Assembly (NCBI GenBank): GCA_030390025.1 | Contig: CM059431.1 | Location: 119,786,001-119,850,000, forward strand | Direction of reading: 5' to 3' | DNA length: 64,000 bases | DNA from: Squalus acanthias | Taxonomy: Eukaryota | The notes under the pieces: model-generated | What the model was told of the DNA's origin: nothing | What the model saw: the letters and a program-made list of their open reading frames with translations, nothing else | Databases searched by the model: none | Position numbers and translations under genes: made by a program | Shown here: positions 1 to 64,000 of the stretch, piece by piece | How positions within the stretch are numbered: the first letter of the stretch is position 1 | Layout: the number at the start of each line of letters is the position of its first letter

Positions 1-152
1 AACAGACCTACCTAGTTTGGCAGTCAAAGGTTAAGCTGAGTTCTGTACTTCTCCCATCTAGTATTTCAGTTCTAAAGTGTTTTTATAATATATGCAAGAC
101 AGTAAATTCTTAGAGATAGTAAAAACAAACAAGGCTTGTTACAGGACATAAT

Positions 153-1040
153 GGGGGAGAAATTTAGTATCGCCCCATTTGGGGTGCAATTATCAGCCGG
201 GCGCAAAGATTAGCACCTGGCGCTAATTATCGCCTCTGACTGCAAACTTGGCTTTTATCGCCTCTGGAGGTGATTGGAGCGCTATATCAGGCATTACACA
301 CCTGTCTTAAGGCGCAAAGGCCGAGGAGCGAGGCACTACCTCAGAGCGCTGGCGAAGCTCATGTGATGTCAGTCAGCAATGGAACACAGACACACTGGCG
401 CCGGCCAGTTCTTAAAGGGGAGGGTCGATCTTGCTCTCCATCCACACCCTCCTCATTGCAGCCTTGAATCTCGGCCTGGAGAGACCTGTACATCAAATCT
501 GTTGGAAAGAACAATGGAGAGGCCCAGGGAAAGAGCTCAGAGTGCAGCCCCCATATTCTCTTCTAAATTGATGCAAGGAAGATCAGACCAGAAAGAACCT
601 GCAAAGTGCTGCTCAGTACCCAAAACCTCAACACAGTTTTGAATATCTCCTGCAGTCTCTCTCTCTCTCAGAATTCGTGGTGCAAAAGTTTTGCAGACAC
701 AAAAAGGCAGGAAACGGTTGCCTTTAAATAGCGCTCCCCCAGTCCCTTCCCGACTGCAAAACGCTCTCCTCAACCTGCTGTTGCTAGCGGCAGGCGGTAA
801 GACAGGGGGCGCCACTCAATATACGGTCCGGGGCGCTACCGGGGTGCTGCACTCTCGACTGACGTCATGATCTGCCGGCCCAGGAGATCGTGGCGGTAGT
901 GTTTAGCGCCGCTGCAAAATGTCTAGTTAATTTCGTGAGTGGTGCAAAAATCGCCGCGCACGGGCGCTAGTTGCTTTGCGCCCCATTAGCGCCCTCTTAA
1001 GGCGCTAACAGGAGGCGCAACCAACTGAATTTTCCCCCCC
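153..1040 (+). mobile_element. GC-rich non-autonomous DNA transposon (PIF/Harbinger-type MITE), family A
   Basis: Inverted termini GGGGGAGAAATTTAGT...ACTGAATTTTCCCCCCC. A near-complete second copy lies in reverse at 46907-47799. The interior reads MERPRERAQSAAPIFS, like the start of a Harbinger Myb/SANT gene. Confidence 0.8.
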
Positions 1041-1427
1041 ATATTTTAAAACAAAATCCACTCTTTTACATCCATTATAAACAGATCTAAATACCTTTGC
1101 ATGAGTCTAAACAACTAATACAATCTCAGAGTTCTGATGGTCTTCATAGTCATAAGTCTGAACTTTGAGAGCTTTATGTCATCATCTGAGCCACATCATT
1201 TGGATTACACTTAAGCAATTTGCCTGGCGTGGTGGAACTCATAATGGAACTTTAGGGCCACTTGTGATGCAAATATTCAGAGCTTGTAGCTTTCAGCACA
1301 ACTGCTGCTCCACGTATCTCTGGGCCTTCATTAACAGCAGAGAGAGAAAGAAAAATAAATTCCTTGGACAAAAAGTTATTGACCTAGACATACCTACTTA
1401 TTCCTGAATGAGGACCGTTCTAACAAT

Positions 1428-1605
1428 AATGAGAAGTCGCACAACACCAGGTTATAGTCCAACAGTTTTATTTAAAAATTACGAGCTTTCGGAGCGCGCG
1501 CCGAAAGCTCGTAATTTTAAATAAAACTGTTGGACTATAACCTGGTGTTGTACGACTTCTCATTTTTGTCCACCCCAGTCCAACACCGGCATCTCCACAT
1601 CATGA
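1428..1605. mobile_element. Penelope-like derived hairpin insertion with 12-bp TSD
   Basis: ~65-bp inverted arms (1428-1492 / 1501-1564) plus tail GTCCACCCCAGTCCAACACCGGCATCTCCACATCAT. Flanking direct repeat CGTTCTAACAAT at 1416-1427 and 1606-1617. Confidence 0.7.
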
Positions 1606-3006
1606 CGTTCTAACAATGACAGGGAAAGACTTCTTCCATGTGCTAGGTGTAGGGTAACTGAGCATATTTATGGTTTCATTACTCCTAGTACAATGAGGAA
1701 ATGTTCCTATTCTGCAACTGCACTTACACTTATATCATAATGCAAAGTAATCTCCACTGACTCTAACCTTGTTTTCTCCACCACTAGAACTCAGGGCAGT
1801 TCGGCATGATAAGTAAGAAGTGATTTTGTTTTAAAGCTCAATGAACCAAAAGCATAAGTCTATATATAGTCAAAAATAAATGAAAGGGAAGAGTTAAAAG
1901 CATTAACACAATGCTAAGGATTATTTAGCATGTGAGTTAAGCATACAGGAAGTTGTGTTCAATCTGAACAACTAAAATAGTAACACATACTGTGGAAAAC
2001 AGTGGAAGGTCTTAAAGGGCTTTTTCTTTTGGCTCATGAAATAACCTTGGCCTCTCAGCTGTACTGATGATTAGTCTATCCACCAGAGCCTTATAAAGAT
2101 AAGGGACAGGAATATTTCATTTTTCTGAAGTGGATTTCAAATCATCATTGTGTTTAATAGCTCCAGAAATCAATCATTAAGACCCCTAATAGTAGGGTCT
2201 TTGAGGCCATATCTTTTGTAATAGTTAACACTGTGTTGTAAATGAAAATGCACAAAAATATAATTTTACTTCAGAACAAATCTTGACAATGTTGTGGCAT
2301 ATGATCTATTTGTAATGAATATCCTGATTTTGTGTCATAACATAGTTAAATTACAACTTTCTACATGTTACAAACTCATAGTTGTACAAAAATATGTGTA
2401 GTGTGTTCACCACCATGTGGAGCTCTAACACTACAATTCAGCTGCACCAGAATATATTTAATGGTAATGGGAGATCCAAATGAATGATTATTCAATGTAA
2501 AACAAACTATTCAAGTCATTTTTAGAATTGTAATTGTGTTTTTCACTTTCTCCTACTGTTCTGACTTTTTAACCATCTACCATGTAACATTATCTTAAGT
2601 TTTCTGTCCTTTTCTACAGTTTCCACTGGTGTTTATGATGTCACTTACAGCACATGTTTATCTGTTCTGGGATACTACAGTATAAATGAAAAGTAGTGAC
2701 TGCACATGAAACGCAAGAGAAACATTATAGGCAATTCCAAAGGTTCTCAGTAGCTACAGAACAAAGTGAGTTTGATTCCTGTTCTTGTGACCACAAGATC
2801 AAGGGTTGAGTTCAAAGATTGTATGAATTTGACCTCTCTTTAATAAAGGTACTTTGGGAGATTATTTTGATGAATCTCAATTTAAGGCAGACACTCAGAT
2901 CAACTTGATTCAGACTTCGAGCATTTGAAATTCAGATAGTCTGAGTTCAACTGCTAAAAAAGGTAATTTTGCATATAAGTGGGAAGAGCATCCCTAGATC
3001 AAAAAG

Positions 3007-3405
3007 GAAGAAAAAATAAACTTGCATTTATATAGTGCCCTTCACGACCTCAGGGCATCCCAAAGGTCTTCATAGTCAATCAAGTACTCATTGAAATTTA
3101 CTCACTGTTGTAATGTAGGAAACACGGCAGCCAGTTTGAACACAGCAATGAGATAATGACCAGGTAATCTGTTTTAGTGATGTTGGTTGAGGGATAAATA
3201 TTGGCTTGGCTACCAAAGAGAACTCTCCTGCTTTTCTTTGAATAATGCCATGGGATCTTTTACATCCACCTGAGATGGCAGACTCTCAGTTTAACATCTC
3301 ATCCGAAAGACAGCACCTCCTACAGTGCAGCACTCCCTGAGTACTACACTGAAGTGTCAGCCTGGATAATGTGCTGAAGTCTCTAGAGCTGGACTTGAAC
3401 CCATG
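3007..3405 (-). mobile_element. Deu-domain tRNA-derived SINE (SacSINE1-like)
   Basis: Reverse complement carries the Deu-type core (GTCTTTCGGATGAGA...AAAAGATCCCATGGCA...) and B-box GGTTCAAGTCC. Similar to 14781-15212 and 16526-16982. Confidence 0.75.
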
Positions 3406-4191
3406 GTTGGGAGTTAAGGCCTCCTATTGGGCGCAATTATGAAAGCACAAGAAATTCAAGTGCTGTTGTAGAACTCAAAGGCCTGTGGCTCCCTAAAGGG
3501 ATTGGATCATCTTGGGGCTTTGAGATACCCTGTGGAGGGAAGAGGAAAGTCTGATCTTGGGTGAGCAGTGTGGAAGCCTACAACTTGAAGATAAATATCT
3601 TGTAGAGCTTCTGAGAAGTGATTTTTTTGCAAGAAGATAATTGTTAAAGGGGCAGTGCAAAGGAGCAAGGTCTTATGGTTACAGTTAAAAAAAATCAGTT
3701 TGAAATCTATCAGCATGCCAATAAACAGGGCTGGTCACATAAGGGCAACCTGTCTTGATCACGAGACTATTGAACATCTGTTGCAGGAAGTAGAGCAGTG
3801 GAGGGATGCCCTACTTCCTTGTAATGGAAGGAAGGTCATGAAGGTCATAGCATGCAAAGAATGCCAAGAGGTGGCAAAGCCCATCAACAAGCATGGCACT
3901 ATGCCAGAGCCATGGTGCAATATGAACATATGAAAATGACAGTCAGGAAAAAAACAACTGGTCCATATAGTTGTGATGACTTATAAATCATGATTCAGAT
4001 ACTCGCTACCCACCAAAAGAAATTAGATGACTTCACCAAGAGAGTGTGAACCTTTCTACAGATTTTACAAATACTTGTGAACCTTGTGGCAACTATCTAG
4101 TTTTCACTCACTGTAATGATCTGGTTGAAATAGTATCATGTAAGGGCAGTACAGCCTCATGCACAATAAGGACTGACTCATTGGACACAAG

Positions 4192-4555
4192 TCCCATTCA
4201 CTTCACACAGTCCTGCGCTCCTGATCTTTGGCCATCCGGTCTGGAGGGGACGGGCAAGTCAGAGGGCCTCCTCGTGGGTCTGCTCCTGGACCTGGCCAAG
4301 GTAGCCATCTATAGGTCCAGATTGGACACGGCCTGTGGGGGTGGTTGCTTGCCTCTTTTCTGCGGTCTTCTCCGCGCCTGGGTGGTCCTGGAGAAGGAGC
4401 ACGCGGTGTCCGCCGGTACGTTTGAGACCTTCCGCGACCAGTGGGCACTGCAGGGACTGGAGTGTATAGTGGACACTAGGTATAATATTATTATTTAATT
4501 TGATAAGTTTCCATTTTCCTTTTGTTTAAGTTCTGTTATCTTTAAAAAGGGGGCA
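4192..4555 (+). mobile_element. Tx1/L1-clade non-LTR retrotransposon 3' fragment
   Basis: Translation LIFGHPV / LLVGLLLDLAKVAIYRSR...FRDQWALQG resembles the Tx1 ORF2 C-terminus, followed by a T-rich 3' UTR. Confidence 0.6.
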
Positions 4556-4869
4556 TATTTATTATTTGGTTTTTAGTTGATGTCACTGGGGTAATCCCAT
4601 GCATTCTTATTGGTTAAGTTATAAAAGGCATTCACTCCACACAAGCATCTGCAGCGATCTAATGCATGAAAGATCAGTCAAGCAGCAGCACCTTCTCAGT
4701 AATGGCAACGACTTCTGAATGCAAAGGGGAACGGCAGTGCGAATGTTATAGGGGGCCATGGTGATGCAGTATGTCCTGGCAGCTGCTCCAGAGGATTCCT
4801 GTGAATTTTGAAAAACTTTCAAGAATATCAACAATCATCAGGGTACGGTTGCCAAAGTCTATCGATCTC

Positions 4870-5300
4870 AGTTTTTAAATTTTCAATTGGCCCCCAGCCT
4901 CAACAGATTTTTGGGGGAGAGAGTTCCAGATTTCCACTATCCTTTGTGTGAAGAAGTCTTTCCTGACATCAACCCTGAACGGGCTAGCTCTAATTTTAGT
5001 TTATTATCCCCTTGTTCTGGACTCTCCCACTAGAGGAAATAGTTTTTCTCTATCTACCCTATCAACTCCTTTAATCCTCAAGTTACTTGTTATTTTCTAT
5101 TGTAGGATTTTATTCATTGGCAGCCTTATTTTTTATTTATTCTCAGGATATGGGCTTTGCCCATCCCTAGTTTCCCTTGAGAAGGTGATGGTGGACTGCC
5201 CACTTGAAGGGTTTTATGCTCCCTGGTTCTGGACTCTCCCACCAGAGGACATAGTTCCTCTCTATCTACCCCAGCAAATCCTTTAATCATCTTAAACACT
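4870..5300 (-). mobile_element. Degenerate CR1 LINE 3' fragments (two pieces)
   Basis: Similar to the CR1 ORF2 C-terminal region at 7550-7710. The segment at ~5205-5300 repeats ~5005-5080. Confidence 0.6.
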
Positions 5301-6419
5301 TCAAATATGCCACAAGAACCCGAGAATCCACCAGGAACTCTAAATATTGCTAAGTATAGTGGGAAAGCTCCAATCCAGGAGGACTTCCATAATCCAACAG
5401 TGAAAAGAAGAGTTTCATCATGACCAGGAAACTTTTAAGGGCTCGATTCTCCACAGCCTTCAGGACAGTGCAAAACCTCAACTATCAGGTAATACAATAG
5501 GTTAGCAGCTACTAAAAACAGATTACCAGCTTTAGTATTTTCTTAAATGTTAGCACAAGCAGGGGTAGATTTTGAAGGAAAGCACTTGAGAAGTTAATGT
5601 TAAGGGGCCGCAGGGCAGAGGAACTGAGGTGAAAGAGAAGACCTGTGGGAAGTAGATGACAAAGGAGACCACCCAAGACAAGTCAAAACGCATGACAACA
5701 CCTGATGGAGATAAAAAGTAATACAAAACACCTGAAAAAAGTAAATATTTAAAGGGAGCAGGGGGACCAGATAGAAGTAAAATCTAAAGTGAACACTTAG
5801 GATTAAGAAAAAGTTAAACCAAAAGAGCCAGCTGGAGAAGTATGAGAAGTAAGAGAAACAGCTGAGAAAAGTATACCTAAGATGGAGACAATGAGATGTA
5901 TTTGCTGTGGGAAGTTCGCAAATGAGACAGCGAAATACAATAGAGAGGTGAAGTAATGGAAACAAATGTCTGTTAATAAGTAAGCTTAAAGAAAGCGTTA
6001 GGGCTTTGGAAAGCAAGGTACAGAAACTTACAAGAGCAGACAGAAATCAGGAGATTTTTGCAGAAGACTAGATGCAATTAGATTGAGTTAGTGAGTCACC
6101 CGAGGTAAATGATATGTCCAGGCTGGCATCAAAACTTGAGAGTGAATCTTCAGGGATTGGGTGTGGAGAATATTATAATCAGAAACCGCGTTGTCATGAC
6201 AACTGGACAAGTATTGAGTCAATGCAATCGAAATTCTGGCAGAATTAACGTTGATAAAAGAAGCAAGAAAGATAGGCAACCCTGTATAACTACCCAAGAG
6301 ATTATATTAGTGAACAGCAAATGGACACTGTCCAATATTGCAAAAGGTAATAAAGTCCCAGAAGAAGCTATCTAGAAAGCCAGGGAGGAAAGATTGGACA
6401 AAGATGCAGTTTGTAAGTC

Positions 6420-6610
6420 ACAGAGGAATTATAGTCGTGTGTTGATTCTTTGCTCACGAACGTGGGTAGGAATGTGTATTGTAAAGACAATGCCTACAGG
6501 ATTGTGAGATGTCTACCAGGAAAGGTTGGAAGGTTTATTGAAGGGACTAGATAGGGACACTGTGGTAGTAGTCGCTGTCGGGCTAAATGACATAAGAAGA
6601 AATAACATAG
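6420..6610 (+). mobile_element. Ancient CR1 ORF1 (SGNH esterase) remnant
   Basis: Reads RIVRCLPG and VVVVAVGLNDIRR, matching the CR1 ORF1 CLPG and VHVGTNDI motifs. Confidence 0.45.
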
Positions 6611-6688
6611 TAGCCTGAATTCCCTATGGTCTGTATGGATCCTTTCCTTCTTCATCTACAAGATCCTCTTCTTTCTCCTAGAATCATA

Positions 6689-7349
6689 GGGGTAAAATTG
6701 GGTTGCTTTGCCCCTACCGTTAGCGCCCACGGGAGGCGCAAAGCCCCTAGTGCCTGGGTGCGGTGCCACGAACGCCTCCTGCAAAATTCAGCGGGGGGTT
6801 AGCGGCGGTGGTAGCCAGTAGCACCCTGCGGCGCTGCCCATCCAGCGATGATATCGTCGCCGTGCGCAGCACCCCGGCCGCAAACTTTGGTTCTGCCCCC
6901 TGACCTACTGCCGGACAATATGTCCGACAGGGTCAGGGTGGTGCTTTTGCGGCCGCGGCGGCACAAATTAAAGGGTAGGTGGCCATTTTTGTTGGGTCGC
7001 CTGCCAGCACCTTCCCCCTTCCGCTTTTTCATGCAGGGTGCCGGCCGCGATCGGTGGTCCAGCAGGGCCCCGGTGTGCGCTGCGCTAGGCCCCTCTCCTT
7101 TAATCAGGAGAAGGAGGCCTGTAATACCGTGGCGCTACACGCCGATGCGTGTGGCGTTGTTCCACGTAGCGCTGCGATATTCAATGGTAGCGCCCCAGGA
7201 TGGAGGGGGAGCGCTTCCAGTAGCGCCCCGCCTCCTGCTTGGGCCCTTCCACTGAATTTACGGCGCAGGACGCTAACATTTTCGGGGCGCTAACAGTAGT
7301 GCCCTGGCATAGTTAGAGCCCCAAAGGGGGCGCGACTGAATTTTTCCCC
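6689..7349 (+). mobile_element. GC-rich Harbinger-type MITE, family B
   Basis: TIR GGGGTAAAATT...AATTTTTCCCC with ATA target duplication. Inserted in the tail of the adjacent CR1. Homologous to 25380-26127. Confidence 0.85.
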
Positions 7350-8345
7350 ATAGAAACATAGAATGGTTACAGCACAGAAGGAGGCCATTCGGCCCATCAA
7401 GCCCGTGCCGACTCTCAGCTAGTCCCACTACCCCGCCCTTTCCCCGTAGCCCTGCAAATTCTTTTCCTTCAGATACTTGTCCAATTCCCTTTTGAAAGAT
7501 AAGATTGAGTCTGCCTCCACCACCCTTTCAGGCAGTGCATTCTAGATCTTAACCACTCGCTGCTTAAAAAAGTTTTTTCTTATGTCACCTTTGGTTCTTC
7601 TGCCAATCACCTTAAATCTGTGTCCTCTGGTTCTCGACCCTTCTGCCAATGGGAACAGTTTCCCTCTATCTACTCTTTCCAGACCCCTCATGATTTTGAA
7701 CACCTCTATCAAATCTCCTTTCAATCTTCTCTGCTCCAAGGAGAACAACCCCAGCTTGTCCAGTCTATCAACATAACTGAAGTCCCTCATTCCTGGAATC
7801 ATTCTCGTAAATCTTTTTTGCACCTTCTCTAAGGCCTTCACATCCTTCCTAAAGTGTGGTGCCCAGAATTGGACAGAGTACTCCAGTTCGGGCCGAACCA
7901 GTGTTTTATACAGGTTCATCATAATTTCCACACTTTTGTACTCTGTACCTCTATTTATGAAGCCCAGGATCCTGTAAGCCTTTTTAACTGCTTTCTCAAC
8001 CTGCCCTGCCACCTTCAACGATTTGTGCACACATACCCCCAGGTCTCTCTCTATTCATGTCCCCTCCTTTTGGATTGTACCATTTAGTTTATATGTCCTC
8101 TCCTCATTCTTTCAACAAAAATGTATCACTTTGCACTTTTTTATGCGTTAAATTTTGTCTGCCAAGTGTCCGCCCATTTCATCAGATTGTCTATGTCTTC
8201 CTGAAGTCTATCACTTTCCTCCTCACTGTTCACTATACTTCCAAGTTTTGTGTCATCTGCAAATTTTGAAATTGTGCCTTGTACACCAATGTCCAAATCA
8301 TTAATATATATCAAGAAAAACAGTGAACTGACCCCTGGGGAACAC
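7350..8345 (-). mobile_element. 5'-truncated CR1 LINE (RT C-terminus and 3' tail)
   Basis: ORFs 8141-8359 (IYINDLD...KFADDTKL) and 7542-8030 (LVRPELEYSVQFWAP...RTRGH). The short repeat tail at 7350-7362 continues at 6679-6688. Confidence 0.92.
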
Positions 8346-9017
8346 ATGCTGTCTGCCACTATGATCCTGGATACTTTCCTCGCATTATATTCCAGCAGAC
8401 TCCCATAATGATCCCGGTATCTGAAACTGCTTCATACTTTCAACTGTGTTTTCTGTGATCACTCCAGTGGAAGCATTAGCTTCATTCTATCTCTGCTCCA
8501 CACCATTAAATGGAGTTCAAACCAGTGTGTGGCAAAACTCGATAGCCAATGTCCCCGCACAGCCAGCTCTTCAATCCTTGCCTTTCGCCAACCAAAAGTG
8601 GAATGGTTGATTGTCTGAGAGTGAAAGCATCAAGTGACCTGCCAGGGAAACTGATATTTTCCTGCACAAATACAGCAACTTCATGACATTGGGAGAGATT
8701 TAGTGACTGGGGGCGCGTTGGAGGTGGGACTGCTGCTTGCCAGGTCGATGTGACACCTCCATCGATTTGTGGCCAACCCACGCTATTTTCCCTTGATTGA
8801 CCTTGTTAAGCCCACCCAGCGGGCTTAGCAGGCCAATTAAGGCAACGCTGGTTGCAGAGCACGTCAACGTATGACGTTTCATTTGTCAAAAATTTTTGAC
8901 AGATGAATTGTCATCGTTTGACAGCTCTGTGAAGCTGTCAAACAGTGACAATCTCTGCAGTTTGATGAGGTCTTGAATACAAGACCTCACCAAACTTCTT
9001 TGTTTTACAGAAATGAG

Positions 9018-9803
9018 GGGCCAAAAATTCGGCACTTGCCGGGTGAGTACGCACTGTGTACTCACCCATAAGGCTGCCTGAAGTGCTGGTTTCCTGCATG
9101 CACTGCGCATGCGCGGGAAACCGGAACTTCCGGTCTCGTGAAGGGTGCGGTTCAGAGGTGAACCGAGCGGTTCGGAGGCGAACCGCGTGCGTGGTAGAGG
9201 CTGCGCGCATGCAGCGAATTTAGTTTTTTTTTCAGGTTTCTCCGGGAGGGTAAGTATTGAAGAACCTGCGCTTTTAAAAAGGAGGCGCAGGACCCGTTTT
9301 CAACAAGGTAAGTGGTTAATTAATTATAATTTAAATTTTTTTTCAACAGGTTTATCTTTTTTAGATACTTTAAATAAAGGTAAGTTTATTTTTAGCAATG
9401 TTAAAAAGTATTTTAATTTTTTCAAAAATTAAAATTTTTGTTTAAAGTAGTTAATTTATTTAACTTATAGTTATTTTAAAAATGTGATGGTTTTTTAAAA
9501 AATGTATTTGAAGTTTAGCTGTTGTTTTGGGGCCGATTTCAATTCATAGATTTGACAGGTCTTCCTGTCAAATCTATGAATGAAAGAAGGTCTGCTGCCA
9601 TTGGCTCTCCATGGCCCACGTGATCCCAGGGGACGCATCGCACTAACTGTGCCCCTGGGACACACAAGCACTGCGCGCCGGCAGTTGGAGTAGGCCCAGG
9701 AGCCGAAGTCCACGTGGGTCAGATGCAGAATGGCAGACGCGGTAGGTAAGTGCGCGCGCGATCCTTACCCCCGCGGCAAGCCGGAGAGGCGAATTTCTGG
9801 GCC
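9018..9803 (+). mobile_element. Harbinger-type MITE, family C (GC-rich arms, AT-rich core)
   Basis: TIR GGGCCAAAAATTC...GAATTTCTGGGCC with GAG duplication (9015-9017, 9804-9806). Homologues at 24267-25030 (reverse) and 44327-45088. Confidence 0.85.
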
Positions 9804-10194
9804 GAGATGTTTGTTGCATCTGAGAATGCAACGGCCATCTCTCATCTGCAACACAGAGGTCCGAGACTCACCGCATACAAACCGACTGAAGCCTGCAGGA
9901 AGAAACAAAGGTAAGTACACTTTCAAAAATACTTTTCACTTACGTCAGATACTCACCTCTCCACTCTTGCACCCATCACTTACCTTCACACCACACTTTT
10001 GCACCCCCCCCCCCGACCCCCACGGACCCAGCACTCACCTCGCTGAGCTGGCGGGTTTTGGAGCCTTCGGGAAGCCCGCACTTGTGAGGGCAAAAAGGGG
10101 ATAATCCTATTTTCTGCCTGTTAATTACCTGTATTCGCTCCCATTCAATGCATTTCAATGGTGAGGCAGACAGTGAGATGCCAAAAAACTTTTC

Positions 10195-10811
10195 GCCCGG
10201 GCGTTGCTAACGACTCCCGCTAAATTCAGCGGGAGTTTAGTGGCGGCGGTAACCGGTAGCACCCCACTCCGCTGCACAGGCAATGATGACGTCATCACCG
10301 TGTTGCGTTTTCACCCTGCCTGCAAAATTGGCCCGTGCCCCCTGAATCTGCGCCAGGCGATGACAGTGACTGTTTCAGGGGGTGGGAACGGAGCAGCAGA
10401 AGGCTCGTGAGGTGGTAAGTAAAGGGGAGGTGACGGACGGGGGAGGAAAAAAAAAATCGGCCGACTTACTTGTAGCGACCCATTGCATATTTCAACGTGG
10501 GGTCCGTGCTGCGATCTGGCAGCCCGGCACTCCTCTTGAGTGCCGGGCTGCTGGCACGGCACCCCGGTCGCCGGTGGTCCAGGTAATGCTCCGCAGAGTT
10601 GTGGACTTGGGCCCTCCCCTTTAATGAGGAGAGGAGCCCTTCCATGCGGCAGATATTCGGGGTTAGCACTCTAAAAAGGAAGTGGAGCACTTGAATTAGC
10701 ACTCCACCTCCCTCTTGGGGCGCTAAAACTGAATTTAGCGATTGCTGGCGCTATTTTACGCTGGGCGCCAAATTTAGCGACTCAAAACGGTCGCTAGCGA
10801 ATTTTCCCCCC
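10195..10811 (+). mobile_element. Partial MITE related to family B
   Basis: Shares AAATTCAGCGGG...GGTAGCACCC and CCGGTGGTCCAG blocks with 6689-7349 and ends in GAATTTTCCCCCC. Left boundary unclear. Confidence 0.55.
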
Positions 10812-10881
10812 TTTGTTTTTTGTTGGTGTTCTTTTTTTAATGTGGGCGGCTATAACACAAATCTGTGACTGGCGTTGGGAC

Positions 10882-11041
10882 CAATGTTCCCTCTAAAATT
10901 TCAATGTTGTCCGCGGCCAGTTTTTTCAATGCGCGGTACCTTAGTGGCCGAGCAGGCGGGGTATTTGGGAGCTTGTGAGCAGCCTGCGCGGTACCTTCAA
11001 GATAGCTGTGCTTACACACACACAGCCTAGAGGGAAAGTTG
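10882..11041. mobile_element. Short hAT-type MITE
   Basis: TIR CAATGTTCCCTCTA...TAGAGGGAAAGTTG with exact 8-bp TSD GTTGGGAC (10874-10881, 11042-11049). Confidence 0.85.
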
Positions 11042-11189
11042 GTTGGGACAGGAAGTTGGTTCACAGATCATTCTGATGTCATAAATTCAACAAAACTGAA
11101 ATATTTGTGCAATAAGGTATTTTAATTTCCCAGTTATTCAGTGGCCTAGAGGTGATCTATCTAGTATTGAGTGGGGGACAGATGAAAGA

Positions 11190-11830
11190 CTTGTAGATTT
11201 ATAAATGATTGTTTTCTTTTACAACAGGCTAGTGAGGAACCTATGGATAATCAGGTACTGAAGCGAGTTTTTACTAATGACTGTGTTGCAGTGTCAGACC
11301 ACCATGGATCACATGAGTAACAGTGACCATAATATTATTAGATTTAAATTGATCAGAGAAATCATAGCTGCTGAAAGTTTATTGCTAGTGCTAGATTGTA
11401 TGAGAACTAAATTTGTCGTATTGGGTGGCAATGATAGCAACACTGAAGAAAGATTGAATGCTTTCAAAACCACCCTTATTCAAAAGGAAATCATGTGTCT
11501 CCTTAAAAATTAAAAAAAGTGCACATGGTAAAACAAAACCAAACCAGCTAACTGATCATGTGCAAAAACAAATTAGACTTAAGCAGAAATATTTTTACAG
11601 GCTTAAAGAAAATAAATCTCAGGAGAAAGGGATAGTCTCAAACTCAGTTGAATGCAACTAAAGCTGCTATCAGCAGCCAAAAGGTGCAATCGTTAAAACA
11701 AGGTCTGTTTCAGCTATATTAGAAGTCAGAGGGCAATTAAGGACTGTACAAGGTAAATGAAGGATTCCTCAGGGCAGATTCTGGTACACTCCCAGTATAT
11801 GGCAGAGGTCTTAAATGGCTTTTGAAGATG
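11190..11830 (+). mobile_element. Ancient CR1 ORF2 (endonuclease and downstream) remnant
   Basis: NSDHNIIRFKL matches the APE endonuclease SDH motif. Later LFSYIRSQR and MAEVLN resemble CR1 ORF2. Confidence 0.5.
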
Positions 11831-13241
11831 ATGCTGGGTTACTATAATAATAGGTTGATGCTATAATTGAAAATGTCAAAGTGAATGTGACATAATCCTG
11901 GCTTGAATGAGGAATCTCCAAATGCTCACTCGATGACAGCATTCATTCGAGGGAGCTGAAAGAAATGGGGGCTTAGTTCGCGTTGGCCTGCTGGCGTGAA
12001 ATAGGCACAGGGAATGATTTATTTCACCGGTACAGGTGGGCCTCAGGCAGCTCACCGGCGAAGAGGATTTCAATTTCAGGCAGTTGTGTCACCGGCAGCA
12101 GCTCTCTGGTAGGTCCTGGGAGAGGGGGCAGCAATTGGGGGAGAGAAGGGGGCAATGATTGGTAGAGGGCGATTGGGAGGGGGCTGAGCAGGGGCCGGTA
12201 ATGGTACGCGAATGAAGCAGTGAAGAGCAGTCCTGCACCTCCCGGCTTCGTATTCAGGTAGATATATTTTTTTTAATTACCTCCTTGGTTGTGGCCTGTA
12301 GCGGTCCCTTTAAGCAATGCCTGGTGAGGCACCATCTAATTTCTAGGCCAGGGTCTGTGCTCTATCAGCCACTTACTCTTATATTTAACAGCTCATCAGG
12401 ATCAGCACAGAACTTTGCACACCAGAAGTGCATATCAGGAATTCAGGCACAGTGGTCATTGGGCCCCACAGGATTTTCCATCCATTAAGATCAATGGTCA
12501 GAAAAGTGAGGTTTTATAATTATAACCAGCCACACCTTAAATCCTCATATGTGCTTCCTACAGACAAGATTCCACAGCAGAAACACAAATTCATAAAATC
12601 TACCCTTACATCCTCACTTACGAACTGATCTCCCTGGTGAGACATCCTTCACCAGTTTCTAATCCTTGTCATAATTGTTATTCAGATCCATGGGCTCATA
12701 TTTTGTTCTACTCAAAATCCATTAGTCCCCAAAAAATAAAAAAGAATTTGGGGCTCTGTGATTGGTAGGTAAATCAATGTTTGGGCAACATAGCAAGTCC
12801 TTCCCTAGGGTTCATACTGTCACTACAGAAATTGAATGATGGAATGATTCATAACTACACAACGTGATATTAACATTAACATGAACCAATTCAACCTGTC
12901 AATGGCAGAAAAATCGCAAGCAAACAAATTCTTCAATACATTACAATCCAGGACATACATACAGAAATGCCAAAAATTCCCACTGTACACATGCTGCACT
13001 TTTTAAAAAGATCCATGTTACAAATTTGAGTCTGTCATAGATACCTTCTCGGATTGTGATACCAGTTATTCTCATAAACAGGTTGCCTGCCCCATGTGCC
13101 TCATACTGCCCAATATCTACTTATACAATAATATAACCCAGGATATAATAATAATATAACCTTCTGATCTGAACTGGATGTTTATGCCTTTTACACATGC
13201 TCCACTGTAATATTTTTGAAGGTGGACTGAGACAACATTTA

Positions 13242-14004
13242 GGGCCAGATTTTGCTGGAAAATAACGGCGTCTGAATGACGCACATGATTATTAATGCTC
13301 AAATCGGCCAGCAATTTTTGGTGAGAAAGACATATCCCATGAATTGTGAATCACCAGAAGTTGCTGGCAGATTTGCGCCACTCTGCCATTAGCTTTGCGA
13401 AAACGGTATCTCGTGCTTAACCTTCCCGTGATTTTCATGAAATTACTGCATTTGCACATTAAATTCCCATTAAACTCGCCACAGAAAGTTAAGTCTTGTA
13501 ATTAACAGCATAAGTACCGTTTTAACGATGTAATAATTGTTAATGACTGTCAATCAACCTCACTTTGCCAGAAAGTGGACAATAAAAGTGTGGCGTCTCA
13601 TTCCTTCAGGTCGTGAATTGTTGTGGAGATTTTAAAAATGTCAAATATTTAATTTTTATTTTTTTTCCTACTTTTCCTTTCTGTCTCTCTTTTCTCTCTG
13701 AATCCAATATTTCTTTCCCTCTCTTTATTTCTCTTTCTATACCTGATTTGACATTGAATTTACCCACTCTAATTCACTCTCCTTCTCAGTCCTTCCTCTG
13801 TTTATTGCTCAATCCTTTAATCTCATTGGTTAAAGAGATAACCTGTTTGTCCCATTGTTCACCAAGGTCCCAGATGCCCTGTTGCCCTCGCCACGTTGTT
13901 ACATACTTGCACTTCCAGCAAGTTTGTGGGCAGGAAATGTTAAAACCAAAAAGTGCCCAAACATTGGATGCTGCGAGATGCATCGATCCAGCAAAATTTG
14001 GCCC
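13242..14004. mobile_element. Non-autonomous DNA transposon (Harbinger-like TIR)
   Basis: 18-bp TIR GGGCCAGATTTTGCTGGA...TCCAGCAAAATTTGGCCC. TSD not preserved. Confidence 0.75.
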
Positions 14005-14088
14005 ATGGTAAGATGAGGACAGATACAAATTCTTAACCTGCATTTTTGTCAGAGCAAGTAAACATACAGAAGAACTGTTATGATTATA

Positions 14089-14342
14089 CAGTAATCCCTC
14101 CCCAACCGCAGGGGATACGTCCCTGAAAACCCCCGTGGTTAGTAAAACCGCGGTTGGCAAATACAGTATACATGTTCAAATAACACAATAAAAAAGAATA
14201 TAAAGGCAATAAAATCATGTTATTTACCTTAATCCTAAATTAAAAACCGCGTATACGCAAAATGCACTGCCGCGGTTGGCAAAAGTTGTCGCAGAGAGGA
14301 AACCGTGTATACTTGAAATCCACGGTTGGGGCGGGATTCTTG
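14089..14342. mobile_element. Tc1/mariner (Tigger-like) MITE
   Basis: TA flanks and 20-bp imperfect TIR CAGTAATCCCTCCCCAACCG...CGGTTGGGGCGGGATTCTTG, with internal AACCGCG-type repeats. Confidence 0.75.
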
Positions 14343-14780
14343 TACTCATTTACTTTGATCAATATAACTTTGTACACATAATCACCAAAACAATTAAGAT
14401 GCTATGCTTCCCTATATAAATGGGTGATCTTACTTGACCGAAACAAAATAACTTTGAACTACCTTCCTGCATTCTCCTCCTGGTGAAAGCTTGCCCTCAG
14501 ATTTCTGTTTGAAAACTTGACTGAGTGCTTATCCATCTCTCTTTCTGTTTCTCGCTCTCCGTGTTTTCACCGAAAGACGGTCCTGCTGAGCACTCATGAC
14601 CAGGGGCCCTAGAAAAATGGGTGTGAGGTGTTTATCGATTTCTGAGACAGGCTAATGAATTTCTTATCATTTACAGTCTCTGCAGAAACAACATCAAAGT
14701 TTAGCTCATTTGCATTTTAACTATCTTTCATCCCAGTACCATTTTTTTAACTAGTGTGAATGCTTTCAGATGTCAGAGTT

Positions 14781-15212
14781 GACTCAGTAATGCCATGCTT
14801 GCCTCTGATTCAGAGAGTCACAGGTTCAAGCTCCACTCGACTTGAGCACACAATCTAGGCTAACGCTCTTAGTGCAGTACTGAGTGACTGCTGCACTGTC
14901 AAAAGTGCTGTCTTTCGGATGAGACATTAAACCAAGGTGGACATAAAAGATCCCATGGCACTATTCGAAGGAGAGCAGGCGAGTTCTGCTGATGTTCTGG
15001 CTAATATTTATCCCTTACAACCAATATCACTAAAATAGATTATCTTGTCATTTCTCTCATTACAGTTTTGGGGGCATTGCTATTTGCAAATTACCTGCTA
15101 TGTTTACCTATATTACAACTTGACTTAACTTCAAAAATACTTAATTGCCTATGAAGTATTTTTGGGATGTTCTGAGGTTGTGAAAGGAATTATATCAATG
15201 TAAGTTTCTTCT
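14781..15212 (+). mobile_element. Deu-domain SINE (SacSINE1-like), diverged
   Basis: tRNA-like head (GGTTCAAGCTCC) and Deu core GTCTTTCGGATGAGACATTAAACC...AAAAGATCCCATGGCACTATTCGAAG. Confidence 0.75.
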
Positions 15213-16043
15213 AAACAACCATTAAGTGTAACATTTTCCTTAAGTTTCTTGATATAGAAAAATGATCAAAAAATCTCAAAGTGTCAGACCTTGCTAATAT
15301 CCAAATTTGTTAAAAAAGGAAGGGTGCTTAACAAGCCAAACACCATTGAAATGAGATGTGCATTAAACTAGTCCTGAGAGGAATTTTGGCAGCACTGGGC
15401 AAAAGTGCACTAATACTCCATTAAAGCTATTACACCAAATTATCACAAATGAATACACATTTAGTACATGCTTTAGCTCTATTGAACAGAGTAATTTTGT
15501 GCCCTAAGGGGATATATCTACATTAAAAATGCATCCAAGTTTCCCAACAGAATTTTGCCAATAGAGTAGGACAGCATCAAACGTATTTGCTGAGTATTGT
15601 AAAAACATGCTTATGAGTTGAAAGGCCAATCTCCTCTATTTTAGACCCATATAATTGATACAGCATCTTCTTTTATAATAACCTAGCATAATACACAAGT
15701 TCACAAGATTAATGCAGGAAGGCTTTTCAGCCTTTCTTAGCTCATCCATCCATGAAAGAGCTTACAGTCTCCTCCACCACAGCTTCCAAATATTTCTTAA
15801 ATGATCTTCAGTGTTTTGTCTCCACCATCCACTTTGAAGTCCCTTCCATGTTTTGATCACTCTATGGGGGCAAGTGTGACTTTGTGTGACAATATAAAAT
15901 GGGTGATAGCAAGTCGGAGCCCATTTTAAATCTCTCCCAATTTTTGACTTCCATTTAAATAATTTGTCACACTCTCTACTGTTCAGTTAATTTCAGAAGA
16001 TACTTGTTAATCCAGAACACTAAAAAAAATAAAGGCACTCTGC

Positions 16044-16208
16044 GGAAAATCTCCATGGGGGGTTTTCCCGCTCTCTCACTGTAACTTTGCCGGAAACTCC
16101 GGACGAAACGGCATGAATAGCCATTTACATGGTTTCTCCAGAGTTTGTGCTGACCTTCCACCAAGGTTACGGCAGGAGATCAGGAAAACCCCGTGGAAAA
16201 ACTGCCCC
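16044..16208. mobile_element. Short palindromic non-autonomous element
   Basis: Imperfect fold-back: CCATGGGGGGTTTTCC/GGAAAACCCCGTGG and GTAACTTTG/CAAGGTTAC. Confidence 0.5.
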
Positions 16209-16229
16209 CTGCATTTTTCTTGATTGCAG

Positions 16230-16446
16230 AATAGTTATTTCATTCTTGATTCCTTTTGGAATTTATTCTTTTATATTAGGAATACCTAATTTCCCCCTCC
16301 CTAGCCCAAGGTCACTTAGCCAATTGTAGCACCCCAATGCAACCCCAGCTTAGATAAGCTAATTTAGCTCAGACCAAATCTAGAACCTTTATGATCTGTG
16401 CAGCTCAGTATCATACCACATGGTTTATTGATCCATTGAGGCACCG
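16230..16446 (-). mobile_element. Ancient SINE head fragment (LmeSINE1-like)
   Basis: Minus strand reads ACTGAGCTGCACAGATC...GGTCTGAGCTAAATTAGC...GGGGTGCTACAATTGGC...TGGGCTAGGGAGGGGG. Family recalled from memory only. Confidence 0.4.
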
Positions 16447-16525
16447 AGGCAACTCCGTAATTTTTCTAATGATTATATGTGGAAATTTAAAAAAAACAAA
16501 TGGACATGAGGCAGTTAGAATTTTT

Positions 16526-16982
16526 AGAAAGAAAGACTTGCATTTATATAGCGCCTTTCACAACCACCGGACGTCTCCAAGCGCTGTACAGCCAATGAAG
16601 TACTATTTAAAGTGGAGTCACTGTTGTAATGTGGGAAATGCGGCAGCCAATTTGCGCACAGCAAGCTCCCACAAACAGCAATGTGATAATGACCAGATAA
16701 TCTGTTTTTGTTATGTTGGTCGAGAGATAAATATTGGCCAGGACACCGAGGATCACTCCCCTGCTCTTCTTCAAAATAGTGTCTTAGGATCTTTTACGTC
16801 CACCTGAGAGAGCAGACGGGGCCTTGGTTTTACGTCTCATCCGAAAGACGGCACCTCCGACAGTGCAGCACTGCACTGGAGTGTCAGCCTAGCTTTATGT
16901 GCTCAAGTTCCTGGAGTGGGACTTGAACCCACAACCTTCTGACTCAGAGACAAGTGTGCTACCAACTGAGCCACAGCTGACA
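16526..16982 (-). mobile_element. Full-length Deu-domain SINE (SacSINE1-like)
   Basis: Minus strand has A-box TGGCTCAGTTGG, B-box GGTTCAAGTCC, the Deu core and a TCTTTCTTTC tail. Confidence 0.85.
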
Positions 16983-17537
16983 CTTTTTGTCTTGTCAATA
17001 CAGTTAATTTCCAGTTGTAAATTTGGAAGGGCTTTGGTAGTTTACATTCCACTCAGACAGTTCCTCTGTCTATAATTCCCAGTTTGCCTTAACCTGTAGC
17101 CTGCTGAAAATCTAGAGATCTGTTTAAATACACAATAGAAATCCTTCGGCAGCAGACTAAAGGTTAAATAAATCATGCTGTGTCTTCAAATAATTTCAAC
17201 CTAGCATCAGCTGGATTGCATTAGGGATATGAAATTGAATGAAATGCAGGTGTCTGAATCATCTCCATTACCAGCTCAGGCAGGTTTCCAAGTGCAAACA
17301 GCCCCTATACAATTAGGGCTCACAACCATGAATTCTCAGGTTTTATTGTTGCCTTACAGGTCATATATTTGGAAAAGCCAATGTAATTAGGATTTCATCC
17401 AATCTTAGTTTGCATTTAACTCCTACTAAGGTTCTTTTAAGTCAACAACAAACTGGGTTAAATATTTGTCATGAATAGAGCAAATGTCAACTATACATGT
17501 AAGTTCAATAAATCAAATACAGTTAGAAAAGAATATA

Positions 17538-18230
17538 CAATAGCAAAATACTGCGGATGCTGGAAATCTGAAATAACAACAGAAAATGCTGGAAGCACTC
17601 AGCAGGTCAGGCAGCATCCATGGAGTGAGAAACAGAGTTAACGTTTCAGGTCTGTGACCCTTTGTCAGAACTGGAAAAAGTTAGAGATGTAACAGCTTTT
17701 AACTAGGTGCAGAGGCAGGGTAAGGAGGGGAGGAAAGAACAAAAGGGACGGTCTGTGATAGGGTGGAAGGCAGGAGAGATTAAATGTTGCAAATGGGGAT
17801 GGCAGAATCATCAACAGCTGCCATGTGAAAAAATAGGGGCAGAGGTTATGATCTGAAATTGTTGAACTCATTGTTGAGTCCAGAAGGCTGTAACGTCCCT
17901 AATAGAAAGATGAGGTGCTGTTCCTCGAGCTTACGTTGAGCTTCATTGGAACAGTGTAAGAGGCCGAGGAAAGAGAGATCAGAGTGGGAGTGGAGCGGAG
18001 AATTAAAGTGACAGGCAGCTGGAAGCTCGGGGTCACACTTACGGACTGAATGGAGGTGCGCCATAAAGAGGTCACCCAATCTGCGTTTGGTCTCCCCAAT
18101 ATATAGGAGACTGCATTGTGAACAGCGAATACAGTATACTAAATTGCAAGAAGTACAAGTAAATCACTGTTTCTCTCTCATCGGATGCTACCTGACCTGC
18201 TGAGTGTTTCCAGCATTTTCTGTTGTTATT
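17538..18230 (-). mobile_element. Penelope-like element (GIY-YIG C-terminus and pLTR, with inverted end)
   Basis: ORF 17846-18079 (ACHFNS...RKLEEQHLIFLLGTLQPSGLN). 18168-18230 is an inverted copy of the left end. 15-bp TSD TTAGAAAAGAATATA at 17523-17537 and 18231-18245. Confidence 0.9.
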
Positions 18231-18452
18231 TTAGAAAAGAATATATATTGGTCTGAATTAATTCTGGAGGTAATTTTGTCTCTTTACCATCCTGTTTGCG
18301 CTCAAGAAAAGGTGGGTAGCGGACGGAAAAAAATGTGGTTATTCATTCCACCCACATTCCACGGCTTTTGCAAATGGACATACTCTCTGGGAGTCAGTAA
18401 TCCTGGCCACCAGAGCTTGTGTCTGAAACAGGTGGCAGACTCGTGAATCAAA

Positions 18453-18645
18453 TCAAATCAGGGTCATGTGGCAGCATGTACCCTCGAAACCATCGTCAAA
18501 ATCAGTAATGTAAATCATGAAGAGCAACGATCCCCACACGGATCCCAGCAGGCCTCCACTAATAACTGGTCTCCATACAGTACCACTTCCATTAATAACA
18601 ACTCTCTGTGAGCATGCAACCAATTCCCACACACTAATTATCATG
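18453..18645 (-). mobile_element. Old CR1 RT fragment
   Basis: QRVVING...WRPVISG...GSVWGSLLFMIYITD. Confidence 0.65.
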
Positions 18646-18699
18646 TAGGTGTGAGCCCATAGTAACTGCCTTAAGTGCTCTCTTATTTACTCTATCGTT

Positions 18700-20080
18700 T
18701 CTACGAGGTGCTCCCCAGTGGCTGCAACATAGGAGATGAGAGTGTGCTGTGTCCTATTCATGTGCTCATGAAAAACCTATGGCTGGCAACTTCTAGGAAC
18801 TCGATCTTGAGGAGGCCCAGCTGCAGACTGCAAAATAAACCAGTCTGCCGGGCACTCTAGCCCACCTGGCTTTATGGCACCAGGACAGGGATTGCTTTGG
18901 GGTTGTGAGTATCCAGAAGTGTTGTTATCATGAGAGATGGCACAACTGTCCCTGGGTTGTGGCTCAGCACATCTACTGATCTGTTGGAGAGCAGATACTA
19001 GAAGATCCATGATTCAACTGAAGCCCCTATCCATTCACTCTCAGCCTATTAAAGGCAAAGGAGATGGTTGAACCCAGTGCCTGCATGATCCCAGTATAAG
19101 CATCCCTGAGAGATACTATTGCTTGTGTCACAGCTCCTGAAAGGAGAACCCAGCTACAGCATCCATGAGGTGACCACATGCTCCATGGTTGACTGTAGAG
19201 TGTCAATGCTATGTGTGAGACCCTGACACAATTGGTAGCGGCCTCCACCATATAATCCAACATGTCCTGGAAGCTCCCTGGTAGGCAGTCTAATGCATTC
19301 AGCAATTGCTAGTATGCAGATATCATCTTTCTTTTAAAAGCTGAGCTCTTGAAATCTGCATTTCCATCATTTTCAGCAGTCCTTTGGTTAGCTGCTCCCT
19401 GGGCCTTCCTTGACATTGCCAGCTGTTCCTGTTTACTTGTGCTCAGTGACTCTGCTCAGTGCAGTCACCTCCAGCTCACTAGCTAAGTTACATGGGCTAC
19501 CAATTTTTGTGCTGATGCTTGGCAGGATAAGAGTGTGTGATGGTGCATTGTCTTCAGAGTTATCATCATTCGTCTGTCTGACTACAATGTCATTTGATTG
19601 ACTTAAGAAAGGAGAGACGGACAAGGGGTAGGATGTAGTTGCAATGAAAGCACTAGCAGATCAGTGGCTTCACAATGCAGCACCAGGTTGTCATGTGTAA
19701 CTTTGTGAGTGTGTGACTGACAGAGTTAAGTAAATAGAGAAAAGTAAGGATAGGCCAACGCACCTTGCTGTGCCAGGCCTCCAGCCTCGTCACCTCTGAT
19801 GTTGACTGCTCTGTGTCTTCTAATGATGTCGATGGCAGCCTCTTGCAAAGATGTCAGTGTTTGCAGAGTGGCAGGATGCTGGTTGTCTCCCTTCTGTTAT
19901 GTGCCAGTTTGTTCTGCAAGAGGTGTGGGTTAATATGTGCGCTGGGCAAGAGTTACCAACATATATGAGCCAGCTTACCAGAGTGCATGATGGCAGGAAG
20001 AAGCAGCAAGTGTGGACAAGAGCGAGAAGTAGTTCTAAGGACAGCATGATGTTGACAAGTCAGTCACCTTTTTGCTAGGG
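18700..20080 (-). mobile_element. Probable degenerate Harbinger Myb/SANT-gene 3' region
   Basis: Minus-strand fragments (SHTLILPSIST; MLNALDCLPGSF) resemble the low-complexity/coiled-coil exons of Harbinger accessory genes. No termini found. Confidence 0.3.
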
Positions 20081-20997
20081 TAGTCACTATTAGTCAAGCG
20101 GCAGAAATTGTTTGTCTCGCATAGTCAGTGACATGACAACAAAGTCATTTTTCCTTGAAAATGTGTTAGTGTCAAAGAATTATTCAAGGAAACCCACAGA
20201 CAGTTGTATCAGCAAGAGAGCATTGATTTTTTTTATGCCTTTATGATGTTATTTCATATCCAGCAAGAAACAGGACGTGTCATTGAACTCCACTGTATTT
20301 TATCAAATTGCCTGAGAAGGGAACTGAATTAGGGTAATATTCAGTATTTTTGTTGTTGAATTGTATATATAAAACATCTTTTGTGGCTCAGCAACAAAGC
20401 TCTGAGAATACATCCCATTGTGAATGTCTGTGAGCAGGAAGATCATTGCATTAAATCCTTGTGAGAAAGGACAAATTAGAATCAAATTATGTGAAATAGT
20501 TGCAAACTGAATCATTGTAAAAGAATAAGGGCAAAGAGACAAATGATATGAGAAAGGAGTGTCTCAGTGAATCTGTAAGAAATAAAAATATCCTGAGCAT
20601 TAGGAAAAATTCTGTGAGAGACCAGAGTGTTGAGTACAATTCTGGCAAGAAATAAGAATGCTGTGTTGCATCCATGCAAAAAAGAGCATGAAAGTAACTC
20701 ACTGTGGGAAATCATGTCACAATCTGATCATTTTGAATAACAAGAAACAACTTGGACTCAGAAGCAATGTGACAAATGGCTATTGTACTGGGTCACTGTT
20801 GAGCCATTAAGTTGCTGTGAGAAATGTTAGCAGGGTATTATTATGAAAAATAAGAGTACTGCAAAAACAGTTATGAATCCTTCTGTGAATCAAGTGTATC
20901 ACGAGTCACTACAAGTGGAGTGTCCTCTTTAAGCACCTGTTTCTCCTGTATGATCTAAATATGATGTAGATAATTTTGCTTTTTATTAACAGTTAAT

Positions 20998-21754
20998 GGG
21001 CCGTATTTTCCGATCGGAGGCTTCTCGCGTGCGGAGGCCTCCGATCTGGAAAAAATCTACTCACTTACCTGAGGGCTCCCAAGGTGCGTATAGTTCCAAT
21101 CCTGGGCCTCTCCAACTCCAAGTGCGCAGGGCCCACGTATCCCAGAGGCGCAGGCGGTTCGCAAGCATCCCTGGGATCATGTGGGCCATGGGGAGCCAAT
21201 CAAAGAAGGGAATCTCCCTTCATACACTTGACAGATAGACCTGTCAAATATATGAATAGAGATCATCCCAAAAACACTTTAAAACATTAAACACATTTTT
21301 AAAAAATCACATTTTTAAAATTAGTTGAAATTATAATAAATTAAATATTTTAAACAAAAATTAAATTTTTTGAAAAAATAATTAAAGCTTTTTATGGGGC
21401 TAAAAATAAACGTACCTTTTTAAAAGTATTTTTAAATGATAAATGAGTGAAAAAAACATTTTTTTAAACTTTTTTCAAATTTTATGCTGGTAAAAGCAGG
21501 CCTTACGCCTGCTTTTACCAGGCGTAAGATTTCTAAGGGTTTTCTGCGGGTGGAGGTGCTCCAGAAAGTGGAACTATCCGCCTGCAGAGGCCCTTCTCTA
21601 GGGCAGGCGTTCGATCTGTCAAGAGCATTCTTGACAGATCGGAAATGCTGGTTTTCAGCGCATGCGCTGTGCATGCCTGAAACCGGCATTTCTGATGTCC
21701 CTACGGGTGTGAACACAGCGCATACACACCCGTAGGCATCGGAATATCTGGCCC
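20998..21754. mobile_element. Harbinger-type MITE related to family C
   Basis: TIR GGGCCGTATTTTCCGAT...ATCGGAATATCTGGCCC with AAT TSD. Shares CCCTGGGATCATGTGGGCC and GACCTGTCAAAT blocks with family C. Confidence 0.85.
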
Positions 21755-22245
21755 AATGTAAATCTAAATGAAGTAGATTCAGAAGACATATAAGGACTCA
21801 TTTCCCTCTGCTTTGCATCTAGAGAATGCTCAGTTCCTGAGTGCCAAGTAGTGGTAAAAGGTGTGAAGACCTGTTATGCTGGGTCTCCACCCTCTGTGAG
21901 TTGCCTATTTGAAGATTCACTCATGGATCAGTATGTAGAGGACAGGAAACATTGTTCTTTTCAGTTGTAGAAGGGCTTTTTGGCTTTGGAATGACTTAAA
22001 ACACACGGTATGACTTGGGCATGAGGTTTCCAAAATTAAATTTAGATATGTGAGGGTAAATTATGTGCACACATGCTCGTGACATGGAGCCACACCCACT
22101 GGGAGCACATAGCGTGAAATTGCAAGCACACTTTCCACAATTTTCCATCCATGGATCACTTGCACTTCCATTTTATGATAAAAGAGAAATCTTAAAACCC
22201 TTGGGAGATTTAGTTAGCTGTCTAATTGTTGAACTTTGAATTGTA

Positions 22246-23124
22246 ACAGACACTTGAGTCTGTTCCAAATTTTGTAAGCATTAAATGCATTGAATTTCCT
22301 ATTGCTGGTTATGGCAAGTAATACTACAGCTGGTAACAATCATTATTTTCCACTTGATGCGTCTGCCAGAGATTAGAGATCGGTAAGAGAGAAAGTGGTG
22401 GAACAATGAACCTGTTGCCTGATTTCTTTTTTTCTTGGAGGGAAGGGGTGATTTGTTCTGTTGTTGTCAACAGTTAAGGTCAAATATTAGTTGTCTTTAT
22501 TCCTGGTTCCCCAAAATATTTCTTCTCCCTTGCCCTGCTGAAACAGTTACAGCCCACACTTCCGTTCTTTGTGAGATAGAAATCCAGCTGGGTACAGCAG
22601 ACTTTGGTGCATCCTGAGCGGCAGTACCACACAAGCGGTGTGGCTTCTGTTGCCTGTTATACACCCTGCATGAAATTCAGCTCTATTGAAGTTAGTGGAA
22701 CTGAATACAGGGCAGGCCATATAACGGGGTGGGGCCGAAGCGAAAACGGCCATTTTGTGCTACCAGTGAAGGCGAATTTCTAGTCCTTTGAGTTTTACCC
22801 AAATAAATTGTGCAAGTCATTCAGTGCGCTCAGCCGATGGACAACATTGCCAACTTCCTACCACTGGGGATTCCGAGGGAATGGCAGAAGAAAATGAGCA
22901 CCATACCACCTGTCTGTCCAGCAGAAAATTGAAAACAAAACCCATTTTCTGTTCTTCCCAGCAAGAAAAAAATAAAATATTACTTGGAAGCAGACTTACT
23001 CCCAGCAAATTCAATGGAGCATTATCTACACTCATCCCAGGATAAAAATGCAACCTATTGTCATCACCAGTGTATTGGTATTGTACAGTTGGAAATCAAA
23101 CCCCTACCCATACAGAAATGACAG

Positions 23125-23163
<39 letters not shown>

Positions 23164-23430
23164 CTAAAGTTAGCTCAATTTATATACTGGAAGGATAACA
23201 TTCAGAAAACCAATAGTGGTAATTGCAGTGTTGGTTAAAGCAAATTATAAAATCTAGACCAGTGTGTTCACTGGAGTCTGAGCAGAGTTGCCTCTCCCTT
23301 GCATACTGCATTTAATATTATTTTAGAAAAAGTAACTGATTGGAGTGTGTTTAAAATACTAAAATGTCACAGACACTTGAGTCTGTTCCAAAATTTGTAA
23401 GCATTAAATGCATTGAATTTCCTATTGCTG
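22246..23430 (+). repeat. 62-bp direct repeat pair (22246-22307 and 23369-23430)
   Basis: ACAGACACTTGAGTCTGTTCC...GAATTTCCTATTGCTG occurs twice, with one mismatch. Confidence 0.9.
23129..23158. repeat. (AT)n microsatellite
   Basis: About 15 AT units. Confidence 0.95.
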
Positions 23431-23799
23431 TTCCTTTAAAACACAGCCAAATTGGTAAAAATATTCTTTTCCCCTGCTAAAATATACAATGCACAGAAAC
23501 TTGTCACTGTGTCTGATTCTCCAAAATACACTATTGAAAAAGCCACATAAGTAGTTTCTTTTTGCCTCATATGAGGTGCACACTCTCACCAAAGAAACAC
23601 ACCATACTTACCTAAGTCTAGAGAACTTAGAAGCAGGCTATAAGGACCAGACTTATGCGCCCCAAGTGTGCACTGAGATACTGCTGAAGTTTGACAAGAT
23701 AAAACCATGTATCTTAGCAGAACGGAGAACTGATGAGCTTCCAGCTGCTTCCCCAGATCTAGAGCACCATTGGGGCAATGGTTTTCAGGATTATACTTT

Positions 23800-24210
23800 A
23801 GAAAAGATGTCAAAGCTATGGAGAGAATGCAGAAGAAATTCTCTAAGATGATATTAGGGGTGAGAGGCTTTATCTATGAGGAGAGACTAGAAAACATGGG
23901 GCTTTCTTCATTGCAGCAGTGAAGGTTAAAAGGAGATCAGATTGATCTATCTGTTCAAAATTATGAGGGGTTTTGATAAGGTAAATAAGGAAAAACTATT
24001 CCACTAGTTGATGAGTCAGTAACTAGAGAGCATAAATTTAAGAGTACCACTAAAAGAACAAAGGAAGAGGTGAGACAATTTATTTTATATATATGCAAAG
24101 GTTTGTTAGGGTAAGGAATATCCTACCAGAAACAATGGTATCAGCAGAATCCATTATAGCTTTAAAAAGGAATGTGGATACATATTTTAAAAAGAAAAAT
24201 GTGAAAGAGT
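23800..24210 (+). mobile_element. Old CR1 3' fragment
   Basis: YEERLENMGLSSLQQ*RLKGD...TREHKF, matching the CR1 ORF2 C-terminus. Confidence 0.7.
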
Positions 24211-24266
24211 TAGTGGCTTGCTCTTTCAGAGAGCGAGCACATGCCTAGATCACAATGGCTTACATT

Positions 24267-25030
24267 GGGCCAGAAATTCAGCTTTCAGGCTTCCTGCGGG
24301 TGCAAGCATCGCGCGCGTACTTGCCTACCGCGCCTGCAGTTGTACTTTGAGCCCACGAGGACTTCGGGTCCTGGGCCTCCTCCAGCTGCCGGCGCGTAGT
24401 GCTTGTGTATCCCAGGGGCGCAGTTAGTTCGAAGCGTCCCCTGGGATCACGTGGGCCATGGAGAGCCAATCCTAGCAGGGCATTTTCATTCATAGATTTG
24501 ACAGGAAGACCTGTCAAATCTATGAATAGAGGTCAGCCCCAAAACCACACTTAAACTTCAAATAATTTTTTTTTTTAAATCACATTTTTAAAATAACTAT
24601 AAGTTAAATAAATTAACTACTTTAAACAAAAATTTAAATTTTTGAAAAAATTAATTATACTTTGTAATGGTGCTAAAAATAAACTTACCTTTCTGTAAAG
24701 TAACTAAAAAAGATAAATCTGTTGAATTTTTTTTTTAATTGTAATTATTTAACCACTTACCTTGTTAAAAACAGGCCTTGCGCCTCCTTTTTAAAAGCGC
24801 AGCTTCTCCATACTTACCCTCCCGGAGAAACCTGAAAAAAAAATCGAAGTTCGCTGCGTGCGCGCAGCCTCTGCCGCGCATGCGTTCAACTTCTGAACCC
24901 CTTCCTTCAGGGGAACGGAAGTTCCGGTTTCCCGCACATGTGCAGTGCATGCAGGAAACCGACACTTCAGATGGCCTTACGGGTGAGTACACAGCGAGTA
25001 CTCACCCGACAACAGCCGAATTTCTGGCCC
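24267..25030 (-). mobile_element. Harbinger-type MITE, family C
   Basis: Perfect 13-bp TIR GGGCCAGAAATTC...GAATTTCTGGCCC. Reverse homologue of 9018-9803. Flanks ATT/AAT. Confidence 0.85.
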
Positions 25031-25379
25031 AATGTGTCAGCTACTTTTTTGGTCTAGATATGCAATGCAACAAATCCGGTTATACTTGCCATCAGCTGCC
25101 CAACGTAGTTCTTCATGTGAGAGGGTTTGGTAAAGTGACATACCTGCTATGATGCCTACTCTTCCTTTAGAGTGCTGATAGACTAGTGTAGGTCAAAGCA
25201 TTCTTTACCTGCAAACATGTCCTCTTTGTGGTACAAATTTACCTCGCACCTTGTTCCTGGACCATACACATGGTTTGACGAAAGTCCTACTGTTACACGT
25301 CCAGGAATTGTGAACCACTAAGAACTGTTTGGATACTGTAATATATGTGGGTAGAACAAATGAAGGACAGAGACACTAT

Positions 25380-26127
25380 GGGGAAAATTCGGTTGATTTG
25401 TGCCTCCCGTTAGTGCCCCGTGGGGTCGCTAATGGGGTGCAAAGCACCTAGAGCCTGGGTGCAGCCCCGCTAACGCCTCCCGCAAAATTCAGCAGGAGGT
25501 TAGTGGCGGTGGTAGCTGGTAGCGCCCTGCAGCGCTGCGCCTCCGGCGTTGACGTCATCAGTGTGCGCAGCGCCCCACTCGCGCCCCGGCCGCAAACTTT
25601 GCTCGCGCCCCCTGACCTACCACCGGACGCTATGTCCGACAGGGTCAGGGTGCCGTGTTTGTGGCCGGGGCGGCGCAAATTAAAGGGCAGGTGCCGGGCG
25701 GCCATTTTTTTTTGGGCCGCCTGCCAGCACCAGCTCCCTCTCACCTCCTCCTGCGGGTGCCAGCCGCAATCGGTCAGCCCGGCATTCCTCTTGAGTGCCA
25801 GGCTCTTTTGCCGGCACCCTGCACCCCGGTGGTCCAGCAGGGCCCCGGTGCATGCTACGCTAGGCCCCTCCCCTTTAATGTGGGGAGGGAGGCCTGCAGT
25901 ACCGTACCGCTATGCGCCGACGCGTGTGGCGCTGCTGCATGTAGCGCCGCGATATTCAATGGGAGCGCCCCAAGAGGGAGGGGGAGCGCTTCCAGTAGCG
26001 CCCCACCTCCTGCTTGTGGCGCTACCATTCAATTTCTGGCGCGGGGGCGCTAACTTTTTCGGAGCGCTAAAAGTAGCGACCCGGCGAAGTTAGCCCATCA
26101 AAGGGGGCGCGATCGAATTTTTCCCCC
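25380..26127 (+). mobile_element. Harbinger-type MITE, family B
   Basis: TIR GGGGAAAATTCG...CGAATTTTTCCCCC with TAT TSD. Homologous to 6689-7349. Confidence 0.85.
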
Positions 26128-28975
26128 TATGAGTTGCTAATCAAGGTGCTTGTTTACTAGGCCAGGACGATCTGAGCATGCTCAGTTAATAATAGATTAA
26201 AGATATATCACATATTTAACCTGCATTAAGACTTTGCTTCATTGAAGAAAGAAAAGAAAGACTGAAGAATCCCTCAACCCTTCTCAGTGCACTGCCAAAG
26301 AACTGTATCCAAGCTAAAGCTGTTATCCACCAGAACCCCCGAGAACCATTATGTAACAACAATTAGGATACTGGGGAGTTCTGTGTTAATTGTTTCCATT
26401 CATAATATTCTTTACTTATTTCTGTAGATAGTGCTTTAAAAGTTAAAAAATCAGCAATCCAATTTTGAATACAGTAACAATATAGCATTAATTAAAATGA
26501 AGTTAAAGATCACCTGAGTTGTACTTTTTGAATTCCAGCCACATGAACATTTATTGCATGTTACACAGGGATGAGAAAACGTAGCACTTAATAGAGTAAA
26601 CGGCCAAAAATAGTCATGTTATTTCATATTGCAAGCGTAAAAGATGAAACTGCTCAGCATCCTGAAAAATGAGGACTTTGCATCATGTTTTCGATATAAA
26701 GGAATCAGCTCTCTAGGTCTCCTGGAGCACTGTAGTGTGTTCATCAGTTTATATAATAGCCCTGACATGGTTGCTCGGGGAAGACAGTTTTATATGACAG
26801 CAATTGTTTAGCTTATCACATAATTCCTAATGTAAGATGTCATAGTACTCTGAATGTGCACAACCTACTGTGTAGAATTATAAGTCAAGTCAATGGCAAA
26901 GCATTTCGGGTCAACTCCACTTCATCCAGTTTTACACAGACAGTAGCAACTACTGTTATACTAGTAATTGCTGTACAAGATAGCCACCTTGGTTCAATTG
27001 TAGTTTGAACATAAATATCAAGTGATCATTGCTAACATTACTCAAACTAAAACTGCATAAATTAGGTGGCATCAATTTAATGAGATCTCTTCATTGGATG
27101 TGACTTTTCCCTCTCATTTTCGTTTACTTCTATGCTCATTTTCTTAACCATAGGTCCTTTTTTTTGAAGTGGCTGCTGTGCTTTTTACTCTTTTCCTCAA
27201 TTACCAATGACATCAGTCTATGCCATTGTGCTCCAGAGGAGCGGAGAAAAGTAAATTGTGCTAAAAAATGTGGATAAGCATTACATAAATTGAATGCATG
27301 ATATTTACACAAATGGCCCTGAACTGTTTTGGTTGATTTTCTGAGAACATGAGGAAGATAAAACAAAACGCTATAAGGAACCACAAAAGGACATTTGGGC
27401 CATCAAACTTATACCCTTCACTGACCGTGCAAAATTTTCCATACAATGTTATCTATCAATTCACTCTTTCTCCTGAGGGGAACAAACGATTACGGGTAAG
27501 ATCTCCAAGAAGATAAAGTTCTGTGAAATTTCTTCCTGAGCCAAAGAAGGACCAAGCAAAAATTCATTTTAACTGTCTTAAGTGCTGAAAATCTACTTTG
27601 TGAATCCAGCCAGCATCCATAATACGTTATTTCAGAGAATAGTTCAGATCAGTTACATGATCATTGTTAAAATAAAGACAACTAGTTTACAAATATATTT
27701 TAACCATTTGGAATTAACGTGGCCTAGATTTTCCACTTCCGTGGATTTGGCGCACATCTGAAGAAATAAAGCAATGGAAATATTTAAGTACTGCATTCCT
27801 TACCTGTTGCTCCAAACAGGGCATTTTATTTTTTGCTTGTAATATCCCTTTTTAATTGCCTACTTGTAGATTTTATATACAATGAAGGGGGCTTTGGGCC
27901 CAGAATATCTGTGGTGGCACATTTCTGACAGTTACACTTGGATGGCACCTGCCATGGAACTCTGCCACTGACCCTGCCAAAGCTTGTGAGACCAGGGGTC
28001 AGAGTCTGCAAGAAGTGGATCTTTGGCTGTGTGGGAACACATCTGCAGTGCCATCCTGCCAAGGACCCTGGAAATTCAGGTGTTAACTGGCTGGCCCATG
28101 AGCTGCCCTGATGTCCAGTCTTAAGAGAACATTTTGGGTGCCCAAGTGACCCGCTTAGAAAGGGAGCTGTTTAGCATCCTCAAAATATTTTTTGCGCTCC
28201 ACAACTTCATAGGTCCAAGCCTCAACCCTAGCCTGGATCCCCAGGTGGGCCGGATTGGGTAGGCACACATGATGAGACTAAGCACGTCTGCACCATTACA
28301 AAAGCAAAATACTGCAGATGCTGGAGATCTGAAATTAAAACAGAAAATGCTGGAGATACTCAGCAGGGCAGGCAGCATCTGTGGAGAGAGAACCAGAAAT
28401 GATGAAAGGTCATCGACCTGAATCTTTGGCTGGAATTTTCTGGGGTCCATGCGGGCGTGATTGGAGGTGGGTCGGGTGTGAAATTTGAAAAAGGTTGGAG
28501 CGGGTTGGGAAGCCGGCATCATCCCGTTCCCATGTGCCTTTCCCTCGGTTACGTTTGCCAGTGTGGTAGCGACCCGGCCGGCAGAGGCGGGTGACCTCAT
28601 TCAAATCATTGACAGGTAGTTGTCAAACCCTTAAGAGCCTTTTAAAGCCTATCTTTCAAATTTTCCTGGCTACCCGTGGGATTCACGTAGCTTGGGAACC
28701 ACGTCTGTCAGCCTGAGGCGGGAGTTGAGTGGCCATTGCTCCAGCTGATTAGATGACAGCATGAAATGTACTATAAGAGCTCCAACTTCACAGCTGATCA
28801 CTTTCCTCAGGCAGAAGCTGTTGCTGACTGCATTCCCAGCACACAATTAGCTTTTTACAGGCTGCAAGTGTTTCCAGCAAAGTCGCCATCCAGTCTCACC
28901 TCATTGGCAGAACCTATCACTCCATTGAAAGCTGCTCCTCTGATCGCTACTTGACCTCTCATCTATTCCATCAGC

Positions 28976-30225
28976 ATGGATGCCATTTATACTGTGTCAC
29001 CTTGGTCCGCAGAATTGGACCACGATCAGCCGCAACACCATCAGCACCAGGCACACCTGTAGCACCAACAACAACACCACCAACCTTCTCCTCAACCACC
29101 TGATGCTGCACAGGACAGATGGCATCAGCACAGGGCTGCATCGTGCCGGAGGCGATATCCCCAACACAGGGTATACAGGCAGAGGATGAGCTTCCTCAAC
29201 ATGACTGAACAGCAGTGCCAAAGGAGGCTTAGGCTATCGCGCCAGGTTGTCGCAGACATTTGCATATTGCTCGAGCAAGACCTGCAGCCCAGAGGAGTGG
29301 GTGGACTTGCCTTACCAGTGGCTGTCAAAGTCACCAGCACCCTCAACTTCTTCGCCTCAGGCTCCTTCCAGGGATCTATGGCATCTTGCAGTCGGCCGCC
29401 CACAGATGCATCACACAGGTCACCGATGCCCTGTTTGACAACTCAGCCAATTATATAAATTTTGCAACTGATGAAGCCAGTGTTACTGAGCGGGCGCTTG
29501 ACTTTGCCACTCTGGTTGGCTTCCCACGGGTGCAGTGTGTCATCAACTGCACACATGTGGCCATCACTGCACCCCATCATAACCGAGGAGTCTTTGTCAA
29601 CTGCAAGGGTTTCCACTCCCCCAATGTGCATCTGGTGTGCAACCATAGGAAGATCATCACGCATGTGTATGCCAAATTCCCTGGAAGCTGCCATGACTGT
29701 TCATCCTTTGCCAGTCCACCCTCCCTCAGCTCTTCACACCTCCAAACAGACTTTCCAGCTGGCTGCTTGGAGACAAGGGCTAGCCACTAAAGACGTGGCT
29801 CATGACACCCTTGAGGAGACCAAGTACTGAGGCCCAGAAGAGTTACAATGAAAACCACATTTTCACCAGATATGTCATAGAGCATTCTCAAATTGCGCTT
29901 CAGATGCCTTGACAGATCTGGAGCAGCCCTTCAGTACGCACCATCCAGGGTTTCCAAAATCGTCGTGGTCTGCTGTGCCCTGCACAACATAGCACAGCAG
30001 CGAGGATTAGCGCTGCATGAGGAGCAAGGCACTGAGCGCACAGCCTCTTCAGAGGAGGAGGAGAAGGAGGAGGAGGAGGAGAAGGAGGAGGAGGAGGAGC
30101 ATCAGCTGGAAGATGAGGAGGAGGAGGAGCAGGAGGAACCCGAGTTCCAGATCCCACCAGCACCCTAGCATATTGCTCCCCTGGAGGCCAGGGATGGCCT
30201 CATCATGTCCAGATTTACGCAGTAC
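28976..30225 (+). pseudogene. Harbinger DDE transposase (HARBI1-like), disrupted
   Basis: Motifs [59 protein letters not shown]...CCALHNIA and an acidic tail. Frameshifts and stops present; first catalytic D reads N. Confidence 0.9.
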
Positions 30226-30554
30226 ACCCATATGGCTGCCGCATGCTTGGCTAGGGTGGCACTACCACACAGCAACACCATAAAGCATCCCTACAATGAC
30301 CAAGCCATTCCTTTCACACTGACCACCATTGCTGGAGGTACTGTTATGTCTCTCCATTCACTCCAACTCACTAAGCAACTTCCAAAGGTGCACACAAATG
30401 TGTCCAAAACTACGAAGTGGTGAGAATAAAGATTTTAATGGTTGACAATACATTAACGGAAACTTGCCAATAAAATTCACTAAAAGACTCAAGTGGCTAC
30501 CCTTGTGAATCTACTTGTGTGTCATCTTTCTCTTCCGCGTGCTTCAACAAAGTG

Positions 30555-32193
30555 TGTAGAATTCGCAAAATTATCGCGATTTTATAATAATGAGAAGGAG
30601 ACATAAAGTTTCGTATAAACAGCTTTATTTCAGCAAAATGCTGTCCTGTTTCAAAAAGGACACAAGCAGCCTGTAAAATGGCCGCCACGCCTCGTGGCAG
30701 AAGGTTCTAGACTTTCAGTAGGCAGACAAGATGGCGTTTCAATAAACATTTCAGCAAGATCGGACAGGACTCAGCACATTGGAGATAATGACAAGACGCG
30801 ATGGGTTTGCATTTTAAACATAAATACTGGAATCGGTTTTCCAGGTACAAACAAGAGCTATTGTACTGGACAATCAAGGACCCATCCAAAGACATTGACA
30901 TGCAAATCCCCCACGGCTCTACGATGAGAGAGCCGTTCGCAGGTACTCACAGCAAGCATTTGGAAGCCCCCAAAACCCCTCCAGGGAGACTACTAGCCGG
31001 TTCCACAATGGGAGAAATATTAACGGGTACTCAGACAGTTACAAGTATCACCGAAACCCATTAACGACAAGTACCACCCCATACAAGAAGTTTGAGCGCC
31101 AATACATGACAAAGATGAACATTTAGATTGGGCGGGAGATAAGGAATTACAGTACTATAAACTGTAGTGTCCAAACGTCCATCTTTCTCTTATTTCTTTA
31201 CCACCGACTGGAGCTCTGGACTCTCATTCTCTGATCCGCTAATTTTCCGGGAGTCAACCTCGTGGCTTGCCGTGAAGATCTGTGGAGAACTGGTCTGCGA
31301 AGGCCTGGAAGCGGGCGCACCATCCCGAGAAGTCGGTAAACGGTGTTGGAACCGAAGGCCCGAGAGGAGATGAGATGAGATGAGATGAGAAGAGAAGAAG
31401 ACGACAACATGTATTGCCACGGTCAGTAAGCCCCGACCGCGCCCAAAAATCGATTAACCACTTCTTTGAATTCTACCGACTTCTTCACAACTGGCCCAGG
31501 AAGACTCTTCTTCGAATTCTATCGAACCGGTGTAGGGCACAGGAAGACTCTTCTTCGAGTGGTGTCCGAACTCCGAGACCAACACAGATCTTCATGGTAG
31601 CAGACGATCCAGCCTGCTAGCCGGAGCCGAAAGCGAGTAAACAAGTGGGGTACAGAGACCCCTGATCAACACGTGAATAGTCAGGTGCTGTGGCGAAAAT
31701 ATCCGAGCAGCGTTTCAGAATTCTCCGAATTGTCCCGATTGGTGAGCATGAGTCTCGATCCTACAGATCTATTTTAGGACAGGCATTGATAGGGGAGGTT
31801 TTGGTTTTAAGGATAATTATAATGTGTGTCCCCTTTTACGATGTGTCGTGCGCTCCTCGTTTCCCTAAAATTAGTTTCATAACTGTGTGTAAGATTGTAC
31901 TGTCATTAATCTGTGCTTATGACATGTATCTCGTAATCTTGAACAATATGCAATAAAGATTTTCCATTTCGTACTATTCAACCGGGTCTACCTGAGTTTT
32001 CTCTGCATTATTGCTCTCGCACCTAAGTCCAGTGTCAGAACCGTAAGGGCGAGTGGGTCGAACCACTCACAGGTGTCTAGTGTCATCAGGCTGGCTGGAG
32101 ACCAGAACAGGCAACAAGGCCTAACACCGCACTAGCACCCAGGCTACGCACAGAGCAGCCTTCGGCACCGAGCCGAGCACGGTATCCCTTACA
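30555..32193 (+). repeat. 5' LTR (1639 bp)
   Basis: TGTAGAA...CCCTTACA. About 22 substitutions and 1 indel versus the 3' LTR by eye. TATAAA at 31156, AATAAA at 31952. Confidence 0.97.
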
Positions 32194-32198
32194 GGAAA

Positions 32199-32216
32199 TG
32201 GCAACCACGAAGGGAC
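32199..32216 (+). promoter_or_regulatory. Primer binding site, tRNA-Arg(UCG)
   Basis: TGGCAACCACGAAGGGAC, 5 nt after the LTR, is complementary to a vertebrate tRNA-Arg 3' end (...CCCUUCGUGGUUGCCA) as recalled. Confidence 0.8.
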
Positions 32217-32251
32217 ACTGGCAGCGAGAAAATAATGTGTTAGACCCTGGT

Positions 32252-33996
32252 ATGAATGTGCGAAAAGTTATGGAAGAGAGAATAGCAGATTATGTTTTTA
32301 GAAAAGTTAATTTGACTAAGAGATGGATAAGTGACCTGCTGGTGGATAAGCATCCGCTAGAGGCAGCCATGAGGTGGACAGGTAGCAAGGAGCATAAAAA
32401 ATCTGTGGAGAAAGCGGTCTGGCTGATGTGTTATAAAAGGCAAGTCCAGATTTCGGACCAGGTCATCATAGCGCAGGTAGCTCAGATCAAGGGTTTAGAG
32501 GTGGAAATGGACGAGAAGGTCGCGGGGGGGCAGCAGCTCATCGCGTCTTTAAATGCGTTGCATCAAGAACGCCAGTTAGTCGCCAACCACCATGAGGCGA
32601 AAATAGATTACCTCGAGTGCCAGGTCACTGAGGCAAAATTAAATGAGGGCTGAATAAGGGAACGATGTGCCCGCCTAGCTGCCCAAATAAAAGCCCAGGA
32701 AGAGAGCTTAAAGGGGGTTAGGGCGGCATATAAGATGGCCCTCGAGGATAAACATGAGGGGGGCGATCACAGCGTCTGCCAAAGAGAGATAGGGAACCTT
32801 AAAGAGGCCCTGAATAAAGCGCACGGCATGGTGTGCCTTATCAGCCCATCAGCACACCAGCCGCCGGTGGGTGGGGAATTTCAGAAATCCCTACCGAACA
32901 AAGCAGAGGAGGTATTTGCCACTGTGCCCTCCGCGCCACCCAGCTATTCAGCAACCTGCGTAAGGGAGGAAGTGGTAGAAGTAGAGGAAGAGGTCCCGAG
33001 GTAGAACAGTCCCCAGAGGTAGTGTCGAAGCCGGGACCGTTGTGTCCGGTCACGGGTCTCAAGAGGGGCCCGAACGGAGACGGTGGGGTAGCGGGGGATC
33101 TCCTCAACCAGCTTGTGTTGCCTCACAGCGCACACCAGCTGAGGGCTATGATCAGCCACGTACGGAAGCTGTCCGAGTCAGACGACCCTTCCGTACATTT
33201 CAGGGAGGTAGAGCAGACCGCAGCCATTAACGGCTGCGACGATGGGGAAAGGGCTAAAATGCTGTTGTTCTCCTTAGACAGCTCGATCCTCCAGTGTCTC
33301 TCAGACGCGAGTAAAAGGGGTAATAGGACCTATGAGGAGTTAAGAGATGAGGTCCTAGAAGTATTGGGGGCGGACGACGAAGGTCCGTTTGTGAGATTGG
33401 GACAGACTAAGCAGATGGAGGGAGAACCCCCGAAGGTTTTTGCCGACAGGCTGTGGCCTGTCTATCAGCGTAGTTGCCCAGGCGCGCCCGAGCGCGTTGA
33501 TTTAGACGGTGTTGGTTTAGCTCACTGGCTCAGATGTATAGTAGCCAACAGCTTACCAGCCGTGAGGGAGCAGGCCAAAGCATGGTTTGACCCCACTAAC
33601 CCCATCACAACTGAGGAGTCGGTCTTAAACCAACTCACGGTAGGGTACCGTAATACCAGGAGTACGGGAGCACATCCCCTTAAGGGAAAGGTGCATGAGG
33701 CGCGGCCCACAGCCCCGGCTCAAAAGGAGTGGCATCAGGAGGGAAATCGCGTCCCACAAGCCAGTAATGCTTGTTTCGGGTGCGGAAAGACAGGGCACTG
33801 GCGCAAGAACTGCAGGAACCCTTGGAAGGAGTCCAGGGATAAAAATCCCGCAGTCCGAGCCCAGGCGCCTGTCTCTGATAAGGGAGCTGGTGTGCCTATC
33901 CATCCCGATGCGATAGAATCAATGTTGGGAGCCATGCGGACCCTCATGATTTTGCACGGAGAGGTAGCAACAGCCCCAGGCAACCCGGACTTCTGA
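32252..33996 (+). pseudogene. gag: gag (N-terminal coiled coil, capsid-like core, CCHC knuckle)
   Basis: ORFs 32198-32653 and 32735-33004 are in the same frame, separated by TGA at 32651. ORF 32833-33996 follows a frameshift near 33000. CFGCGKTGHWRKNC at 33772-33813. Confidence 0.85.
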
Positions 33997-35178
33997 CTGG
34001 AACCGGCGCAGCCCGTTTACCTGTGTCCCTTTAAAAGACACGCACAGGAGGGGGTCCCCTGTGAGGAGGCCAGGTTAAGAGAGCAGGCCTTGAGGGAGGA
34101 GAACACCCGTTTAATGGGGAAAGTAGACGGGCTAGAAGGGCAGCTTGGAGAGCAGGCCCTGCGGGAGGAGAACGCCCGCTTAATGGGGAAAGTAGATGGG
34201 CTGGAAGGGCAGCTGAGAGAGCAGGCCTTGCGGGAGGAGAACGCCCGTTTAATGGGGAAAATGGATGGGTCAGAAGGGCAGCTTAGAGAGATAAAAGCAG
34301 CCTACTGGGTAGCCAGAAGCAGGGAGAATGAGGATTTTAATCAGTGCAATCTGTATAAGCCAGGTGCACAAGGGCCAACCACAGGGGCCAAACCTGCGAG
34401 TGGGGACTCGCAGCCCCGGGTAGGGCCACAGGGCACACAGGCAGGTAAAGCAGATTGCATCAGGGGAGAGGACATCCTAGCAAAATGTAGGATCCTTTAT
34501 TGGGGTTGGGAGTCAGATGAGGGAGAGTTCGAGGAGCTCGACCAGGATAGTGACACAAGCGAAGAGGAGCGGGAATCGGAGGACCAAAGGGTCGCCCCCG
34601 ATTCAGGTAAAGGGAAGATAGGGACTGCAGATGGAGATCCACACAGGGTGGAGACAGAAGATGCAGGTCCCGAACTCAGGGGGGCGGAGCTAGGGGAGGC
34701 GGAGCCAGCGGCTGTGGTGGGACCACAGGACGCGGCAATGGAAGCCTCAGAACCCAGTCCGTCCGCCTTGAACGTCTTGCCCTCGAGGGAGGTAGGGACT
34801 GCGAGTGAAGGGCTGCCTACTGGGCCAAGTAGGGCGGTGCCAGAGGCTGCAGATCCCGAGTTCAGGGAGGCGGAGTCAGGGGAGGCGGAGCCAGCGGCTA
34901 TGGCGGGACCACAGGTCGCAACGGTGGAAGTCTCAAAACCCGGTCCGTCGATCCTGGAGTTCCTGCCCTCGGTAGTTCCCCGTAGGTCAAGTCGGACACC
35001 CCAGCCCAGGAAGATGTGGATAAGTCCCCCGTATGTCCCTAGGCGTAGGTCCAGGGCTAAAGCAGCCCAGGGAGATCCCAGTCCCAGCGCAGCAGCAACA
35101 GGCTGCGGCAGATCAAAAGGAGGGGTCAGCGCCCTCCCACCGTTGGGAGAAGCCTGCGGCAGCAACCGCAGAATTTGA
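33997..35178 (+). CDS. Open frame continuing gag past UGA: coiled-coil repeats plus acidic/Pro-rich tail, occupying the pol position
   Basis: No stop from 33997 to 35175, same frame as the gag C-terminus (93 nt to the annotated 34090 start). Three LREQALREENARLMGKVDGLEGQ-type repeats. Confidence 0.6.
   Translation: MEPAQPVYLCPFKRHAQEGVPCEEARLREQALREENTRLMGKVDGLEGQLGEQALREENARLMGKVDGLEGQLREQALREENARLMGKMDGSEGQLREIKAAYWVARSRENEDFNQCNLYKPGAQGPTTGAKPASGDSQPRVGPQGTQAGKADCIRGEDILAKCRILYWGWESDEGEFEELDQDSDTSEEERESEDQRVAPDSGKGKIGTADGDPHRVETEDAGPELRGAELGEAEPAAVVGPQDAAMEASEPSPSALNVLPSREVGTASEGLPTGPSRAVPEAADPEFREAESGEAEPAAMAGPQVATVEVSKPGPSILEFLPSVVPRRSSRTPQPRKMWISPPYVPRRRSRAKAAQGDPSPSAAATGCGRSKGGVSALPPLGEACGSNRRI
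34078..34284 (+). repeat. 3 x 69-bp in-frame tandem repeat
   Basis: Unit AGAGAGCAGGCCTTG...GAAGGGCAGCTT. Confidence 0.95.
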
Positions 35179-35448
35179 GTAGGCCGCCCTGGGAACGGGC
35201 GGCGCTGTACAGTTATAAGATAAGTGATAAGTTTTTATAGTTTGTAAGTTTTAAGTTTGATAGTTTAATTTTGATAAGTAAAAGGTAAATGATGGGAGTT
35301 TAGATTAGGTTTAGTTAAAAGATCTGTCCAGTGCACATGTTTTTTTTTCGTGAGGCGAGGTCAGGGGACCCGCTCACCCTTCACAAAAGCCAGAGACTCT
35401 TGGGAGGCTGGCTACATCATTTTATCTGATCACAGGAACCAAGGAAGG

Positions 35449-37394
35449 ATGGAACGGATTCTGGTAGTGCTCGCGGCAATCGGATGTGGACTGGCCTATC
35501 GAGGCCGCACCAAGGATGTCGTGGTGTTTGGTTGCTCCGGGGACACGGCCCCCATCGCGGTGGATGGGACCGGGAGGCGAGAGGCTGAGGAGACCGCCAC
35601 CTACTTCCACAAGGGAAGGTGGCCAGGATGGCTGGGAACGAATTCAACTGAATACTCCAGCACAACGGGTTTTGCCTACAAAGAGACTTCTTTAATGTGC
35701 CCCAAAGTGAGGATCATCGCACCCAGAGTCAGCGTCACCGTCGGCAAACGGATTTGTTTGACTTGTAATGGGAATGTTCCATTGAGCCGATGGTGGTGGC
35801 TACGAAAGCTGAGCAAAACCATGAGGAACTCTTCGGTCGAGTGGGAGCGACTGGGTAATAATACCCATCGGACAATTACGGGGACTAACGGACAATTGAA
35901 AGTCTGTTGGGACAAATGGTGGGAACCGGATGAGGGAGTTTATGTTTGTATGTGGGGGTCGAAGCACGTTTGCCCCAAAGGCATCTCCATAGTTTTCATC
36001 AATCAGTGGCAGGATAATGGGAAAGGGATGAGGTGGGATGCAAGCACCAGGGGGTGCGGGGCTCCATACTCTCCGATCCCGGTAAACGCCACTGAGCTCA
36101 TTACGTGCCCACGCAAGGCCCCGCTCACGATTCCGGTGGTTCTGGCTGAGGAAGAAGGGTGCCCTAAAACCAGTAAGGGACCCGGGAATGGTTTGGTACT
36201 GGTCCCTACAGACCAGCTACTATTTCAGGGGGTACATTATGCGGTGGCCTCGGTGATTTTAAACCTCACCGAGGTGCGGTTGCCAAAGTGGTGCCCCAAA
36301 GAGACGGAACAATTATATCAGGTCCTGTTGACCAAAATGTTTAGGCAATTTTATGAGTTCGATTTCGCGGAAATTGATAAAACAAGTTTGTACACTGCAC
36401 CACATGAAGTTTTGGGCCAGGTGGGGAGGCAAAGAAGGGGTGTTGTGAACGACATGTTCACTGCGTTTAATAAGCATACCCAGTCCCCGTGGACTGCGGA
36501 CGATCAAACCACACCATTATGGGTGTAGTTTTACGTATGCCGGTTTTGGGCGACACAGCAAAGCCCGCCCCGGTATATCGGGTAGAGAACATTGGTGTCA
36601 TTCAGGGGGGAGCCCACATTCGCTATGCAGCGGTTCCACCTTACGTCATCCGCTGGGAGCAAACGATGACAGGTACAGATCTCTCTGGTTGTTGTGGCAG
36701 GGGAGCACACATAATCCTGTGTCCCCAGCACTTGAATGCCTTTTGATTACCACAGTGCGGGTTCAGAACGGCTGGCGCCAAGCCCATGAATTACACCATG
36801 GAGGCAATGGCACAAGATCATGTGCCTCCGCAGGTAGCATACCTCGGGGGTGGATCATATTGTGTTACCACTGCAGCGCAACACTACCAGCATGGAAACC
36901 GTAGCCGGTGTCCGGTAAGTGACAGCAGTTTCTGTTTTAAACCCAGGGCTCAAGTTCAAGTGGCACAGCAGCGAATTGTTCCGATCCCTGAACCATCCAC
37001 TGTTCATCTAACTGTAAAGGAGAATTTTACCGACTTGCAGCGATTCGTCGCGCATTTCGGATACCTCATTCCCCCTCTCCCTGAACACCTCACCAAACTT
37101 TTGAAGGCCGTTGCGGTTTCGCAAAAGCATTATTATACCCTTGAGCAGAAAACTGTCGAGATAGGGTCAGAGATTTTAGACATAGTAATCCCACCGTAGT
37201 GGGATCTGTTCACAAATATTCAAGTGCCGTCCTGGATCAGAATAACCTCCCACATTTTACTTGTATGCCAAGTGTTTATTGTGATATACTTATTGGTCGT
37301 GCATTGTAAGAGAGGCAAACGCCTTACCAAGAACGAAAACACGGGAGAGTGGCGAGAGCGTTACATGCGCATGCACGATGAAAGCACCGCATAA
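35449..37394 (+). pseudogene. env: env-like glycoprotein: signal peptide, Ig-like domain, furin site, Cys-rich F-like ectodomain, TM
   Basis: MERILVVLAAIGCGLA signal; RQRR|GVVNDMF at 36427-36438; frameshift/deletion near 36475; stops at 36744 and 37197; TM ILLVCQVFIVIYLLVVHC then KRGKR; stop at 37392-37394. Candidate splice acceptor CACAG ends at 35435. Confidence 0.85.
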
Positions 37395-37832
37395 ACGGCC
37401 AAAATGGCGTCACTCCAGTTTTTCCACGTGCGCCTCGGAATTATTGTAATTGATTGTGATTTTTCTCAGAAACTGTAATTAAGTTTGGAACTCTGTATGT
37501 TTAAGAGTTGTTTTTTTTTGATTATTTTGATTTTGTGTTGTTAATATGATTGTTTGGTTGTTTTTGTTTTCTTTTTCTTCCTTGAATAAAAAATATGCAT
37601 ATGCAGGTGGTGCGAGAGGCATCGGCCTGGGTACACCTGGAGGAAATACAAGCGGTGTAAGTTAAAGGCAAATGCTGCCTACGGTGTTAAAAAAATTTAA
37701 TTTTTCCTGGGAAATATGGACGACACGGAGACCCTAGATAGTTTTAAGTTATGGGAATTTTTAGATATGGAGAATCGAGATAATATTGCTCACCACAATG
37801 TTTTTGATACGATAAGCGGAGTTATTCGCATC

Positions 37833-37844
37833 AACGGGAGGGAC
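37833..37844 (+). promoter_or_regulatory. Polypurine tract
   Basis: AACGGGAGGGAC immediately before the 3' LTR. Confidence 0.7.
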
Positions 37845-39484
37845 TGTAGAATTCGCAAAATTATCGCGATTTTATAATAATGAGAAGGAGACATAAAGTT
37901 TCATATAAACAGCTTTATTTCAGCAAAATGCTGTCATGTTTCAAAAAAGGACACAAGCAGCCTGTAAAATGGCCGCCACGCCTCGTGGCAGAAGGTTCTA
38001 GACTTTCAGTAGGCAGACAAGATGGCGTTTCAATAAACATTTCAGCAAGATCGGACAGGACTCAGCACATTGGAGATAATGACAAGACGCGATGGGTTTG
38101 CATTTTAAACATAAATACTGGAATCGGTTTTCCAGGTACAAACAAGAGCTATTGTACTGGGCAATCAAGGACCCATCCAAAGACATTGACATGCAAATCC
38201 CCCACGGCTCTACGATGAGAGAGCTGTTCGCGAGTACTCACAGCAAGCATTTGGAAGCCCCCAAAACCCCTCCAGGGAGACTACTAGCCGGTTCCACAAT
38301 GGGAGAAATATTAACGGGTACTCAGACAGTTACAAGTATCACCGAAACCCATTAACGACAAGTACCACCCCATACAAGAAGTTTGAGCGCCAATACATGA
38401 CAAAGATGAACATTTAGATTGGGCGGGAGATAAGGAATTACAGTACTATAAACTGTAGTGTCCAAACGTCCATCTTTCTCTTATTTCTTTACCACCGACT
38501 GGAGCTCTGGACTCTCATTCTCTGATCCGCTAATTTTCCGGGAGTCAACCTCGTGGCTTGCCGCGAAGATCTGTGGAGAACTGGTCTGCGAAGGCCTGGA
38601 AGCGGGCGCACAATCCCGAGAAGTCGGTAAACGGTGTTGGAACCGAAGGCCCGAGAGGAGATGAGATGAGATGAGATGAGAAAAGAAGAAGACGACAACA
38701 TGTATCGCCACGGTCAGTAAGCCCCGACCGCGCCCGAAAATCGATTAACCACTTCTTTGAATTCTACCGACTTCTTCACAACTGGCCCAGGAAGACTCTT
38801 CTTCGAATTCTATCGAACCGGTGTAGGGCACAGGAAGACTCTTCTTCGAGTGGTTTCCGAACTCCGAGACCACCACAGATCTTCATGGCAGCAGACGGTC
38901 CAGCCTGCTAGCCGGAGCCGAAAGCGAGTAAACAAGTGGGGTACAGAGACCCCTGATCAACACGTGAATAGTCAGGTGCTGTGGCGAAAACATCCGAGCA
39001 GCGTTTTAGAATTCTCCGAATTGTCCCGATTGGTGAGCATGAGTCTCGATCCTACAGATCTATTTTAGGACAGGCATTGATAGGGGAGGTTTTGGTTTTA
39101 AGGATAATTATAATGTGTGTCCCCTTTTACGATGTGTCGTGCGCTCCTCGTTTCCCTAAAATTAGTTTCATAACTGTGTGTAAGATTGTACTGTCATTAA
39201 TCTGTGCTTATGACATGTATCTCGTAATCTTGAACAATATGCAATAAAGATTTTCCATTTCGTACTATTCAACCGGGTCTACCTGAGTTTTCTCTGCATT
39301 ATTGCTCACGCACCTAAGTCCAGTGTCAGAACCGTAAGGGCGAGTGGGTCGAACCACTCACAGGTGTCTAGTGTTACCAGGCTGGCTGGAGACCAGAACA
39401 GGCAACAAGGCCTAACCCCGCACTAGCACCCAGGCTACGCACAGAGCAGCCTTTGGCACCGAGCCGAGCACGGTATCCCTTACA
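37845..39484 (+). repeat. 3' LTR (1640 bp)
   Basis: Direct repeat of 30555-32193. Confidence 0.97.
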
Positions 39485-40860
39485 GGTGCTACCCCTCTAG
39501 TTTCAGCAGAGGTAGAGGCAGGCTGCTCACTTCCCTGCTGCAACTGCTTAGACACTCTTGGCGGTCGTCCTCTGGGTTTTGGAGCCTCTGATGGCCCCAC
39601 CAAAGTCTGCTCCTCCTGCGACTGTGCAGGGGCAGACTCGACCATCACGATCCGAGGAGACATCGGGGGCTCTGACTGAGGGGGTGGCAATGGGGGAAAA
39701 GTGCAAGCGCTTTGAGAGGTGCCCACACTTCCCTCTCCCATCTCACTGTCATCCCTCTCATCGGCCACCTGCACTTCGCTGCTAGAAAGGAGCTGGAGAG
39801 CACCTTGCTGCACATCAGTGGGGCCATGAGGACCCATGTCTATGTTGACATCCTTCCTAGACAGGAGGTCTATGAGGCTTTGCCATCTATTCTCCACAGA
39901 TAGCCATCTATTCTCCATAGAGACCATGTGCTTCTGTGAGTGGCGCATTAGCTGCTCCATGCCGCAAAACCTGTCAGAACCCCCTGCACTTCTTGCTGCA
40001 CCTCCAGGGTCGCCCTTTTTCTGGATGGCCGCTGAGGCTCAGCATCTGCATGCAGCTGAGCAGAGCTGGGAGCGTCCTGTGCCCTCCAGCGAGGAGTCTC
40101 CACTGCTGTCCCTGTCTCCACCATCTGCTCTTGCTCACTTATGACTTGTGACGGACCCAGTGACAACACTACTCTATCTTGCGTTGAACCCACTGAGGTA
40201 TGTGTATCTGCGCTGGTGCTGGGCGCGCTCATGTCTGGTGATGCTCACAGGCTGGAGGCTCCTCTGAGGAGTCGTCTTCTTCTTCCTCCGGGACAGTGCG
40301 GTGGGAGGGGGGAGGCTCTTGATGGACCTGTGGGAGAGTAAAGAGATGAGTTAGATATACCATATGAAGAATGGGTGCACATTATGACCATTCACTGGCT
40401 GCTGACATCAGTCCCCATATGAGTGACTGCTGTATGCCATGTAGCTCTATGATATGTAATTCTGTCACCAGGTTGCTGAGATGTCTCCCGCTCTCTGTCT
40501 CCCACCTCCAGCTGCTCGGCCACTCCCAAAACTTCCAATGCAGCCTCCTCTGCTGTTGTGAGGGTGGCAAATGATGGAGGCCCACCTCCAGTCCTCTCCC
40601 TCTCCCTCTTACTGTGCGTGCTCTTCTCCTGCAAGGAGTGAAAGAAGAGAAGTTTGAGTGAGATTGATGGAATGAGTGTAAGGAATGGATGGGTTGTAGC
40701 TTTAGAGGGAGACTATAATGGATTGGGGTGGCAATGCCAAGTGGCCTCCTTGTGTGGTGTTAGTTGGTATGATTGCATTAGGATGAGGGTGAGTGTGAGG
40801 GGTGGTTAGTCAGATGGAGATGTGATAATGTAGATAGAGAGAGAGGGATGGGTGGTCGTG

Positions 40861-41024
40861 CAAGGTATGTTGGTGTGAGTAAGGATGTGCAGGACTAGGG
40901 TTGGGAAGGCAGCGAGTCAAGGTATGTTGGTGTGAGTAAGGATGTGCAGGAGTAGGGTTGGGAAGGCAGCGATTCAAGGTATGTTGGTGTGAGTAAGGAT
41001 GTGCAGGAGTAGGGTTGGGAAGGC
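40861..41024. repeat. ~3 x 57-bp tandem repeat in the Myb-gene intron
   Basis: Unit CAAGGTATGTTGGTGTGAGTAAGGATGTGCAGGAGTAGGGTTGGGAAGGCAGCGA(G/T)T. Confidence 0.92.
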
Positions 41025-42054
41025 AGGATGTTGAGGATGTGATGAGAGGCACAGCAGGATGAACTTGAGTGTGGCTTTGGACTCACCTTTCCAGATCTAA
41101 TGATATCATTAAAATGTTTGCGGCACTGCACCCAGGTTCTCCTGAACACATCCTTGCTGTTGACCTCCTCTGCAATTTGGAGCCAGGCTCTTTTTGTCTC
41201 CTGGAGAGGTCTCTGCTGCCCACTGGAAGGGAAGAGTACCTCCCTGCGTGTTCTGACTCCCTCCACAAGCATATGGAGAGAGTCATCGGAGAACCTGGGT
41301 GCAGCCGTCTGCCTCTGTGCAGCCATCTCTCCAACTGTTTTGAGCAATGAAAACCTCCAGTGTGCTGCCTGCAAACTCCTAGATGAACCTTCAAATGCAA
41401 TGTGGCCATGGCTCCTTTGAATATATCGGCTGAAAACGCGTCATGGATGATATCATCAGACCCGCACCATTTAATTGGGCCAGGTAACTTAATAGACCCC
41501 ATTATCGCAAAGTCGATTTCTGCAGCAGGATGGAAGCAACAATGGGGTTGCGACCCGCCACGCCGACCGCCCGCACCCGACCCGCCCATGTACAGAAAAT
41601 TCCGGCCATTAACTCTGTTTCTCTCCACAGATGCTGCCTGAACTATGAGTGTTTCCAGCATTTTCTGTTTTTATACCATTGGTGTGCCGGGTGCTGACAG
41701 AGGGCCAGAGCGTGGTAACTCTTGACTTAGGAAGTCCTCGACCTCAGCTCCACCCCTAGGCTTCACTGGCCTTACTTCTGCCCCTTACACGGTTCAGCAA
41801 CAAATTCCAGTGTAGGCCAGGACCTGGCTTTTTCAAATCATGGCAACATTTCTGGCCTTCCCTTCTGGAGTTGCGGCAGCAGTGCACCAGAGCAGCAAAG
41901 CAATTTTGGGATAATTGTCTTCACGCTAAAAGAGTGTTTGGATTGCGTTAATGAATAAAGCTGTTCTAAGATCTGTACTGTTTGGAAAATTCCTAATGTG
42001 TTGACCGCCCCTTTAACTTATTTTTAAAAATCTGAAATACAATCGTGTCACAAT

Positions 42055-42834
42055 GGGGGGAGTATTAACCCCCCAGGATGGGCGAGAGAGCATTGGGGGA
42101 GGTTAAAAATTCCAGTTTTGGAAGTCCAAACCAGCCTGCCTCCAATGCGCCCACTTCCGGTTTTAATTGAGATGGGTTGTGGGGTGGGTGACTAACCTGC
42201 TCTCCAGAGGTGGGTCCGTCATTTAAATATTTTAATGAGGCTGTTTGCCTCAAATTTAATCACAGTTTTATTTTTAACGTTTGCGGGCCAGGCTTCCCAA
42301 TGCGCGGGGAAACCCGGCAGCTAAAGGGAGGTGAGAAAGCCGGATCCATCAGGTAAGTGCCTTTACAGCAATGCTTGTGTGCCAAGAGGAGCAGGAGTGC
42401 TTCCCCCCGTCCTCCTAAAATAATCTGCTTCCCTCGCTGCGATCCGCCTACCCATCCACCCCGATCTACTCACGGTTCACAATCTCCTCTCCGGCCCCCA
42501 CCCCACCGCCCCAACTCGATGTCCTCTACGGCAAACCCCATGATGTTCCCTCTGGCCCATCTGATGTCCTTTCAGGCCCCTCTGATGTCCCCCCAACTCA
42601 CAATCTCTACCTCCCTCCTCTCCACTCCCCAGCTGTGGCCTAGTGCCGCTGGCCTTCCCACCCGAAAAACCAGCCAGCGTCTTAATTTGGTTGGCTGGGA
42701 AATGGAGTCAAAAAAGTAAAATGAGGACCTGCCGTTTAATTCGTCAGGACCTCAGGGAAACCCACATTTCTGGGTTACGCATCCACTACACCTCCGCATC
42801 GCTCCCTCCCCGCCTCCCTGCAGATATCGGGACC
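42055..42834. mobile_element. Degenerate Harbinger-type non-autonomous element
   Basis: GC-rich block flanked by AAT on both sides. TIRs are poorly matched. Confidence 0.45.
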
Positions 42835-43648
42835 AATGTCTCCGTTTTACAGATTTCAATACAGGCAAAACTAACAAAGATAAATGGAAACTACAATGTC
42901 AAAATTCAGCTGGGGAAAGGATTAGTGTAATCATGAAATAGAAACTGTAAAATGTTGAGAGAATCTCGATTTTTTGAATTAGTTTTGCTTTATCTAATTG
43001 ACATAATCTGTACAGATTTTGACGCACATCATTATTTTATAATATAGTCACTGTCTGTGCAATTCTCCTATTATTTTATTACAAGTAAGCCAGGCCCTAA
43101 TCAGTTTGGTTGACACTAAAATAAACAGAGGAACAGATCTACCTTTAGGCAAAACAGACTCCGTCTTAGAGCACAAAATGAGTTTGGTAATCGTCTGTAG
43201 CTCGGCAACTTCAATTATTTAGAGAAATAATGAAGAAATATCACTGCTGGTTTGCAACAAGACAAATTATAATGAGATTTAGTTCAAAATGTCACATTGT
43301 TCTTGAGGGCAGTTGTGTGAGTTTGTCAGCCCAGATAGGGTCAGTTTGAGACTGAGTGATCGGGGTTGGCTGAGGAGAAAACTGGGAGCAGCATATGTGT
43401 ATGAATGTGTCAAAAGAAAGAGAAGGAACAGAAAGTAAAAGAAAAAGACATTCAGGAATAACTGATAGAAATAATATCCAGCCTTTTTTGTCCTCTAATG
43501 GTTCTCCAAACTGCTGCAAATAAAACTGAAGGATGTTAAAACCAATGTGGAAAAGGCAGAGTAAGAAAGCTCTAATAAGAAACCTTAAAAGGAAACAAAG
43601 ATGGTTATGCCTTGAACAAAATGAAAAAGACCAGAGGCTAAACATATT

Positions 43649-45151
43649 GGTCCAGAATTTACATGGCCTATGACGGCGTACGTTGTCGTAAGTGCTGTGA
43701 AGGGTGCCGCAAGTTCCAGATTTCCATATGCGATGCGTATGCGCGAAAACCCGGAACTTGTGATCTGTTTAGTTTCTCATTGACAGATCATACGGATCCG
43801 CTGTAAATTCACTTTCGCTGGTGCAGAGATGGGTTATTTGCCCAACTACTGCCCAGCGAATACCCACAAAACCCTTAAGTCTGGTACAAGCAGGCGTAAG
43901 GCCTTCTTTTACCAGCGTTAGGGTTAAAATAAATGTTAAAATAACATTTTTTAAATGATTTAAACATTCACTTACATTTAAAATTGGTTTAGGTTATTTT
44001 TGTCCCGTTTAAAAACGTTTAAATTTATTTTTCAAAAATTTACATTTTTATTTTACATGTTTAATTAAAGGTTATTTTAATTAATTTTGAATCTGTGCTC
44101 ATTTATTTTTATTTTAGTGTTGTGAAATTTAATTTATTATGTCATTCCTATTATGTTTATGGGAATTCCGTACGTAAATGGAATCTCCATAAGCATAATA
44201 GGAATCCCCCTTTGTCATTGGCTGGCCTGGCCCACGTGATCCCAGGGACGCTTGCAAACTGCGTACGGCTGCAGGCCCAGGACCGCAAGAGTCCGAAGCT
44301 CCGGAGACACACAAGGTAAGCACATTGGCCCAGAAATTTGGCCGAATACGGGAAAGTGCGCACTGTGTACTCACCCGTATTCAGTCCCGAAGTGCCGGTT
44401 TCCTGCATGCACTGCGCATGCGCGGGAAACCGGCACTTCCGATATTGCGAAGGGGGCGGTTCCTAAGTGAACCGCGTGCGCACTACAGGCTGTGCGCACG
44501 CAGCACACTTAGGTTTTTTTTCAGGTTTGAACGCGAGGGTAAGTGTTGAAGATTTTACACATGAAAAAAGGAGGCGTAAGACCCCCTTTTAACAAGGTAA
44601 GTAGTTAATTAAGTATTATTTTAATTTTTTTTCAACAGGTTTATCTTTTTTAGAGACTTTAAAGAAAGGTAAGTTTATTTTTATAACTTTTAAAAAGAAT
44701 TTAAATTTTTAAAATATTTAAATTTTTGTTTAAAGTGGTTAATTTATTTAACTATAGTTATTTTATTAATGTGATGTTTTTTTTTAATTTATTTGAGGTT
44801 TAGCTGTTCTTTTGGGGGCAAGTTGTATTCATAGCTTTGACAGCTCTTCCTGTCAAAACTATGAATGAAAGATGGTGTGCTGCCATTGGCTCTAACTGGC
44901 CCACGTGATCCCAGAGGTCGCATCGAACTAACTGCGCCTCTGGGACACGTACACACTAAGCGCCGGCACCAGGGAGAGGCCCTGGAGCAGAAGTTCGTGT
45001 GGGCCCGAACCATAAAGGCAGGCAAGGTAGGTAAGATCGCGCCGGATCCTTACCCCCGCGGCAACCATCGAAGTCTAATTTCTGGGCCATTGTTTTCTCG
45101 CGGTTCGGAGGCGTACGCGGGCAGCAAGCCTCCGACCGCAATTTCCAGGCC
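43649..45151. mobile_element. Harbinger-type MITE containing a nested MITE
   Basis: GGTCCAGAATT...ATTTCCAGGCC ends with ATT TSD. Related to 20998-21754 in reverse. Confidence 0.75.
44327..45088 (+). mobile_element. Harbinger-type MITE, family C (nested)
   Basis: TIR GGCCCAGAAATT...AATTTCTGGGCC with ATT TSD. Homologous to 9018-9803. Confidence 0.88.
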
Positions 45152-46906
45152 ATTAGGCTTAGCAAACTGAAAAGACGTAAATAGGTGAACTACGTGGTTA
45201 CATATTGAAGCTACAAGTCGCTCTACTGATGCTTGTGTCAGAAAGCTGAATAGCACTGGTTTAAAACATATATGGATTAAATATCCACAGTTCTTTTCCA
45301 GCGTTTCCGTGGCACTACTGCCGAAGTTAAGGTAGGTGATTGTGAGAACTCCCGCGGATATTTGCTCTCGTAATTTCTTTCCATCATCTCTTTTCACAGC
45401 TTGTAGCTAACAATAGACTGACATAATGGCGCCGATATTATTTGGGAGACACACTGGGAGCGAGGGGTTGGCGGTGGTGGCGGGGCTCTGATATCAGGCG
45501 GGAATCCCGGAGGTAACTTCAGCCTTTCTGTCAGTGTCTTTTTAACACAGCCACCTGATTCGCATTTTATTTCCTGGTTTCTCGTCTAATCAGCGGCACT
45601 GGGCATGATGTGGACCCGCATGACGCGATCTCAACTTCAATATTTAAAGGAACAATCCAAAGATGCAAGTTGAAGGAGTTGGAGTTGGCAGGACAAGAAG
45701 TGGAAATGTCACAGTGGAGTCCAGACACTCAACGGCTGCACCCGCTTCACTGGCGCCTCCCTGGGTGTGCTGCTGGGGGCTGTGAGGAGTAGGAGAGAGA
45801 TACTCTTCCCTAGCAATGGGAGGAAGAAGCCTGCAGCTGAAACAAAGAAGGCGTGGTTGCAGAGGAGGTCAGCAGCAGGAGTGTGGTGCCATGATCCTGG
45901 ATTCAATGCAGAAACCGGTTTAATGACCTAAGCAGGGCAGGAAAGGTGAATACAGTGCCACATTCACCTACATCCTGATGTGCATATCACCCCCACCCCC
46001 TCACTCTGCCTACTCCATCACATCACTCCTCACACCTTGCATGCCCATCCATCCTTCTCTTTTTATGCACTTGCTCACATCCCCATCTATCCATCCACCA
46101 CACCCATTCACCCTCATCCTTATGCAATTTCATGTCTCTCCCTCATAGACATCCCCACGAAATGCAGTGCATCCATCGGGTGACCACTTGCTGTTACACT
46201 CACTCATAGATCTGTTCTTTTCCCTCCTTGCAGGAGGAGAGAGCACAGAACACCAGGAAGAGGCAGAGAACCAGAAATGGTCCCCACAGATTTCCAAATT
46301 GCACAGGATGAGGCACTGAAGATCAGTGGCTGTTGGAAATGACGAGATGGGGAGATGGGTAACTCCCAGCTACTTAGTCACACAATTAAATAAAAGCCAT
46401 CCATATGTCATACAGCACTCGGTCATGTTGACTTGGTTTCAACAGCGAGTGAAATATGATCATCTTCATAATGATAACTTGCAACATATTTTTACTTTGC
46501 CAGGACTAATTCAATTTTTAAATTCTCCAACAGGGCCTTTACGTGAGCAGCAGAAGTTGGGGGAATTGGAGGTGGCCGCCAGTGGTAGCAATGAATTGCG
46601 GCTGGACCACGATGGCAAAAGGGGACATGGAAGTGGGGGCTCCACTCAACGTGCTTCCACTTCTTACCCAGAGCCCCCCTCTCAGTCTGCAACCCATATG
46701 CTGCCTCGTCTCCCGATGGCTAAGTCTGTCCCTGCACAGGTGCAGGTGGAGCGGTCTTTGGTGGAACACTCATGGGCTCTAAATCCCAGAGGACTTCGGC
46801 CAAGAGTATCTCAGCAGTCAGAGCAGGGATCTGAGCAGCCTGTCTCGACCTCTGCTGAAGCCACACAGGTTACACCACGTGAGAGTAGTAGGAGAAAGAA
46901 GAATAA

Positions 46907-47799
46907 GGGGGAAAAATTCAGTTGGTTGCGCCTCCCGTTAATGCCTTAAGAGGGCGCTAATGGGGCGCAAAGCATCTAGCGCCCAGGCGCGGCGAAGTTT
47001 GCGCCGCTCGTGAAATTAACTAGACATTTTGCGGCGGCGCTAAACACTACCGCCACGATCTCCTGCGCCGGCAGATCGTGATGTCAGTCGAGTGCGCAAC
47101 GCCCCGGTATCGCCCCGGAGCGGATATTGAGTGGCGCCCCCTGCCTTACCGCCTGACGCTAGCAACGACAGTTTGAGTGGAGCGTTCTGCAGTCATGAAG
47201 GGAAAGGGGGAGCGCTATTTAAAGGTGACCGCTTCCTGCCTTTTATTGTTGGTGCCATTTTTGAACTATGCATTCTGAGAGAGAGAGAGAGAGACTTCTG
47301 GAGAGTTTCAACGTTGTGTGAAGGAGTTTTGGGTACTGAGCAGCACTTTGCAGGTTCATTTTGATTTGCCATTCCTTGTATCGATTTAGAAGAGGCTGTG
47401 GGGGCTGCACTCTGAGCTCTTTGCCTGGTACTCTCCATTGTTCTTTCCAGCAGATTTGATGTGCAGGTCTCTCCAGGCCGAGATTCAAGGCTGCAATTAG
47501 CAGGATGTGGATGGAAAGTGAGATTAACCATCCCCTTTAAGAACTGGCCCGTGCCATTGTGTGTGTGTTCCATTGCTGACTGACATTACATGAGCTTCGC
47601 CAGCGCTCTGAGGTAGCGCCTCGCTCCTCGGCCTTTGCGCCTTAAGACAGGTGTGAAGCGCCTGATTTAGCGCTCCAATCACCTCCAGGGGCGATAAAAG
47701 TCAAGTTTGCAGTCGGTGGCGATAATTAGTGCCAGGCGCTAATCTTTGCGCCCGGCCGATAATTGCGCCCCAAATGGGGCGATACTGAATTTCTCCCCC
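46907..47799 (-). mobile_element. MITE family A, nested in the deleted Harbinger
   Basis: Reverse copy of 153-1040. TIR GGGGGAAAAATTCAGT...ACTGAATTTCTCCCCC with flanks TAA/TAT. Confidence 0.88.
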
Positions 47800-48493
47800 T
47801 ATGGCTTTGCAGTAGCACAAGGATATGCACATGGATGTCTTTGAAAATATTGTGTTGATAAGTTCCTGCTGTTTATTTAGCACATATAACTGTTATTCTT
47901 TTTCAGCACTTTTCCGTCTTGTCCATTCTTGGGTGTTGGGTGATAAGTGGTCTTTTAACTTGTTTGATGATAAATGGGAAGGCATGAATTGATGGGGACC
48001 AATGGGGGGATGTTCAAGGGGTGGTTGGTTGGTTGCAGGACTGCTTTGCATTGTGGCATGGTAGGGGGGTGGCGGGGCAGGGGGAAGAGTGTATGTTGCA
48101 TTTCCTGATGACAGAGATCTGTGACCAGCAGGATGCTGGTGCTGGTCATGTTGCTCCTCATCTGAGGTCCAATCTAAGGCAGCATAAGTGCCACCCATCC
48201 TGATGTGATAGAACAAACCGCCAAAGTGTAGAAAGTAAACTCTCAGCAAAAGTACTCTAAACAAACCCTTTCCCTCTAGTAGATAAGAAAGCAGCTGTGA
48301 GTACTGAATATTTATTGCCATATTTCCCTGAGATTGATTCAACCCCCTCAATTGATGCTGTACACTCACCTTGCTTTCACTGGCGAGTTACAGGAAGCCT
48401 GGGAAATCCATGGACCCAAAGCTAAAGTCAAAAATCTGTGTCAATATCACTCCAATTGGGCAATTAACATATGTTAATTGGCAACCCGCCTCT

Positions 48494-49110
48494 CATAAGA
48501 ACATAAGAAATAGGAGCAGGAGTAGACCATTTGGCCCTTCGAGCCTGCTCCGCCATTCAATAAGATCATGGCTGATCTTCTACCTCATCTCCACTTTCCT
48601 GCACTATCCCCATATCCCTTGATTCCCTTAATATTCAAAAATCTATCAATCTCTGTCTTGAATATACTCCAGGACTGAGCCTCCACAGCCCTCTCGGGTA
48701 GAGAATTCCAAAGATTCACCGCCCTCTGAGTGAAGAAATTTCTCCTCAGCTCAGTCCTAAATGGCCGACCCCTTATTCTGAGATTTTGACCCCTGGTTCT
48801 AGACTCCCCATCCAGGGGAAACATCCTCCCTGCATCTACCCTGTCAAGCCCTGTAAGAATTTTGTATGTTTCAATGAGATCACCTCTCATTCTTCTAAAC
48901 TCTAGAGAATATAGGCCCAGTCTACTCAATCTCTGCTGAAAAGACAATCCCTCCATCCCAGGAACCAGTCTGGTGAACCTTTGTTGCACTCCCTCTATGG
49001 CAAGTATATCCTTCCTTAGGTAAGGAGACCAAAACTGTACACAATACTCCAGGTGTGGTCTCACCAGAGCACTATATAATTGCAGTAAGACGTCTTTACT
49101 CTTATACTCC
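48494..49110 (-). mobile_element. 5'-truncated CR1 LINE
   Basis: ORF 48585-49130 (LVRPHLEYCVQFWSP...NFFTQRAVNLWNSLP) and short repeat tail. Confidence 0.93.
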
Positions 49111-50830
49111 CGAGGGGGTCGCGTGCACACAGCCTAACGCGCTAGAGTTAAACTCGGAAGTCGGTGGGTTGGAGCCGGCTTCCCGACGCGCTGTTAATTT
49201 TCCCGGTTTTGACCCCCCCACCCGCACCCAAACCCACGCGCTCCACCTCGCTAACATTCACCCCAGTATGAAAGATATGTTAGAGCTTATCTCATCCATC
49301 TGAGCTTGATTTCCGAGTTGTTTATTAAGATTTAATTTAATTATCTCCAAAATAATTTGAGGGACGATTACATTTGTATGTGATGTTGGCAAAATTATGA
49401 GCTCATTTTTTTTTTTAAATGATTACAATTTTGCTACATATAGCGCAAAGAGTAAATCTTCCTCCTTAGACGGAATAAATGAGAATGAGCTCCACAGGAC
49501 CAGAAGAAAGGAAATAGGAAACAAATGGGGCCTTAGAGAAGAGTTTAGTAAAGTTAGTAAGCCAAGGAGAGTTGAGATTGGAAACTAGAATGTGTGTGGT
49601 TGAGTAAGGTAATTATTCTCTTACGAGTCTTATGGGTTTTTTTTTCACCTAGACAGAAGAATCATCTTCTAAAGAACATGTCTAAAACTCTGCGGACTAA
49701 AATTTAATTGAAGAAGACCCACTCTCCTGATATTCAGTGGGAGGAGGGGATATTTGTGTTGACAAGTAATCACTGAGCCTTACATAGTTATGCATCTTCA
49801 ACTAAAAGCTAAACTCAATGCACGTAGGTTTAAAATCAAAGGTCTACTCTTGTAGGACAGTTACACGCTGTAACTAGTGTATTTAATAACAGTTAGTCAA
49901 TAAGCAAAGCACTATGGAGCAAGCTTTCTGGAGAGGATTAGTCTGGGGAGATATATTTTTTTAAGTTAATTCTGTGGAACATATAAGCAGGTATGTACTG
50001 CACAGTGAACATACCTCCCCTGATAGTCATCTTCCTTTTAATGAAGGCTGCTACATAATATATGAGAAGCCAAACTACTTTTGGCACAGATCCTTGGGGC
50101 ACAGATGAGAGATCACTACAGATCAAAAGTTGTTGGAGACCAAGAGTAAACCTGGAAAGACTTCAGAAATTAAGTTGGTTTTCATAGATTGGAAACAGCA
50201 ACATCAAAAACATAATAATGCACATCAGTGAGAGGTTTTCTCCTGCAACAATAAACTTAGCAAGAAGATAACTGTTGTCAAGACAAATTGATTTATAGGA
50301 AGAACAAAGCTTTTTGCCCTGGGCACATGTCGGTGCAAAATTTGAAATTAAATGCAAATCATATAGGATCAACAGTGTTGGTTTGATTTTCTGTTTAATT
50401 TTCCCTCTGGGGTACAAGGGATGCTGGCAGTGTAATACGTGGTCATGAATTACAACCAGTGTTCCTAAGTGAACCTGCTGATGGAGGTTTGTGGTGGAAC
50501 CCCGGTTTAAGGATGTTTATTTCTGAATGCAGCCATTGTTAGAATTTTATGAAACTTGTCGTTCTTATACAGTGGTATACAAAATGGTTCAAAATACAGT
50601 CGTAAAAGACAGTTCTGAATAATTCTTTAAAAATGTAAGCAGGAACATTAGAATAAAGGAAGATATCGACAAAGAAAAGAAGAGAGTAGAATATATGGCA
50701 TGTCAAAATTTGGATTGAAGAAAATCAACAGCTGTGAAATGAGAAAAACGTGGAACAAAAAGATATGTTAGGAACATGGACAACAATAAGATGCAAGATC
50801 ATGGAAGGAGGGAGAAAGAAAACATATATA

Positions 50831-51371
50831 GGTCCGGAATTTGCGGTCGGGATAATGGTGAACTGGCAGCGCCCGCTGTCATTCCGCCTTTGAAGCTGAC
50901 CGCACCTTCGGGATTTGCCGCATACGCAGGCAGAGGCAGAAATCCTGAAGTTGCGGTTTACCAGTTTTGTCTATGTTAATAAAAATAAAAATTTTAAAGA
51001 AACATTTCCAAAAAAAAGTTTCAAAATCTTTTGACATTTTTTTCAGTTTGTCCGTCTTTATTTCAGGTTTGCGTTTTCCCCATGTGAGAATCTCAATCTT
51101 TCTTTTGCTCTCTCTAACTATTTTAAAAAGATAGGATTTTAAGGGCTTACTCACTTCCTTGTTCGCTGTCTGTGAGAATTCTGCCTTTTGATTGGCAGCT
51201 TAGACAGCCGGTTGATGTCACAGCAGCTCGCACAAGGGGATCCCCATTAAGTTCTGTTGAATTGAATTGTAGGTCGGAAAACCCGAAGTTCTCGACACCG
51301 GTATTGCAAGATCCTTCTGCAGAGTGTACATCGGGGCCAGCAGCTTTGCTGCTGACCGGAAATTCCAGGCC
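50831..51371. mobile_element. Harbinger-type MITE
   Basis: TIR GGTCCGGAATTTGCGGTC...GACCGGAAATTCCAGGCC with ATA TSD. Confidence 0.8.
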
Positions 51372-51391
51372 ATAATAATGAAGTCTGGAAG

Positions 51392-52648
51392 CACAATAGC
51401 AAAATGCTGCAGATGCTGGAAATCTGAAATAACAACAGAAAATGCTGGAAATACTCGGCAGGTCAGGCAGCAGCCGTGGAGAGAGAAACAGAGTTAACGT
51501 TTCAGGTCTGTGACCCTTCGTCAGAACTGGAAAAAGTTAGAGATGTAACAGGTTTTAAGCAAGTGTAGGGGCAGGGAAAAGGGGAGGGGAGGAAAGAACA
51601 AAAGAGACGGTCTGTGATAGGGTGGAAGGCAGGAGTGGTTAAATGTTGCAAATGGGGATGGCAGAATCATCAACAGCTGCTGCCTGAAAAAAATGGGGCA
51701 GAGGCTACGGTCCGAAATTGTGGAACACAATGTTGAGTCCAGAAGGCTGTAAAGTGCCTAATAGAAAGATGAGGTGCTGTTCCTCGAGCTTAAGTTGAGC
51801 TTCATTGGAACAGTGTAGGAGGCCGACGACAGAGAGGTCAGAGTGGGAGTGGAGCGGAGAATTAAAGTGACAAGCGACCGGAAGCTCGGGGTCACCCTTA
51901 TGGACTGAAAGAAGGTGTCACGCAAAGTGGTCACCCAATCTGAGTTTGGTCTCCCCAATGTAGAGGAGACCACGTTGTGAGCAGCGAATACAGTATACTA
52001 AATTGCAAGAAGTACAAGTAAATCACTGATTCACCTGGAAGGAGTGTTTGGGGCCCTGGACAGTGGGAAGGGAGGAGTTAAAAGGGCAGGTGTGCTTGCA
52101 CGGGAAGGTACCATGGGGAGGGGAGGAGCTGTTGGGGGTGATTGAGGAGTGGACCAGGGTGTTGAGGAGGGAGTGGTCCCTTCGTAATGCTGAAAGGGGA
52201 GGGGAGGGGATGATGTGTTTGGTGGTGGGATCATGCTGGAGGTGGCGGAAATGGCGCAGGATGATCCGTTGAATGTGAAGGCTGGTGGGATGAAAGGTGA
52301 GGACAAGGGGAACCTTATCGTGGTTCTGGGAGCGAGGGGAAGGGGGTGAGAGCAGAAGTGCGGGAAATGGAACGGACACAGTCGAGGGCCATGTCAACCA
52401 TGGCAGAGGGGAATTCACTTTGAGGAAAAAGGAAGACATACCGAAAGCATTAGTATAGAAGGTGGCATCTTCAGAACAGATGCGGCAGAGACGGAGAAAC
52501 TGGGAGTATGGAATAGAGTCCTTACAGGAAGCAGGGTGGGAGGAAGTGTAGTCCAGGTAGCTGTGGGAGTCAGTGGGCTTAAAGTGAATGTTTGTCAATA
52601 GCCTATCCCCAGAAGTGGAGACAGAGAAGTCGAGGAAGGGAAGGGAAG
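51392..52648 (-). mobile_element. 5'-truncated Penelope-like element (RT thumb, GIY-YIG, pLTR)
   Basis: ORF 52023-52598 (KPTDSHSYLDYTSSHP...SIPYSQFLRLCRICS). 10-bp TSD AGTCTGGAAG at 51382-51391 and 52649-52658. Confidence 0.92.
51492..51528 (-). ncRNA. Minimal hammerhead ribozyme motif in the Penelope pLTR
   Basis: Minus strand AGTT-CTGACGA-AGGGTC-ACA-GACCT-GAAAC-GTT-AACT gives a CUGANGA/GAAA core, stem II, stem I AGUU/AACU and a palindromic stem III. Confidence 0.75.
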
Positions 52649-52871
52649 AGTCTGGAAGTAATTTCTTTCAAATCAAAAACAGACAAGAAGGTGAAATCAA
52701 TCAGTATGTCCAGATAATATAGTGAGTTAACAAAAAAAGATTAAAAACAGATGCAAAAAGATGAATTTATAAAAGAAGAGAGACTCCAGCTGAACAAAAC
52801 TCACAATAGTAAATAGGGGAACAGCTTTCCTGTAGCAACAATTACCAAGACAAGGGAATAAATCACAACAC

Positions 52872-55209
52872 TGTGAAGGAATAAGCCATATAACCTATTC
52901 AGAAAAATACACTGTCTCGTTAAAGAATTCTGGCTTTATTAAAACATGACCAACTCGGTTTGGAAATTTAGAAACCTAACTATGAAATAGTTATGAAAAC
53001 ATTCTGGCTATTGAGATAAGATAGTTGTTGACACTGAATCAATAACCTTATTGAAACAGAAGTTTAAAGGCTCCCGACAGGCTGACCTTTGGGAACGAAA
53101 CAATGGTTCACCCTGGATAAGGTGTTCTAATTTACACCTCGTAAAGAAGCACAAACATCTGCCTTCGTAAAAATTACATCAAGTAAAAAACACACCTGCC
53201 GTCACACCGTTTTTTTATGGTAAACTTAGAACACCTAGAGAGGAGACATAATTCTGTAATGCTACCAGCTGAGGTGACTGTAAGAATTGCAGGGGTCGGC
53301 AGAAAAATGACTAGAGATAATTAGCATACATCAGCGGAAAACCTTAAAGGAAATACCACTGGAAAAGGGTATAAATATTGAACTCTCAAATGGGACAGTA
53401 GACTCGCTTTAATCGGGCAAAGCAATTCTCGGCTTCAGAGGCGGCTCTGTAAGTCTCCAACTCTTTGTACCTCAGGGATCAAAGGTATTTGATTTTGGTG
53501 GATATCCTGTAGAACACTAAGAACTGTAAAACTGTAGCAAAGTTAAGATTTGAGAGTAAGGTTCTCTGATAATAAGATTGTAAGTGTAGTTGGTTTGCTT
53601 TGGTGGTTTGAATCACCCCTCCTACTTAGTTCTATATGGCAGGAATTATGGTGAACAGGATTGGAACACAGACAAGCTTTTCGGACTCAACGATACAGTG
53701 TTTAATAAGGTTAACACACACACCCGCCTCCAGTATGTAAAATGCCTGGTGGCGTAAAACAAACAGTTTCAACAATACAACTTGGCCTGTCAAACAGACC
53801 CCTGTCTCAGATTAAGTCACCTAAAATCACATTGTGTTGCAATACAGAGTATAACATGGACTTGTCCCACAAACCCCGGAACATACACTATATAATACAC
53901 ACAGAACCTCCCCACTAAGCCCCTCTGGCTTGGTCTGGACACACAACACCCCCTCACACAGTACCGGTGGTCTTAAGGATGCATGGGCTTGGACAATGCT
54001 CACTCCAATTGTTCATTTTCTTGCTCGCTGCTTCCCTGTGTAGAGCGTGTCTCCTGGTTCCGTATCACCAATGCAGTATCCAAGTCCCAGTTTTGAGGTT
54101 TGTTCCTACAGTCAAAGAGCAAGGCAAGGTTCTTGTCGCTCGTGGTGGTTTAGACCAAGCGAGAGAGAGAGAGAGAGAGAGAGAGAAAATGGCCAAAGCT
54201 GCCTTCTCTGTATACCCTAAAAGTTCCTTCTGGTCTGTGTATTGCAGTGATGTCTTTTAAATCACCCTTCTTTGTCTGGTTCCCGCCTTTTCAAGTCTGG
54301 GCCTTCCCCCAACTCTTGTATTCCAATCCACACCCAGTAATCCAACCCACAGGACATGTACAGGGCTGGGGGATGGAAGACAATTCCTTATCTTGTCTCC
54401 CCCTCCCTGTGGTACATATTTGATTTGATTTAGTCTTACTGCTGATGTGTTTTGCCCAAGGTTAAAGTGTTTTTCTTTGAGGCCAGGAAGTCTATTGTTC
54501 CAGCGAAACTGGCATTGTGGTCTTATCCAATTAAAGATCCATTGAAACCCATTAAAACATGAAGTCTCATTGTCCAAAGTTAAATCACCTTTTCACAGTT
54601 AAATCACCTATCGAGACACTCATTGTCCAAAGCAAATGTCTTTTCCATTATTAAATTGAAACTCACAGGTGTGTCTGTGCTTCTAGGTCCAACTGCACGA
54701 TGCCCCTCTCACTGGGCCAAACAGACTGCTGGTCGAACAGCAGTAACAATCATACAAATCCTTGGGGCCTGCTCCGATGCTTACATAAGCTTTCTCTTTT
54801 TGGAACTGTTAATGTTGCGATTGACTCACCAACTGTAAATTACATGTTGGTTCTTTAATAAATCTATATATTTTTAGAATTGTCTCACATAAGACTTCTG
54901 TATCAAACTCGCAAACTCAATCTCTGTACGCTCTTTGGTGAGGAGTTGCAGAATTCTGGGGGAGTTTTCTGGACCCTCATAATATCCGGAACGTTACAGT
55001 CTAGCTAAACTTATTAAAAGTACAATCTGGAGGACGGTAGCATTTTCAGGTTGTTCCTTTCCTTTAGGGAGAGATAGTCCAGACCTTTAGACCCAATTAA
55101 GCGTCTTTAGGATTCGGCTACCTCAAACTTTAGTTGAAAGTGAACATCTGAGGAATATGCTTGATCCGGGGTAGCCCTAAAGGGGCTAGGACTTGTAATT
55201 ATCGCTTCA
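52872..55209 (+). repeat. 5' LTR of the foamy-like element (~1.03 kb after removing the nested solo LTR)
   Basis: Matches 62583 onward (~96% by eye). (TG)TGAAG...CTTCA ends, so the start could be 52874. TATAAA at 53370, GTAAGT at 53449. Confidence 0.85.
53585..54889 (-). mobile_element. Unrelated solo LTR inserted in the foamy-like 5' LTR
   Basis: TGT...ACA ends with exact TAAG TSD (53581-53584, 54890-54893). ATTAAA on the minus strand near 53701. Orientation is inferred. Confidence 0.7.
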
Positions 55210-55211
55210 GT

Positions 55212-55225
55212 TGGTGCCCAACGTG
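55212..55225 (+). promoter_or_regulatory. Primer binding site, tRNA-Lys(CUU)
   Basis: TGGTGCCCAACGTG versus the Lys1,2 PBS TGGCGCCCAACGTGGGGC (one CpG-type change over 14 nt), 2 nt after CTTCA. Confidence 0.8.
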
Positions 55226-55256
55226 TGTGTTAACGAGTTGATACAGAACCTATACT

Positions 55257-57704
55257 CATAGATACATAGATACATAGAAGATAGGAGCAGGAGTAGGCCA
55301 TCCGGCCCTTCGAGCCTGCTCCGCCATTTAATGAGATCATGGCTGATCCTCCAATTCAGTATCCCGTCCCCGCCTTCTCTCCGTAACCCTTAACCCCTTT
55401 TGCCTGTAGAAATATATCTAATTCCCTCTTAAATATATTTAATGAGCTGGCGTACACTGCCCTCTGTGGCAATGAGTTCCACAGGTTCACCACCCTCTGA
55501 GTGAAGAAATTCCCCCTCATTTCTGTCCTAAATGGTTTAGCCCTTATCCTTAAATTATGTCCTCTAGTTCTGTTCTCACCCGCCAAGGGAAACATTCCTT
55601 CTGCATCTAGTCTGTCTAGACCTGTCAGAATTTTATACACTTCTATGAGGTCCCCTCTCAATCTTCTAAACTCCAGTGTGTACATCCCTAAACTACATAG
55701 TCTCTCCTCATAGGTCAATCCCGCCATTCCTGGTATCAGCCTGGTGAATCGCCGCTGCACCCCCTCCATGGCAAGAACATCTTTCCTCAGATGAGGCGAC
55801 CAAAACTGTACACAGTACTCGAGGTGTGGTCTCACCAGTGCCCTGTACAGCTGCAGCAAGGTATCCCTGTTCCTGTATTCCAACCCTTTTGCTATGAAGG
55901 CCAGCATACCGTTTGCCTTCTTGACCGCCTGTTGCACCTGCATGCTCGCCTTCAGTGACTGGTGTACAAGAACACCCAGGTCTCTCTGTACTTCCCCCTC
56001 TCCCAATTTATTGCCATTTAAATAATAATTTGCCCTCCCGTTCCTGCACCCAAGGTGGATAACTTCGCACTTGTCCACATTATAGTGCATCTGCCATTTA
56101 TCCGCCCAATCACCCAGTCTGTCCAAATCGCTCTGGAGCTTCCTGGTCTCCTCCTCTGAGCCCACCCCCCCTCCTAGTTTAGTGTCATCTGCAAATTTGG
56201 AAATGCTGCATCCGACTCCCTGATCCAGGTCATTAATGTAAATTGTGAACAGCTGGGGACCCAGGACAGATCCCTGTGGTACCCCACTTGTTACTGCCTG
56301 CCATTCAGAAAATGAGCCGTTTATTCCAACTCTCTGTTTTCTATCTGACAGCCAGTTCTCTATCCACGTCAATACTTTCCCCTTTATCCCATGAGCTTCA
56401 ATTTTCCATGCTAATCTTTTATGTGGGACCTTGTCGAAGGCCTTTTGGAAGTCCAGGTACACCACATCTACTGGCTCTCCCCCATCTATTTTACCAGTTA
56501 CTCCCTCAAAAAATTCCAATAGATTAGTCAAGCACGATTTACCCTTTGTAAATCCATGTTGACTCTGTCCTATCCTGTCCCCATTTGCTAAGTGCTCCGC
56601 TATTTCATCCTTAATGATGGACTCCAGCATTTTGCCCACAACTGATGTAAGGCTTACAGGTCTGTAATTACCTGCTTTTTCCTTACCCCCCTTTTTGAAT
56701 AGTGGGGTAACGTTAGCTACCCTCCAATCCATGGGCACTGTTCCCGAGTCTAATGAATTCTGAAAAATCATACTTAGTGCATCCGCTATCTCTAGGGCCA
56801 CCTCCTTCAGTACCCTAGGATGCATGTTATCAGGCCCTGGGGATTTGTCCGCCTTCAATCCCTTTAGCTTCCTTAACACCATATCCTTAGAGATACTGAT
56901 TTGCGTCAGTTCCTCCTTTGCCAATGTCCCTATTTTTCCCGATATCCCAGGGAGGTTTTTTGTGTCTTCCTTCGTAAAGACTGACCCAAAGTATGCATTT
57001 AGTTGGTCTGCCATTTCCTTATTTCCCGTTATATATTCCCCCGTATCTGACTGCAATGGACCAACTTTGGTTTTCACCAGTCTTTTCCTCTTGATATACT
57101 TATAAAAGCTTTTGGAGTTAGTTTTTATATTTTCCGCCAGCTTGCTTTCGTAAGCTATTTTGCCCCTCTTGATTAAGCCCTTTGTCCTCCTTTGCTCTAT
57201 CTTAAACTGTTCCCAATCTTCCGCTCTGGCGCTTTTTTTGGCTATTTTATACGCCCTATCTTTGGATTTTATGCTGTCTCTAATTTCCCCTGTTATCCAC
57301 GGTTGAGTCACCTTTTTAGATTTCCTTTTATGCCAGATTGGTATAAACAATTTTTGCAATTTTGTCATTCTATATTTAAATGCTTGCCATTGTTTATCTA
57401 CCTCCAGTCCTCCCAGGAACGTTGTCCAATCAGACCTACTCAGTTCCCGTCTAATGGCATCATAATTCCCCTTGTTTAAATTCAGGACCTTAGTCTCTGA
57501 GTCAATTTCTTCGCTCTCCATTTCGAGTGAGAAATCGATCATGTTATGATGGCTCTGACCCAAGGGTCCCCGTACAACAAGATTACTAATTAGTCCCTTC
57601 TCATTGCACAGTACCCAGTCCAATATAGCCTGTTCCCGAGTTGGTTCCTCGACATATTGATCCAGATAACCATCCCTTAAACACTCAAGGAATTCCTCCT
57701 CCTC
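55257..57704 (-). mobile_element. Young 5'-truncated CR1 LINE with uninterrupted RT frame
   Basis: ORF 55356-~57704 (NYRPVSLTS, DFQKAFD, GVPQGSVLGP, FADD) and (TATGTATC)n tail. Possible CTCATA TSD at 55255-55260 and 57702-57707. Confidence 0.96.
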
Positions 57705-57984
57705 ATATTTATATCTATATCCATCTCGTAGATTGTTAAGTATAGAAGGAGTGTTTACTGACAGTGGTACTAAGACCAAGATTAAAGTCTCTAGAGACAA
57801 CAAGTCCCTGATCAGGCCTTGTAGAACTTAAATCAAAGCTCCCTCAATATACCATTGAGGTCTAGAAATTTCTTATAAAGTTCATATTAAACCCTAACCA
57901 AGGTTAGGTCCTGACAAAATGGCAAACCCTGTCGGAATTGACCAAGTCTTTTTATTAGGAAATTCAAACGATTGCTAGCATCAA

Positions 57985-58605
57985 GTCATTTACTGTGATG
58001 GATCGTCAATGATGATTAAAAAAGGGACATCTCAACAATCCTCAGCTGGGATGGGGATAGTAGTCAGGACCTTTCGAGATTCCTATTCTTTTTATCCGGA
58101 AGAATTACTGTCCATACCCTTGGCCATAAGACAGCGCAATATGCTGAAGCCGCAGCACTACGGTATGCTTTAGAAAAGGCAGACCCTATTAAACCCACAT
58201 TAATCTGTATGGATAGTGACTATTGTAAAAGAGGATATAACCAAGATCTAGTTTTCTGGGAACAAACAATCTTTACTAATCATAAGGGTAAATCCATAAA
58301 ACACAAGTCATTGTGGGAAGACATTCTCCGTTCGAGAATGGAGAAACAAAATTGTCAGGTGATTCAGTAAACGGGCAAACCACTGGGACAGTACACTCAA
58401 AAGGAAAGTCTTGCAGGCGAACAAGCGAAATGTTCGGTCTGCATGACACTCCCTCGAGAGGGGCCTGCCAATATTAGTGTAATCACTAGGGCAGAATGGG
58501 CAGCTAATTAGGATGAGGAACTGATTCAGCTATTAGACCCAATAAAAGAGAATCCACCAGGATATCCATCAAAGTACTTTTACTCGGAAACCCCTACTGG
58601 TATTA
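57985..58605 (+). pseudogene. pol: Foamy-like pol: RNase H and start of integrase
   Basis: VIYCDGSS...SAGMGIVV...LGHKTAQYAEAAALRYALEKA...LICMDSDY...GKSIKHKSLW, then ELIQLL...GYPSKYFY. Collinear with the prototype foamy virus motifs YTDGS/AGMGIV/HTAQMAE/GYPKQYTY. Confidence 0.88.
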
Positions 58606-61069
58606 ATAGAACATAGAACATAGAACAGTACAGCACAGTACAGTTCCTTCGGCCCTCGATGTTGTGCCGAGCATTGTCTGAGACCAAGATCAAGCTATCA
58701 CACTCCCTATCTATCCATGTGCTTATCCAATAACCGCTTGAAAGTTCCTAAAGTGTCCGACTCCACTATCACAGCAGGCAGTCCATTCCACACCCCAACC
58801 ACTCTCTGAGTAAAGAATCTACCTCGGACATCGCTTCTATATCTCCCCCCATGCACCTTATAGTTATGCCCCCTTGTAACAGCTGCCTCTACCCGAGGAA
58901 ATAGTCTCTGAACATCCACTCTATCTATCCCCCTCATCATCTTATAAACCTCTATTAAGTCACCTCTCATCCTCCTCCTCTCTAAAGAGAAAAGCCCCAA
59001 CTCCCTCAATCTTTCCTCATAAGACCTCCCCCCCAAACCAGACAGCATCCTGGTAAATCTCCTTTGCACTCTTTCCAATGCTTCCACGTCCTTCCTATAG
59101 TGAGGTGACCAGAACTGCACACAATATTCCAAATGTGGTCTCACCAAGGTCCTGTACAGTTGCAGCATAACCTCACGGTTCTTAAACTCAAACCCTCTGT
59201 TAATAAACGCCAACACACCATAGGCCTTCTTTACTGCTCTATCCACTTGAGTGGCAACCTTCAGAGATCTGTGGATATGAACCCCCAGATCCCTCTGCTC
59301 CTCCACGTTCCTCAGAACCCTGCCGTTGACCCTGTAATCCTTATTCAAATTTGCCCTACCAAAATGAATCACCTTGCACTTATCAGGGTTAAATTCCATC
59401 TGCCATTTTTTGGCCCAGCTCTGCATCCTATCAATGTCTCTTTGCAGCCTACAACTGCCCTCCACCTCATCCACTACTCCACCAATCTTGGTGTCATCAG
59501 CAAATTTACTGATCCACCCTTCAGTCCCCTCCTCCAAGTCATTGATAAAAATCACAAACAGCAGAGGACCCAGCACCGACCCCTGTGGCACACCGCTGGT
59601 AACTGGTCTCCAGTCCGAATATGTTCCATCCACCACCACCCTCTGCCTTCTATGAGATAGCCAGTTACTTATCCAATCGGCCAAATTTCCCTCTATCCCA
59701 CAACTCCTTACTTTCTTCATGAGACGACCATGGGGAACCTTATCAAACGCCTTGCTAAAATCCATGTATATGACATCAACTGCTCTACCTTCATCTACAC
59801 ACTTAGTTACCTCCTCAAAGAATTCAATCAAATTTGTTAGGCAAGACTTACCCTTCACGAATCCGTGTTGACTTTCCCTGATTAAGTTGCCCCTTTCCAA
59901 ATGGTCATAAATCCTATCCCTCAGGACCTTTTCCATTATCTTACCAACCACCGAAGTAAGACTAACCGGCCTATAATTACCAGGGTCATTCCTATTTCCT
60001 TTCTTGAAGAGAGGAACAACATTCGCCACTCTCCAGTCCTCTGGCACCATTCCCGTGGACAGTGAGGACCCAAAGATCAAAGCCAGAGGCTCTGCAATCT
60101 CCTCCCTTGCCTCCCAAAGAATCCTAGGATATATCCCATCTGGCCCAGGGGACTTATCGACCCTCAGGTTCTTCAAAATTGCTAAAACATCTTCCCTCAG
60201 AACATCTACCACCTCCAGCCTATCCACCTTTATCACACTCTCATCCTCAAGAACATGGCCCCTCTCCTCGGTGAACACTGACGAAAAGTATTCATTCATC
60301 ACCTCTCCTATCTCTTCTGACTCCATGCACAAGTTCCCACTACTGTCCTTGACCGGCCCTACCCTCACCCTGGTCATTCTTTTATTTCTCACATAAGAGT
60401 AAAAAGCCTTGGGGTTTTTCTTGATCCGACCCGCCAAGGACTTCTCATGCCCCCTCCTAGCTCTCCTAAGCTCTTTTTTTAGCTCCGTCCTTGCTACCTT
60501 GTACCCCTCAATTGACCCAACTGAACCTTGTTTTCTCATCCTTACACACGCTTCCTTTTTCCTCTTGACTAGACATTCAACCTCTTTTGTGAACCATGGT
60601 TCTCTCACTCGGCCATTTCCTCCCTGCCTGACAGGGACATACCTATCAAGGACACACAGTAATTGCTCCATGAAAAAGCTCCACTTTTCGTTTGTGCCTT
60701 TCCCTGATAGTTTCTGTTCCCATCTTGTACTCCCTAATTCTTGCCTAATCGCATCATAATTACCCCTCCCCCAATTATAAACCCTGCCCTGCCGTATGGC
60801 CCTATTCCTCTCCATTGCAATAGTGAAAGTTACCGAAAATGGTCACTATCTCCAAAGTGCTCTCCCACATACAAATCAATCACTTGGCCCAGTTCATTAC
60901 CCAGTACCAAATCCAACGTGGCCCCACCTCTTGTCGGCCTATCCACATATTGTGTCAGGAAACCCTCCTGCACACACTGTGCAAAAACTATCCCATCCGA
61001 ACTGTTTGACCTATAAAGGTTCCAATCAATATTTGGAAAGTTGAAGTCACCCATGACAACTACTCTGTG
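58606..61069 (-). mobile_element. Young 5'-truncated CR1 LINE (second subfamily)
   Basis: ORF 58707-60815 with full RT motifs. One frameshift to the endonuclease part (MGDFNFPNIDW, GDSDH). (TTCTATG)n tail. Confidence 0.96.
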
Positions 61070-62184
61070 ACCTCCACACCCATTGGCTCCTGTGAAAGCT
61101 GATGAGCCAATGGGAAAATTCTTTATTGACTTCATTGGACCACTTCCTCGTCTTTGGACTACAGACATGTTTTTGTTTGTGTAGGTGGATGCACTTCCTT
61201 ATTCTGGCTGGTCCCCACAAAAACTGTTTCAGAAAACGCACTCGCCAAAGCTATTACTGACATAATTACTGTAGCTGTTGCCCCCAAAATCTTACACTCC
61301 GTTAAAGGCAGAGCCTTTGTCTCCAAGGTCTTCAAAGACTACTGCGAACAAAGGGGGATTGGCTTAGAGCACAGCACGCCACGTCATCCGCAATCAGCGG
61401 GGCAGGTGGAATGTAAAAACCAGGAAGTAAAAAAGCTATTGGTCAAACTGTTGAGAATCAGGGGAAATAAGTGGACCGCCATCATTCCGGAGGTGCAGCT
61501 ATCACTTAATAATGTGCCCGCATCTGCATCAGGGACAGTGTCCCCTAAAACTCCATATTATCTGATGTATGGGGTTGAGATGCATACACCGCTTACCCAT
61601 AGTTCTTTTATTGCCTCTACACTCTGATTCCTTGACCCAACAGCGACAGTTAGATTTTAAAAAAGAAGTAACAGAGGAGATACATCAAATTGCTCAGAGG
61701 ATAAGGGAGACAAATAGGCAAAAAAAAATTGACGAACAAAGCATGGCAACCCCTAGCAGGAGAATGGGTACAGGAAAAGAAGTTTGAGCAAAAACCTGGT
61801 TTAAGACCTAAATGGAAAAAACCTGTTCAAATACATTCTGTTATTAACGAAAGAACAGTTAAAATACATATTAATCAGCTGAATGGCAAGCATATTCTTA
61901 AAACTGTCTCCATAGAAAATCTCAAAAGATGTCCTGCGGGATACCGGAATGGAGGAACAATACAAGGTGCAGTCGTACACTGTCTTTCAAGACCCAGCTT
62001 GGAGCACGACACAGGAAATGGATGCGATCGAACTACTGACGACGGTCAGTCAGGCGGTGTCGCCGACTCCTCCACACGATTCTTGGCAACGCCTCAGAAA
62101 TTGGATTCGCAAAAAGCCACAACCAAAACAAGTAAAGATCAACAAGTTACTTCAACGAAGGAGGAAAACACTGCGGATGGATAA
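61070..62184 (+). pseudogene. pol: Foamy-like integrase core and C-terminal domain
   Basis: KFFIDFIGPLP, FWLVPTK, PKILHSVKG (second catalytic D reads V), HSTPRHPQSAGQVECKN, WQPLAGEWVQEK...LRPKWKKP...TVSIENLK. Frameshifted. Confidence 0.92.
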
Positions 62185-62296
62185 GGAATCAACTGAGCTT
62201 CTGGCTTGGCCTTTACGAAAACAAGACTCTGTCCTCACGCTGGATCAATGGAACAGCGTGTCAAGCTTCAGCCAGTTCCAAATGACGTCTTCTTGA
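61949..62296 (+). CDS. Short ORF overlapping the pol end (env-leader remnant or accessory protein?)
   Basis: 115-aa ATG-initiated ORF at the position where foamy env begins. Has a basic stretch and no TM segment. Confidence 0.35.
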   Translation: MEEQYKVQSYTVFQDPAWSTTQEMDAIELLTTVSQAVSPTPPHDSWQRLRNWIRKKPQPKQVKINKLLQRRRKTLRMDKESTELLAWPLRKQDSVLTLDQWNSVSSFSQFQMTSS

Positions 62297-62571
62297 ATTG
62301 TATGAATAACTCACCTCTACGGAACGTACATCTGCCAATTGGACATTCTAATTACATGTTGTTTCACTGATTGCATGAAAATGTACCTATCATTCGTTTA
62401 ATTTGTGTTCAATTTAAAATAAGGCAAAATATTGTCCTAGGATGACTTAAAGAAAGTTTCATGTCACACATGATTGGGCTCTTGTAAATCTCGTGAAATT
62501 AATGTACTAATGTAAACTTATTTGGAACATTGACCAAACACTGTCTTGATGCTCGAGTTCATTTTTTGGTC

Positions 62572-62582
62572 AAGAAGGGGGG
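62572..62582 (+). promoter_or_regulatory. Polypurine tract
   Basis: AAGAAGGGGGG directly before the 3' LTR. Confidence 0.85.
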
Positions 62583-64000
62583 TGTGAAGGAATAAGCCAT
62601 ATAACCTATTCAGAAAAATACACTGTCTCATGAAAGAATTCTGGCCTTATTAAAACATGACCAACTGGGTTTGGAAATTTAGAAACCTAACTATGAAACA
62701 GTTATGAAAACATTCTGGCTATTGAGATAAGATAGTTGTTGACACTGAATCAATAACCTTATTAAAACAGAAGGTTAAAGGCTCCCAACAGGCTGACTTT
62801 TGAGAACAAAACAATTGTTCATCCTGGATAAGGTGTTCTAATTTACACCTCGTAAAGAAGCACAAACATCTGCCTTCGTAAAAATTACATCAAGTAAAAA
62901 ACACACCTGCCATCACACCGTTTTTTATGGTAAACTTAGAACACCTAGAGAGGAGACATAATTCTATAATGCTACCAGCTGAGGTGACTGTAAGAATTGC
63001 AGGGTCAGCAGAAAAATGACTAGAGATAATTAGCTTACATCAGCAGAAAACCTTAAAGGAAATACCACTGGAAAAGTGTATAAATATTGAACTCTCAAAT
63101 GGGATAGTAGTCTCGATTTAATCGGGCAAAGCGATTCTCGGCTTCAGAGGTGGCTCTGTAAGTCTCCAACTCTTTGGGCTGGATTTTGTCTTGGGGTCGG
63201 GTTGGGGTCATTTTACCCACATTTTGTGTTGCCCCCCCGACTCCAGATTAATGTGGATGAATGATGCAATGTTCACTTAATTGGGTAATTGAATTCCAGC
63301 ATGTGGGAACCCATGAACCAATTAGTGGTTTCAGTCTGAAAGTCGCCTCTGAAGATGTCATCATTGCAGGTCAGAGCCTGACTGCCTGGTCTCAGAGACT
63401 GCCTGGCTTTTGGTGTGAGAGGACCTGGATGCAAAATGAGCAGCAGCTCTAAGGAGAGAGAGAGAGAGAGAGAGAGAGAATTTTTTTTGCAAGGCCAGGC
63501 AGTTTCTGAAGACATTCAATGCAGCAGCATCAGAGGCGACTTTCAGACCTAATACTACTACTACCTTCATCACATCTCCGTTGTAATAGTGGACCTGCAG
63601 CTGATAGTCAGCTATCCACTTGTGCTCCCGCCAGGTTTCACTGGCATGTTTCACATCAGGCGTACTTCATGTTGGAAAAGGGTTAAACTAGCTAAAACGT
63701 TTCAAAATGGCATTACAGAGCCAATTTAAGGATAGTTAAGAGCGTTAATGGCCTCTTGCGCCTCTTGGAGGTGGGACGGAGTCGGGAACCCCGCGACCCA
63801 TTTTGTCAAAATTGCGTGGAGGCGTGTTGGAGTCGGGATTGGGTCGGGACCCCCGAATCTGCTACTTTAACCCCCCACACGCCTCCAAACCCGACTCCAC
63901 GGGTCATTCAAAATCCAGCCCTTTGTACCTCGGGGATCAAAGTTATTTGATTTTGGTGGATATCCTGTAGAACACAAAGAACTGTAAAACTGTAGCGAAG
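62583..64000 (+). repeat. 3' LTR of the foamy-like element (partial, MITE-interrupted)
   Basis: 62583-63175 and 63925-64000 align to 52872-53542. Confidence 0.93.
63176..63921. mobile_element. Harbinger-type MITE in the 3' LTR
   Basis: Perfect 13-bp TIR GGGCTGGATTTTG...CAAAATCCAGCCC with TTT TSD. The empty site is visible in the 5' LTR (CTCTTTGTAC, 53461-53470). Confidence 0.95.

Follow-up and report, generated by a model that had tools for sequence, protein, structure and literature searches.

Organization of the element

The window, that is, the whole stretch of 64,000 nucleotides from Squalus acanthias analyzed here, contains on its forward strand an LTR element with the layout gag, a 393-codon frame and env. 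The 5′ LTR (30555..32193; 1,639 bp) and the 3′ LTR (37845..39484), delimited by pairwise comparison, are ∼1.64 kb long and have TG...CA ends (TGTAG...TTACA). Aligned as direct repeats (30555–32195 and 37845–39486), they are 98.6% identical over 1,642 columns, with 22 mismatches and one gap, in agreement with the ∼98.6% that a preliminary description had estimated by eye. The 4-bp flanks given there are also present (AGTG at 30551..30554 and GGTG at 39485..39488), but as an imperfect target-site duplication, matching in three of four bases rather than exactly. Among copies of the element elsewhere in the genome, together with this one, seven have both ends in view: the duplication is perfect in four, matches at three of four bases in the window copy and L042, and is missing from L040.

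The proposed primer binding site (PBS) and polypurine tract can likewise be located. The PBS-like 18-mer TGGCAACCACGAAGGGAC (32199..32216) begins with TGG, 5 nt past the 5′ LTR and inside the first gag codons, and is conserved among other copies, the majority of which read TGGCGACC. The 18-mer may resemble a tRNA-Arg PBS. Without CCA, its complement matches the genome exactly at 16 places, versus six for a control, and the 11 of these 16 that we passed through ARAGORN yielded no tRNA gene. The polypurine-tract-like run GGGAGGGAC (37836..37844) lies directly 5′ of the 3′ LTR.

The gag gene (32198..33996) starts at an ATG at 32198 that overlaps the PBS and ends with TGA at 33994–33996; the extent previously assigned to it, 32818–33996, covers only its 3′ two thirds. 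In Gag, a coiled-coil region at the N terminus is followed by a helical middle part and by a CCHC knuckle (33772–33813), although Pfam zf-CCHC scores this motif at 17.6–18.6 bits, under the cut-off of 20.8. A structure model of the protein (mean pLDDT 44.5) was of too low confidence for a fold search; it tentatively predicts a long helix at residues 69–183 and a helical block at 312–489. Compared with an open copy, gag of the window is broken by a 1-nt deletion (at about reference nucleotide 797) and by two in-frame stops, one of them at 32651–32653.

The env gene (35449..37394) runs from an ATG at 35449 to a stop at 37392–37394, with a signal peptide from 35449, an RQRR site at 36427–36438 and a transmembrane stretch at 37242–37307. 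Although present, as had been claimed, it is broken too: 406 bp are deleted at 36472, so that the sequence immediately following the RQRR site is gone and the frame is shifted, and in-frame stops follow at 36744–36746 and 37197–37199. The deletion is private to this copy, its junction 27-mer matching the window alone. With gag and env both disrupted, the window copy itself is dead. We judged the Env fold in an intact relative, whose model has pLDDT 70–93 over about residues 280–700. Searched against the PDB with Foldseek, this model has F proteins as its top matches (best E 6.6e-12, probability 1.00). F proteins also occupy all 50 VIA-align rows shown, the best of which aligns 327 residues with Z 13.1 and rmsd 14.6 and places model residues 288–693 on chain residues 26–431. 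The Env core is thus predicted to fold like the paramyxovirus F protein. This likeness is structural: at the sequence level, one fragment matches Pfam PF00523 with a non-significant E of 0.15, and the intact env does not match it.

The frame between gag and env is a pol remnant

The preliminary description reported that reverse transcriptase (RT), RNase H and integrase (IN) were lacking, and this is borne out. Pfam searches of all eight long internal frames of the window element found none of the three, and both the protease core and the integrase core are missing. When the pol sequences of two full-length relatives were aligned to the window element by tblastn, only residues 1–16 and the last ∼294 matched; neither search placed RT or IN within 34000–35400.

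The stop-free frame that fills the interval (33997–35178, 393 codons) does exist as described, directly behind the gag stop and in the gag frame, but it is not a separate ORF2. Its sequence shows it to be what is left of pol, fused together around an insert of Gag-like coiled-coil repeats. It begins with the first ∼11 protease/pol codons (LEPAQPVYLCP; 33997..34028), which end at the left breakpoint of a deletion. The alignment of copies then delimits an insert of ∼310 bp specific to pol-less copies (34029..34338), in which three 69-bp (23-codon) tandem repeats at about 34067–34290 code for a peptide of coiled-coil-like character that bears weak similarity to the N-terminal coiled coil of Gag (E 3e-5, 27% identity). 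From the right breakpoint onward follow ∼280 codons of the C-terminal integrase/pol tail (34339..35178, TGA at 35176–35178). The tail is acidic, contains a repeat of 141 nt and has a basic terminus.

Could this frame be more than a leftover and have a function, as an accessory protein or as a Gag-ΔPol fusion with extra coiled-coil repeats that helps the satellite to compete for a helper or to interfere with it? Several features point that way besides the resemblance of the insert to Gag. The frame has neither stop nor internal frameshift in nine of 11 copies (the exceptions are L044, with one in-frame stop, and L037, in which a deletion at the end of gag shifts the frame), whereas the other two forward frames contain 12–19 stops. 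Its internal indels are all multiples of three (69, 132, 138, 6 and 9 nt), with repeat number ranging from one to three, and overall dN/dS is 0.47 for the tail and 0.37 for the insert. However, within the window's own clade, composed entirely of pol-less copies, pN/pS of the tail is 0.49–1.61, near neutral, and with a repeat unit of 69 nt gain and loss preserve the frame automatically. Moreover, Pfam gave no family above threshold for the frame, and database searches gave no homologue of comparable length. Since RNA folding 3′ of the gag stop predicted no significant structure (z −0.09 to −1.33), it is the frame layout that suggests read-through of this stop, by which a Gag-ΔPol product may be translated. 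On balance, we consider a functional role of the frame unlikely.

A deletion shared by many copies

We counted diagnostic 27-mers across the 3.7-Gb genome, allowing at most two mismatches; a reversed-pattern control gave zero. The left-junction 27-mer of the pol-less form has 1,302 matches and a 27-mer inside the insert has 1,163, both occurring on all large contigs listed, and the gag/protease junction of the pol-bearing form has 2,189. Two right-junction 27-mers gave only 184 and 15 matches, versus 1,302 for the left junction, which we attribute to fast divergence of the 3′ part of the insert. The right junction, directly aligned in only a minority of pol-less copies, is spanned by the alignment at 39 of 40 scored places. 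Both breakpoints are common to all 11 aligned pol-less copies (the window and 10 others, on different chromosomes), a sample biased in that it consists of the best matches to the window. The structure is thus far from unique to the locus, and it recurs at different sites with distinct target duplications (e.g., CTGG and AAAC).

Over 161 columns of the pol-less insert, copies differ by a median of 8.1% and by at most 13.7%. The two LTRs of a copy, on the other hand, are 97.4%–99.5% identical in six pol-less copies and 98.3%–98.8% in two pol-bearing ones. Insert divergence far above LTR divergence within copies points to a long life as a pol-less lineage. Family sequences also occur in sequencing runs, which we guess to be of RNA.

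Some copies did arise at the DNA level. L037 and L039, on one chromosome, have a common 5′ flank and are DNA-level duplicates; junction matches in runs spaced ∼7.7 kb apart indicate tandem arrays that share LTRs; and L036 has leader sequence past its 3′ LTR. Segmental or tandem duplication of a single deleted provirus, instead of retrotransposition, would account for such cases, but as the source of the copy number it is very improbable, given that the 4-bp duplications differ between copies, that matches lie on every large contig listed, and that LTRs agree more closely within a copy than across copies, where they are 89%–97% alike to those of the window.

Pol-bearing relatives, recombination and selection

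Relatives with the same LTR type and PBS that have kept pol were found as well. An 11-kb relative is homologous to the window at 30555–33964 and 34339–39447 and has 3.7 kb of extra sequence in between, encoding in order RVP, RVT_1, RT_RNaseH_2, RNase_H, Integrase_H2C2 and rve. Two such 11-kb elements agree with the pol-less copies in LTR type, PBS, gag, tail and env, and identity between pol-less and pol-bearing copies is 92%–97% across LTR, PBS, gag and env. Many cognate pol genes are open: 30 of the 58 best-scoring pol matches sit in stop-free frames of 1,482–1,520 codons (∼1,496). Among solved structures, the helper RT is nearest to MLV/XMRV (E 1e-55 to 1e-56) and foamy virus (1e-49 to 1e-53), followed by Ty3 (1e-35) and HIV (1e-12), a comparison that covers structures only and is not a lineage placement.

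In a tree of the tail and the 5′ part of env from 18 copies, the pol-less label requires six changes, and there are strongly supported sister pairs of a pol-less and a pol-bearing copy. This interleaving indicates that the two forms recombine. Among pol-less copies only, dN/dS is 0.20–0.21 for gag and 0.12–0.15 for env, versus 0.72–2.18 in wrong-frame controls, so that both genes are under purifying selection (0.12–0.21), although these low values may partly reflect selection in pol-bearing genomes, because the two forms recombine. In the all-pol-less clade, pN/pS of env is 0.18–0.25.

An unrelated source of RT might in principle have mobilized the pol-less elements. The genome has other RT-bearing elements (two RVT_1 frames lie within the 64-kb window itself), and the same PBS core occurs in at least one other element type. 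We give this little credence, in view of the close similarity of the two forms in LTR, PBS, gag and env and the many open cognate pol frames; the interleaved tree is, moreover, what co-packaging and template switching lead one to expect.

A non-autonomous family that kept its structural genes

We suggest, with a probability of roughly 85%, that the window element is one decayed member of a multi-copy subfamily that lost pol, derived from a retrovirus-like ERV whose envelope is of the F type, and that this subfamily is mobilized by the Pol of its relatives. One ancestral event would have deleted 3.7 kb of pro-RT-RNase H-IN, leaving the first ∼11 pol codons joined in frame, via the ∼310-bp Gag-like coiled-coil insert, to the integrase tail. 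The deleted genome would have retained LTRs, PBS and polypurine tract in cis together with gag and env, and probably the packaging and env-expression signals too. Pol-less RNA could then be packaged into particles with the Gag-Pol of pol-bearing relatives in the same cell, whose enzymes would reverse transcribe and integrate it, giving rise to new insertions flanked by 4-bp duplications. Pol would thus be supplied in trans, and spread may depend on env. The earlier proposal of a non-autonomous family that keeps its structural genes stands on the shared junctions, the copy counts and the existence of relatives with pol; as to the borrowing of Pol, we infer it. The alternative raised at the outset, that one provirus at this locus alone suffered a one-off deletion, would fit both the common occurrence of internal deletions in old proviruses and the private env deletion of the window copy, but with identical breakpoints in 11 of 11 copies and the junction at 1,302 places we reject it as having practically no chance of being correct.

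A bolder reading is conceivable, which we regard as speculative and less likely than not: a stable satellite/helper system in cartilaginous fish. Loss of pol would be old, Gag and the F-type Env would be selected, reinfection would depend on env and proceed via helper Gag-Pol with constant recombination, and the satellite would make up about one third of the family; Gag-ΔPol, with its variable repeats, might even have evolved as a device that competes for or modulates the assembly of the helper. Since dozens of helper pol frames are open, activity may continue to the present.

The family provides a natural case for how retroviral satellites and helpers share gene products. It bears on why structural genes are retained (cis-preference of Gag versus env-dependent germline reinfection) and on how frequently co-packaged genomes recombine, and it reveals retrovirus-like elements with F-type envelopes to be abundant and young in a cartilaginous-fish genome.

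Comparison with known systems

LTR elements that carry deletions, are mobilized in trans and outnumber or rival their autonomous partners include ETn/MusD and IAP I-Δ-1 in mouse and LARD, TRIM and TR-GAG in plants. All of these are devoid of env and mostly of coding capacity, whereas both structural genes are kept here. ERVs usually multiply best once env is lost; this family took the opposite course, discarding the enzymes while both structural genes were selected, and attained ∼1,300 copies beside ∼2,200 pol-bearing ones. To our knowledge, known non-autonomous ERV derivatives retain little or only gag. Pol-less ERVs as such are already known; what we describe is a real, high-copy, non-autonomous gag+env retrovirus lineage.

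EAV-HP of the chicken is a low-copy, alpharetrovirus-like element. One insertion, as described in PMC3554524, lacks pol altogether, along with portions of both gag and env. EAV-HP is likewise an ERV form devoid of the entire pol gene that made new insertions, with gag- and env-derived sequence between its LTRs; in the present family, by contrast, many copies have complete gag and env, the copy number is ∼1,300, and Env is of the F type.

Closer parallels are Bik-1 and Bik-2, the BHIKHARI families of non-autonomous endogenous lokiretroviruses in zebrafish (bioRxiv 10.1101/2024.03.25.586437). As described there, they too are recently active, many-copy LTR families without pol, akin to a retrovirus lineage with F-type Env, and they retain an open gag encoding a coiled-coil domain at the N terminus (Bik-1 Gag has 617 aa, versus 607 aa here). 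However, they are described as carrying gag only, with neither pol nor env, whereas our family combines a complete env, maintained by purifying selection, with what is left of pol in frame; its Gag has a CCHC knuckle, and it resides in a cartilaginous fish, not in a teleost.

Lokiretroviruses themselves have the layout gag - pro-RT-tether-RH-IN - env and an Env resembling paramyxovirus and pneumovirus F, their RT forms a sister clade to those of all other retroviruses, and an SMC-like gene is reported in some members (Wang and Han 2020; PMC7947760). The main text of that founding paper contains none of the words cartilaginous, Chondrichthyes and shark, and this host group is not listed there. 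The helper described here shares that layout, as well as an F-like Env with signal peptide, basic cleavage site, coiled coils and transmembrane segment, and a Gag that, with nearby sequence, is rich in coiled coil.

Structure of the window element

The window holds a complete LTR element at 30555-39484. Its LTRs (30555-32195 and 37845-39486) align at 98.6% identity (22 mismatches and one gap in 1,642 columns), in agreement with the figure of about 98.6% first judged by eye, and their termini read TGTAG at the start and TTACA at the end. The 4-bp flanks reported in the preliminary description are present but imperfect (AGTG and GGTG, alike in three of four bases). On the + strand, a PBS-like 18-mer that starts with TGG lies at 32199-32216, 5 nt past the 5' LTR, and a PPT-like purine run, GGGAGGGAC, adjoins the 3' LTR. 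Three + strand coding regions stand between the LTRs: gag, a 393-codon frame, and env. Gag runs from the ATG at 32198 to the TGA at 33994-33996, with a CCHC motif at 33772-33813; the extent first proposed for it, 32818-33996, covered merely the 3' two thirds. The gag ATG overlaps the PBS-like 18-mer (32198-32216), with no leader between them in this element. Residues 1-7 of Gag (MATTKGH) are thus read from within the PBS, and a database homologue starts with the same residues. Immediately behind the gag stop, and in frame with gag, comes the 393-codon frame (33997-35178). Env extends from the ATG at 35449 to a stop at 37392-37394 and includes a signal peptide, RQRR at 36427-36438, and a transmembrane stretch at 37242-37307.

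The window copy is a decayed family member. Compared with an open copy of the same family, its gag has lost 1 nt and contains two in-frame stops; its env lacks 406 bp at 36472 and is further interrupted by stops at 36744 and 37197. The junction of the env deletion has no match elsewhere in the genome at ≤2 mismatches, and one place on contig C11 aligns collinearly across the deletion point at 93% identity. A DDE_Tnp_4 transposase fragment (29233-29787, + strand) lies just upstream of the element; downstream, on the - strand, two long RVT_1 frames (55359-57827 and 58710-60842) belong to other retroelements. No host gene adjoining the element was recognised.

A pol remnant in place of pol

In none of the eight long internal frames of the window element did Pfam recognise a protease, RT, RNase H, or integrase. 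Through LTR matches about 11 kb apart in the 3.7-Gb assembly, we reached two long relatives, with which the window aligns over 30555-33964 and 34339-39447. Between these segments the relatives carry 3.7 kb, in the gag frame and right behind the gag stop, encoding RVP, RVT_1, RT_RNaseH_2, RNase_H, Integrase_H2C2, and rve. When their pol frames were searched against the window element with tblastn, only residues 1-16 and the last ~294 were matched, so the initial reading that RT, RNase H, and integrase are missing holds.

Aligned base by base, the copies have their left breakpoint after ...TACCTGTGTCC (about 34028) and their right one before AATCAGTGCAA (34339). The ~310-bp insert between them is missing in the long relatives and holds 69-bp (23-codon) tandem repeats, three in the window and in one other pol-less copy (L038), one or two in the others. 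The peptide encoded by the insert shows similarity in BLASTP to the last part of the N-terminal coiled coil of Gag (27% identity across 106 columns, E 3e-5). In the long relatives, pol ends naturally in the ~280-codon tail that follows, and the terminal residues there are identical. Judged by these breakpoints, the Gag-like insert peptide, and the tail, "ORF2" is a fused remnant in which the start of pol is joined, through a Gag-like coiled-coil insert, to the C-terminal tail of integrase. The 393-codon stop-free frame is thus real, but it is not the independent ORF2 it was taken for.

A database search returned no ORF2 homologues among proteins of 216-688 aa, and ESM Atlas leads were sub-threshold for both ORF2 (0.76) and Env (0.84). 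Pseudoknot-free folding of the 100 nt past the gag stop in three copies gave no sign of a read-through structure (z -0.09, -0.88, and -1.33). The integrase-tail region also contains a 141-nt direct repeat (34645-34785 and 34831-34971, 79% identity), which encodes a repeated acidic peptide motif.

A high-copy pol-less family

A one-off deletion at this locus had been the alternative to a non-autonomous family. All 11 pol-less copies aligned (the window and L035-L044) have both breakpoints in common and the same gene order, and 39 of the 40 scored places for the query 33900-35300, the window counted in, span the right junction, the remaining one beginning there. We counted 27-mers genome-wide, allowing ≤2 mismatches unless stated, with a reversed-pattern control of 0 throughout. 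The pattern across the pol-less left junction gave 1,302 matches and one within the insert 1,163. The shared breakpoints and these junction and insert counts establish a family, as had been proposed, and set the one-off deletion aside.

The gag/protease junction of the pol-bearing form gave 2,189 matches; the ~1,300 junction-bearing places make up about 37% of the sum of these two counts. At ≤3 mismatches, two variants of the right junction gave only 184 and 15 matches. Such low counts are expected, since the left half of these patterns falls in the fast-diverging, indel-prone end of the insert, and the first 322 bases of the query 33900-35300 match many copies at just 81-83%; both junctions were inspected directly in 11 copies. 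A solo-LTR estimate from an LTR-start 27-mer proved unusable, with 2,289 matches, fewer than two per internal region.

Pol-bearing relatives

The preliminary description had Pol borrowed from a helper, and pol-bearing relatives with the same LTR and PBS were indeed found: their PBS (TGGCGACCACGAAGGGAC), PPT, and LTR type are those of several pol-less copies. With a 773-residue pol frame as query, 30 of 58 scored places lie in stop-free frames of 1,482-1,520 codons, the length of the whole pro-pol frame. Mutual complementation, with pol-bearing copies lacking env, is not supported: env is uninterrupted in four of the nine full-length pol-less copies and two of the seven pol-bearing ones, and because it is open in some copies of both forms, the two do not split the genes between them. 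Gag, the remnant frame, and env are all open together in none of the 11 sampled pol-less copies.

We checked 11 of 16 exact matches to the PBS complement for the primer tRNA; none was a tRNA gene, and at least six were ERV copies with a mutated CCA. A different repeated element (L045-L047, on contig C2450) has the same 15-nt PBS core in unrelated surroundings; the same primer may thus serve one or more further retroelement families in this genome. The last ~37 bp of the LTR (32157-32193) split the copies into two subtypes. The LTR aligns to its end in the window element, L036, L037, L039, and L043; it aligns only to position 1602 in L035, L038, L040, L041, L042, and both long copies, and only to 1560 in L044.

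Recombination and selection

We built a maximum-likelihood tree of the tail and the 5' part of env (34339-36472) from 11 pol-less and 7 pol-bearing copies. The two forms are interleaved: the label needs six changes, which does not improve on shuffled labels, and some mixed sister pairs are supported, such as L041 with the pol-bearing L057 (100/100). Given a junction of single origin, this topology means that pol-less and pol-bearing genomes have recombined repeatedly. Such recombinants are exactly what co-packaging in one particle would yield, and the interleaved tree is the best evidence at hand, though indirect, that the pol-bearing copies act as helpers.

Among pol-less copies (L037 left out), dN/dS is 0.20-0.21 for gag, 0.12-0.15 for env, and 0.47 for the integrase tail, with wrong-frame controls at 0.72-2.18. 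Within the all-pol-less clade (the window element, L036, L039, and L043), pN/pS is 0.23-0.41 for gag, 0.18-0.25 for env, and 0.49-1.61 for the tail. Gag and env are thus maintained, and part of their signal may have been imported from pol-bearing genomes through helper recombination. The pol remnant is kept open: nine of 11 copies are free of stops and internal frameshifts in it, the other frames hold 12-19 stops, and the indels within it are all multiples of 3. The constraint on its amino-acid sequence is only loose.

At the gag 3' end (about 33960-33990), a 24-bp in-frame indel divides two C-terminal variants, one of them common to four pol-less copies and both long copies. Here dS reaches 0.22, above the rest of gag, which suggests mosaic ancestry.

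No run listed as RNA contains the searched stretch; five sequencing runs from two studies, whose kind is a guess, contain parts of it. Their contigs (≥90% likeness) cover 30 of 30 bins in three runs and 29 of 30 in a fourth, and one piece among those listed, X1 (34231-34392), bridges the right junction. No convincing splice-like joint was seen in the contigs of those runs.

Signatures of retrotransposition, age, and duplicated copies

Of seven copies with both ends in view, four have a perfect 4-bp duplication (CTGG, AAAC, CTCT, AAAC), two match at three of four bases, and one has no duplication. Identity between the LTRs of one copy ranges from 97.4 to 99.5% among six pol-less copies and from 98.3 to 98.8% in the two long ones; the LTRs of other copies are 89-97% alike to that of the window. 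Pairwise distances in the insert reach 13.7%, with a median of 8.1% (161 ungapped columns). Because the insert cannot be gained from the helper, this divergence means that the pol-less lineage has replicated and diversified for much longer than the age of any sampled insertion.

Some pol-less copies are not independent insertions. L037 (C6:85762000) and L039 (C6:81948578), 3.8 Mb apart, have their 5' flank in common, which suggests that the provirus was carried along in a segmental duplication. Same-strand junction matches ~7.7-7.8 kb apart (C1:143657921, 143665644, and 143673362; C1:204985288 and 204993093; C2:133593989 and 133601708) suggest tandem arrays of pol-less units that share LTRs. 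L036 (C7:70672000-70681999, minus strand) is rearranged, with ~1.1 kb of gag gone and ~190 bp of post-LTR leader repeated after the 3' LTR.

Env, Gag, and comparison with known retroviruses

For an intact env frame from a pol-less copy (P0004, 826 codons counted from the upstream stop) and its 20 relatives, Pfam gave no family at E ≤0.1 beyond scattered single matches. A phmmer search of PDB gave no match to the intact env, and a profile search only coiled-coil noise. A structural model of P0004 built from 21 sequences is confident over about residues 280-700. With it, Foldseek against PDB retrieved F proteins of paramyxoviruses and pneumoviruses (best 1ztm, E 6.6e-12), and all 50 rows listed by VIA-align are F proteins, the best with Z 13.1 over 327 residues at rmsd 14.6 (model 288-693 on chain 26-431). 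An extra N-terminal region, the first ~245 mature residues (P0004 ~44-287; window 35449 to about 36150), has pLDDT <50; in the window env it gives a weak Ig_3 match (E 0.07). The Gag model (pLDDT 44.5) was too low for a fold search. The named organisms with Env and Gag homologues in the database are a skate and a sawshark, pointing to a host among the elasmobranchs. The nearest solved RTs to the helper RT are those of MLV/XMRV and foamy virus.

Taken as a whole, the interpretation of a non-autonomous gag and env family that most likely uses borrowed Pol is supported. Non-autonomous ERV derivatives are already known, among them ETn/MusD and IAP I-delta-1. EAV-HP is described as being without pol, with partial gag and env (PMC3554524). 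The lokiretrovirus description gives an F-like Env, a pro-RT-tether-RH-IN order, and a coiled-coil-rich Gag (PMC7947760), all of which the present family matches. Its coiled-coil-rich Gag also resembles that of zebrafish BHIKHARI, whose Bik-1/2 families are related to lokiretroviruses and described as gag-only (bioRxiv 10.1101/2024.03.25.586437), whereas the pol-less lineage described here retains a complete env. What is unusual in this family is that complete env, kept under selection without pol, along with the high copy number (~1,300 junction-bearing places), the in-frame pol remnant with its Gag-like repeat insert, and the host group, cartilaginous fish.

Follow-up and report, generated by a model that had tools for sequence, protein, structure and literature searches.

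Our analysis of a 64-kb stretch of shark DNA, hereafter the window, leads us to a reading in which a defective provirus of a young endogenous retrovirus (ERV) family encodes an envelope protein (Env) with an old V-type immunoglobulin (Ig)-like domain, likely receptor-binding, placed on a fusion core of the paramyxovirus F type. Taken as a whole, this reading has in our estimate a probability of about 0.7.

The provirus and its family

The provirus occupies positions 30555-39486 on the + strand of the window, and its features are collected in Table 1. Compared by blastn, the two LTRs are 98.6% identical (22 mismatches and 1 gap in 1642 columns); a repeat search had picked up just the initial 400 nt of the 5' LTR, and no target-site duplication is readable at the LTR ends. 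The window copy is defective: about 3.7 kb of pol and 407 bp of env are missing, and two stops (36744-36746 and 37197-37199) interrupt env. The deletion in env shifts the reading frame; a copy broken in this way is unable to make a working Env, nor is anything functional in place. The junction found instead of pol contains three 69-nt tandem repeats (34078-34290) and recurs in 7 of 19 sister loci; the stretch deleted from env is kept in all 19. In gag, the window copy matches Pfam zf-CCHC (E 0.0013), and no other Pfam family was matched by gag at E up to 0.01.

Table 1. Features of the window provirus (positions are those of the window)
Feature	Position	Strand	Basis or remark
5' LTR	30555-32195	+	about 1.64 kb; TG start, CA end; blastn of the two ends
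gag with CCHC zinc knuckle, split over three frames in the window copy	32196-33996	+	stop-to-stop frames 32081-32653, 32654-33004, 32818-33996
Junction in place of about 3.7 kb of pol (PR, RT, RNase H, IN)	33964-34339	+	ends map to 5109 and 8798 of the full-length relative
Remnant of acidic, Pro-rich C-terminal extension of pol (after integrase)	34340-35178	+	continuous with the 1137-aa pol frame of the full-length relative
Env start and hydrophobic signal-like segment (MERILVVLAAIGCGLAYRG)	35449-35505	+	read from the sequence; helix 4-11 in the AlphaFold model
Probable Ig-like (V-type) domain, Env residues 85-170	35701-35960	+	sub-threshold Pfam Ig_3, ESM Atlas, AlphaFold strands, Foldseek and VIA, hhalign and HMM decoys
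Pro-rich linker from the Ig-like domain to the start of the F-type core (conserved Cys238-Pro-Lys)	36061-36159	+	alignment of relatives, core starts CPK...GLVL; pLDDT <50
F2-equivalent segment with RQRR multibasic site (36427-36438) at its end	36160-36438	+	model against paramyxovirus F; basic sites align in relatives
Point of the 407-bp deletion	36472	+	residues ~342-477 of the intact protein removed (fusion peptide, heptad repeat A)
Rest of env (F1 head, heptad repeat B, membrane anchor, tail), out of frame	36473-37394	+	three-frame translation against the intact copy
3' LTR, preceded by a purine-rich tract	37845-39486	+	blastn of the two ends

The ERV family of which the window provirus is a member is retrovirus-like, young and very abundant, and its host is a cartilaginous fish. 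A search of the genome puts the number of copies in the thousands: 113 env matches were scored out of 9033 first-look candidates, at 92-100% identity, and about 100 of the 113 have no stop within the match. Relatives of this env occur in sharks, skate, frogs and coelacanth. A domesticated host gene was considered as well for the arrangement of gag, open reading frame and env in the window, and was rejected in view of the LTRs and the thousands of copies. A full-length relative encodes gag (a single 640-aa frame), PR, RT, a tether plus RNase H, IN and env, with Pfam matches to RVP, RVT_1, RT_RNaseH_2/RT_RNaseH, RNase_H, Integrase_H2C2 and rve. Among solved structures, foamy virus PR-RT is the closest to the RT palm and fingers (E 4e-32), followed by MLV (8e-23), Ty3 (8e-17) and HIV (1e-12); for the connection and RNase H region the closest is MLV/XMRV, and for IN it is Ty3, then PFV.

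The F-type core and the extension before it

The Env of an intact sister copy has 783 aa, and in its predicted model the core, from residue ~245 to ~700, has the class I fold of paramyxovirus and pneumovirus F proteins. Searched by Foldseek against pdb, this Env gives 235 matches at E <= 0.001, with the F proteins of hPIV3 (E 4.9e-11), RSV, Langya and Nipah on top; by VIA, postfusion Nipah F is matched with Z 11.8 (287 aligned, rmsd 5.1), and the alignments start at model residue 245 against residues 26-38 of the paramyxovirus F chains. The order of the parts, namely F2, multibasic site, fusion peptide, heptad repeat A, head, heptad repeat B and anchor, is also that of the F proteins. The identity in the structural alignments is just 6-17%; Pfam PF00523 (Fusion_gly) does not match Env even at E 10, and phmmer returned 0 matches for the intact Env among PDB sequences at E up to 10.

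In paramyxoviruses and pneumoviruses the attachment protein is separate and F2 follows directly after the signal peptide, whereas the shark Env has ~220 extra residues before the F2 equivalent. Since the core starts only at ~245, the Ig-like domain lies in this extension, upstream of the F2 equivalent and before the conserved multibasic site. In the window copy the site is RQRR (residues 327-330), followed by GVVNDMFTAFN, and by its motif it would presumably be cleaved by furin. From N- to C-terminus, the intact Env may thus be pictured as a signal-like N-terminus, the extension of ~220 aa with the V-type Ig-like domain as its best-conserved part, the Pro-rich linker, an F2-like segment, the multibasic (furin-type) site and an F1-like subunit with fusion peptide, heptad repeats, membrane anchor and tail, which together would make a single-chain attachment and fusion glycoprotein. 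An earlier sequence-only reading of this DNA had set the domain between a signal peptide and a furin-cleaved fusion module. Such flanks are indeed present as a signal-like N-terminus, a multibasic site and, in the intact copy, an F-type module, but in the window copy this module is broken by the 407-bp deletion.

The fold of the N-terminal domain

In the window open reading frame (35449-36528, + strand, 359 aa), the Ig-like region contains ICLTC at residues 102-106 (with Cys103 and Cys106), WWW at 115-117 and DEGVYVC at 161-167, and it has the Ig signature of B- and F-strand Cys 55-75 residues apart, a C-strand Trp and D-x-G-x-Y-x-C. The V/I-set pattern noticed by the sequence-only reading is present here to the letter, and the Cys spacing of about 60 aa given there is measured as 61 (Cys106 to Cys167). 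In a domain of this kind, Cys106 and Cys167 would form the pair between strands B and F, Trp115-117 would lie on strand C and DEGVYVC on strand F. Two sequons, at residues 127 and 137, are located inside the domain. The G strand probably extends to ~36060. Cys103, Cys106, WWW and DEGxYVC are kept in 20 of 20 sister copies, which by itself is weak evidence because these copies are 95-98% identical. The signature is retained in the aligned sister subfamilies as well, and related envs share the domain at a greater distance, with the B-strand Cys, the C-strand Trp and the F-strand xGxYxC found at the same place in divergent lineages from the window genome, other sharks and frogs.

Residues 85-170 probably have a V-type Ig-like fold, as is suggested by sub-threshold tests which agree with each other and by decoys which were outscored. 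Pfam Ig_3 matches window residues 85-167 over profile positions 2-74 of 78, with E 0.05, 0.022 and 0.13 in separate runs and a score of 13-16 bits against a cut-off of 30. Among 17 env N-termini, 6 have an Ig-clan family as the best Pfam match, with E-values of 0.022 (window), 0.057 (L045), 0.073 (L046), 0.0085 (P0010), 0.045 (P0039, V-set) and 4.6e-4 (L052, Ig_3). A relative from Chiloscyllium, P0013, bears the UniRef name 'Ig-like domain-containing protein'. In ESM Atlas, the neighbours of residues 80-200 (0.91-0.93) belong mostly to Ig, I-set or V-set clusters. A profile of the N-terminal family gave nothing significant against PDB sequences, the best Ig entries being CRTAM (E 0.45) and nanobodies (0.6).

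As for predicted structure, the AlphaFold model of the N-terminal part has nine strands, with a mean pLDDT of only 44 and 55-70 in the Ig part, and in the whole-Env model the Ig-like region has a pLDDT of 37-61, again of low confidence. With the low-confidence N-terminal model, the rows listed by Foldseek are nearly all variable domains of antibodies, nanobodies or IgNAR by title (E 4e-3 to 2e-2). By VIA, compared with 48,161 chains, the same model is nearest to V-set receptors of the Ig superfamily (IgSF): TREM-1 is best (Z 6.4, a range called middling by the tool; rmsd 2.9, 91 aligned), followed by CD300a, TREM2, NKp44, the Fc-mu receptor, pIgR and catshark CD8-alpha. Over TREM-1, TREM2, CD300a, NKp44, the Fc-mu receptor and pIgR domains, Z is 5.2-6.4 with 80-91 aligned at 2.9-3.5 A. 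The Cys-Trp-Cys signature is common to these receptors and the shark domain, which differs from them in its extra Cys103 and Cys153 and in an identity of 13-16%, at middling Z tied within 1 unit. As for the checks proposed together with the sequence-only reading, the structural search gives V-set domains as best matches, but from a model of low confidence and with E 4e-3 at best, and the Ig HMM search gives Ig_3, but always below the threshold.

Profile comparisons were made with 18 V-set exons of host genes from the same genome. Aligned by hhalign, 15 env segments match these exons with a probability of 76% and E 2.3e-5; for sub-groups E lies between 1e-2 and 1.5e-4, compared with 0.05-0.18 when the sequences are reversed, and the probabilities of single groups are just 4-8%. 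The alignments between env and the host exons are colinear across 81-95 columns. When a profile HMM of the 18 exons was scored on the 15 env segments, these reached -1.3 to 9.4 bits, compared with at most 1.4 for reversed decoys and at most 3.8 for 75 shuffles, and 10 of the 15 real segments stand above every shuffle (Mann-Whitney p 6e-9). In both directions the real segments outscore the reversed and shuffled ones, with p 6e-9 and 1e-8, values which overstate independence because the env segments are related to one another.

It might be argued that the pattern of Cys, Trp and DxGxYxC is a look-alike arisen by chance, and that the extension is a beta-rich domain of the surface subunit with some other fold, as such domains are common in the fast-evolving SU of retroviruses. 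Indeed every Pfam Ig match is sub-threshold, with no member reaching the gathering score of an Ig family (the best, L052 with Ig_3, has 21.1 bits against 30), and 11 of the 17 N-termini have no Ig-clan match in Pfam; the AlphaFold models are of low confidence, Foldseek with the N-terminal model has no match at E <= 0.001, and VIA stays below Z 8 and has two chains of FlgD, a non-Ig sandwich, in its top 20. A chance origin is however hard to reconcile with test types as independent as ESM Atlas, Foldseek, VIA, Pfam and hhalign all pointing to the Ig clan, with reversed and shuffled decoys outscored in both directions, with colinear alignment to host V-set exons, and with a signature that recurs in lineages otherwise only 13-23% identical in the Ig-like region. 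We therefore regard it as unlikely, and retain the V-type Ig-like fold in what follows.

Origin, role and relation to known envelopes

The Ig-like motifs are common to divergent env lineages of sharks and frogs, and so the module appears to be ancient in this Env family. Compared by hhalign, the window clade matches the P0013 clade with E 4.8e-4 (reversed control 0.44). Together, the sequence comparisons point to a module that is old and family-wide, and not a recent host capture or an immune mimic. The opposite view, that the ERV family recently took up an IgSF exon from a host and uses it as an immune mimic or decoy instead of a receptor-binding part, would have some appeal, since viruses are known to take host Ig-like domains and the structures nearest to the model belong to innate immune receptors, TREM-1, CD300a, NKp44 and pIgR among them. 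Yet a search with residues 60-215 in 5.8 billion proteins (those of 430-1371 aa) had a skate ERV env as its sole match, and host IgSF proteins were absent from it as well as from the 50 matches of the whole Env in 1.84 billion representatives. Moreover, the domain is shared by divergent lineages of sharks and frogs, and the VIA rows, lying within less than 1 Z unit, single out no host family. A recent capture thus seems to us very unlikely, and no closest host IgSF protein was found in the search with residues 60-215. P0042 (5014 aa; 16 matches to residues 22-88 at ~30% identity) is a Gly/Ala/Asp-rich repeat protein and was dismissed as a chance match inflated by repeats.

As a tentative scenario for the old module, which we regard as possible though doubtful, a host-type V-set domain would have become attached to the N-terminus of an F-type fusogen at an early stage of a deep-branching retrovirus lineage whose hosts are sharks, coelacanth and amphibians, and would have persisted and diversified over hundreds of millions of years. 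If this is true, attachment and fusion would be united in one gene, unlike in paramyxoviruses with their separate attachment protein and in foamy viruses with their inserted non-Ig binding domain, and the ancient fused module would still be carried by families with thousands of young copies, many of them with open env frames.

Regarding its role, the Ig-like region is under purifying selection. When the intact copy is compared with the L046 subfamily by the Nei-Gojobori method, saturation of dS leaves most regions without a dN/dS value, and the comparison relies on dN alone, which amounts to 0.24 for the Ig-like part, 0.34-0.35 for the sequence on either side of it and 0.10 for F1. Attachment in paramyxoviruses is the task of a separate protein, whereas the element has a single env gene, and so the most plausible role of the Ig-like domain would be receptor binding: the appended domain would bind a cell-surface receptor and couple this binding to the triggering of the F-type machine. 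The captured receptor-binding or immune-mimic module imagined by the sequence-only reading thus keeps its first function as the most plausible one, but neither the recent capture nor the mimicry, considering the lack of a host IgSF match and the presence of the motif in divergent lineages. A real Ig-like domain could also serve another purpose, as a prefusion cap or clamp, a glycan-bearing shield or an aid to oligomerisation, with receptor contact made elsewhere (residues 20-84 or the core). Receptor-contact surfaces are often the most variable, and here the Ig-like part is by dN the most conserved piece of the extension and has both sequons within it. On the other side, attachment is most simply assigned to an exposed N-terminal Ig-like domain where the envelope comes from one gene, and the N-termini of the subfamilies (~51% identity to the sister subfamily) diverge well more than the fusion core (70-77%). 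We hold such another role to be improbable, and receptor binding to be the better account.

In gammaretroviruses, too, the receptor-binding domain has an Ig-like core. According to passages of a foamy virus study (PMC11468914), domain II of paramyxovirus F and of foamy virus Env is an Ig-superfamily fold, and the earlier remark that Ig folds are no standard part of retroviral Env and class I F proteins was thus too strong. What is unusual in the shark Env is the N-terminal position of the Ig-like domain and its canonical Cys-Trp-Cys signature. The closest described kinds are the Envs of lokiretroviruses and foamy viruses. As far as described in the passages of Wang and Han 2020 (PMC7947760) on genome, Env and hosts, the lokiretroviruses resemble the shark ERV as LTR elements with gag, pol, env and a dual RNase H (tether plus RNase H; for the shark, pol is that of the full-length relative), in an Env with signal peptide, multibasic site, fusion peptide, coiled coil, membrane anchor and kinship to paramyxovirus/pneumovirus F, and in their hosts, which include frogs and coelacanth, where relatives of the shark env are found. 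They differ in that PF00523 matches the salmonid element (E 2.2e-7) and not the shark env, in that the five host classes listed in these passages do not include cartilaginous fishes, in that the 24 named relatives of the shark Env include no teleost protein, and in that the passages on Env contain no N-terminal Ig-like domain or receptor-binding part.

The foamy virus Env, as presented in parts of PMC11468914, likewise has an F-fold fusion machine (domains I-III), with a receptor-binding domain that is separate from it and precedes the cleavage site; its postfusion chain 8rm1_D matches the intact shark Env with VIA Z 8.5, and the RT palm and fingers have their closest solved structure in a foamy virus, as given above. 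In the foamy Env, however, two linkers set the receptor-binding domain (residues 217-543) between elements of domain III, and those parts do not describe it as an Ig fold, whereas the shark module is N-terminal to the whole F2 equivalent. The Pfam families of foamy Env (E up to 10) and foamy Gag gave no matches, and the shark gag has a CCHC knuckle, unlike foamy Gag, which is without Cys-His knuckles. The viral structures best matched by the whole-Env model also include the BFVD-predicted Envs of two epsilonretroviruses, walleye epidermal hyperplasia virus 1 (E 1.2e-13) and walleye dermal sarcoma virus (8.4e-12), but these are much longer (1159-1317 aa), and no sequence similarity to them appears among the named matches of the 1.84-billion-protein search.

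A full-text literature search found no paper joining lokiretroviruses with immunoglobulin domains, and none on F-type ERV envelopes of cartilaginous fishes, only an arenavirus-like study; endogenous foamy viruses of cartilaginous fishes are reportedly the topic of a published study. How F-type retroviral envelopes find their receptors is, to our knowledge, understood mainly for the foamy viruses. These envelopes have been recognised only recently, with lokiretroviruses in 2020 and foamy virus Env structures in 2024, and they seem to be extended to cartilaginous fishes by the shark ERV family. Being young and extremely abundant, this family lends itself to work on ERV activity in sharks and rays. 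Its conserved N-terminal Ig-like module would be a concrete candidate for the receptor-binding part of an F-type retroviral Env, and as a marker it may also help to follow how the F machine came to be combined with attachment domains.

The provirus, its surroundings and its family

The Env considered here is encoded by an LTR provirus whose two LTRs are 98.6% identical over 1642 columns; the repeat finder detected just the first 400 nt of each. Compared with two longer copies in the same genome, about 3.7 kb is missing from the window copy between 33964 and 34339, together with 407 bp of env at 36472, and its env carries stops at 36744-36746 and 37197-37199; it is therefore defective in pol and env, and the copy at this place is dead. 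In a full-length copy, the missing stretch of pol codes for a protease, a reverse transcriptase, two RNase H domains (one of them a Ty3-like 'tether') and an integrase that has a long acidic tail. The 69-nt repeats in the deletion junction code for a heptad-like peptide (REQALREENARLMGKVDGLEGQL), which is similar to the coiled-coil N-terminal part of gag.

Features of the provirus and of its neighbourhood in the window
Feature	Position	Strand	Remark
Harbinger-type transposase fragments (DDE_Tnp_4)	29233-30165	+	just upstream of 5' LTR
5' LTR	30555-32195
Internal parts, LTR to LTR			gag with CCHC knuckle across three frames; 376-nt junction; acidic pol tail remnant; env
Tandem repeats	34078-34290		three 69-nt units, within deletion junction
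env ORF	35449-36528	+	open frame, 359 aa
3' LTR	37845-39486
Tandem repeats	40861-41031		three 57-nt units, adjoining Myb/SANT-like ORF
Myb/SANT-like ORF	40898-41440	-	downstream of 3' LTR
LINE-type reverse transcriptase and endonuclease frames	55359-57827, 58710-60842, 60833-61198	-
Second retrovirus-like pol, pieces	RNase H 58020-58367; integrase 61130-61624; SH3 61705-62181	+	interleaved with LINE frames (55359-62181)

The ERV family is very large and young. In the 3.7-Gb genome, a six-frame search gave 9033 first-look env candidates, from which 113 matches with 92-100% identity were scored, about 100 of these having no stop within the match by our own count. Among 19 sister loci, the pol C-terminus is present in ten, the pol-deletion junction of the window is found in seven (env loci L003, L007, L010, L012, L014, L017 and L018), and two have neither; the env stretch deleted in the window is kept in all 19. 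As the junction is common to the window and these seven loci, the pol-less provirus appears to form a non-autonomous subfamily that has spread. This form consists of gag, junction, pol tail and env, and some of its members have an open env frame.

Lokiretroviruses are described as gag-pol-env elements with dual RNase H and an F-similar Env (PMC7947760), F being the fusion protein of paramyxoviruses and pneumoviruses. These architectural features are present in the shark family, but a Pfam F match was not seen for its Env. Among solved structures, foamy virus has the reverse transcriptase closest to that of the family and MLV the closest connection and RNase H region; for the integrase, Ty3 comes first and PFV next. 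By its architecture we call the family lokiretrovirus-like, a candidate member of the lokiretroviruses. The main text of that paper makes no mention of Chondrichthyes, shark, receptor or N-terminal, and our literature search found no paper joining lokiretroviruses with immunoglobulin.

Fold of the N-terminal domain

The Cys/Trp/DEGVYVC pattern that the sequence-only reading had quoted for 35701-35960 is indeed read in the window ORF, where this stretch corresponds to residues 85-170, with Cys103 and Cys106 in ICLTC, Trp115-117 and DEGVYVC at 161-167; Cys106 and Cys167 are 61 residues apart, and RQRR is found further on at 327-330. The sole relevant Pfam match is Ig_3 over residues 85-167 (profile positions 2-74 of 78), which stays below threshold with E of 0.05, 0.022 or 0.13 by the piece scanned and 13-16 bits where the cut-off is 30. 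The Ig clan is the best Pfam match in six of 17 env N-termini, belonging to various lineages (top Ig_3 E 4.6e-4, at env locus L052), and is absent from the matches of the other 11. Moreover, UniRef names the Chiloscyllium (bamboo shark) relative 'Ig-like domain-containing protein', and most language-model neighbours of residues 80-200 belong to Ig, I-set or V-set clusters (0.91-0.93).

A second AlphaFold model (residues 17-235, 20-row alignment) has nine strands, and its Foldseek rows at E 4e-3 to 2e-2 bear titles almost all of antibody, nanobody or shark IgNAR variable domains, but the mean pLDDT is just 44 (55-70 in the Ig part) and no match reaches E <= 0.001. With the structure aligner VIA-align, TREM-1 is the best of 48,161 chains (rmsd 2.9, 91 aligned) at Z 6.4, on a scale where the tool itself grades Z < 8 as middling; CD300a, TREM2, NKp44, the Fc-mu receptor, pIgR domains and catshark CD8-alpha follow, and the main non-Ig entries are two FlgD chains.

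For profile tests, 15 env segments (window, sister subfamilies, divergent lineages of the shark genome, other sharks and frogs) were set against 18 V-set exons of the same genome, picked with the Pfam V-set model. In hhalign, the two profiles align over the A'-B strands (probability 76%, E 2.3e-5), while the sub-groups give E 1e-2 to 1.5e-4, colinear over 81-95 columns, against 0.05-0.18 in reversed controls. With the host-exon HMM, the scores of the env segments range from -1.3 to 9.4 bits, ten of the 15 outscoring every shuffle (75 shuffles <= 3.8, reversed decoys <= 1.4), and the reciprocal HMM reaches 16.2 bits on host exons (reversed <= 2.0, shuffled <= 8.0); the resulting p-values of 6e-9 and 1e-8 overstate independence, because the env segments are themselves relatives. 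On the negative side, a family profile gave nothing significant against PDB sequences. No one fold test is decisive, but all apart from this search point the same way; an Ig-like fold is probable, at roughly 85% in our estimation.

The envelope core and its selection

A furin-cleaved fusion module had also been proposed for this Env. An F-type core is in fact found in the naturally intact sister copy (783 aa), from which Env was translated, but the window copy is broken by its deletion and stops. The intact Env matches no Pfam family up to E 10 besides the weak Ig_3 and no PDB sequence. Its AlphaFold model (42-row alignment) is confident at about 240-650 and poor at 1-233. Foldseek of the core returned paramyxovirus and pneumovirus F, with 235 matches at E <= 0.001 (hPIV3 F, E 4.9e-11), and VIA-align returned postfusion Nipah F (Z 11.8, 287 residues, rmsd 5.1) and postfusion foamy virus Env (Z 8.5). 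In nearly all VIA rows the model starts at residue 245, opposite F-chain residues 26-38, the start of mature F2; therefore, all before about residue 240 is an N-terminal addition to an F-type protein. For foamy virus Env, a 2024 paper describes the F fold together with a receptor-binding domain that is inserted into it; domain II of this Env is Ig-like (PMC11468914).

Among predicted viral structures (BFVD), the best matches of the whole-Env model include arthropod mononegavirus-like glycoproteins, baculovirus F and two walleye epsilonretrovirus Envs. The latter are from walleye epidermal hyperplasia virus 1 (E 1e-13) and walleye dermal sarcoma virus (E 8e-12), and judging from these predictions the epsilonretrovirus Env, too, may be F-type.

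Selection was judged by setting the intact copy against a sister subfamily (L046) and using dN values alone, since synonymous sites are saturated. The dN is 0.24 in the Ig-like part, 0.34-0.35 in its flanks, 0.22 in the F2-like part and 0.10 in F1 (F2 and F1 lying before and after the cleavage site). The Ig-like domain is therefore under purifying selection, and it is part of the faster-evolving, surface-subunit half of Env.

Relatives, origin and proposed action of the module

Among 1.84 billion representatives, 50 proteins match Env at E <= 0.001. Of 33 looked up, 24 are named, namely 18 elasmobranch (skate, sawshark, houndshark, bamboo sharks, bullhead shark, catshark and whale shark), four frog and two coelacanth proteins, none of them annotated as envelope. 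In three sawshark and bullhead shark gene models (P0003, P0004, P0034), env fragments are fused to Niban-1-like, zinc-finger and F-box (fbxo15) proteins; these models are probably chimeras made by annotation across ERV insertions. Distant full-length relatives align only from about residue 221-234 on and have different N-termini.

The Cys/Trp pattern proved to be conserved in sister copies, and related envs do share the domain. The four cysteines and the Trp triplet are kept in 20 of 20 close copies of the window clade, in a subfamily about 51% identical in the N-terminus and 70-77% in the core, and in skate and other shark relatives of the clade. Other env lineages of the genome, with at least 83 matches to the Chiloscyllium protein at 33-81% identity (for example L028, L031, L047, L052 and L053), mostly have stops, at least one having an open 784-aa frame. 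Their layout runs from 'x-C-x-C' in the B strand through a Trp about 10-15 residues on, a 'G-I/V-P-Y' turn and 'L-N-W-P' to an F strand 'R-H-x-G-x-x-x-C' or 'H-E-G-x-Y-x-C', and the frog proteins have a comparable pattern. The window clade aligns with the Chiloscyllium-type clade at E 4.8e-4 in hhalign (reversed control 0.44). These divergent lineages are older than the window family. One further shark env clade (P0012, P0023, P0031, P0033) has a different Cys-rich N-terminus without Trp and no Pfam Ig match; MAFFT puts its 'ICFTC' and 'YVC' on the Ig-like B and F strands, and it may be a degenerate form of the domain.

The sequence-only reading took the domain for a captured receptor-binding or immune-mimic module and asked for its closest host IgSF protein. 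With residues 60-215 as query, no host protein was found among proteins of 430-1371 aa, the sole match being a skate ERV env, and the layout is common to divergent lineages; the module is therefore old within the family. The Ig-like character thus stands, with receptor binding as its probable role, but a recent capture does not. A host IgSF gene may have been the source of the module long ago.

As for its action, we propose that Env would be synthesized with a signal-like N-terminus and cut at RQRR, where the basic site is conserved, by a furin-type protease. An F-type trimer would then be displayed, whose N-terminal Ig-like domains would touch a cell-surface receptor. This contact would set off F-type refolding, by which the membranes would merge.
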